A DNA stretch of 63,249 nt, filler included, from Craspedostauros australis (lineage: Eukaryota), in the NCBI GenBank assembly GCA_030167865.1. It is 10 parts of 10 records of this genome, joined end to end, with 100 filler letters (N's around TTAATTAATTAA, not from the genome) between each part and the next. Parts side by side here need not be neighbours in the genome. Positions count along the whole stretch, not along the records: positions 31,503 to 45,369 come from JALAGF010004418.1; 9 more parts are not named here. One strand, 5' to 3'. Shown here one piece after another: positions 1 to 63,249 of the stretch. Under the pieces are notes generated by a model. The model was not told the origin of the DNA. It was given only the letters and a program-made list of their open reading frames with translations, and did no database searches. The translations under genes were made by a program, and so were the position numbers. The stretch's first letter is position 1. Every line of letters begins with the position of its first letter.

Positions 1-12699: not shown

Positions 12700-12996
12700 N
12701 NNNNNNNNNNNNNNNNNNNNNNNNNNNNNNNNNNNNNNNNNNNTTAATTAATTAANNNNNNNNNNNNNNNNNNNNNNNNNNNNNNNNNNNNNNNNNNNNA
12801 TACGATAGCAATGAAATTTGAACGGTGACGACAACACTCCAAACGCACACCCGTCTCTGTTGTGATTCTTTGAGAGCAGGGCAGAGCAGCGAAGAGCCAT
12901 CAATTTGTGGTTTCGTTGGGAGACCAGGCGCACTTACCTGGTTTGATCGATTTCCCAACTTGTCAACTTGGATCACGAGTAGAAAACAATGCGAAT

Positions 12997-13196
12997 TAAA
13001 TAGCCGTCATTCGACTCAAATAGCCGTCATTCGATTCAAATAGCCGCGACTCGACTTAAATAGCCGTTATTTGATTTAAATAGCCGTCATTCGATTCAAA
13101 TAGCCGCGACTCGACTTAAATAGCCGTCATTAGATTTAAATAGCCGTCACTCGATTCAAATAGCCGTCATTAGAATTAAATAGCCGTCATTCGAAT
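12997..13196. repeat. 20-bp minisatellite (AAATAGCCGTCATTCGATTC-like) x ~10
   Basis: AAATAGCCG recurs every 20 bp. Confidence 0.95.
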
Positions 13197-13573
13197 TATT
13201 TAGAATGTCGAACTACATGGTTTCTTAACTGACGGGACTCGATCAAGCCGGCGAGCTGCATCGTTGCCTCGCTGTGTTTATCCGAAATAGGACCAACAGG
13301 ATGCCTCCATAAGTTCTTCGAAGGAAGACTTGTTCTTCATCGATGTCAAAACGTCGCATGTGGCTTTCTCGTGTCGGGGGTGACAAAATCGTTCTTGGGT
13401 GTCGAATTAGTCGTACTAGTCGATTTTTGTTTCCGTTGCTTTTTGCCGGTTGTCCCAGAACAAGGAGAAATTGGAGAACGATCCACATGGTCGAAGAAAT
13501 CGAACGTGCACAACGGATGACAGCCAGTCGTTATAATTGATACATTTACCGCGTGTTGTTCCAATACGATGCA

Positions 13574-13718
13574 GATGGTATCTTCGAACAAGCGGAACAT
13601 CCAACGTGATCGTCATGGCAGAAATGCGAAGCCTTCTGTGAATGATTGTTCATTCGTTGCGGAGCACGAAGGTCTTGCTTGCTATGTAAGATCTGCGCTT
13701 CGCATTGCTCCCCAATAG
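13574..13718 (+). repeat. ~145-bp dispersed repeat; second copy at ~26107-26250
   Basis: GATGGTATCTT...CAAGCGGAACATCCAACGTGATCG...CCCAATAG is near-identical in both places. Confidence 0.85.
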
Positions 13719-13805
13719 AGAGGTTTCGTATTCCACTCAGCCTTTCCCACGAGGGAGTCATAACCTGATAGAGACATTTTTCCAGGGGTGGCGAGAAATC
13801 ACCCC

Positions 13806-13868
13806 CTCTCTGAGTGGAATGGATTTCCATTTCTGCACAAGAAATGGAAATTAATTCCACTCAGAGAG
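13806..13868. repeat. Hairpin with 29-bp arms (2 mismatches) and 5-nt loop
   Basis: CTCTCTGAGTGGAATggATTTCCATTTCT-gcaca-AGAAATGGAAATtaATTCCACTCAGAGAG. Confidence 0.9.
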
Positions 13869-14232
13869 TCCTGGCAAAAGTGTCACTTCCACATGGATAA
13901 TAAACTTTGGCCAATCATGTTGTGTCATTTCGTTCTAGTTTAGTCCTTCTTGTCCTTCACATCTGTCTACATTGGCCGCCATCGTAGACTTTTGCGTTCG
14001 TTTTGGAACAACAAAGAGAAAAACATCATCCATCACATCGCCATCACATCGCCATCGCTCGATTCTCTCATCTCGATTCTCTCATTCCAAGACAATCATC
14101 CGTCACAATCCACCTCATGACTACACCTCGATGCTCCACTTCGACCAATACCTTGCACGAAACATCAACATTCCCACCACATACCACCACCTGTGTCGTT
14201 TCTGACGTATAGTCTGCTTCCCTCTATTCGTC

Positions 14233-14550
14233 ATGGACGGCTCCCCTCCTCCCGCAGCTCCATCTATCGCCCCGTTGGAGACCAGCAGCGACAGCAAGGT
14301 CACGCCGAGTGGAACGACCGGCGCACTGGCGACCTTCGTCTTCCCACCATCAGTGTTGGGCAAGGATGAGAAACTCCCACCTGGTTTCGAATGCTGCACT
14401 TTTAGGTTCACGGTGGCGCAGCCTCAAGCCAAAGTTGGTGCTGCCTTCGACGCAAGCAACGGCAACAATGTCGATGCGATGACCGACTCTGGGAAGCCTC
14501 GCGCTTCGCCATCTGTCATCCATCAGCCTCCGGCGGAACCATTGCCACCA

Positions 14551-14611
<61 letters not shown>

Positions 14612-14646
14612 GCAGCAGCAACAGCAGCATCAGCATCAGCATCAGC

Positions 14647-14710
<64 letters not shown>

Positions 14711-14926
14711 GCGATCTCCTCCAGCTCGTGTTGAATCAGCAACAAATGATGCTCAACATGAACCGCCATCTGGAGGAGGATAGGAACCGGATGCAGCGCG
14801 AGACCTCGCAGTTGCGCGAGTCGCAAATGCAACTCTCGTCCGATGTCAGGTCTCTTGTCAACGCCATGTCCGAAGCTCGACACCACCAGAGGCACGACAC
14901 CGACACCAACCACAACAACAACAACA

Positions 14927-14959
<33 letters not shown>

Positions 14960-15003
14960 AGAACAGCAACAGCCGCAACGGCAACGACGACGCGGGAAAA
15001 TGA
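14233..15003 (+). CDS. Hypothetical low-complexity protein (poly-SN, poly-N, short coiled coil); possibly the first exon of a longer gene
   Basis: 256-aa ORF containing (AGCAAC)n, (AAC)n and (GAC)n microsatellites and a heptad-like segment. No recognisable domain. Confidence 0.45.
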
Positions 15004-15398
15004 TACTCACCCATTCTTTCGTCTCTGCATATTTCCACATTCCATACCTTCTTTCCTGCAACCCCTCACATTTCGCAACACATCAACCCACCCATTCGTC
15101 GTTACTTTCGCCGATCCAATTCGCCGATCCATCCTTCAATGCATGCATCCATTCATTCATTCCTCTCTCCACGCACGAGACACTCCGCCACAGCATACAG
15201 AGCGACACCAAGTAGAGAAGCCGATGCACTGAATCCCTTGTGCGCACAGCTGCATGCTTCCTTCCGCGTTGACATGCATTCCATCAGAAAACCATTCCCA
15301 GCATTCGCTCACCGCACGCAGCACAACCCACACAACACAAATGCCCGCGCGCCATGAGTACTACATAATAGTAAGTTGAATACGTATTACATGTACCT

Positions 15399-16082
15399 AG
15401 TTGAGATTCAATGAGGGACAGACTATTACCGGACACGGTATCAACCCGATGGGAGAAATTCTTGTTTTGGCGCGAAATCTTCCGACTTGATTGACCACCA
15501 AATCTTTTCTCCTCCTTCCCCTCCTCATTCACGAATCCATCATGACTCAAGCATGACCGACCTGACTCACACCTCACCTTGGGAACTATATGCTCCTCAC
15601 ATCCTTTTACTACAACACACCTCGATTCCCTCCATGCTGACGGCTACTGCATTATTGCCGTAGTCTCAACATGTGTATCCAACTTGCTTCAACCTGAGCA
15701 ATGGAATCCGAGGGTCAGCTCCAGCCACAACCACTGCTTCATGACTGTCACCAACATGCATCATGATCTACACTGCAGTGTATCTACATGTATGGAGAGC
15801 AAGGCACTGTTATGATCATCTACCCTCAAGCACTGAACCAAGTACATCAGTGCAGGGTCTTGCCAAGTTGTGTGGCATCATTTCTTCACCCTACTAACAC
15901 TACAAGCTATCACAGAATAAACAGACAAGGATTAGCTACAAAGCGCTCTTCTACTCATCGTTACAGTAACAACTCTTCAATCAGTACACCTCTCTTGAAC
16001 TGCATCACGCGGCTATCTCGAAGCCGGCAGATTCATGAGGCATCCTCCACCGATTCGTGTCAACTACACTCGAATCCTAACT
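15399..16082 (+). mobile_element. LTR-like element family AB (~685 bp, ends AGTTG...TAACT)
   Basis: Colinear with the copies at 49587-50271, 45659-47070 (interrupted) and 61244-61420 (partial). No TSD is seen for this copy. Confidence 0.8.
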
Positions 16083-16200
16083 CCTACCATGAAAAATGAA
16101 ATTGGAAGAGAAAGTGAGATTGCGCTCACAGTTCTAAAACAGTACAGTTTCTAACAGCGGAATAGACTACAGTACTAACAGAAACCCCGGATTTCCAACA

Positions 16201-18235
16201 ATCAAGACTCCCAACAATGGAACATCATGACGACGATGTATCCAACACAAATGAAGACGAGAGTGTCCCACTTTCGTACATGTCAACACGGGAAACCGAA
16301 AATGAGGAATTCCCGATGAAACCAGCACTGGTTGAGAAACACCAGAAAAGGACAAATCGTTGCAACGAACAATTAAGATGAGTCCGGATGAAAAATACCA
16401 GACTAAAAGAGGTCGAAGGAGTCCAACTTGTACACTACAAGGACAAGATATTTGCGCCAACAGAAGTGCGCGCCAAAATAACCGATTGGTACCACCATTA
16501 CCTTGTACACCCCGGGCGAACCCGGATGGAGGCAACCATTAGACAATTGTTCTACTGGCCAGGATTAACAGCAGACATCGCTGACCGCTGCATATCCTGT
16601 AAACAATGCCAACTCTCTAAGAAGAACCAAAAGAAGTATGGTCACTTACCAGCGAAACAAGCTGAAGTAAACCCATGAAAAAGGGTCAACGTCGACCTCA
16701 TTGGGCCATACACGATCACCACTCCATCAAAAAAGAAGTGTGAGATGAGAGCAATAACAGTGATTGATCCAGCAACTGGACGGTTTGGAATTGCCACAAT
16801 TGGCAAACCAAACAATGATGAAACCTAAAAGGCCTTTGATAGCCAATGGCTCGCATATCACCCACGAACTCCTGCTCTCTACGATGTGCAATATCTTCAA
16901 CATCAAGAGGAAAACCACTAGTAGCTACAACCTACAAGGGAATGCCATCGTAGAGCGAATCCATCAGGTATTGGACGATGCGTTCTGCACGTTCAAACTA
17001 GATGCGATGGAATATGAAGGTGAAGAACCTTGGGAGCCCTTCCTGACGGCAGTTGCCTATGCAGTAAGGACCACGTACCACACCACACTCCAAGCAACCC
17101 TTGGACAATTGGTGTTTGGACATGTCGAGATGTACATGTGAGTATATGTCGAGGTGTACATGTATATGTGCATCGTTCACCCGCTATTCTCTCATACGCA
17201 CTTGGACGGTATAACTACATTCATGTTGATAGTATGCTGTGATTCGTCAGAATTACAGGGGAAATGGAACACACAAAAAGGGGCAAGATTTCTGGAGGAA
17301 ATTTGCAAATTACGATTTCTGAGAGAATCAGAAGATCGTCCGTCCATGCATCAATGGTACCAAGAGAATCTCGAGGTACTTCCCAACTAAACCTCAGATG
17401 NNNATATCATCTGACAGACTACTGCATCACCAATGGAACGTGACATCTGGAGAGCAGAAGGACGCCTACTGACGTCGACAGGATGTCATTGTGTCACCAC
17501 GTCAACATCTGTCTCCAAGTCAGAGCAGGAGGCGAAGATCCGATGACCCATGAAGATCATGGATACTGAAGATGAACTTCAAATGGTAAGTACTCATGGA
17601 GTAGGAACCAGTACTGAATGAACGGAGTGTCGAATGCGGAGTACGTATCGAACACGGAGTATCGTGTAGCACGAACACACGATGTAGAGAGAGAGAGAAA
17701 GAGAGAATACAGAGAGGAGCGAGAGAGCATCTCGCGCACCGACTCATAGTCGGAGACTGAATCTACGAAACAGATTGAAGCGCCGAGAGCATCGGGCAAG
17801 ACAACTGGTGTACACCGAGAGGATCGGAGTAACCAACTAATGAAATAGCAAACGAACGACTATCAACCAACACCATCTTCCACGATCGTAGGTTACCGTG
17901 AGCGGAACTTGCCAACATGGACAAGACATGCTCCTACCAGCCCGATTCAAAGTCGACTGGGCTCACATCGCACAATGTAAACAGCATGCAATCAATCGAT
18001 CCAATCAAAGAGAAAACTCTCTCAAAGGATTGCACACCAATACAAAATTGGGGACAAAGTCTTAGTAACTAAGCCAGGCATCCTTCCAAAGATGGCACAG
18101 CCACGGGAAGGACCATACACCGTCAAGGACGTATTTACGAATGGCACACTCCTAGTACAGAAAGGGATAGTAACTGAACGCATCAACTTGCGTCAGATCA
18201 TCCCATTCTTCGAGTAGTGACCATCAGGAAGCGAG
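16201..18235 (+). mobile_element. Degraded Ty3/gypsy pol (integrase region), interrupted by a solo LTR
   Basis: HHYLVHPG...WPGL...CKQCQ zinc-binding motif, VDLIGP, NAIVERIHQ and LGQLVFG. After the insertion the frame resumes with QDMLLP...KIGDKVL...EGPY...IPFFE*, then a purine-rich tract. Confidence 0.85.
17123..17917 (+). mobile_element. Solo LTR family G (795 bp, TGTCG...CAACA) with 6-bp TSD TGGACA
   Basis: TGGACA at 17117-17122 and 17918-17923. Removing the insert restores the integrase reading. Inverted copy at 24963-25836 and diverged copy at ~47160-47832. Confidence 0.9.
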
Positions 18236-18647
18236 TGCCCTAGACGGCAGGCTAGATAGACTATTGGTGACACAAGACCTAGACTTGTGCACAATAGATA
18301 CTAGTCATCAAGAAGTCACCCAAGCAATCACATTGCCAGTCACACCTACGAGTCGTGTTAACAGTCAATCAAGACTGACGAGTCGTGAATCAAAATTGAA
18401 ATCAACTTGATCAAGACTCAAACTGAAGTCGGATGAGTCAAGGTTCCAACTGGAAGTCTGATTAGTCAAAGCTCCAGTTGGAGGAATGATTGGTCAAGAT
18501 TCAATCGTACAAATATATGCATATGAAAAGGAATATCGCCATCCAAACCCTGACCTCCATCCAAAACGAGAAGTCTAACAGAGAGTGGCGCAGGTTTGGG
18601 ATAAGGCACAAACAACATGATCTCGAAATGCATGAATACGATTGACA
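18236..18647 (+). repeat. Probable 3' LTR of the gypsy element
   Basis: Begins with TG directly after the purine tract CAGGAAGCGAG that follows the integrase stop. The right end (TTGACA) is a guess. Confidence 0.5.
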
Positions 18648-18779
18648 AGAGGTGCAGACTGCAGAAGGGAGAGAGATAGCTCAGGTAATCATAATTTTGA
18701 TCTTACATCATCAACAACAACATTCATTATCATTAGCAATCGTATGAACATCAATCGTCCGCCGGCATAAGGCACCATG

Positions 18780-18895
18780 CTAAAAGTGTCGCTCATGGTC
18801 TTCAAGTTCTTGATTCGGCAGTTCAAGCGCTCGTGTCGGCAACGAGCGCGGCTCTTGAACTTCGCGTCATCTTGTGGCGAACAATCCTGTTCTTG
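18780..18895 (-). pseudogene. C-terminal fragment of a PIF/Harbinger-like DDE transposase
   Basis: AKFKSRARCRHERLNCRIKNLKTMSDTF resembles the R-x-R-H-E-x-x-N-x-R-x-K helix carrying the catalytic Glu. Confidence 0.55.
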
Positions 18896-19196
18896 GGGCC
18901 TGCACACCAATCGCCAACCCACACACAAACAGCTCAAGCGAGTCCCGCGACCTGTGTGCTTCCACCAAAAAATGCATTTGCAGTGCATTAAATGCACTTT
19001 CAGTTGTGCATCAGATTGATTCGTGACTTAAACAACTACAGTCACAATGGCGGTCATTTGACACCAATAGACGATCTCGTTAAATACAATACTTAACGAC
19101 ACGACATTTACTGGTCATTTTCAGCGAATGCAACGACACAGATTGTGGAGGCAAGACTAATTCGATTAAACAGTCTCGATTCATCTCTCTGGTCAA

Positions 19197-22100
19197 ATGA
19201 GTCAAACGACACACGTTTCAATGGACTTGCTGGGTGTCCCTGGAGTCCTGCACACAAGAGTTCCAGTGAAAGCGAGCCATAGGTACCACGATCTTCCCGA
19301 AGACATGAGTTCAAGTGATGCCCATCACTGCGGTCACAACGACCAAGACAATCAGGGAAGCAGCAGCAGGAGGAACAACAGCAGGAGGAGCTTTACTCTT
19401 AGCGAAGACGCTGGCGGCGGCAACCATTCCAGGCGAAATGGCGTCATGGGATCAGAATCCAATGGCGATAGCGAGAACAGCAGAGAGCACGGAAATTCAT
19501 CACCACCACTACCACAGCGATCATTCGAAGACATTGACATTGACAGCGACAGCGACAGCAATGGAGGCGATAGTGATGTTGCTATAGCGAGCGTTGAAAC
19601 CCCATCAGTCAATACGTTGGATGACACCGTTGAAAGCACAGTCCAAAGCACCGTTGAAAGCACAGTCCAAAGCACCGTTGAAAGCACGCTGGGTAGCACA
19701 CAGGACACTCCACAGCCCAACCCTGCCCAGGTACCTTCTTTGCTGGAATCGACATTGCAATCGACACCAACATCAACAGCATCCGCATCATCCGCACCAT
19801 CCATCAATATTCTGACGTTGGCAGAGCCTGGTGCCCAGCCAGCGACGCTTGATAACCGAACTCCATCCGTGGGTTTCCATGTCGGCAATCGCACTGACGC
19901 TCACATCGATCCAGAGCCTTCTCAGCCTCCCAACCGAGGTCGCAGTCACGATCGCAATCATTCCGTCCACAGTGCACGGTCGCTGTCAATCAACGGCCGT
20001 CGCTACTCTACAACAAGCCTCCAATCCAACTTCTCCCAAGCAAATTCGATCACCCGGTCGCAACGACGACGACGCAGCAGTGGCATGCAGAGCATTGACC
20101 GCAAGGTGCGATCTTCCCGCACCCGTCCTCGGAAGCAGGTCACGCAAACCGATCGCTTCAACCAAATCCAATCTCACCTCCAAAAGGAAGACGCCTCGAA
20201 AACGCAACGTGCGTCTCATCAACAATCAACCGACGACAGAAAACAGAGACATGAAGCCAAGCTTGATCGACCTCGGCGAAAGCAACACAACATATCCTCC
20301 GACGATGATGCTTCCCATGGCAGCAACTCACCCATCCGAAGTACCGCTAAGAAAAGGCGCCAGTCGCATGACAGCTCATCTTCAGAATCTTCTTACATTC
20401 AATTCGGATCTACCAGCGGAGTCCGCCTGGGAGACCTCTTCAGTGACCAAACAACGATCGCCGATGATCTTTCCGGTGCGTACCATGCTTCTGAGAATAC
20501 CAATCGCGGCAGCAACGGACGCGTCGATAGCAGCCCTGGCTTGGACCTTCAGCTGGATGCAACGGATCCAAATCAAAAGGCTCCGATCATGGCGACGCTG
20601 GCGCCTTGCGTTGATCAGGTTCGGGAAGGTCTCAGGGACGAAATCACGCAAGAGCTTCGAATCCAACAACAGAGTGCGAGGGTGCCATACGATTACACTC
20701 ACCTTCAAACTGCTATCGTGGTGGCGAGCGACGGGACGGCCGTGGATATGGAGAACACCATGCTCGCCGACGGACGAAGTGAAAACCTCCACGAGAACAA
20801 CGACGAGTCAGACAGAAATGCTGCAGTCGCTCAACGCAAGCGCCGGCAATTGCAGATAGTGGCAATTACCATCTGTTTACTCAGCACAATCGGAATTGTC
20901 GTAGCTGTCATCCTTGCCACAGGCGCGGGCACAGATGCTAGCAATGGCAGTGCCGGCAGTGCCGTCGGAAACAACGAAACAGACGACCAGGTGGGATTTA
21001 GCAACACTTCATCTCCGACCATCATGCCAACACTGTCTCCGACCTCCCCGACAACTGAAGAATCAGGTTTTCCGACTGAGGAAACGGCCATCGACCTTCT
21101 CGTCAGCATCATCGGCCCTGCCTTGATGGGGCCGCCTTCCTTCACCAACACAACGGTATTCATGGACAAAGAATCAGACGAATATCAAACCATGCTGTGG
21201 ATGTCAACCTCCGATCAACGGACTGCGGAGTTGATGCTGCGTAACGGCCCGTCCGACGCCGCGCACCTGCTGGAACGCTACATCGTCTCCAAGATGCACC
21301 GCGCTATGAATGGATTCGTGTGGAGAAACCAGCCCAACTTCCTCACCGACATGGACATCTGCCTGTGGAACCAAGTGGAACCCCAAGAATATGGTATTTT
21401 CTGCGATCCGGAAGGCTTTGTCCAATCCATCATGTTCATCGACAACAACATGAAAGGCACCATCCCGTTGGACTTCTACCAATTGTCCAATCTACAGAAT
21501 GTATGCTTCAACATCAACTTCAAAATCACTGGGACGATTTCGTCGTACATCGGCAACTTGCGCAACCTGGCTACTTTCCAAGCCCACTCAACCAGCCTCA
21601 GCGGATCAATCCCAACAGAAATTGGATTGCTGGCGGACCTGATGCAACTGTACCTACCCTCCACACGACTCTCTGGGGAAATTCCGTCAGAGCTCGGGCG
21701 CCTCACGGCGCTGACCCAGCTTGACCTCCTCAAAAATCAGATCTCCGGCACGATCCCAACTGAACTGGGGGATTGCACGAGCATGGTCATTTTGGGAATG
21801 CATGACATGCCAAAGCTGAACGGGACTTTACCATCCGAACTGGGGAGGATGACGAGGCTGGTCAACGGCTTCTTCTCAGACACGGGCCTGAGCGGAACAG
21901 TTCCCTCGTCTTTCGCCCAGATGTTCAACCTGTTCCAATTCCACATTGGAGGATCCAGGATCACTGGCAACCTGGATCCGATCTTTTGCAGCGACAGCAC
22001 GGTCCCGGCAGACATGTGGAGCGACTGCAGACCGGATCTTGTCAATGGTAACCCAGCCCGCGTGGCATGCAGCTGTTGCGCAGGCTGTTGCAGCGACGGC

Positions 22101-22325
22101 CAGGCATGCGAGTACCGAATACCGCAACACGCCGAATGCAACAGAAATTGCGTCGCCTGCGATACTTATGGCAAAGGTGTCTATGCGTCGACCTGCGAAT
22201 CGTGTCCGTCCTTCCATGATCCCGACACGAAAGAGACTGTGCATCAGTGCTCCGGCTCGTGCCAATGGAATTCAACAGAGGGCGTTTGCCAGACCAGAAC
22301 ACCCGGATTCTACAGTGGTGATTGA
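19197..22325 (+). CDS. Leucine-rich-repeat single-pass membrane protein (diatom LRR receptor-like, no kinase)
   Basis: 1042-aa ORF: disordered N-half, RKRR followed by a TM helix (IVAITICLLSTIGIVVAVILA), a PTxSPT stalk, plant-type LRRs (LSGSIPTEIGLL, LSGEIPSELGRL) and a Cys-rich tail. Confidence 0.92.
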   Translation: MSQTTHVSMDLLGVPGVLHTRVPVKASHRYHDLPEDMSSSDAHHCGHNDQDNQGSSSRRNNSRRSFTLSEDAGGGNHSRRNGVMGSESNGDSENSREHGNSSPPLPQRSFEDIDIDSDSDSNGGDSDVAIASVETPSVNTLDDTVESTVQSTVESTVQSTVESTLGSTQDTPQPNPAQVPSLLESTLQSTPTSTASASSAPSINILTLAEPGAQPATLDNRTPSVGFHVGNRTDAHIDPEPSQPPNRGRSHDRNHSVHSARSLSINGRRYSTTSLQSNFSQANSITRSQRRRRSSGMQSIDRKVRSSRTRPRKQVTQTDRFNQIQSHLQKEDASKTQRASHQQSTDDRKQRHEAKLDRPRRKQHNISSDDDASHGSNSPIRSTAKKRRQSHDSSSSESSYIQFGSTSGVRLGDLFSDQTTIADDLSGAYHASENTNRGSNGRVDSSPGLDLQLDATDPNQKAPIMATLAPCVDQVREGLRDEITQELRIQQQSARVPYDYTHLQTAIVVASDGTAVDMENTMLADGRSENLHENNDESDRNAAVAQRKRRQLQIVAITICLLSTIGIVVAVILATGAGTDASNGSAGSAVGNNETDDQVGFSNTSSPTIMPTLSPTSPTTEESGFPTEETAIDLLVSIIGPALMGPPSFTNTTVFMDKESDEYQTMLWMSTSDQRTAELMLRNGPSDAAHLLERYIVSKMHRAMNGFVWRNQPNFLTDMDICLWNQVEPQEYGIFCDPEGFVQSIMFIDNNMKGTIPLDFYQLSNLQNVCFNINFKITGTISSYIGNLRNLATFQAHSTSLSGSIPTEIGLLADLMQLYLPSTRLSGEIPSELGRLTALTQLDLLKNQISGTIPTELGDCTSMVILGMHDMPKLNGTLPSELGRMTRLVNGFFSDTGLSGTVPSSFAQMFNLFQFHIGGSRITGNLDPIFCSDSTVPADMWSDCRPDLVNGNPARVACSCCAGCCSDGQACEYRIPQHAECNRNCVACDTYGKGVYASTCESCPSFHDPDTKETVHQCSGSCQWNSTEGVCQTRTPGFYSGD

Positions 22326-22709
22326 GGAAACACATCAGAGGAGCCCCCATCCCGTCCCGTCACAAATGAAACTGCGCAAAGAGTTGATGGGACAGCAGCT
22401 CCCATGAAAGGTACCTACATCCCACGTGCACGAACGGAGTTATGCGCACCTGCGCTCATCCCCGATGTATAGGACCCACTCGAGTGAACGAAGGTGCAGT
22501 CGTGCCTGATAGTGACTTAAACTTTAACAAAATAAGTACATATTCGGAATCTACGTAAAATTCTGTCGAGGGGTATTTAATTTAAAAATCGGGAGAGTTG
22601 TGGATCAAAAGTTATAGACCTTGCAATAGTTTTTGTCTTCGGCCGTTGTAGACCTTCCTTAGACTTCGCCGGGTATCGCCAAAACTCGCTGATGATGTCA
22701 CACCTGTTC

Positions 22710-23530
22710 CTATTTTGAATTATTTGTCGCTTGCAATCTGGTTCTGACACGATTCACAATTTTCCACGCCACATTTTCCTTCAATGTTTCCGCACTTTCG
22801 ACTGTTTGTTTTGCCGCATGTAGATGCAAATCATCGTGGGTTTGCTCCAAATTCTCGTCTTCCTTGGCTTTGCACCGTCCAAATTCTTCTTCGTCACAAC
22901 CAGAATCGTGCAGCGTTGGTTGCGCACTGGTGCTCGCAGCCACACTTACCATTGTGCACTCCGTTGTTTCAGCGGTTTTTGACTTCTTTTCTTGTTCTTT
23001 TTTGAACTTGAGATAGTCCATGGTGAGGTATGCTTTTACTCTCAGTGGTGATACGTGTAGTTGAGCGTGCCAGTCTGTTCTCACCCGTTCCATCGTCATC
23101 AGTTGTCGGTGTGCGTCGTACTCCACTATTCTGTTCCTTGAGTCATGGCAAGCAAGTACGCAGATTTTGATCAGCTCTGCCAACACATAGTCAGGATAGG
23201 CTCAAACGATCGAGTCTTCTTTGCGGCGCAACCCGGTGTTGTAGCAGGAGGAAGATCCATAGCAGCAGTTGTATCCTTCCACATTGCGTCGAGCCAGCAG
23301 TTTCCATGAGGTTGTTGCAAAGGGCTGTTTTGAATACATTCGCTTCATTCTGTTTCACACTCTTCTGGGCTTTACGCCTCATCTTTGCCTTTTTGTATCA
23401 ACTGGTACTGGTTGGCGTGACTACTTGTGGTCTTCCTTCACCGTCGCGCCAAGTTCGTTCACAACGGAGCACTCCCAAGCCTCTTCCTCCACCATTTTGG
23501 CATTGGTGACATTCGAAGCTTCAATTAACC
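22710..23530 (-). pseudogene. Degraded copy of an unknown multicopy ORF (homologous to 32610-32975)
   Basis: Shared peptide EANVFKTA(L/I)C.NLMETA...YxLAEL.KICV, broken by frameshifts and stops. Confidence 0.6.
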
Positions 23531-23747
23531 AAGCTTTCTCATCCTCGTATTGAATCTCGTGAGTGTTGGGAACACCAAGCATGTTTGCAGACCATNNNNN
23601 NNNNNNNNTCGTACAGTGAGTCAGCCACTTGCCCTTCAATAGGGAAGCGTCAACCAGCAACATCGTGGTGCCTTTGATGTCTCCAAATCGCAGGGCTTTC
23701 AAGATGATCGCCATCACCTGTTGCCTCATCATCATTGCCATCCCTGC

Positions 23748-24962
23748 TGCCAAAGTGCACAAGTAACTACTGAAGACGTATTGGCCCGTTGTTGTGTGCC
23801 CTGGTCAAAGCTCTTGTTCTTTTATTGTGAGTTGTCCGAAGACAATCCCCCGACCAGTATATGGACTATTATGATTAGTAGAGAGGTAAAAGGTACAGAG
23901 AAAGCTGTCACGCCCATTGATCTCAAGGTGGACCCCTGTAGAACAGGCTTGTGGCAAGAAGTGTTAGTGTTGGCCTCACCAATGCCTTGGTGAGCATGTC
24001 AGCGAAGTTCTGAGCCGATGGGACGTGGACTGGAACCAGTGTCCCAGCTCCCACAGCCTCACGGACTCAGTGAAATGATATTGCCACATGCTTCTTTTGC
24101 AATAGGCTGTCTGCGATCGTCGTTTTCGAGATCACCACATTGTTGTCGCAGAATGTGACCGTCGATGATTGGACACGGACTCCCCAGCGATCAGAGTGCG
24201 TATCGGAGTGCAATGATTTCTTCTGTCACTGATCGCATCGCGTTGAATTCTGCTCCGTATGTAGACGTTGTGACTCATGTCTGCCGCTTGCTCAAGAAGT
24301 ACACAGGCGTCCTGCTGAGGAAAAGGATGATCCCGGTGTTTGATTGGCGTGTGACAAGATCGTGCGCATGGTCAGCATCGACGAATGCATACATTGGCAG
24401 CTCCGGATAGATTGGCTTTGGTGACCAGTCGTCGACGTCCTCCTGTGCCTCAGGGTATTCTTCCTTCATTTGCACCACCAATTCTGAGTTGGACAGCGTC
24501 GAGTTGAAATTGTCGAATATCATGGGTCTGGAGTCGATTTGTGTTCTGAGTGTGGACATACTCTTGAGATAGCTCCATATCTTGAGTGCTCTTGCTAGAT
24601 GTCCTTTCCGTGGTGATGCAGTGAATTGAGAGAGTGAAGAAGTTGCAAAGGTGACGTCGAAACGTCCATGTTGAATGACCCAGTTCAGCATGCCGATGAG
24701 CTGCTGGAACTGTTGGTGTTTGTCTGGTGTGAGTAGTTTGGAGTCATCCGTTTCCAGATGGTCCTTGTCCCACATGGGAACATACTGGTCATGGAGTGTT
24801 CCATGCTGCCGTTCGATGTTCTCCATCACGTTTGCGATGTATTTGTCACATCCAACGCTCCATTTGTCTTTCACATTCCTGGAATCGTCGTTGCCCAGAT
24901 TGTATTTGGGTGGTCCAATGTCTTTGATGGTGTAGACTTGCTGGATGACCTTCATGTATGGG
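23748..24962 (-). mobile_element. Truncated, decayed Copia: end of RT, RNase H and 3' LTR (23748-23910)
   Basis: The protein aligns with the pol at 33415-37407 (IGMLNW, FVDADHAHD, KKHVAISFH). The LTR is homologous to 33248-33417. Confidence 0.9.
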
Positions 24963-25836
24963 TGTTGGCAAGTTCTGTTCACGGTAACCTACGATCGTGG
25001 AAGATGGTGTTGGTTGATAGTCGTTCGTTTGCTATTTCATTAGTTGGCTACTCCGATCCTCTCGGTGTACGCCCGTTCTCTTGTCCGATGCTCTTGGTGG
25101 TTCAATCTGTTTCGTAGATTCCGTCTCCGACTATGAGTCGGTACGCAAGATGCTCTCTCGCTCCTCTCTGTATTCTCTCTCTCTCTCTCTCTTAACATTG
25201 TGTGCTCGTGCTACACGATACTCCGTGTTCGATGCGTGCTCCGCATTCGACACTCCGTTCATTCAGTACTGGCTTCTACTCCATGAGTACTTACCATTTG
25301 AAGTTCACCTTCAGTATCCATGATCTTCATGGGTCATCGGATCTTCGCCTCCTGCTCTGACTTGGAGACAGATGTCAACGTGGTGACATGATGACATCCT
25401 GTCGACGTCAGTAGGTGTCCTTCTGCTCTCCAGATGTCACGTTCCATTGGTGATGCAGGAGNNNNNNNNNNNNNNNNNNNNNNNNNNNNNNNNNNNNNCT
25501 TCTGCTCTCCAGATGTCACGTTCCATTGGTGATGCAGGAGTCTGTCAGATGATATCGTCATCTGAGGTTTAGTTGGGAAGTACCTTGAGCTTCTCTTGGT
25601 ACCATTGATGGATGGACGGACGATATTCTAATTCTCTCAGGAATCGTCGATTGCAAATTTCCTCCAGAAATCTTGCTCATTTTCGTGTGTTCCATTTCCC
25701 CTGGAATTCTGACGAATCACAGCATGCTATTGACACGAATGTAGTTATACCGTCCAAGTGCGTATGAGAGAATAACAGGTGAACGATGCACATATACACG
25801 TACATCTTGACATATACTCACATGTACATCTCGACA
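24963..25836 (-). mobile_element. LTR family G copy (inverted) at which the Copia is truncated
   Basis: Reverse complement of 17123-17917. The flanks do not form a TSD. Confidence 0.85.
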
Positions 25837-28621
25837 TGTGCAGAACCGACACGACATGTTGCTGCGCAACAAAGAACGGCTGAAGCACGACAGCATGAAC
25901 TCCTACCTTTTTACTCGATCGTCCTCTCAACAGAAGCTTAACACATAAAACAAGCAATCAGAAACAATCTTCACAGCTTACTTCCGAGTCTACTACAGTT
26001 ACATTATCGTCTGATACAGCTTTGTTCTCAACATCAAACGGCCTCAAACCGGTTGAAGGACAGACCATCCTCCTGACAACGTGCAAAAGACACGGAATAC
26101 CAACTGATGGTATCTTTGGACAAGCGGAACATCCAACGTGATCGTCATGGCAGAAATGCGAAGCCGTCTGTGGATGATTGTTCATTCGTTGCGGAGCACG
26201 AAGGTCTTGCTTGCGATGTAAGATCTGCGCTTCGCATTGCTTCCCAATAGTAAGCTATCAAGTCCCCAACACACCACGTCACTTGGTTGTCATGGGGAGG
26301 AGTTGTGCTCTTGGAACCGAGCTTTCATGTCACAGAGAACTCACAAATGGCGAACATTGCGGTACTACAATGTGACCAATTGGTTCGCGGTGAGGTCACG
26401 ATCATAAGTTTGAGCTCATCAACACGCAGAAAAACGGGGGTAGATGTTCACCAAGCACAAGCATGTTCGCTTGCCCGTCCTCCTCATTTGTCAAGGAGAT
26501 CGACCTAGTCGCTGACCGTTTCGCCACCAAGATACTTTCCAACACATGGTGGCGTTTCCCATCAAAAAGGGAAACATGGGAAGCGCGGTAAAGTCTCTTT
26601 TTGCGTCGATTTTTGCTTTGTTCACGCTTGGGGCGTGTTGTGCGGCTTTTGGGTCTGTCGAGTCATGCACTCATGGGACTACTAGAGCACGCCTTTCCCA
26701 TGTCGACATGACGTCGCGCTGATTTGTGTTCGTGGTTGCGATGTCGCGCACTGTTCGCACATGCCAATGATGTCCCCTTTTCTCGTTCCACCCTGTTGTG
26801 TCTGTCCCAACACATCCCCTCCCAGACCCACGACACGACGCGGCATCGATGCAGTCACACAATTGCTTTCCCTCTTTGGAAAGAAGTGGCTGATTTGCAA
26901 TCATCATTCGTGTTCTCCCCTCCCCTTGCTCAGGTAACTTTCGTACTTGTCTGAGCAGTTCCTTTTCGCACCGTCGTTGATTACCACAGAGCGCTCCTCC
27001 AACTACAAGCTGTCCGTTGTCCTACTAGCCTACTGAACTTCGCGTCATCAACCGTCGCACTCTGCACTGGAAGCAGCTCCATTCCTCCGCGTTCCTGTAT
27101 TAATGCGCACTACGTTACTGCGTGATCACTGTCGTGCTCCTGTCACTGCCGTTGTCGAAGGTGGTGAGCCCGCCCCTGTGCAACGTCTGTTTGGCCGCGC
27201 TGCTCTGGCGCTCGTTGGTGATTCTCTGGGTTTTTCGCATGACAAAGTGGGACTCTCTTCAGCAAGCGTGNNNNNNNNNNNNNNNNNNNNNNNNNNNNNN
27301 NNNNNNNNNNNNNNTTAATTAATTAANNNNNNNNNNNNNNNNNNNNNNNNNNNNNNNNNNNNNNNNNNNNGGATGATCAAAGAGTCGATACACTGCAAGA
27401 AGGGAGTGAAACAAGGCACACAACCAAGTGTCTTGCCCCACAGAAAACACAACGATGTCTGCAGGAAATCTCCTGCAAACAACACTGCCAAGAAACATGT
27501 CCTGCATGATTGTTGCCTCTTCNNNNNNNNNNNNNNNNNNNNNNNNNNNNNNNNNNNNNNNNNNNNNNNNNNNNNNNNNNNNNNNNNNNNNNNNNNNNNN
27601 NNNNNNNNNNNNNNNNNNNNNNNNNNNNNNNNNNNNNNNNNNNNNNNNNNNNNNNNNNNNNNNNNNNNNNNNNNNNNNNNNNNNNNNNNNNNTTGAACGC
27701 TTGCTCAAGGCAACGCAACAAACAATTTTCTCACAGCAACAAAAACACAAAGTCCGTCCCTATTGTCAACAACAACAACAACAACAAACAATCCAATCCG
27801 GATTTGTTCCATCTACGGGGACATCTCGGACACGCGAACTAACGAAATTTAACTATAACCCTTCTCCGTTAAATACGGTCCCAACCCATGTCGCATACAA
27901 ATCTCGACCGATCGGAGTAGTATGGATTTGTTGTTCCGGTTTTGAACGCTTCTGGGAGACCAGTCATAATTTCATAACGAGTTGTGTGCAACATGCATTT
28001 AGTCAGTAGTGTCACGGGACTCATTTCCGCTGAGTCTGTGTTGTCAATACTCCACAGGATTCGTAATCGCCACTTGGGATCAGGATGAGCGAGGCTCGTC
28101 AGTTGTGAAATTATGTGCCTTGCGACTACCAACACTCACAAAGTGTACGTCTTTGGAGATACACAGCAATCCGTAGCCGTACTTCTCCCAGATTTGGAGG
28201 TGCTCGATGCAGGCGTGAAATTACAGAAGAGGGAAGCAAGATCATTTCCCTCCATCCGACCAAGAATGAAGAGAAAGAACCAACCGATGGCCAACGTATG
28301 CCAACAATCCCAACAATGCCAACACCGCGTCGCTACCAAAAATGAAGGGAAGAAGGCGACATAACAATAGGACGCACCTTGCGGCAATGATTGTTTCGGA
28401 CCAGCAAGAGGAGGGTGGGACGGAGCAAAGCAGAGCACAGAAGGGACGTTGTGGTGGATGAGACTGATTGCGACGAGCAGGCGCAAGCATCCTTGGAAGT
28501 GGAAGCGCAGGTGGAAGTGCAGATGTAAGCGCAAGGACCTACTCTGCTCGACTCGATTCGACTCTAATCGTATCAAAAGTGGTATCGGCGCCACCAAGAT
28601 CACGAGGCTCATCATCCCATC

Positions 28622-30366
28622 ATGGCCGACACCTCCCAAAACCAACACATTGTTCACCGCCTTGCTTCGACTGCGTCTGATGTACTGTTGCTCTCGTCTG
28701 CGTACGGGTTGCCCGTGCCATCATGGGCAACGACAGCCATCGCGATGAGCAATGGAAACTCCAGCATCTTGCATCGCTCATCTTTCGTGCACAATGCAAC
28801 AGGCGGAGATGGCAACCACGGTGCAAACAACAATGACAACGATAATGACAGCAGAACCAGCGCAGATGGATTCATGGGCTTCATTCCCTTGTTGGAAAAG
28901 CTCGTCATCTGCTGGAGCATAGTCATGGTGATCCTCTTGACATCCGTGTTGTCCTACGGACTGTTCGATATCGTTGTGATGCCATCCCACGACATCACGA
29001 TGCCACTCTACTTCGATTCCACTGAGATGTCCATCCATCCAACTGAACATCATCTCGTGCAACAATGGTGGCTGGNGCAGCAGCAGAAACAGATGCGAGT
29101 GCGGATGAGGGAGGACGGAAAGCACCAAATGGAGAAAGAGGGGTTACAAGAATGCAAACAATATGAAACAGATATAGCCATCATGACAGCAGCAACAGCA
29201 GCAGCAACAGCGAGAGCAGTCATGAAGCTGGCGTTGAGTCGCAACAGGAGACAATCTCCCACTCATCACCACCACCATCGCATGGGCAAGCTCAAGCCCA
29301 AGCACAACCTCAGATGCCACCGCAGAACCAAATACCCAATCTTTCNGTNGATCAGCGGCGTGCCTTGCAACGATCGCCTTGAGCAACTGCCGATCTTTTC
29401 ACCAAGCACACGCAATGGGAACCATACCTTGACCGCCATCACCCCAAACCACGACCTCGCTCCGCGTTGAAGGCAAACCAACCGTACGCCATCGAAATTG
29501 CGCTGGAACTTCCAGAATCGCTGACCAACCGAGAGTTGGACATCTTCGGTGTGCACGTGACATTGCAATCCGCAAATGGAATGGCCCTGGCAACATCTGT
29601 GCGATCCACGCAACATCCGCACGAAAGTGACTGGATATCGCTGATTCGAAAATGGACACTGCTGGTGCTGCATCTCGTCGGTGCTATCCTAGAAAATCGA
29701 ACCACCGTGATCCCGTCGTGTCATTACGTCATGGAACGAAATCAGCATCCGTTATGGTCTATCACTGTTCGGTTAGTGAGTAGAACTACAAGGCGGCGGC
29801 GAACACAACGCGCGAGCTCTCCAGCAGCGTCGACAGAATGGACACCGTCTCATGATGACGATCTCTACAATGACGATGTGCAAGCCAGCACAGCGCACGT
29901 CTGTATTGGAAGAGAGCTGAAGCCATACCAGTACGTTCTGAAGCACTGGTTCTTCACGCGTGCGATGATTGGCATCAGTGCCATCTTCGTATTCCAATCC
30001 GCCTCCGTAGGCCTGCTGATGTATCTGTGGGAACGCCGACGGCAAGGTCTTGAAGAAAGAGCCAGCGATGCTTCGCTCCAACTGGAACTGGATGAGTCGT
30101 TAGATTTTCACGACGGCAACAATGGTGGGGTCGGGGAACATGATGACACTGATGATGGACCCTGGTCGAGCACCTTGGTGGATGGGGCGCAGGCGCCGCC
30201 ACAGTCGCAGGCGAATGCCGTAGTCAGTGAGGATTCCAACGGCACCAATGGCCAAAACACCGACGGTGATTCGACCAGTCCCGATGTCGACCCCGATATC
30301 CACTCCGATGCTAACGCTGAGACCTCCCCTCGAAGCGAGTCTCCAACAATCATCGTGGATGAATAG
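28622..30366 (+). pseudogene. Seipin (lipid-droplet biogenesis protein) homolog; disrupted or unresolved gene model
   Basis: TM helix plus PLYFD, then YAIEIALELPESLTNRELDIF, TSVRS..HPHES, YVLKHWFF and a second TM helix. The halves are in different frames, with TGA at 29380 and ambiguous bases nearby. Confidence 0.75.
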
Positions 30367-32609
30367 ACCTATTGTTGGATGTTGGATGTTGGATCGTTGG
30401 GAAGACTTCGCTGTGGGCAGCGACGGGAGATGCATGGTTCGAAATTCGCCATCGGAGAACATCACACTTTGTGCTCGCACCATGAGTCGCCCACCCGACC
30501 ATGCTCCGCCGCGTGCAAACTCTACTCTGGTCCACTTGAGCGTGCGCCATCCCATCCTCATGCTAAATCAAGGTGAGAACGCGCGTTTCATCGATGGATC
30601 ACTTTTTGTCGGAATGCCAACGAATCTTTCGCAGTTGGGGCACGGTCAGAGACATGAGGAACATGGAAAGCGTTGCCTGTGGTGCATGAACGGCAGAACA
30701 ACCTCCGCAACTTGGGACAAGAACGGCAATTTCAGTGGCGATGGCTTGATCATCTCCACAACAAGCAAGATCGCCTCGCACTGGTGAAGTGTCATGTGTG
30801 CATACCACATGGTACGATACCGTCGAGATATCGATATCTTTTGGCGCACGCCCCAAAGCAGTCGAAGACGTGCGAGCGTCTGACGACGCGCTTGTACTCC
30901 TGCTATTTCGGTACGTGCGCACGTTCCGCTACAGATAGATATCGCGAAGTTGATGATGCGAGACCATGAATCTGGTGTCCAACCATGCGAAAGCGCGAGC
31001 ATCACCAAAAGATGAAAACGTGGGATCTGTTTTCCCGTCTATCTCTTCTGCTCATGCGTGCAGATGAATGGTTGATGAGTGACGATTGCGTTTGACTTCT
31101 CTATTGCGGTATGTGGATATGCAACGCGATGACTAACATTAGTGATTCCGTTTCCATCTGACCAACAGACCAAGTCTCTGGTCCTCTATTCCATATGTAT
31201 TAGATATGATACATACTAAATCATACTCCTGCATCAAGAATGCTTCTTTTGAGAAATGGGCTTGGTTGATTTGCTTGATTTCGATGGTGCTCGCCTTCTC
31301 CGTTTCTTCGTTGCAGGCGGCAGTCTCTCATCTCTCCTTGCCCGAGCGAGATCCATCTCGCGCTTCTTGCGAAAGCCATGCGCGGCCTTGTCCCGTGCTT
31401 CCNNNNNNNNNNNNNNNNNNNNNNNNNNNNNNNNNNNNNNNNNNNNTTAATTAATTAANNNNNNNNNNNNNNNNNNNNNNNNNNNNNNNNNNNNNNNNNN
31501 NNATCACTGCCACGTTATCATCGACGCAGCGGTGGAAACATTGGCGACCTCACCTTCCTCACCAAGGAAGACCTCAATGGCCTCCATCACAACTTCACTC
31601 CCACCACGGGAGACCCATACACATGCCGATTTATGGCGTTGCATATTTGCAAGATCCTTGCACTCCCGATGTCAGGAATCGAGGGTACAACTTTGTCAAG
31701 ATACCCCTGATTGCAGCACCTCCCAATAATATCTTCACAACTTGAACAATTCAACCTTGTTGATCACACTTGGACTACCTTGTAGCTTGTCTCTCCTCAC
31801 TCCACCTTTTGTGGCTGGCACCATACGCAGTCATGTCCCACAATAGAGTCTATCTATGAACTGTCATGGAAATGAGGGCGAACCTGTAATTTGACCACTA
31901 GGGATGTATCTGCACATGAGTCAAGACTATGTGCAATACAGTCAATAAATTCCAAGCAAGTCGACATGCCTCAACAGACAAGAGACGCTCCAGAGTCACC
32001 CCAATGGGAGAAACGGCGAGAAGGAGAAACGGAGGCGATCCCTGAGTCACCCAAGAGCACGAATGACAATGCGACATTGGACAAACATGATTGCTGAGAC
32101 CGTGGGGGTGGCATAGGAAGAATACTGAGGAATCAAAGATGATGTGGGATCGATCAGGCTGAGACCCAAGCTGAGGTACCCGTGCGGCTACAAGAAATAC
32201 TGCTTGAATATAGAAGAGGCATGGCACTACTGAAATGCACAATGAATCTGAAGGAGAGAGCATGAGAGCAAGTTGATGATGCAGATGAGAGCAACTATGG
32301 ACAAGTGTATGACTATGGTGAACTGCTATGGATTACACTTGCAATCAAATTTGAATTGAAGAGGGTCAAGAAGATTGATCTCCACAGTTCTAAAACGGTA
32401 CAATCTAATAACAGAATAGAGTACTACGATAACCCTGGAGTTCCAACACTTGTAGAGACGGAAACACAAGAGAGCATCTTGTGTGAACTCATAGTCGAGC
32501 GAGAGCTATCCGCAGAGATACTCAACCACCCACGTGATGAAATAGCAAACAGAAACAGCATTTACACCATCGTCTACCAGTAGGGAATCACGGTGCGTGG
32601 AATTCGCAA

Positions 32610-33247
32610 ACCTACACAGATTTTGTTCAGCTCTGCCAACAAATAGTCAGGGATAGGCTTGAACAATGAGGTCTTCTTTGCAGCCCAACCCGGTGTTACA
32701 ACAGGAGGAAGATCTATGCCAGCAGTCGTATCCTTCCACGTTGTGTCATGATCAGCAGTTTCCATGAGGTTGGTGCAAATGGCTGTTTTGAATACATTTG
32801 CTTCACTCTCTTCCAGACTATATACCTCTTTGTTGCCTGTTTTGTATCCACTGGTACTGGTTGGCATGATGACTCGTGTTCTTCTTTCACTGTCGCTCCA
32901 ATTTAGTTCACGACAAAGCACTCCCAATCCTCTTCCTCCACCAATTTGGCATCGATGGCATTTGAGGCTTCATTCACTATTGCCATCCCTTCCATTGCCG
33001 ATGCCTTCACCCATTCTCTTGTCATCATCGCCATCCCACCCATCATCATCTTTTCTCTTGCCAACTCCACCTTCATTGCCATCACCATTGCCGTTCATGA
33101 CAGAATCATTCAGGTTGCTTTCGCCATCATCATCTTTGTTGCCATCACCCCCATCGCCCTCGACGACGAAATCATTGTGGGGACCACCACCACTTTCGTT
33201 CCCATGGCAGCGACCATCGCCACCGGCAACGCCAACGCCATCCTGGG
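32610..33247 (-). pseudogene. Second degraded copy of the unknown multicopy ORF, host of the Copia insertion (continues from 39144)
   Basis: Nucleotide similarity to 23160-23530. An (ATC/GCC)-rich tract continues on both sides of the Copia. Confidence 0.6.
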
Positions 33248-33414
33248 TGTCAAACAGTACAAGTAACTACGGTAGACGTATTTGCCCGTTGTTGCGTGCC
33301 CTGGTCGGAGCTCTTGTTGATTATTTGTGAGTGCTGTCCGAAGACAGCCCCCGACCAGTATTTGACTAGTACGATTAGTAAAGAAGTAAGAAGTAAGGAA
33401 TTCTGTGAGAATTG

Positions 33415-36400
33415 TCACGCCCCTTGATCTCGAGGTAGACCTGCATAGAACAGAGTGGTGACAAATGATGTGAGTTCTGGCTTTGCCAGCACCTTTGTGA
33501 GCATATCTGCAAAGTTCCGCTTCGATGGGACATATACTGGAACAAGGATTCCAGCTCCCACCGCTTCGCGGACTCTGTGGAATGAGATTGCCACATGCTT
33601 CTTTTGGAGCAAGCTGTCTGCAATGGTCGTGTTTGATATCACTGCATTGTTGTCGCCGAACGTGATCGTTGGCGCTTTGACTGTGACTCCCAGAGATCGG
33701 AGTGCGTATCGGAGTGCAATGATTTNCTCGGTNGCCGAGCGCATTGCATTGAATTCTGCTCCGTATGTTGATGTTGCGACTGATGTCTGGCGTTTGCTGG
33801 AGAAGTGCACTGGGGTGCGCCCCAGGAAGATGATGATGCCGGTGTTCGATCTCCGCGTGACCAGATCATGTGCATGGTTTGCATCGACGAATGCGCACAT
33901 CTGGATCTCAGGGTATATCGCTGCTGGCGCCTGATCGTCAATGTCCTCGGCCGCTTCGGGGTATTCTTCCTTCATCTGTGCAACCATCTCCGGGTTGGGT
34001 GATTCTGGATTGAAGTTCTCGAATGCGATGGGCTTTGAGTCGATCATGGTTCTGAGCGTTGATTTGTTCTTGAGGTATCCCCATATCTTAAGTGCTCGTG
34101 TGAGATGCCCTTTCCGTGGTGTCGACGTGAAACGTGAGAGAGAAGAGGTTGCAAATGCGACGTCGAAACGTCCGAGCTGTACAACCCAGTTCAGCATGCC
34201 AATGAGCTGCTGGAACTGTTGTTGCTCGTCAGGTGTTAGTAGTGGTGTATCATCCATTTCCGGATGATCCTTGCTCTTCATGGGTACATGTTGGTCATGC
34301 AGTTCCCCATGGAGCCGTTCGATCTTGTCCAGAGCATTGGAAATGTATTTGTCGCATCCGACGCTCCATTTTCCTTTTGCGTTCCTGGAATAATCGTTGC
34401 CAAGATAGTACTTCGGTGGTCCAATGTCTTTGACTGTGTAGACTTGTTGTATCGCCTTCATGTACTGATCTGGGTCTTTGGCGACTATCTTGAAGTCGTC
34501 CACATGGGTGCAGATGTAGTCGTAGCCAGAGTCGTCTCTGCACTGGATCCATACATCTTGATCATGCCGAGATGGCGTGAATCCCATCGATGAGAGAGTG
34601 TTGGCGAAGTGTGCATGGAATCGTTGAGCGCTTGACCGAAGACCGTATAGTGCTTTCTTGAGCACGATGACTTGTCCTTCTTTGTCGTCGAATGCCTTTC
34701 CTGCTGTCGCGTAGATCTTCTCATTGGTGTACGCATTGACGAATGCGTTGCCGACGTCGCCACATAGCTGTTGCAGGTTGTTTGCATCTGCTATTGCATC
34801 AAGGATGCGGACGCTTGTCGACTTGACGGTTGAAGAGTAGACTCGGATGTTGTCCGCCAGCTCGATGAGATGCCCGCCTGCTACCAAGCGCCCCTTACGT
34901 CGCAGATTTTGCTTGACCGCGAATATGAGTCGGAGTTTCGTGCTCTGATAGTCTGCTGGTGGTTGGTATGTCGATGGGTGGAATGTGAAGCAGTCGAGTT
35001 CGATCAATGCGTCGATCTCTTTCTTCGCTGCATCTCTCCATTGGTGATCCCCATTTGCTTCATCCAGTTGCAATGCATGTTTCATGTTGCGTGGGACCTC
35101 GACACCGTATTGATATACAGTGGCGAAGTAGTCTCGCTTCGGCTTCTTCTTGCCTGGACGGATTCGTCTGATGATGATGATGTTGTCGTTCTCATCCATT
35201 GTGAAGGCTCGAGTCTGCTCGATTCTTCGGATTCTGCGCCTGATGGCTCGCAGAGCATGTTTCGCCCACTTGAGTAGGACTTGTGATTGCCGATTGTGGC
35301 GACCGTTGCGTCGTGGTTCGTTGTCGATGATGTACCGTGCTACCATTTCGGGATGGTCAGCTCGGATCACGTCGTATCGGAACCATTGCGTTTCAGTGTT
35401 GGACCATTGCACATTGAAGTGTAGATGTCCGTCTCTGAATGCGTGGCTGAGGATGGATTGGATTGCCAAGTCGTCAGATTTCTCGTTTTCGACCTGATTT
35501 CGGAACAGCTCGTCATGCTCTCTCTCGATGAGAGAGGACTCACGCCCCTGAGAGCGGTGCTCCGGAGGATCTGGCATCGCCGTGACTTCGGAGTCATCGG
35601 TCGCCTCAGAGATGTTACCCGCGGATGCGTCGCTGTCGTCATCTGAGATGACGCCGTGTGCATTATGTTCCGGCATGTCGCCGTCGTTGGGAATTATGTC
35701 TGGTTGACCGAACCACCGGTCAGCCGTGCCTGCTGGCGTGTTATTCTCGGATACGCCCCTGACCTCCTGCGTCTCCGGCTCCGGCGGACCCGCCGCCGCC
35801 CCTGACTGCACAGCAATCGCGTCGATGGCCTCGCGGACCTGTCGAGCGAGCTCCGCCGGCAATGTCTTGGTTCTGGCGCGTTCGCCGGATTCGCCGCGCG
35901 TAGTGGTGTGGATGATATCGAGTCGAGCGATGCGGTTGACCTCCGCGTCTGTGATGCGTGGAGGAATGGCGTCTTCGACGACACGCGGCTTGACAATGTT
36001 GCGCACAAGCGCGGTGCCCTTCGTGACGTCATCGCCTCGTGGAGACCATATGGTGTAGGTGAATGGATTGCCGTGATTCCATGCGATGCCAAGGAAGTAT
36101 CCTGGCTTGAATGGATGGTTGGGAAATTTGGTCATGGGTTCGAAGAACCATACGGGTTGGAAGAACGTGAAACGGAACATCGAGATGTCGGGAGTGTTGC
36201 CGCGAAGAATCTCAATCGGAGTGCGCCATTGGAGGCTTGCCTTCGCCGTGTAATTCCATGCGTCAATAGCGTGTTGCACAGCATAGCACCAGAATGAGAG
36301 TGGCGCCGAGGCCGCCCATAGTAGCTGGTATGCATGTCGCTTGACATCGCCAATTGCCCGTTCTGCGTGGTTCTGGTTCTGATTCATGGGCACAGTGAAT

Positions 36401-37407
36401 TGGTGCTTGATCAGATAGCGGGATGTGACCGCTTTCCATGCCTTGCCCGATTGCACCTGCGAATTGTCTGAGACGAGTAGATCCGGAGCGCCGACGCGGA
36501 TGATGAAATCCGTGAGCGCCCCTGGCGCCATGGCCTCGCGGCTCAATGGCTTCGCCCAGATGAATTTCGATTGGTTGTGCGAGAATAGCTGGAAGCACTT
36601 GTAGTGCCGGATGGACTGGACGGTGGAGAAGAACGTGTCCGTGTCAACTCTTCCGTCGATTCTGTTGGGTTGCAGCACTCCTGCTCGCTGAGCTCGATAC
36701 TGCCGTGGGATAAGCCTTGACTCTGCCTCGATCGGAGTATCCGCCAGTTGAGTGGATGCCGCCATTGTCTTCTCCACCACGTGTGGTGGAAGGTGTCGGA
36801 AGATTCGCGTGAAATCGACCCGACCCGCATTGCGTCGTAGACGCTGGTGTCTGTCGCATATGATGATATGCTGTGCCGTCGCCATCTCGTGGGCTGTTGG
36901 CTTTCTGATGGGAATTCGGAGCGTGTTGCCTTCATGGTTCTCCAGTGGTATGCTGATTTCATCCGATGAGACCCGCTGCTGTCCCTGGTGTTCGATTAGG
37001 CGATCATAGACGTTCAGTCCGGACGCGCGCATATGATGTGTGTTAAACAGTGATTCCGTCTGCTGTGGATGCTTGTCGAGAGCCACGTAGTTCGCTTTGA
37101 TGAGGATCACGCCGCCTGATGGGGGCTCGTATGCTGCCACCGCGTCGACCATCTGGAATGTCTTGATTGGTGAGTCCATTGTCGCCCCTCGGGCACGAAA
37201 CTCTTGTTGGTGTGTGTGGGTCACCTCCCAGCCCGACGCATGAACGATGTCTCCGTCCGCCCCTGAGTCTAGGATGATAAAGCCTTGGCTATTCGTTACT
37301 CTTGCCCTTCGGATGCAGTGCTCCACTGTCGGGTGGGTTGTGCACGGACGGGACTCTTGTGGTACCTCCAGACGTGCACGTCCGGGCATTCCCGCTGCGG
37401 TCGTCAC
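33415..37407 (-). CDS. pol: Copia pol polyprotein (protease, integrase, chromo-like domain, RT, RNase H)
   Basis: ILDSGAD; DTDTFF, LVSDN and QNQNHAER; RKGRLVAGG, KALYGL and THVDD; FVDANHA, GDN and NFADMLTK. The stop codon is the first three bases of the 3' LTR. Confidence 0.95.
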   Translation of the reverse strand: MTTAAGMPGRARLEVPQESRPCTTHPTVEHCIRRARVTNSQGFIILDSGADGDIVHASGWEVTHTHQQEFRARGATMDSPIKTFQMVDAVAAYEPPSGGVILIKANYVALDKHPQQTESLFNTHHMRASGLNVYDRLIEHQGQQRVSSDEISIPLENHEGNTLRIPIRKPTAHEMATAQHIIICDRHQRLRRNAGRVDFTRIFRHLPPHVVEKTMAASTQLADTPIEAESRLIPRQYRAQRAGVLQPNRIDGRVDTDTFFSTVQSIRHYKCFQLFSHNQSKFIWAKPLSREAMAPGALTDFIIRVGAPDLLVSDNSQVQSGKAWKAVTSRYLIKHQFTVPMNQNQNHAERAIGDVKRHAYQLLWAASAPLSFWCYAVQHAIDAWNYTAKASLQWRTPIEILRGNTPDISMFRFTFFQPVWFFEPMTKFPNHPFKPGYFLGIAWNHGNPFTYTIWSPRGDDVTKGTALVRNIVKPRVVEDAIPPRITDAEVNRIARLDIIHTTTRGESGERARTKTLPAELARQVREAIDAIAVQSGAAAGPPEPETQEVRGVSENNTPAGTADRWFGQPDIIPNDGDMPEHNAHGVISDDDSDASAGNISEATDDSEVTAMPDPPEHRSQGRESSLIEREHDELFRNQVENEKSDDLAIQSILSHAFRDGHLHFNVQWSNTETQWFRYDVIRADHPEMVARYIIDNEPRRNGRHNRQSQVLLKWAKHALRAIRRRIRRIEQTRAFTMDENDNIIIIRRIRPGKKKPKRDYFATVYQYGVEVPRNMKHALQLDEANGDHQWRDAAKKEIDALIELDCFTFHPSTYQPPADYQSTKLRLIFAVKQNLRRKGRLVAGGHLIELADNIRVYSSTVKSTSVRILDAIADANNLQQLCGDVGNAFVNAYTNEKIYATAGKAFDDKEGQVIVLKKALYGLRSSAQRFHAHFANTLSSMGFTPSRHDQDVWIQCRDDSGYDYICTHVDDFKIVAKDPDQYMKAIQQVYTVKDIGPPKYYLGNDYSRNAKGKWSVGCDKYISNALDKIERLHGELHDQHVPMKSKDHPEMDDTPLLTPDEQQQFQQLIGMLNWVVQLGRFDVAFATSSLSRFTSTPRKGHLTRALKIWGYLKNKSTLRTMIDSKPIAFENFNPESPNPEMVAQMKEEYPEAAEDIDDQAPAAIYPEIQMCAFVDANHAHDLVTRRSNTGIIIFLGRTPVHFSSKRQTSVATSTYGAEFNAMRSXTEXIIALRYALRSLGVTVKAPTITFGDNNAVISNTTIADSLLQKKHVAISFHRVREAVGAGILVPVYVPSKRNFADMLTKVLAKPELTSFVTTLFYAGLPRDQGA

Positions 37408-37483
37408 GCTCGCCCCCTACAGTCGCGGGGTTTGAGGTGATGACAATCTCCGACTGACGGCGAGTTGTGCCCGTCGTTGATTG

Positions 37484-38881
37484 TCAAGAACCGGCGTTCC
37501 ATGGTCCTTGGGTGCTGGGTCGTCCGGTCTTGTGGTCCCCTGTGCGAGGCCGCTTGGGCCCTCGCTGGGTCATTGGCAACTCGAGGTTGCGCGCGTACTC
37601 TGTCGGTTTGTTGCGCTTGAGGGTTTCCTCATCGATTGGTTTCCCGGTAGTGCGGAAGTGACGAGACGCTTCGACGAGGAGCACTTGAGTGCTCACTGGC
37701 ATGCGACGGAAGACGGAGTCCGGCAACCGAAACGATGCGGCGCCCTTGCAATCCCACTTGGAAGATTCGCGTGGCCTCTTGCAGTCGTCCTTGGTGTCCT
37801 TCTGCTGGTAGCGACGGGTGCGCTTGGGAGAGTAGTGTCCTTCCGACTTCGTGAGGAGCGCGTCATGTTGCATGAACGCCTCGCGGATTGCGTTGAAGGA
37901 TTGTTCCGTGTTACGGAATCTGGACATCTCGCTTGTGAAGCGATCGTCCGTGATGCTGCAAAAGAACTTCGCGATCTTTTGCTGGTCGGTCATCTGCTTT
38001 CCGTTTTGCTCCAATACGCGGATGCATTTGAAGAAAGCATTGACGAATACTGGGAAGGGCTCTGATCCATCGTAACGGAGCTCGGCGATCTTCTGTTCTT
38101 CCTCGACGATGGCCTCAGCTTTGTTGTCGACGGATTCGTACGTGCGTACGAGTGCCTGGTATGCATCATGGCCGTTGGGGTCATATGCTTCCACGATGAA
38201 TGCTGCGCACCCCTTCTCTGTCTTGGTGTGCAGGACAGTGTAGAGTTGCGCGTCGATCTCCTCGCTGAAGTGTGATGGCTTGTCGACATCGAGGTACGCG
38301 GCATATCTGGATGTGACCAGCTGTCACTTGAATGCGATCTTCCAGTCATACCAGTCGCAACTATTCCCGGTGAATTCAGGTGCTTCTGGCATGCTGATCT
38401 TGTCGAACTTCCATCCTGACGGAGTTCTTGGGGTTCGTGGTGATCTGGCGGTGCGTGTCACGCGGCTCGGTGAGCTGACCGTGATCTCGCGACCTGTTGT
38501 GCCAGTGGCATCCGCTGCTGCGGCTGCCTCTCTGATCGCCATCTCCGATCGGATTTGAGCGGCTGCGTTCGCGACTGGCGTGCTAACTTCTGGTGGCACG
38601 TAGCTGTTCGCTTCGTTGAACAAGTCGATTGCTGCCCAATCAGTTCGCGCAGTGATGGTGTTGGACCTTGCGTACGCGAAGATGCGGAGGATGTTGGTGA
38701 TGTTGATTGATGACAGCGTTGGCGAGAGCGCCAAAGCCGCCACGATGGTGGCATCTGGGTTGCGGATGACACGATCGATTCTCCCGAGTTTCTCACTGAG
38801 GAACGCCATCTCTTCGTCATCGAGCTGAACCAGCTCTTGGATGATCTTGTTGAAGGTGTTGATGTTGGTTGGTCGGTCCAT
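37484..38881 (-). CDS. gag: Copia gag, one reading frame interrupted by an in-frame TGA at 38324-38326
   Basis: PEFTGNSCDWYDWK, NGHDAYQAL, LRYDG and KIAKFF. The 185-aa and 236-aa ORFs share a frame, with open codons between them. Confidence 0.85.
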
Positions 38882-38953
38882 GGTGATAGCTCGTAAGACG
38901 GTAAAAGATGGTGAAAGGTTGGTGTGGTGTTGGGTGTTGCTCAGTGTTGGTAA

Positions 38954-38968
38954 GCACGACTCTTAATC
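38954..38968 (-). promoter_or_regulatory. Primer-binding site complementary to the anticodon arm of tRNA-Lys(CUU)
   Basis: The plus strand reads GCACGA-CTCTTAA-TC directly abutting the 5' LTR. There is no TGG. Confidence 0.75.
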
Positions 38969-39245
38969 TGTCAAACAGTACAAGTAACTACGGTAGACGT
39001 ATTGGCCCGTTGTTGCGTGCCCTGGTCGGAGCTCTTGTTGATTATTTGTGAGTGCTGTCCGAAGACAGCCCCCGACCAGTATTTGACTAGTACGATTAGT
39101 AAAGAAGTAAGAAGTAAGGAATTCTGTGAGAATTGTCACTGGGCGTCATCACGGCTATATATGCCAACACCGCCACAATCAACACCATCGCTGAAGCCAG
39201 CATCATTGTGACCATCAAATGCATCACGGACGTTGCCATGTCCTT

Positions 39246-39405
39246 TGTCACACTGCACAAGGAACTAATGAAGACGTATTGGCCTGTTGTTGCATGCCCT
39301 GGTCGAAGCTCTTGTGTTTTATTGTGAGTCGTCCGAGGACGATCTCTGACCAGTATTTTGGATGAATACGACAAGTAAAACGTAAGAAGGACAGTAAAGC
39401 TGTTA
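39246..39405 (-). mobile_element. Solo LTR related to the Copia, with TSD TCCTT
   Basis: Homologous to the 170-bp LTR. TCCTT at 39241-39245 and 39406-39410. Confidence 0.9.
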
Positions 39406-40419
39406 TCCTTCATGAAATAGGAGTAGTACCTTCATGCGCGGTCTGGGGTTGCCGTCGTCAAAATGGAATGGTGGATGTTGATCTTCATGAGCAAGTTGTC
39501 AAGCATGGCCGATGGTTGAATTGGATTGAGACCTCTGATTATTTATTGTCGATGGCATGGATGATACCAATGAAGGGTTGTTGACACAACCGGAGATACA
39601 TGTGAAACGGTCAGAACAGGGTTTTCACGCGAACGCCCGTGTCACCCAACGGTAGTAGCCAATGAATGATACAGCGGGTCCATACGACCCGATAACCCTC
39701 ATAGTCTGAATCTTTATGGCTTTGCCATTCCTGAAATGGGTTTCGTGTGTGTGATACCATGGACAAATGGAATGACTACGAGGATCACGTCGCCTGTGGC
39801 GAACAAGGCAATTCGCATGCACAAAAAGCTGCAGGAGAAGGGAGACAACCAAGCGCAGAAGCCTGAGAATAGCGCAATAAAATGCCCATCATGAATAAAT
39901 CTAGATGATGACGTCGCGGATGCAAGAGATGCTGGCGAGGTATGTATCGCTAAACCTTAACCGTAGTTAACCGAAAGGACACCATTAAACATCGTAAGTC
40001 ACGAACAACCAAGATCCATTTCCGAATGATGAGGTGAAAAAATACGAGGAAATTCACTAACCAGGTCGTTTTGGAGGCCAAAGTCCACTAACCAGGTCGT
40101 TTTGGTGCCCGACACGATGATTGGATGACTGAAATGGCTGGCGTGTCTCTACGACAACATCGAAAATATTAATTTAGCCGTGAAGTAAACACATCAACCG
40201 TGCCCCTGTCTAGTAGTGTAGAGTACTCCAGTTTTTGATGGTGTTGATGAATCCTGTTCTGCGGAAGACGAGGAGAGGGTTAAACCAACTATATTGCATA
40301 CTGNNNNNNNNNNNNNNNNNNNNNNNNNNNNNNNNNNNNNNNNNNNNNNNNNNNNNNNNNNNNNNNNNNNNNNNNNNNNNNNNNNNNNNNNNNNNNNGGT
40401 CACTGTGTGTACTATGTTG

Positions 40420-41597
40420 GTCATATGTGCATACAAAATGTCAAGCATACTTGATTACAACAACTCCACCACTCCGAGAACACCTCAGCGAGTACAGTCA
40501 CGAAGTATGAGGTCTCCACTCCATCTGGAAGGCATCCATATCTGAGAATCTAGATATCATGTAGTGTGGGTGACAGTTCTATGAGCTACGCACCATAGTG
40601 TACAGTAGATTGTCAAAATGTGCATATAAAACGTCAATCGCAATGAAATCCAACCCGGCGCCCACTTCCAACGCACTCCAAAGGATCTGTTCACGAAGTA
40701 TGAGGTCTTAGATCCGTCTGGAAGGTAGTCAAATCGATGGATCTGGACATCGAGGTGCTGTGTGTGACAGTACTGTGAGCTACGCACCATAATGTACAGT
40801 AGATTGTCAAAATTTGCATATAAAATGTCAATCGCAATGAAATCCAACCCGGCGTGAACTTACAACACACCCCAAAGCGTCTGTTCACGAAGTATGAGGT
40901 CTCCAGTCCGTCTGGAAGGCATCCATATCTGAGAATCTAAATTTCGAGTGGTGCTGTGGGTGACAGTACTGTGAGCTACGCATCAAACAGTACAGTAGAT
41001 TGAGAATTAGTGCCTATAAACGTCAATCACAAGGAAATCCAACCTGGCGCGCACTTACAACACACCCCAAAGCGTCTGGTCACGAAGTATGAGGTCTCCA
41101 GCCCATCTGGAAGGTAGTCAAATCTGAGAATCTAAATTTCGAGTGGTGTTGTGCGTGACAGTACTGCGAGCTACGCACCATAGTGTACAGTAGATTGCCC
41201 ATATGTGCATAGGAAACGTCAATCACAATCAAATACAACCCGTCGAGCACTTACAACACACTCCAAAGGATCTGTTCACGAAGTATGAGGTCCTAGATCC
41301 ATCTGGAAGGTATCCATATCTGGATGTGGAGATTTTGTGTGGTGTTGTGGGTGGCAGTACAACGAGGTACGCACCATACTGTACAGTAGATTGTCAAAAT
41401 GTGGATAGAAAATGTCAATCACAATGAAATCCAACCTGACGCACACTTACAACACACCCCAAAGGATCTGGTCACGAAGTATGAGATCTCCAGTCCATCT
41501 GGAAGGCATCCATATCTGGATGTGGAGATTTCGAGTGGTACTGTGGGTGACAGTACTGCGAGCTACGCACCAAACTGCACAGTAGATTGTCAAAACG
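40420..41597 (+). repeat. ~195-bp tandem satellite, about 6 units; resumes at 42154-42295, with an inverted unit at ~42330-42510
   Basis: GAAGTATGAG recurs near 40502, 40696, 40889, 41084, 41280 and 41477. Confidence 0.92.
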
Positions 41598-42153
41598 TAA
41601 TAGAGCTAAACTAGTAACCACCTTAGCGAGAGAGACTACGAATCATCCGACTCGTCAGCATTCCAGTAGATCGAACGGACACTTCGCCGAACCCCACGTT
41701 TGGAGACAGATCCATAACCTTGAAGCGGATCTTCGGAATTCGTGTCAGGGAACCATTGGGGTTCCGATAATCAAGTTTCTGACACCCACCATCGCCAAAA
41801 TGCCGACGCACGGAACCGAAGCCACAACAACGAGCATCACCGCCCATTGTCTCTCACAGAACCCAGACGACGGATCTCGACCCACGGTACTTGGGCTACA
41901 CAACCCACACGCATTGTCATACAGGACACAACCCACACGCATTGTCATACAGGACATCACAGGAGATTCCCCTCGAAGAGAAGAACCATAGCACTAACCT
42001 CATAATCCGCACATTTCTTCACCATCTACCAGTATTCTAAATTGACTACTTGTGGAACAGAAGACTCTCGTCCGGATCGCTTGCCAGTCAAGCCTCTGCC
42101 TACAGCTAAAGAACAGCCAACAAGACAACAGCCATTACGTTTGGGCTCTATTA
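41598..42153. mobile_element. 556-bp insertion in the satellite (solo-LTR-like, TAATAGAGC...GCTCTATTA)
   Basis: Short terminal inverted repeat and TSD AAACG (or AAAACGT if each end is moved in by 1 bp). The satellite resumes in register after it. Confidence 0.8.
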
Positions 42154-43663
42154 AAACGTGTGTATAAAATGTCAATTGCAATCGAATCCAACCCGGCGCG
42201 CACTTACAACACACCCCAAAGGATCTTGTCACGAAGAATGAGGTCCTAGATCCATCTGGAAGGTGTTCAAATCGATGGATCTAGATTTCAAGTGGAACAT
42301 TGCGTCTTGTGAGGTAGATGGAGCACTGGACTACCACCCACAGTACCACTCGAAATCTAGATTCTCGGATTTGACTACCTTCCAGACGGATCTAGGACCT
42401 CATTCTTCATGACAAGATCCTTTGGGGTGTGTTGGAAGTGGGCACCAAGTTGGATTTGATTGTGATTGACATTTTGTATGCACATATGACCAACTCATTA
42501 CACACAGTGACCGAATGACAGCACATGAACTGACTAAATGNNNNNNNNNNNNNNNNNNNNNNNNNNNNNNNNNNNNNNNNNNNNNNNNNNNNNNNNNNNN
42601 NNNNNNNNNNNNNNNNNNNNNNTAGCTGGTTTGACCCTCTGCTCAACAGGATTCATCGACAACATCATAAACTAGACTACTTTCCACTGTTCTGCAGTGA
42701 AATGTTTGTGTTGGCTTCGTGGCTAAATTATTATTTTCGCAGTTGTCACAGGGACGCGCCGGCCACATTTCCGGCCATTGTGATTGGCCAATACCAAAAC
42801 GACCTGGTTAGTGGACTTTGGCCTCCAAAACGACCTGGTTAGTGAATTTCCTCGAAAAAATACCACAGCGTCGTGCGTCAGAGATAAAGGTCTATAACTT
42901 TTGAAGAAAAGGTCGGATGAAGACCATTTTTATATGTACAAGATCGTACGGTGGTATGGATTATGTTATTGTATATCATTTTACATTTTACATTTTACGA
43001 CAATCTGAGTCACGACTAGGCGCGACTGCGGCATCGTTCGCTGACATTGGCCTTAAATGTCCAGAAATAGTGACTCAGTGACAATTCTCCAAAGAGGAAG
43101 ATGTGTCGACTAACGAACACCGCGGAAAATGTGTCGACTAACGAACACCGCGGAAAATGTGAAGCGAACATGCCTGCGAGGTCTGCACAGAGAGTTCACT
43201 TGTAGATCTCATTGGGATCTTCACGAAACCTTCAATTTCTGTTGAGCCAGCGAAGTCCCACCAACCTCTCCGTTGGCCGCTCGACCTTTGCTGTTCGACG
43301 CCTGCTGGCCGCAATTGGAGGCGGCAAAGTTGGTGATTTTTGTCGAAGAGGCACTTTCGTCGGAACAACTGCTCGCCGACGTTCGTTGCTCTTGTGGCGA
43401 GCAGCAAGAAACAAACAGAGAAGTTTGGCGATGCCTCCGCACACCGACACACAGGGCAAACAAGGGCAACAAACACACAAAGCAGCCGCTGTGGAGCAGA
43501 GTAGTCGTATGCACGAGCTTTGATACACACGGATAACGACAACTGGATCCATCTCTTCCTTGCACCCTGCATCCCCTGAATGCTCCTGTTCTCATAATTC
43601 GGCACAACAAAGCAACACAGACACAGACACGTATTCGCACCACACCAACACGCACCAACAACC

Positions 43664-45340
43664 ATGCCAATCATCAAGAAAGACATCCTCGCTCTCGTCG
43701 TGGCTCAGAGCATCATCTGCAATGGCGTCGACGCGGTGCTGAACACCAACAAGAAGTCAGCCGCAGATGGCAAAATCGACGTCAATGTCGACGCCAATGC
43801 CAACGCCGCCAAGGCGAAGCTCATGGAGTTGACAGCCAACGACAAGAGGGAAGATGCCAGCATGCCAAACTCGCAATCGCATTCTCACCTGCAATCGCAC
43901 TTGCTCTCTCACCTGCACTCTCACGATGGAAAGGTCGAGACCACAACAGACAAGATCGCAGACAGCATCCGCCGTCCCCGTCATTCCATCTCCACCAACA
44001 TCAAGGACAAGTACGCCGATCTCGGTCGCCTTCAAGCCCAAGATGCGTCCAGCGATGAGGATGAGCATGCATCGCACGAGCACAGCTCTCTGTCTGTTGG
44101 AATGGAGACAGACGAGACTCACGACGCCAACAGTCGTCAGCTCAAGTCCTCGAAATCCGCCAAATTGGCGAAGTCCTCCAAGTCCTCGAAATCGGCGAAG
44201 TCCTCGAAATCGACCAAGCCCCCCGAGGTACTCGAGCCGTGCTTCACTGGAACAGCCGAAGCTGTCACAGCCAAGTGCGCGGCCAAGGATGCCAGCTGTT
44301 GCGAAGCGTCGGTCAACGCCACATACCCCGCATGCTCTTGGAGCAGTGAGAGCTCTGTCACCGTCTGCCCTGACTCCTGCAACGGCGAGCAAGCTTGCTT
44401 CTTCAATCCCAACATCACGACGACCATCCAGATTGCCTCCTACTCTTGCAACAGCGACAGAGCCTGCCAGTACACCGCCGTGTCCGTGCCCTCCCGTGCT
44501 TGCAACGGCGAGGCCGCTTGCAAGGAGAACTCTGGCACTGTCGCCGATGACGCTTGCAATGGTATTGAAGCATGCATGTCCAACAAGGGAGCCATCGGCA
44601 AGGGTTCTTGCTTCGGAGACAGGGCTTGCTCTTCTAACAATGGCGACGTTGGTAGTGGCTCATGTATCGATATGGGGGCGTGTGGCAGCAACTCCGGAAA
44701 TGTCAATGACGGCTCCTGTATTGGCCAGGAAGCCTGTGGGCTAAAGTCCGGCGATGTGGACGAAGGATCGTGCTTGGGCTTTTACGCATGCCTCTACACC
44801 TACGGAACCGTCGCATCGAACGCATGCATTGGTAAAAACTCTTGTTTTTTGAATCGTTATGACATTGGCCAAGGCTCCTGTCATGCCGAGTATGCTTGCG
44901 AGGAAAACTACGACGAGATCGGCAACTACTCTTGCATTGGAAGAGCAGCCTGCCAAGAGAACTCTGGGCAAGTCGCATCGTACGCGTGCAACGGTACCTA
45001 CGCTTGTGTTTCGAATTCAAATTACATTGGCCAAGGCTCCTGTCAAGGCATGGACGCTTGCGCATTCAACGAAGGTGGCGTTGGTGCGGGGTCATGCCAA
45101 GGACAACGAGCTTGCCGCTCCAACTACGGTAACATCGAAGCGGGGTCATGCCAAGGACAACGAGCTTGCTCCCGCAACTACGGCGAGATCGGGATGGATT
45201 CGTGCAAAATGTACGAAGCGTGCTCCCGCAACGAAGGCGATGTTGGCGATGGAGCTTGCCTCGGTATCATGGCATGCTATTCCAACGTTGATCCGGTGGC
45301 TGACGGAGGCTGCATCGGCAATTCTTCCTGTTCCGCGTAG
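43664..45340 (+). CDS. Secreted protein with RQL motif, silaffin-like KxxK cluster and a long Cys/Gly/Asn repeat domain
   Basis: Signal-peptide-like N-terminus; RQL-KSSKSAKLAKSSKSSKSAKSSKSTK; about 17 repeats of ~18 aa with consensus (I/V)GxGSCxGxxACxxNxG. Confidence 0.9.
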   Translation: MPIIKKDILALVVAQSIICNGVDAVLNTNKKSAADGKIDVNVDANANAAKAKLMELTANDKREDASMPNSQSHSHLQSHLLSHLHSHDGKVETTTDKIADSIRRPRHSISTNIKDKYADLGRLQAQDASSDEDEHASHEHSSLSVGMETDETHDANSRQLKSSKSAKLAKSSKSSKSAKSSKSTKPPEVLEPCFTGTAEAVTAKCAAKDASCCEASVNATYPACSWSSESSVTVCPDSCNGEQACFFNPNITTTIQIASYSCNSDRACQYTAVSVPSRACNGEAACKENSGTVADDACNGIEACMSNKGAIGKGSCFGDRACSSNNGDVGSGSCIDMGACGSNSGNVNDGSCIGQEACGLKSGDVDEGSCLGFYACLYTYGTVASNACIGKNSCFLNRYDIGQGSCHAEYACEENYDEIGNYSCIGRAACQENSGQVASYACNGTYACVSNSNYIGQGSCQGMDACAFNEGGVGAGSCQGQRACRSNYGNIEAGSCQGQRACSRNYGEIGMDSCKMYEACSRNEGDVGDGACLGIMACYSNVDPVADGGCIGNSSCSA

Positions 45341-45658
45341 ATGAGAAGTCATCACACAGAGTAGATCGTNNNNNNNNNNNNNNNNNNNNNNNNNNNNNNN
45401 NNNNNNNNNNNNNTTAATTAATTAANNNNNNNNNNNNNNNNNNNNNNNNNNNNNNNNNNNNNNNNNNNNCATTGACTTCGGATAGTGTTTGAGTCAGTGG
45501 TGATTCATGAATGAGTGTGGGAGAAGGAGGGAAAAGAGTGATTGTTCCGTATTTGTTGGTGGGAGGTTTCGCGCCAAAATTTCGCGCCAAAATAATTTTA
45601 AGGTGCGACAAGGAACACACTGAGTGAAAAGTAGTCCGTTCTTTAGATGAACTTCAAC

Positions 45659-47070
45659 TGTTGAGATTCAATAAGGTACAGGCTATTACCGGACACGGTA
45701 TCCACCTCCGACGGGAGAAATTCTTGTTTTGGCGCGAAATCTTCCGACTTGATCGACCACCACATCTTTTCCCGCCTTTCTTTCTCTCCTCCTTTCACGA
45801 ATCCATCATGACTCAAACATGACCGACCTGACTCACATTTCACCTTGGAAACTATATGCTCCTCAGATCCTTTCACTACAACACACTATCAACATCTAGA
45901 TCGAAATTAGGTACTCATCTCCCATGACTGAAACGTGATTCACTATTTTTGATTCGACTCGATTTGAGAGTATAGTCGAGTGAGTCTTGATTACACGATT
46001 GANATTCNGTCACTACNGTCATCGAACNTGACGTAGGCACTGACATCATCGTATGACGTCAGAGGATCGGTCATTGTGATCCTCGGAATCGAGATTATAT
46101 CTTAGTCATGGTATGCTGACCTGTCTAGCAAAGCCAAGTGCATCATCGAGCACGTGGCAACAACATTTAGGATCCAGAACAACATCGTCAGAGGTGATGC
46201 ATGCACCTCGTCGACGTAGACGGATCAATCCATATATGATCAAACAGAGATCAAGATTAGGCAAGACCAGGAGAGATGAAGAAAGACCCAAAGGCAAGAA
46301 TAACACGGAGTATCGTGTAGATCAACATGCCATCTTGGGCAATGTTTTAGGAAAGACTGCGAGATACAACACGAGGTAATCGAGCAGCACGTTAGCAACC
46401 GTGCAATAGGCACCATCTTTACGAATGATGAGATCATGTTCTCATAATCCATACTCAATCATCAATTGACACACCAATAACTTAGCAAACAACTATCACC
46501 AAACATCTCCAACTTCACCTATTGGATTGATCACCCAGGCGGCGTAGTAAGTGCAGTGTTTGGTGCTCCCCTCTTGTCCTGTGTGTAATTGCTGATTATC
46601 ACACACCTCGATTCCCTCCACGCTAATGACTACTGCACTATTGCTGTAGTCTTGACGCGTGTATCCAACCTGCTTCAACTCGAGCAATGGAATCCGAGAG
46701 TGAGCTCGAGCCACAGCCATTGCTTCATGACCATCACTATTGAGTGTCATGATCTACACTGCAGTGTGTCTACGTGTGTGGAGAGCAAAGAGCTGCAATA
46801 CTCGCCTACCCTCAAGCACCGAACCAAGTAAATCAGTGCAGGGTCCCACCAAGCTGTGTGGCATCATTTCTTCACCCTACTAACACCACAAAGCTAACTC
46901 ATAATAAACAGACAAGGATTAGCTACAAAGCACTCTTCTACTCATCGTTACAGTAACAACTCTTCAACCAGTACACCTCTCTTGAACTGCATCACATGGC
47001 TATCTCGAAGCCGGCAGATTCACGAGGCATCCTCCACCAATTCGTGTTGACTAAGCCCGAATCGTAACTT
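45659..47070 (+). mobile_element. LTR family AB copy interrupted by a family C insertion
   Basis: Left part 45659-45886 and right part 46602-47070 are colinear with 49587-50271. Confidence 0.85.
45887..46601 (-). mobile_element. Solo LTR family C (715 bp; TGATA...TGATA on the minus strand) with TSD CACAC
   Basis: CACAC at 45882-45886 and 46602-46606. Partial copies in the opposite orientation at 48814-48895 and 60789-61243. Confidence 0.85.
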
Positions 47071-47159
47071 ACTCCACACACACACAGACGGTACAACTAT
47101 ATTCGTATCAATAGTGACCTGTGATTTGTCAAAATCACATCACGAAATCGAACACAGAG

Positions 47160-47832
47160 AAACGAGGAGAATTTCTGGAGGAAATTTGCAAACATTGATT
47201 TCTGAGAGTATCAGGAATTCCGTCCGTCCATCCATCAACTGGAACATGTGACATCGAGCAAGGATCGACGTACTTCCCAACTAAGCCTCAAATGACGATA
47301 TCTTTGCCAGACCACTGCATCATCAATGGAATATGGAATCAAAAGGACCATGGAAGCTGACAGCTGACATCAACAGGATGTCATTGTGTCACCACATTGA
47401 CATCTGTCTCCACATCAGATCAAGAAGGCAAAGATTCGATGACCAAGGGACATCGAGATCATGGATATACAAGGAGGAGTTCAAGATGAGACATTGGCAA
47501 TTACTCGTGGAGTAGTGGGCAGTAGAGAACAAACTGACGGAGTATCGAATGCAGAGTATGTATCAATTACGGAATTTTGCATGGTGTGAACATGCAATAT
47601 TGAGAGAGAGAGAGTGAAAATGCAAGCAACAGCCAGAGAGCATATTGTGTGCCAACTCATAGTCGGGCAGACCAATGAGAGAGAGAGAGAGAGAGACACC
47701 AAGAGCATTGGACCAACAGCAGCAACTCCAAGAGCATCGGAGTGCCAACGTAATGAAATAGCAAACATAATCGTAACAACCATCACCGTCTTCCATGATC
47801 GCAAGAGTATCTGTGAACAGAACTTGCCAACA
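47160..47832 (+). repeat. Diverged LTR family G copy
   Basis: Shares TTTCTGGAGGAAATTTGCAAA, GTACTTCCCAACTAA, AATGAAATAGCAAAC and GAACTTGCCAACA with 17123-17917. Left end uncertain. Confidence 0.75.
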
Positions 47833-49586
47833 ATCCTACCTTCATCACCTGATCAACTCACAATGCAGAATATTCAAAATAACAAATAGCACAACTCAAG
47901 ATCAGCACAACAACACTAGTCTACTCATTGTCACCTTCTGCTACTTCCTAGATGGTCATCCCTTGCTAACTGCATCATCAGCTTCACTGAAACTGGCAGT
48001 CAGCTTGGCCTTCTCTTCCGGATCGTGTCACAACAGTACACAAAAATCCAACTAATGCCAAGTATGGCACATCTGAGTATGAGAGGGAGGGATACTGTTG
48101 TGTTGGAGTCTATTTGTTGTTGGGGATTGTTTGTTGGCATAGCTTGGGTTCTTGGCGTGGCATGCTTCTTCTTCCATTCTCGATCCCACTGCAGCATGAG
48201 CTACATACTTGCTCTGCGGACGAAGTTGAGTTGGAAGGAAGGGAGGGAGGAGGCAGTGTCAATTGGCAGTGTTGTCAATGAGCTTCTGAATGGGTTGTGT
48301 TGAGAGTTGAGCATGGATTGCCACACACAAGAAACCAACGCTCCTCCTCGTTGCCAACAATGCGAGTAGACCACGTATCAACATTCTTCATTGTTGGCAT
48401 TATCGTCCGTATTTTTGAGAGATGGCTGCTGTTTGGACAGAAATCAACAAGAAGAGACAAGAATCATGCGTTGATTCGCACACGCAAGAAGCAAAAAGAG
48501 GCAGATCTGAACGGTAGAATCGATAATTTTGGTTCAGATTGGGAAAAAATGCGAACACTCATGTTGGTACCATGAGGAAACAAACAGTTTGATGAAACGG
48601 TGTGGGAGACAGGAAAGGAAGAAATCGAATCGTGACGTCACATGGGCATTGGAAGGACTCTAATCCTCACGAAAGTGGCTGTCTCCATTGCGTCCAGACA
48701 AGTTTCAATAGCGGGGCTCCCCCTGGAATTCAGACAGCCCGGCGTGTCCCAGTACCCAAGTTCTGGGGCCACTCGAACCCCTCCAATCCCACTCTTTTGC
48801 ACGAATACAATTGTGATAATCAGCAATTACACACAGGACAAGAGGGGAGCACCAAACACTGCACTTACGACGCCGCCTGGGTGATCAATCCAATANNNNN
48901 NNNNNNNNNNNNNNNNNNNNNNNNNNNNNNNNNNNNNNNTTAATTAATTAANNNNNNNNNNNNNNNNNNNNNNNNNNNNNNNNNNNNNNNNNNNNACTGA
49001 TGGCTCTGCAGGTCTCGGGAAAGTCGCTGCGTTTGATCTCACGGATGTACCTGTCCAACATGTGCTGAATCTCCGTTTCAGACAACGCATCGTACGTTTC
49101 TGTGCGTGCGCGCGGCTGCTGATGACTTGAATCCAGACCGCACCATGGGCCATGACATGTCTTGCCATGACTGATGGTTCTACTGTTGGCGCTGCGATTT
49201 CCCATGTCCCAAGCCCATCTTTACTCCAGAACAATTGGTGTGATATCTTCCTTTCTGATGTTTCTGAGCGATGTGGCACGTTGGAGATCGCTGTTCGTCG
49301 TCGCTTGCCATTGATCATCTGTATCAGCGTCATCATCATCGTCTCTTGCAATGGTGGCCTTCGTTGATTCTGGTTGGCGTACCATATTTTGCGCAGCCGC
49401 CACTTGCTTGATTGATTACTTCATTGCTTCATTTCTTTGTTGCTTGACAGACAATGTCTCAGTGTTGGCTGATACCTCCATCAATGCAAACATAGTCAAG
49501 CCATTTCATCTCTCTTGCTCTCTCTCTCTCTTTGTGTTGATGTTGTTTGATGGATCATGGTGCGAAATCGAAGATTCGTTGGTTTG

Positions 49587-50271
49587 AGTTGAGATTCAAT
49601 GAGGGACAGACTATTACCGAACACGGTATCAACCCGATGGGAGAAATTCCTGTTTTGGCGCGAAATCTTCCGACTTGATCGACCACCAAATCTTTTCTCC
49701 TCCTTTCTCTCCTCCATTCACGAATCCATCATGACTAAAACCTGACCGACCTGACTCACACCCCACCTGGGAACTATATGCTCTTCAGATCCTCCTTACT
49801 ACAACATACCTCGATTCCTTCATGCTGATGACCACCACACTACCACCGTAGTCTCAACATGTATATCCAACCTGCTTCAACTCAAGCAATGGAATCCGAG
49901 GGTCAGCTTCAGCCACAGCCACTGCTTCATGACCGTCATCACTGATTGTCATGACCTACACTGCAGTGTAACTACATGTGCGGAGAGCAAAGTACTGTAT
50001 TGATTGTCTACTCTGTTGCACTGAATCAAGTGCATCAGTGTGGGGTCTCGCCAAGTTGTGTGGCATCGTTTCTTCACCCTACTAACACCAATAAGCTAAC
50101 TCATAATAACAGACAAGGATTAGCTACAAAGCACTCTACTACTCATCGTTGCAAGTTATAACTCTTCAACCAGCACACCTCTCTTGAACTGCATCACACG
50201 GCTATCCCGAAGCCGGCAGATTCACGAGGCATTCTCCACCGATTCGCGACGCCTACGCCCGAATCCTAACT
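49587..50271 (+). mobile_element. Solo LTR family AB (AGTTG...TAACT) with TSD GTTTG
   Basis: GTTTG at 49582-49586 and 50272-50276. Confidence 0.88.
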
Positions 50272-50728
50272 GTTTGGGTGACATCAAGAATTGTTGGCAC
50301 GTTTGTTGAGTACTCGTCTGTCTGCCATCCGTTGTTCATTCAACCAGTGACGCACACAAACACTCACGATGAACATCACCTCTGTGTTGTCTTCGTGCAA
50401 TGCAACTCTGTTCGATGATGGCAATGGCGATGGCAACCACTCCAATGACGCCGCATCCCTTCATTGGTACCACCGACGCAAACGCAAACACCAACAATCA
50501 GACAATCAGACAAGATGATGAGTCATCGACATCCAAGAGGAACTGTGGGAAGGCTCGCCAGTTGCTCTGCACCTTGACCCACCCGTCCTACGACTATGAG
50601 TATTACTATGGAACCTTCCATGAGTGCGATCTACTCTGGGAGTTGTCACAGCCAAGCGTCCAGCCTGATAGGTACTCTGTTCGAACCTTCGTCCAGCCCG
50701 TGCGGTCATGTGATCATGACGATCGAAG

Positions 50729-52657
50729 TTGCTGGAAGAGGACGGTGTCAGACTGATAGCAGAGAAACAAACGGAGACCAAGCAACCGCAACAGGCAGAC
50801 ATGAAATCGAAGGCGAGCAAGCCCACAAGCGTCGCCAAAGAGGCCAAAGCAGCTGCAAAATCAGGTCGTCGTGCGAGTGTCAGCACAGATGCACCAAGCA
50901 GTGCCAACAGAAGTACAGCCAAAGATGCGAAAGCTTCGGCTGTGAAACGATCACATGCAAAGAGTCTGGACATGCTCGACTTGCAACCTCACGAGATGTC
51001 ATTCAGCTCCCTTGATCCCAGCAAGTTCATCAACAACGAACCGATACCGGTGCCAAACACCCCAGGTGGACTCAGCTTCGCCACAGCCCCAGCACTTGGC
51101 GCAACCCGCGAATGGAGCAGTCAAGACAAGACGAAGCTTGCCCAGAGTCGGAGACGCAGGCCAAGGACACAACCGAATTCCAACGGAACGACCAGCAGCG
51201 CCGAATCGAGGAGCAAGAGTTTGGAATTCTTGGAATTCTCGAATGACGGACGCAACATGCCAGTCACATCAGACACATCAGGCGCGATGAGCGCAGCCAG
51301 CACCCCGGCCCTACCTCGAGTTGCGACAACGGAGACGTCTCGCAGCAAGCGCCCGGAGTTACTGTCGAATCTGCCATGTCTCTACGACGACGACGATGGC
51401 AGCGTCGACGTTGCGACAAGTGCTGCTGCAACGAACGGTGGGAGAAGCTCTGTGGCCCCTGTCACGCCTGGAGGTCGGAGCGCGGCATCTACACCAGCCC
51501 CCTTTCCCTTCAGCCGCACACATGAAGAGAGACAATAGTCTTCGTCGTTGAACAAGCGCAGGTCGACGTTGGCAAGCATCCTCAAGATCAAATCATCATC
51601 ATTACGTGAAGTGTCGTTGACCAATCCTCCCAAATCGAAGCAACGACCATCTCTCGAATCCCGACCATCGCAATTGGCCGATCTTTCCTTGACTAAATCA
51701 TCCGCAAAGGCGCCATCATCGTCATCATCGCCATCATCATCGCTGTCATCATCACAGTCCAAATCCAAACTCAATCTTCAACAGTTCGAACGCGAACACG
51801 AACACAGAGGTGTCTCGGCCACAACCCCAAGCCCCATCCAGTCCTGGAGCCTTGAGTTTGGGAATCGAATTGCAATCAAGCAAGAAGGACCGGGCGTCCC
51901 CTTCCCGCAACAGATCTGCATGCAGTTCGTTGCGCCCAAGCGAAGACTCAAAGCAACGACATTCACGCGGACGAAGCACGGGTGGTCTGCGCGACGCGAT
52001 CAAGGAAAGGATCTCCAAGGTGCTTGGCAATGGGTCCCGACGTCACCATTCCAGCAAAACAAGAGGTGTGTCATCACCATTGATATTACCATCGAGATCA
52101 CCGTCGCCACGGCATTGGCGGAGAAGCGCATAGCACACCAGTGGCAAGCTGCATTCAACATCATTGTGCCATCGTCGTGACGGAGCAATTCACACTTCCT
52201 CCTCTGGAAGAAGCCGCTGCTCGTCATCGGCGCGGAGTCGTCGAAGTCCGTCCGATCGCGGCCGCAGAAGACTGCGCAAGTATCGATGGACTCATCGCCA
52301 TCATCGCGACGCCAACGAGCATCTGGCAGTTCGGATGATGTGAACGCAGCCTCGCGTTCACGCGAAACCAACTCAAATGCGCACTCCACCGGTACTGGTT
52401 TGCAACGGCACAAGGGCTCACGTTCCCGAAAGCATGACCGAGGAAGTTCGCAAAGGCCAAATCAACGTGGCCATGGCCAATCGACACCACGTGGCGAAGA
52501 TCGGCGAAGGAAGTTCTCCCATGAACGATCATCATCGGCGCGACAACGAAACAGATCAAGAGGATATCGAAATTACAGCGTCGAACGGCATAGCAATGAG
52601 AGAGATGAGAATGGACGGCATGGCAAACAACAACATGGCAACAAACGTTCGTCATAA
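50729..52657 (+). pseudogene. Ser/Arg-rich disordered hypothetical protein in three same-frame ORFs separated by stops
   Basis: ORFs starting at 50729, 51548 and 52286 share one frame. A repeated (M/L)SxA(S/T)xPAL motif is present. Introns are not resolved. Confidence 0.4.
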
Positions 52658-55600
52658 CACGAGGCCCTTCAATCAAATCGTTGTGGACGAAGCAGATCGT
52701 CAACTCGCGATGCTGTCTACCATGAGAAGCTGTCTGGCACAAAGCCACTGCAACTCACATAATAGAAAGTGGTCAGGAGAAAGAGCGCGTCTCAGTGCCA
52801 CCATCCCTTGATGANNNNNNNNNNNNNNNNNNNNNNNNNNNNNNNNNNNNNNNNNNNNTTAATTAATTAANNNNNNNNNNNNNNNNNNNNNNNNNNNNNN
52901 NNNNNNNNNNNNNNTGATGTGATGTGTTGTGTTTGTTTGTTTTTTGAGACGGGGACCGTGATTTTTGTGTCGTGGTTGGTGCGCGTCGCCACACGATCGG
53001 TGTGTTGTGTCGCGAAGTCGTCACGTTGTGTTGTGGCACGGTCCGCGTGTGTTGCGGCGCGATTGGTGTGTGCTGCGCAGCCATCACGTTGTCTCGCGAA
53101 GCAAGGGCGACGTGCTGCGAGACGCACTCACATCTTGTGTTGTGAGTGGTTTCGCATGACGTCGAATCCTTCCTGTGACGTAGAAGACGGATCAGGGAGG
53201 AANNNNNNNNNNNNNNNNNNNNTATACAATCGCCGTTGCTCCCAAAGGCAAGCAAACCAGTGGCAACAAGGGGCCAAAACTCTACAACTAGTGCTATCGT
53301 GACCCCATTTTACATTCTCTGCAGCTAGTATATGACCCGTGTGAGTCAATAGCGGTGCGGTCCAGGCAGGATTCTTTGATTTTGGTCCTTCGATTTAGAT
53401 GATACTTGGCACACATACACTTTAACATACTTAGATTAATAATCCGAGATTGTAGCTTCAGAGAGGCCTTAGTTATAAAGTTATGAAGTGACGAAGTTGG
53501 GCAGGCTACCTCTAATGGAGCCCACGATCTGTCGTGTTGTTTTTCTCGAGTTTGGGACTATCTCATGACATTTTGGTTTGTTCACGAGTTCGAGAATCTG
53601 TTTTTCGTTGGTCGAAGGCAAAACATGATGCCAATTGCCGCACAGACGGGCAGACGACAAAATTTGTGGGTGCTCACAACATGATCAACTCGCGGTGTCA
53701 ACGTGTGAAGCTGTCCCAACTGCTCTTCCCCTGCTCATTCTCGATTCATTGCGCACAGGATTATGATGGTGAAGGCGGTACTTCCAATGGACAGGGGGTA
53801 ATCGAGTATAATAGCTTCTGAAAGAGCGAGGCGACGATGGAGAATGGGATTGACATCCTCAGTCTCGTGCATTGCTGTGTTGTACTGTGGCGAATGTCCT
53901 TGTTCACATGTGGTCGATCTCAGTCGTTCAATTCAACCCTTGTCGAAGAAATCGTCCCAAATGTTTGAAGGAAATCATTTATGAAGTATTGAAGTACATG
54001 TAGTCTTCTGGGTGGCAGTGAGTAGGCTGGAGAAGAAGCAATGGTGGAACTCCTTTAATCGCCATCAATCCAAAGCGGGAGAGGACATTTTAAATATTGG
54101 CTCGCGTAACCCCATTAACGTTAATCGTGTTTCATGGCAACGATATACGCAATTTCGTCTACTGAGAAATGTGAACGTTTGAAATTCAAATTTGAAATTA
54201 TTCGTTGGTACTTGTATTTTATCATTGACATTTGTCAAACGTCATCATCAATATTCCTTGTCCAATCACTTCGTCTCACCATCATGACGTGTGTATGCGG
54301 GTGCACGGACAGACAGTAGCTGGTTTTCGCAAGGCCTCCAAACGCAACAAATTCAACGCATGGTTTGGTGGGAGGCGTTGGGTGGACCAACAGATTCGTC
54401 CCACCGACACCGTCAACAACAGAAACTGAACAACAACGCAATTGCATCCAGCACAGCAAGTCAACCAGGGCCACAGGTCAACCTTATCATTAACAACGAC
54501 TCCATTGTGGCCGTCGAAGATATGCTCAGTGTGTGCTGAGCAGAATGACACTGCGTAGTTCAGTATCGACAGCATCGTCGACGACCATGAGACACCACCA
54601 TCTCATGAACACACCAGCGGAGAAATCTACCAAGCTGCTCCACCATCGCCTACCGCAGCATCGTCAACGGATGCAGCAACCATCGTCAACACTCTGTACC
54701 GACACACAAGGAATACAAGTATGGTTGAAGGGCAATGGTGGATCTGGAGCTGCATCTCCTTGTGCTCCCACTGCAGGCCAAATTATCATCCTACATGATG
54801 TCAATGGGCAAAGGGCAGTGAAGAGCAGTCGGCAATGCACAACGAGCTGCAAATGCCATGCATCAGGGCAACAACAACCTCAACAACACTGACATCACAG
54901 CGGCAAGGGCAATGCTCAGTGAGTTGGTGCATTCAGAGCATTGTGGATGGCTGAGCATTGAGCCTGTGGAATGAACATCACAGTAGTCTTCAGAAGTTGT
55001 ATATTCGGCTGATGGTCAATAGCAGAGCATCTGGCTAGAAGCAACTGATGGGCAGAGAGCACAGCATACAGTACATATCATCAGTGTATGTTGCAACAAA
55101 CGGAGAGTACCGCATCCTGTCAAAAGCATGAAAGGCAACATCCGGCAAACACCAACACACATACTAATCACTGGCACCACACAGAATGCAGAGCGCAGAC
55201 TGCTTCCTGAAGCAACCAACTGATGAGAAGACTGCATTCAGCAAGATCCGGGAATATTGTTCTTGATCAACAAGTAGTAGGCAGTTTCCAGAAGAAGCAA
55301 AAGGGCTTCCAACCACAGCCAATGAATTCATACACGGCTCAATATCAAGAAGAGTATCTAGCTTCAACCAGGTACTAGTGGGTTAGTAGTGAGCACCACC
55401 ACATGACATTTGGCAACCAGTAGTGAAGCAATGAAGCACATTCAGAACGAGGAGCATCCAACCACAACCAAATTCACGGAGAAGATCCAACAGGAAGCAA
55501 CCAGCAGCAAAAAAGGATCAAGCATCGAATATACTGCAAAGTGATTGGCAACAATCAAGAAACTACAAATCCCCAACACCAGAGTACCCAACAGAGAGCA

Positions 55601-58600
55601 TCGTACATGAAGCAAAGTATCTCAAAACGATCAACAGATCACTGCATCATTTGGCAGAGAGCAGAGCCCACAGGTCACAGTTGCAGAGCCTGCAGAGCAC
55701 GCAGGGTACATAACAGAGAACACCCGACTGAGTTCTGTTGGCTGCAACCAACGAATCAGCAGAGTATTTGGCAACAATCACTTGTTCCGGTTTGATTTGT
55801 CATCACCTACATCAATGCCACTCATTGATCATTGATCATTGTGCTCTAATTGATGTTGCTCCTCTGGCATCCCATGGAATGCTGTCTGATGCGGATGCGC
55901 ACCCACACACACTACAGATTCTGCGTGGCTCAAATGTCAAACAGCATGAGCATCGTACGATCAACAATTCCATCCACAAAATCCATTACAAACTGTTGCC
56001 GCTCGCCGCTCCCGAACGCACAAACAAACCAACACAAACGAACACAAATGAATGGGCAGACAAGTGATCACTCCGCACAACAAACAAAATCCACAATTCA
56101 GCAGCGCAAATCAACCAACAGACAAACGACCAAATCCACGAATGGCAGAACACACAGAATGGACAAACTGCTGCACCAATAGATGCCAACCAAACATACG
56201 ATACCGCTCTTCACACCCAAAGATTTTTTGGAGCAATGGTCAACTACTGTGCTCATCGGCCAGTCCCCCACAGCCGTCAATGCCATCAATGCCATCAACA
56301 ACCAACCAAACCCTCCTGCATGTCCAGCAAGAAATGGTGGAATGCATGGTACCATCAATGCGTCGAAGCCATCATGTCATACCAAAGGATGTCCACTGTG
56401 GCTAAATCACAAAGATCATCTGTGCCTGCGTTGTCCTTGAGAGTTTGTACCATTCCTTCCATGCCACTGCCACTGTCGCACACATGAAAGGATTATCTGA
56501 GAACATGATCGTGGGATGCGTGGAGTGCGCAGGGTACCTCCTCGAGGAGCTCTGCAATGGCCATGCCGACAAGCAGTTAATGAAGAATGTTGCCGAGGAC
56601 CCAGGCGTCCTCGTCTGCGTCATCAGGTTGACTTGCGCCAACCTGGATGCAGTTCTTGTCTTCTCATCCATCCAATCGTGGAGGTCATGCACTTCCAGTA
56701 CATGCGCTGGCTTGGAGGTAAGTGTTGACGCACAACAGCAGTTGCAGCAACCCATCACCATCACCGTAGCAATTGCCCATCGTGCGTTTGTGTGCTGCAC
56801 TTCAAACACTTGCACACCAACACAATCACACCCATTCTCTCCTTTTCCTTTTCTTGTCATCCATACTTTTCATCCACTCCACATCATCCTGATGGGACCA
56901 AGTGCAATGCAATACACAATTGCAGGGCTTCCAGACAACCTCCAGTTCCTTGTCACCACAGCCATGCAGCACACAACACACCGCACTCTTCACGCAGCAC
57001 ACAGTACACAGGCCTACTCGCAAGAACTACTTCACCTCAATCAACACCAACTTCTGTCCATATGCTGGCATCAACCCAACTGTCACTACAATCATGCGCA
57101 AGCCAGGCGTTGATACCACCATGAACCTCATCGANTTCGCCCACTTTGTGGGAGCATCCTTTCAGAACATGGAAGAGCCACCAGATGCAGCATTCCACAT
57201 GCTGAGAGCAGAATGAAGTGAGCCACTCCCAAGTGCAAAGAGAATCAGCAGAAGAAGATGGCCATCGCTGCCTTCTCCTTCCCATCCTGCAAGATCAATG
57301 TTGATACTGCCACCTCCTTCAACACCTTCAGTGTGGCCAAGGCTATCCTGCAACAGCTCAAGAGCAAGGGATGCGATGCCAGTGGTGGCAACAGCATTGA
57401 CAAAGCCACCAAGGAGGATATGCTGAAGGCCATCCTGAAGGATATCGTCAACAACATCATCAACACTCTGGAAGCAATGCTCTCCTTTCCAGAGCTCAAT
57501 TTTCCCACCACAGGGATCCAGGCAAGTACTATTCATGATGATGTTTTGAATGCAAGCGAGATCACAACTGCCTCCTCTTTACCAATTCCGTCAACACTGC
57601 TAGCCTACATCACAGACTCATGGCTTACACGTACCCATCACCCAATTCTCTGTTGAAATTCCCTGTTGTCCCAACAGGAACATGCTTCTGTAACGCTCAG
57701 GAGTGATTGATCCTACACTTGCCATGTTGATAGTGAGGGGGATTTTGTTATTTCTGTCCTCTGTTCTGGTTCAGTCCTGTACGATCAGGAATTTCTGATG
57801 TCACACATTTCGACAAGGGTTGTCAGGTTTTGCAGATGAATAACTGCCCTTTGCTGTGCATGGTAATGTGGCACTTGAGTTGCCCTCTGCTGTTTGCACA
57901 TGTTTAGACCTCTCCTTTTGAGTTGCAAGCACCAAGTCCCAGAGTTCAATGTTTGGATGACCAACTGGGGATGAGTACAATGTGAATGACCAAGTTGTCG
58001 ACTTGCTCATTGCTCAGATCAACGTCCCGGAACTTGGCACTTGTGAACTATTGTAGAGCTTGTCAGCGATGCCCCCATCGCCTCTTCCTTGACTTGTTGT
58101 GCTGAAGTTTGTTTGGCATCGTTGGCTTCCATTTTTGGGTTGGTGTGTTGCTGCCATGGGACTGTGCACGGACACCAGAACCAGACCACTATCATTGCAG
58201 TTGGCAAAGCTGACACCAATGGGCAAGGATGAGGCTGGTGCTAGTGCAACAGGCATCAATGAGATGAATCTGGAGGCAGTGGATGGTCACTGCAAGAATA
58301 GCAAAGGTGGAGCTGAAGGGGAAGGTCCCAGCATGGGGCCTTGAATCACCATGGTCATGGGAGGGAGAAGCTTGTTGGCCATGTTCAAGAATGTATGTGA
58401 GTTGGGCACATGAGTTGTCCTGGTCAAGGTGGGGAAAGACAGCCATGGATACAGTTCTGGCTGCTTCTGTTATCATCCTGGTTTGGATCATAGTCTTGCT
58501 GGCTTCTGTATTCTGGACATTCACGCTTTGTTGGTTGCTTGTGGTTGGCTCCTGAATTTGGTTTTTGGTGTTGATGGGAAGGCTGTCTCTACGCTTGATG

Positions 58601-60489
58601 GGTGGATTTGTGGGTATGGTGGGTATTGCCCTGAAAGGATTGCTGTTGGAGTTGCGATGGAGCTGTGATGAATTTTTCTCTGCTGAGAGGGAAGGGAATG
58701 GCGTTTTCCAGCCCCTGGACGCCCGGGTGACCACGGGTAACCCCTGAGTGTAAGTGTTGGTAGGAAGATATATTCAGAGGCCATTCAGATAGTGGTGGGA
58801 GAGCAGAGTAGTTTGGGACATCAGCATTTCCTTCAGTTGGTTCTCTCTTGGGTTTACTCACACTTGAGAGTTCAGAGTGCCCTCCTGAGGGTGTTTGGGC
58901 GTTTGGGTGAATGTGTTGATGTTTGTGCTTGCGAGTGTGTGATTTTGGATGTGGTGATGTGTACGGTCTGCGTCGTTTGTTGACATGAATGATCACAACG
59001 TGACTTAGTCAGAGGGGTCGGCAATCGCTTGGACATGCACAAACTACACAGGAACAAGAATCCACGAACAAATCATACTCGTTCCCATTCAGCAGCGCAG
59101 GTGAATGTGTGTGCTACGTTTGTACGGCAAGATAACAGTTGGCAAACAATCCAGATCTATTCTACATAGAAAATCAAAATCACGCAGAGTAGAATAGTAG
59201 GGTGCGAGTCGAGCATGCAGCGCACATGATGTTGTGACGAATGTAGAAGAGTATGATACGAGATCGCTCAGCAAAAACGTGCGGTGCAAAAAAGGAAGAG
59301 TAAGCGAAAATCGAACCGAAGCAAAATCTTATCGCAATTGTGTTTTCAGAGTGCCCACAATACATTGCTGCGGCAGAGCATACAAACTTCAAATACCGTC
59401 GATTGCATTCGCACCCCAACAACCAGCGTCGCAAACACACACTTCGAAATGGATTGGCAAACGCNNNNNNNNNNNNNNNNNNNNACACGCGAAAATCAGG
59501 TCTGATCTGAACAACGTGGAATGAAGACGTCAATTCGAACGTCTGTCCAACCACACGCAACTTTGGCGATGTCATGCACCACGGAACATGTGACATCACA
59601 CCGTACTTAACGAAAACAAGAACGACGTCATCGCAGAACCGACTCCGATTAACGTCCGTAACGTTCACATGAGCACACATTCTTGTTCTCTACCAAGCTT
59701 CCCACCAAGCAAAACACAAAGAAAGCGAAAATCAGATAGAAATGGGTTCCACGTGTCGTGACATGATCNCCCANAAAGCCAACGTCTGTCCGCTTGCACC
59801 GTATTTTGCCTCTAAAACAGTANATTGCCACCCTCATAACTTTATAACTAAGGCCTGGACTCACCATCTAACNCCTGAATCATGTTACCATAACNATAAA
59901 GTATATAAATNTAGGTNTTGATTTTTATGAGGGGCCGTACAAGCTTGGGCCAAAATGCATTCTGCCTGGACCGCACCGCTTTTCGCTCACACGGGTCATA
60001 TGAAGTTCTCTCCACACGTCTTAACGAGATTTGAGTTACTTGATCGTGTTTCTCCGAAGACAAAAGACCCTCCACACACAGCTCACAAAATACATGAACG
60101 AGGAGATTCGTTCTTCGTCGACGTCGGAAAGTTGGGTGTGGCTTTCTCATGCCAAGATGGCGGAACCGTTGTGGTTTCGTATTAGTCGTATTAGTCGACT
60201 TTCCGTTTACCGTGCTTTTTGCCGGGTGTCATCCCGGTAATTCGCGTGTTGCGTTGGCGGAGCCAGAAGAACAGCCATGCCGACACCGAAGATGACAACC
60301 AGGACGAGAGCGTCTGCCTCTCGTTTGGCTACGGAGATGCGTCATGACCCTCCCATTCCACACAGCAGAGATTCGACAGAGGGGGGCTCCACAGCATTAG
60401 CGGCAGTCTCCGCAACGACGACGGCAACGATCACAATCGCAACCATTTTCGACGCACGCAGACCGAAACACCGTGAGGACATTGTGCAC

Positions 60490-60688
60490 AATGAACGCCA
60501 CAAACGAAGCGATGTTCTTCCAGCCATCCTGGCTGTCCGTGGAGTCCTGGGGCCTCCTTCTCCTTGTCATTTGCGAGCTGCTGCACGCAGTGATGGGTGT
60601 CTTTCTCAAGCTCTGTTCCAGCAGCGGGATTCCGTCCACGGAGCTGGTCCTTGTACGGTCGCTGGTCGAGACGGTCTTCATCTTGACA
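60490..60688 (+). CDS. EamA/DMT-family transporter, N-terminal fragment (truncated by contig end)
   Basis: WGLLLLVICELLHAVMGVFLKL...GIPSTELVLVRSLV resembles EamA TM1-TM2. Confidence 0.55.
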
Positions 60689-60788
60689 NNNNNNNNNNNN
60701 NNNNNNNNNNNNNNNNNNNNNNNNNNNNNNNNTTAATTAATTAANNNNNNNNNNNNNNNNNNNNNNNNNNNNNNNNNNNNNNNNNNNN

Positions 60789-61420
60789 GCCCAAGATGGC
60801 ATGTTGATCTACACGATACTCCGTGTTATTCTCGCCTTTGGGTCTTTCTTCATCTCTGTCTGATCTTGTCTGCCTTGATCTCTGTTTGATTACATCAGAG
60901 TTGATCCGTCTACGTCGGCGGGGTGCTTGCATCATCCCTGACGATGTTGTTCTGGATCCTAAGTATTGTTGCCACGTGCTCAATGATGCACTCGGTCTTG
61001 CTAGACAGGTCAGCATACCATGACTAAGATATAATCTCGATTCCGAGGATCACACTGACTGATCCTCTGATGTCATTGATGATGTCAGTGACTACGTCAG
61101 GATCGATGACAATAGTGACTGGATATCATTCGTGTAATCAAGACTCATCCGACTATACTCTCAAATCGAGTCGAATCAAAAAATATTGAGTCACGTTTTA
61201 GTCATGGGAGATGGGTACCTAAATTTCGATCTAGATGTTGATACTAACTCATAATAACAGACAAGGATTAGCTACAAAGCACTCTACTTCTCATCGTTAC
61301 AAGTTATAACTCTTCAATCAGTACACCTCTCTTGAACTGCATCACACGGCTATCCCGAAGCCGGCAGATTCACGAGGCATTCTCCACCGATTCGCGACGC
61401 CCACGCCACGAATCCTAACT
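60789..61420 (+). mobile_element. LTR family C (to 61243) nested in the 3' part of LTR family AB (61244-61420)
   Basis: 60789-61243 is the reverse complement of ~45887-46340. It is followed by CTAACTCATAATAACAGACAAGG...AATCCTAACT from family AB. Confidence 0.85.
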
Positions 61421-62184
61421 ACCTGATACATTTTCTGATTTGTCCGTCCTGGTATGTGCTGAAACGTCCTTTCCTCAAGACACATGATTCTTGGCATAGG
61501 GAACACACTAGAGAACATCAGAGATTCGGTCTGGCCACCACCTGGCAATCATGTGACACCAAGTTTAGCTTGATCTACTTCCCAACTAAACCTGAAGTGA
61601 CACCACCTTCAACAACCTCAAGCATCATCAATGGAATGTGGAATTGACAGAGCCATGGAATGGTGATGAGTGACGTTGACACAGGAGACGTCATTGCCAC
61701 ATCATGGGTCATCTCCACATCAGAACAAGATGGCAAAGATGCATGACCAAGAGCTGTCCTTGAACGCAGCAACATGAGATACAACTCAATGAAGATAACG
61801 TAGATTCAGAAGTCACTCTACCCAATCAGTGCCTTTGTTACACCAGCTCATCGCCATCTTCCTGAAAGACTTGATCTCTCTTGACGGATTCGTGTGATTT
61901 CACTGTGTACAATAACAGGATAACACAGCTCCTCCACAGGCTGTTCTGACTCTTGGAGGTGGACAGAGGTGTTGGGATGCTCTCGCACATGTGTGTGGAT
62001 GGTCTTGCTGGACTCGTGAACACAACCACAGATGACCCGTCCGGATCCTTCGAGATGGTACATAACGTTTTTGGAATTCGCTCTNNNNNNNNNNNNNNNN
62101 NNNNNNNNNNNNNNNNNNNNNNNNNNNNTTAATTAATTAANNNNNNNNNNNNNNNNNNNNNNNNNNNNNNNNNNNNNNNNNNNN

Positions 62185-63148
62185 GACAACGCTGGAGAAA
62201 CTCAATGTTGTAGTTGACAACCACGCCAAGCAGTTCGGGAGCCTGACAGAGAACCGACGTCGGGTGAAAAGGTGGCACACGTCTACAAACAGATGGAAGT
62301 TACGTCTCCGCAACGCCGACTACTCGCATGTGGACGCGAAGGAGCTCCACGAGCTGCTGCAGTCTGCCGACGCAGCTACCTATTGGGCATCAAAGTTCCA
62401 GTGGGACGAAGATCAACTGACACAGGTGGACTGGTACACATACAAGAAGACGCGCGCGGCCAAGAAGAACAAAGAGGTGGCAAAGTTTGTCTCGAAGTGG
62501 TCATCAGGCTTCGTCGGAGTCAACAAGAAGCTGCACCAGGTTAGTCAGCGAGAGACGCCAAAGTGTCAGTTCTGCCAGCAGGACGAGACGACAATGCATG
62601 TGCTCCGCTGTAGTGAACACCAGGAAGCCTGGCAGACCTCTACGTCAGAACTTCTCGACCGCATGGTGCGGATAGGCACATGTCCGCGACTGGTGCGAAA
62701 NATGAGAGTGGGGCTGGTGAAATGGAGGCGAAAGCTCCGAGTGNACNGGCCGCAAAGTTACATNGGTTGGTACCCCCTCCTGCTTGGTTTCATCCATAGG
62801 GATTNGGTCCGCCAGCAGACACAGTGGATGATGACGAACGAGTGCATATATCCAGACGCGAGAGCGTGGGCGCGAGAGATGGTGCGGTGGATCTGGAAAG
62901 TGCCGTGGACGGTTTGGATTGCCAGGAACGAAAAAGTACATGACGCGGATCAGCATCCGACGATGAAGGACCTGCGCCAACAGGTGCAACGGATGCAACA
63001 GAGCGCGAGCAGCGACATGACGGCATTGGAGCTTCACCTGCTCAGGGATGGCCGGAATATTGAGTATGATACCGAGCTGCAAATGCAGCAGTGGGTGCAC
63101 TCTATGACAGCGGTACAAGTGGCAGTGAAGGCCAGACGAAGGGCTTGA
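62185..63148 (+). mobile_element. C-terminal part of a non-LTR retrotransposon ORF (end of RNase H, CCHC zinc knuckle), Ambal-like
   Basis: LNVVVDNHAK; CQFCQQDETTMHVLRC; GWYPLLLG; WTVWIARNEKVH. Confidence 0.8.
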
Positions 63149-63249
63149 TCTATGCAGGCAGAACAGCAGGCCATGGCAGCATGGCTGGGAATAGGATGAG
63201 TGGCAACTTGACGGCTCGCTCAAAGCCTGGTCCTACGGGGCCGGCGGCG

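Follow-up and report, generated by a model that had tools for sequence, protein, structure and literature searches.

A Ty1/copia retrotransposon of the diatom Craspedostauros australis with a predicted primer-binding site for the anticodon arm of tRNA-Lys(CUU)

Introduction

How does a Ty1/copia retrotransposon start reverse transcription when the sequence behind its 5' LTR offers no site for the 3' end of a tRNA? This question is raised by a locus of Craspedostauros australis, which we studied within a stretch of 63,249 nucleotides from assembly GCA_030167865.1 (hereafter the window). An initial annotation of this DNA had proposed that the element is primed by a 5' half-molecule of tRNA-Lys(CUU), in the manner of Drosophila copia and Ty5, whose initiator tRNA-Met is cut at position 39/40. 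Here we describe the element and its putative primer-binding site (PBS), the tRNA genes that match this site, and its relatives, and we weigh the priming modes by which the layout of the LTR junction might be explained.

Results

A recent Ty1/copia insertion in diatom DNA

The window is diatom DNA, as an ORF at 7098-8291 (plus strand) matches the silicon transporter family (E=1e-115). Its contigs are joined by nine 100-bp linkers of identical sequence (44 N, TTAATTAATTAA, 44 N) at 8244-8343, 12700-12799, 27271-27370, 31403-31502, 45370-45469, 48896-48995, 52815-52914, 60689-60788 and 62085-62184, one of which cuts the silicon transporter ORF; because these joins are artificial, neighbourhood across a linker is no evidence of linkage. 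Further host-type ORFs encode an ankyrin-repeat protein (3740-5830, minus strand), an LRR protein of 1042 aa (19197-22325, plus strand), a seipin-like protein (29581-30366, plus strand) and a DUF7640 protein with four repeats (43664-45340, plus strand). Dispersed repeats of 84-96% identity, found at 15399-16082, 45660-47069, 49587-50271 and 61244-61420 as well as in inverted orientation at 17117-17917 versus 24963-25842, characterize the region as transposon-rich. In addition, tandem repeats of roughly 195 bp occupy 40400-41600 and 42150-42500 with 5-7 copies that are 64-86% alike, accompanied by inverted copies about 1 kb on and by flanking N runs (40304-40397 and 42541-42622), and an array of 20-bp units (AAATAGCCGTCATTCGAYTC-like, about 13 copies) is located at 12969-13228.

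The element under study is a Ty1/copia LTR retrotransposon of 5.9 kb, which lies entirely within the contig piece 31503-45369 and has all of its features on the minus strand. It is delimited by a direct repeat of 171 nt (33248-33418 and 38969-39139, 99% identity), from which we derived a 5' LTR at 38969-39138 and a 3' LTR at 33248-33417, both 170 bp long with TG..CA ends and distinguished from each other by 1 mismatch at LTR position 135. The 5-bp target-site duplication CTGGG flanks the insertion, read directly, in two identical copies at 33243-33247 and 39139-39143. Between the LTRs, the PBS is followed by an untranslated, CA-rich leader (38882-38953) that ends at the gag ATG, and then by the gag reading frame (37484-38881), which is interrupted by an in-frame TGA at 38324-38326, leaving two ORFs of the same frame (38324-38881 and 37484-38194), and for which a Pfam search returned no match. 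The pol ORF of 1330 aa (33415-37407) is in another frame than gag and does not overlap with it; it comprises a protease with the motif D47-S-G, an integrase with D257/D314/E349, a reverse transcriptase at residues 817-1030 and an RNase H region, and contains two single N at 33726 and 33733. Immediately upstream of the 3' LTR, a short polypurine-rich tract (AAGGGGCG on the element strand) is found at 33418-33425.

The assignment to Ty1/copia is carried by pol. Its reverse transcriptase belongs to the RVT_2 family (PF07727, E=1.2e-18, 68 bits versus a cutoff of 31.6), and in an alignment of 13 sequences, namely the window pol and 12 relatives, the integrase triad D257, D314 and E349 with its D,D35E spacing is invariant and the protease residue D47 nearly so. 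As the triad is located N-terminal to the reverse transcriptase, the gene order is that of copia (PR-IN-RT-RH). The Pfam integrase family rve was undetected in the pol of the window copy; some of the relatives are annotated with it. Overall, 128 relatives of pol were found at E<=1e-30 among metagenome proteins and, in one case, as an MMETSP transcript, with a top identity of 58%. All 120 relatives listed out of the 128 carry PF07727 and a few additionally PF00665, and many of them consist of one ORF of about 1750-1810 aa.

Intact gag-pol coding capacity is absent from the window copy, owing to 1 TGA in gag and the frame break between gag and pol. The copy is therefore defective and cannot itself demonstrate activity, which leaves its Ty1/copia membership unaffected; it is a recent insertion that is already slightly damaged.

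No TGG, but a match to a tRNA anticodon arm at the LTR junction

With the element on the minus strand, position 38968 is the first base past the 5' LTR, and the predicted PBS of 15 nt (38954-38968, minus strand) abuts the LTR without any spacer. The element-strand RNA after the 5' LTR reads GATTAAGAGTCGTGC and then continues through the CA-rich leader to the gag ATG. Re-reading of the plus strand at 38939-38968 reproduced exactly the 30 bases quoted in the initial annotation, and its statement that no canonical PBS with TGG stands behind the 5' LTR holds for all 87 nt separating the LTR from the gag ATG, the leader included, so that a classical site for a tRNA 3' end is missing. The plus strand of the PBS consists of G26, the 5' anticodon stem CACGA, the loop CTCTTAA and the TC of the 3' stem. 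It thereby equals positions 26-40 of tRNA-Lys(CUU), expected from the PBS to read GCACGACTCTTAATC, and bears out the earlier description of an anticodon-stem strand, a CTT loop and two further bases running up to the LTR. Judged from sequence, the PBS complements the tRNA-Lys(CUU) anticodon arm as far as the second base of the 3' stem strand.

For a pure chance resemblance to tRNA-Lys, nothing speaks beyond the general abundance of short matches. The 15-mer occurs a single time in the 63-kb window even with 2 mismatches allowed, at 0.13 matches expected window-wide, which makes a match of 15 out of 15 nt at one fixed position very unlikely to be accidental, and we regard this explanation as negligible. 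Self-priming of the Tf1 type would also dispense with a tRNA 3' end, as the transcript then supplies its own primer, its 5' end folding back on the site and being cleaved. Passages of PMC6317226 describe self-priming for certain LTR elements, among them copia lineages of plants. Since nowhere in the LTR do 6 or more consecutive nt complement the first 30 nt past it, this mode is disfavoured and appears very improbable here. Our preferred reading, which we hold with good confidence, is that this diatom Ty1/copia element probably carries a minus-strand PBS for an internal part of the cytoplasmic tRNA-Lys(CUU), positions 26-40, rather than for the tRNA 3' end.

tRNA-Lys(CTT) genes with the matching arm

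Metagenome contigs were scanned for the 15-mer with G or T at each of the next three positions, a pattern that admits the tRNA continuation (GTG) as well as the LTR end (TGT), which resulted in at least 124 matches at no fewer than 120 loci. Among the 124 matches listed, 100 proved to be tRNA-Lys(CTT)-like when the D arm, the 3' stem and the T arm were tested by pattern; in these, the 15-mer occupies positions 26-40 and the arm is made up of G26, the stem CACGA, the loop CTCTTAA and the 3' stem TCGTG. ARAGORN likewise calls tRNA-Lys(ctt) at places of the 15-mer in the metagenomes. CCA is encoded in none of these 100 listed matches and TTTT follows within 20 nt downstream in 66 of them, which together gives them the look of eukaryotic nuclear tRNA genes. 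The 97 full-length copies among the matches listed represent 43 distinct sequences, with variable acceptor and T arms and with hardly any variation from position 8 to 48.

Two of these contigs can be placed by their neighbouring genes, one of them tentatively. Contig L116 carries a tRNA-Lys(CTT) with the exact 15-mer beside an ORF for DNA polymerase alpha subunit B. Diatoms make up all the named relatives of this ORF (Pseudo-nitzschia australis, P. multistriata, P. multiseries, a Bacillariaceae MAG, Nitzschia inconspicua and Fistulifera solaris), and by this neighbouring gene L116 is identified as a diatom contig. Contig L118 is probably a diatom contig as well and serves as a lead, its neighbour gene being nearest to protein clusters in which Bacillariophyta is the commonest phylum; the neighbour gene on L106 gave no useful taxon.

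Within the 63-kb window, neither ARAGORN nor Rfam detected a tRNA gene. As the region of positions 26-40 is invariant across many lineages, C. australis itself very probably has a tRNA-Lys(CUU) that matches the 15-mer. The arm predicted in the initial annotation, CACGA-CTCTTAA-TCGTG, thus exists in tRNA-Lys(CTT) genes including the one on the diatom contig L116, the match coming from metagenome contigs. In viral contigs, a scan with a 14-mer yielded 86 loci, 4 of which are tRNA-Lys(ctt) according to ARAGORN and none of which is a retroelement. Moreover, tRNA-Lys(CTT) genes with the same arm were observed in dense tRNA arrays (L025/L125, L033/L143, L095, L108, L112 and others) on contigs that are virus-like or unassigned, one of them labelled as a giant-virus bin.

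Relatives that keep or have lost the site

Two different metagenome contigs, L123 and L201, which are near-identical to each other, have the 15-mer together with 13 nt of the LTR end in common with the window element (28 nt, 93%), as well as a GT-rich leader motif, and their flanks have diverged from it. Their layout is like that of the window element, with a 424-aa ORF starting 36 nt past the 15-mer. The ORF of L123 had no Pfam match above noise and resembled neither of the two gag pieces of the window element, and a search for a longer homologue of it found none, an absence that counts as weak evidence. With respect to conservation among siblings, the 15-mer is kept at the LTR end in L123 and L201, which represent one family from a sample that is biased, because the search itself demanded the 15-mer. 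Four other loci (L140, L141, L142 and L147) were considered as siblings and rejected: with 5 and 1 listed matches, their classes TGT and TGG are no commoner than the control classes GGG, GGT and TTT (3, 3 and 2 listed metagenome matches) and were for this reason not counted, and the sequence of L147 continues like a tRNA T arm.

A further relative resides in the window itself. Sibling B (23737-24958), with 76% DNA and 75% protein identity, is 5'-truncated, cut off at 24958 by another repeat, and has lost the 5' LTR and the primer site. Outside the 3' LTR, its DNA is 81% identical to that of the main element (23157-23523 versus 32613-32972). In addition, a solo LTR of a related family was found at 39246-39405, which is about 78% identical to the LTRs of the element, ends in TG..TA and is flanked by its own 5-bp duplication, TCCTT (39241-39245 and 39406-39410), 102 bp from the target site of the element. 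A GCCAT-containing motif precedes all three LTRs, namely those of the main element, of sibling B and of the solo copy; together with the shared DNA outside the LTRs, this could reflect an insertion-site preference or an old duplicated locus.

Scanning contigs of genome assemblies with an alignment of 13 pol relatives revealed 7 loci (L227-L233), all in assemblies labelled bacterial, at which neither LTR pairs nor 5' ends were present and the 8-nt PBS core was found in 0 of 7. These are copia pol fragments, 32-49% identical to the window element, from bins labelled Sphingobacteriaceae, Prolixibacteraceae, Bacteroidota or 'uncultured bacterium', and they are most likely eukaryotic (algal) contamination of bacterial bins. 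In viral contigs, a protein scan with pol gave 3 pattern matches and no relatives, and a scan for the PBS plus TGT gave 20 loci, none of them similar to pol by tblastn.

A D-arm-like stretch next to the site and the extent of the primer

Beside the PBS, a D-arm-like stretch is located at 38939-38952 (minus strand), which may provide additional pairing with tRNA positions 10-22 (p about 0.001 for the local alignment). Aligned with positions 10-21 of the L116 tRNA-Lys, it shows 12 matches and one 2-nt gap, an alignment score that 0.12% of shuffled versions of these 30 nt and 0.08% of 30-mers drawn at random from the window also reach, in statistics computed after the initial annotation had singled out the stretch. 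For tRNA positions 1-40 against the leader, RNAduplex predicted a duplex of -41.8 kcal/mol, compared with -23.8 kcal/mol for the 15-bp PBS alone, and this energy was attained by 1 out of 1000 shuffled extensions. The predicted duplex has 28 bp in two blocks (15 + 13), separated by bulges of 3 nt on the tRNA side and 2 nt on the element side. In L123, the one convincing relative, the stretch is not conserved and the duplex amounts to -27.1 kcal/mol. The D-arm-like stretch described in the initial annotation stands as a similarity that beats chance (about 1 in 1000), but it is absent from L123; by its sequence it is a real similarity of uncertain meaning, which could be an extra primer contact or a decayed copy of a primer that was read through.

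The latter possibility leads to the question of whether the whole tRNA-like 15-mer might be a non-priming relic, left by primer read-through or template switching, with the element being primed otherwise. The defective state of the window copy, a D-arm-like stretch of such an origin and the single sibling family that could be shown would all be compatible with a relic; on the other hand, the match stops exactly at the LTR junction, the required place of a primer 3' end, the leader contains neither TGG nor a self-complementary site, the same layout has been published for other copia clades, and L123 and L201 keep the 15-mer despite their diverged flanks. We consider a relic quite improbable and retain the view that the 15-mer is probably the PBS.

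Which part of the tRNA-Lys would serve as primer can be read in two further ways. The primer might be a shorter internal fragment with its 3' end at position 40 instead of a 40-nt 5' half, for example of the roughly 19-nt 'D loop/anticodon' class of Phaeodactylum. Pairing with the PBS requires just 15 nt, and 9 cases of about 19-nt fragments extending from D loop to anticodon are reported for this diatom, besides 30-35-nt 5' fragments (PMC4247016); section 10 of that article, on tRNA fragments, leaves tRNA-Lys unnamed, and the colinear D-arm complementarity, which extends to position 10, is more easily reconciled with a fragment of 31 nt or longer than with a 19-nt one, so we judge the shorter primer unlikely. 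Conversely, both blocks could form one bipartite contact of 28 bp with a true 5' half of tRNA-Lys(CUU), to which the anticodon arm would contribute 15 bp and the unfolded D arm 13 bp. Only a cleaved tRNA would easily form such a contact, and tRNA cleavage induced by stress would then control the retrotransposition of this copia family. This scenario is conceivable, though in our estimation rather unlikely.

Discussion

In the priming mechanism that we propose for the C. australis element, a cut in the 3' strand of the anticodon stem would separate position 40 of the host tRNA-Lys(CUU) from position 41, and the resulting 5' fragment would anneal through its last 15 nt. The window copy may gain another 13 bp from the D arm, with small bulges in between, and the reverse transcriptase would then extend from C40 into U5. 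The half-tRNA geometry with a Lys tRNA that had been put forward at the outset holds in so far as the PBS corresponds to the anticodon arm of tRNA-Lys(CUU); that a 3'-truncated tRNA-Lys acts as the primer is what we infer from this correspondence. In eukaryotic tRNAs, G26 is commonly dimethylated and in this form blocks reverse transcriptase, which would explain why the complementarity stops at position 26. The copied part of the primer would then have its inner end near position 26, in parallel to m1A58, which sets the 18-nt primer site of retroviruses.

The class of mechanism is already known. For Drosophila copia and Ty5, the cut position of 39/40 named in the initial annotation is general background, and the use of a cut tRNA-iMet is documented. 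According to passages of PMC5371799 and PMC10275265, Drosophila copia employs the 5' half of tRNA-iMet and Ty5 an internally cut tRNA-iMet, the cut in the latter being made by host RNase P as stated in the former review (PMC5371799). These elements resemble the diatom element in their membership of the copia superfamily and in a primer 3' end generated by a cut in the anticodon arm, as presumed for the diatom element, and they differ from it in the primer tRNA, which is the initiator tRNA-Met instead of tRNA-Lys(CUU).

A tRNA-Lys precedent has been published in fungi. The PBS of the FunCo1 clade of fungal Copia elements, given as ATTAAGAGTCT in the text of Donnart et al. 2017 (PMC5445492), is described there as the complement of an internal tRNA-Lys region, and ten of its bases, ATTAAGAGTC, lie inside the PBS of the diatom element, so that the same tRNA and the same anticodon-loop region are concerned in both. 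The two differ in their hosts, a diatom here and Pezizomycotina for FunCo1, in the site, which has 15 nt and starts at tRNA position 40 in the diatom element and at position 39, one base less 3', in FunCo1 as printed, and in the stem part, which matches a CACGA stem here and reads ...AGA there. The supplements of PMC5445492 contain no PBS sequences for FunCo1.

Other lineages use internal sites for other tRNAs. In plants, half-tRNA primers of Met are described for Osser, Bryco and Gymco-II and of Ile for Bianca (Neumann et al. 2019, PMC6317226); in that source, half-molecule tRNA sites are confined to Ty1/copia and characteristic of each lineage, and the passages concerned report other tRNAs than in the diatom element and no Lys half. 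Elements of Candida albicans have internal sites for tRNA-Arg(UCU) or tRNA-iMet (PMC4139406, in part), and Puccinia Copia elements together with their Helenus dependants have anticodon-loop sites for Tyr, Ile, Asp and iMet (PMC10886601, in part), showing that anticodon-loop priming has switched its tRNA many times within Copia. Both differ from the diatom element in tRNA and host.

With regard to the D-arm-like stretch, Ty1 and Ty3 provide the relevant comparison, because the RNA of these elements contacts the primer tRNA at a second place, through a separate stretch that base-pairs elsewhere on the tRNA (PMC5371799, in part). The D-arm match of the window copy similarly adds 13 bp in silico. 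However, the primer of Ty1 and Ty3 is an intact tRNA-iMet with experimentally tested contacts, whereas the contact in the diatom element is computational, comes from a single copy and is absent from L123. The colinear D-arm complementarity is a modestly interesting extra. As a whole, the finding reveals no new mechanism.

For diatoms, the copia-like CoDi elements (Maumus et al. 2009, PMC2806351) share with our element the type of host and the Copia superfamily. The main text of that paper contains the word 'tRNA' 0 times, its sole 'PBS' is a buffer, and no primer site is described in it. Furthermore, a full-text literature search, judged on titles and the beginnings of abstracts, found no description of a diatom LTR primer site among the papers listed. 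The proposal is less new than was hoped at the outset, since anticodon-loop priming and an internal tRNA-Lys site have both been published before.

In conclusion, the element adds diatoms and tRNA-Lys(CUU) to the copia lineages that would start reverse transcription from a cut tRNA. For genome annotation this implies that LTR-finding tools that consider tRNA 3' ends alone will list elements of this kind as having 'no PBS'. From an evolutionary point of view, the finding bears on how frequently primer tRNAs are switched among copia elements. With respect to small RNAs, 5' tRNA-Lys fragments could prime such elements or compete with the primer, and the bipartite contact, if true, would link the production of tRNA halves with the activation by stress that is known for diatom retrotransposons.
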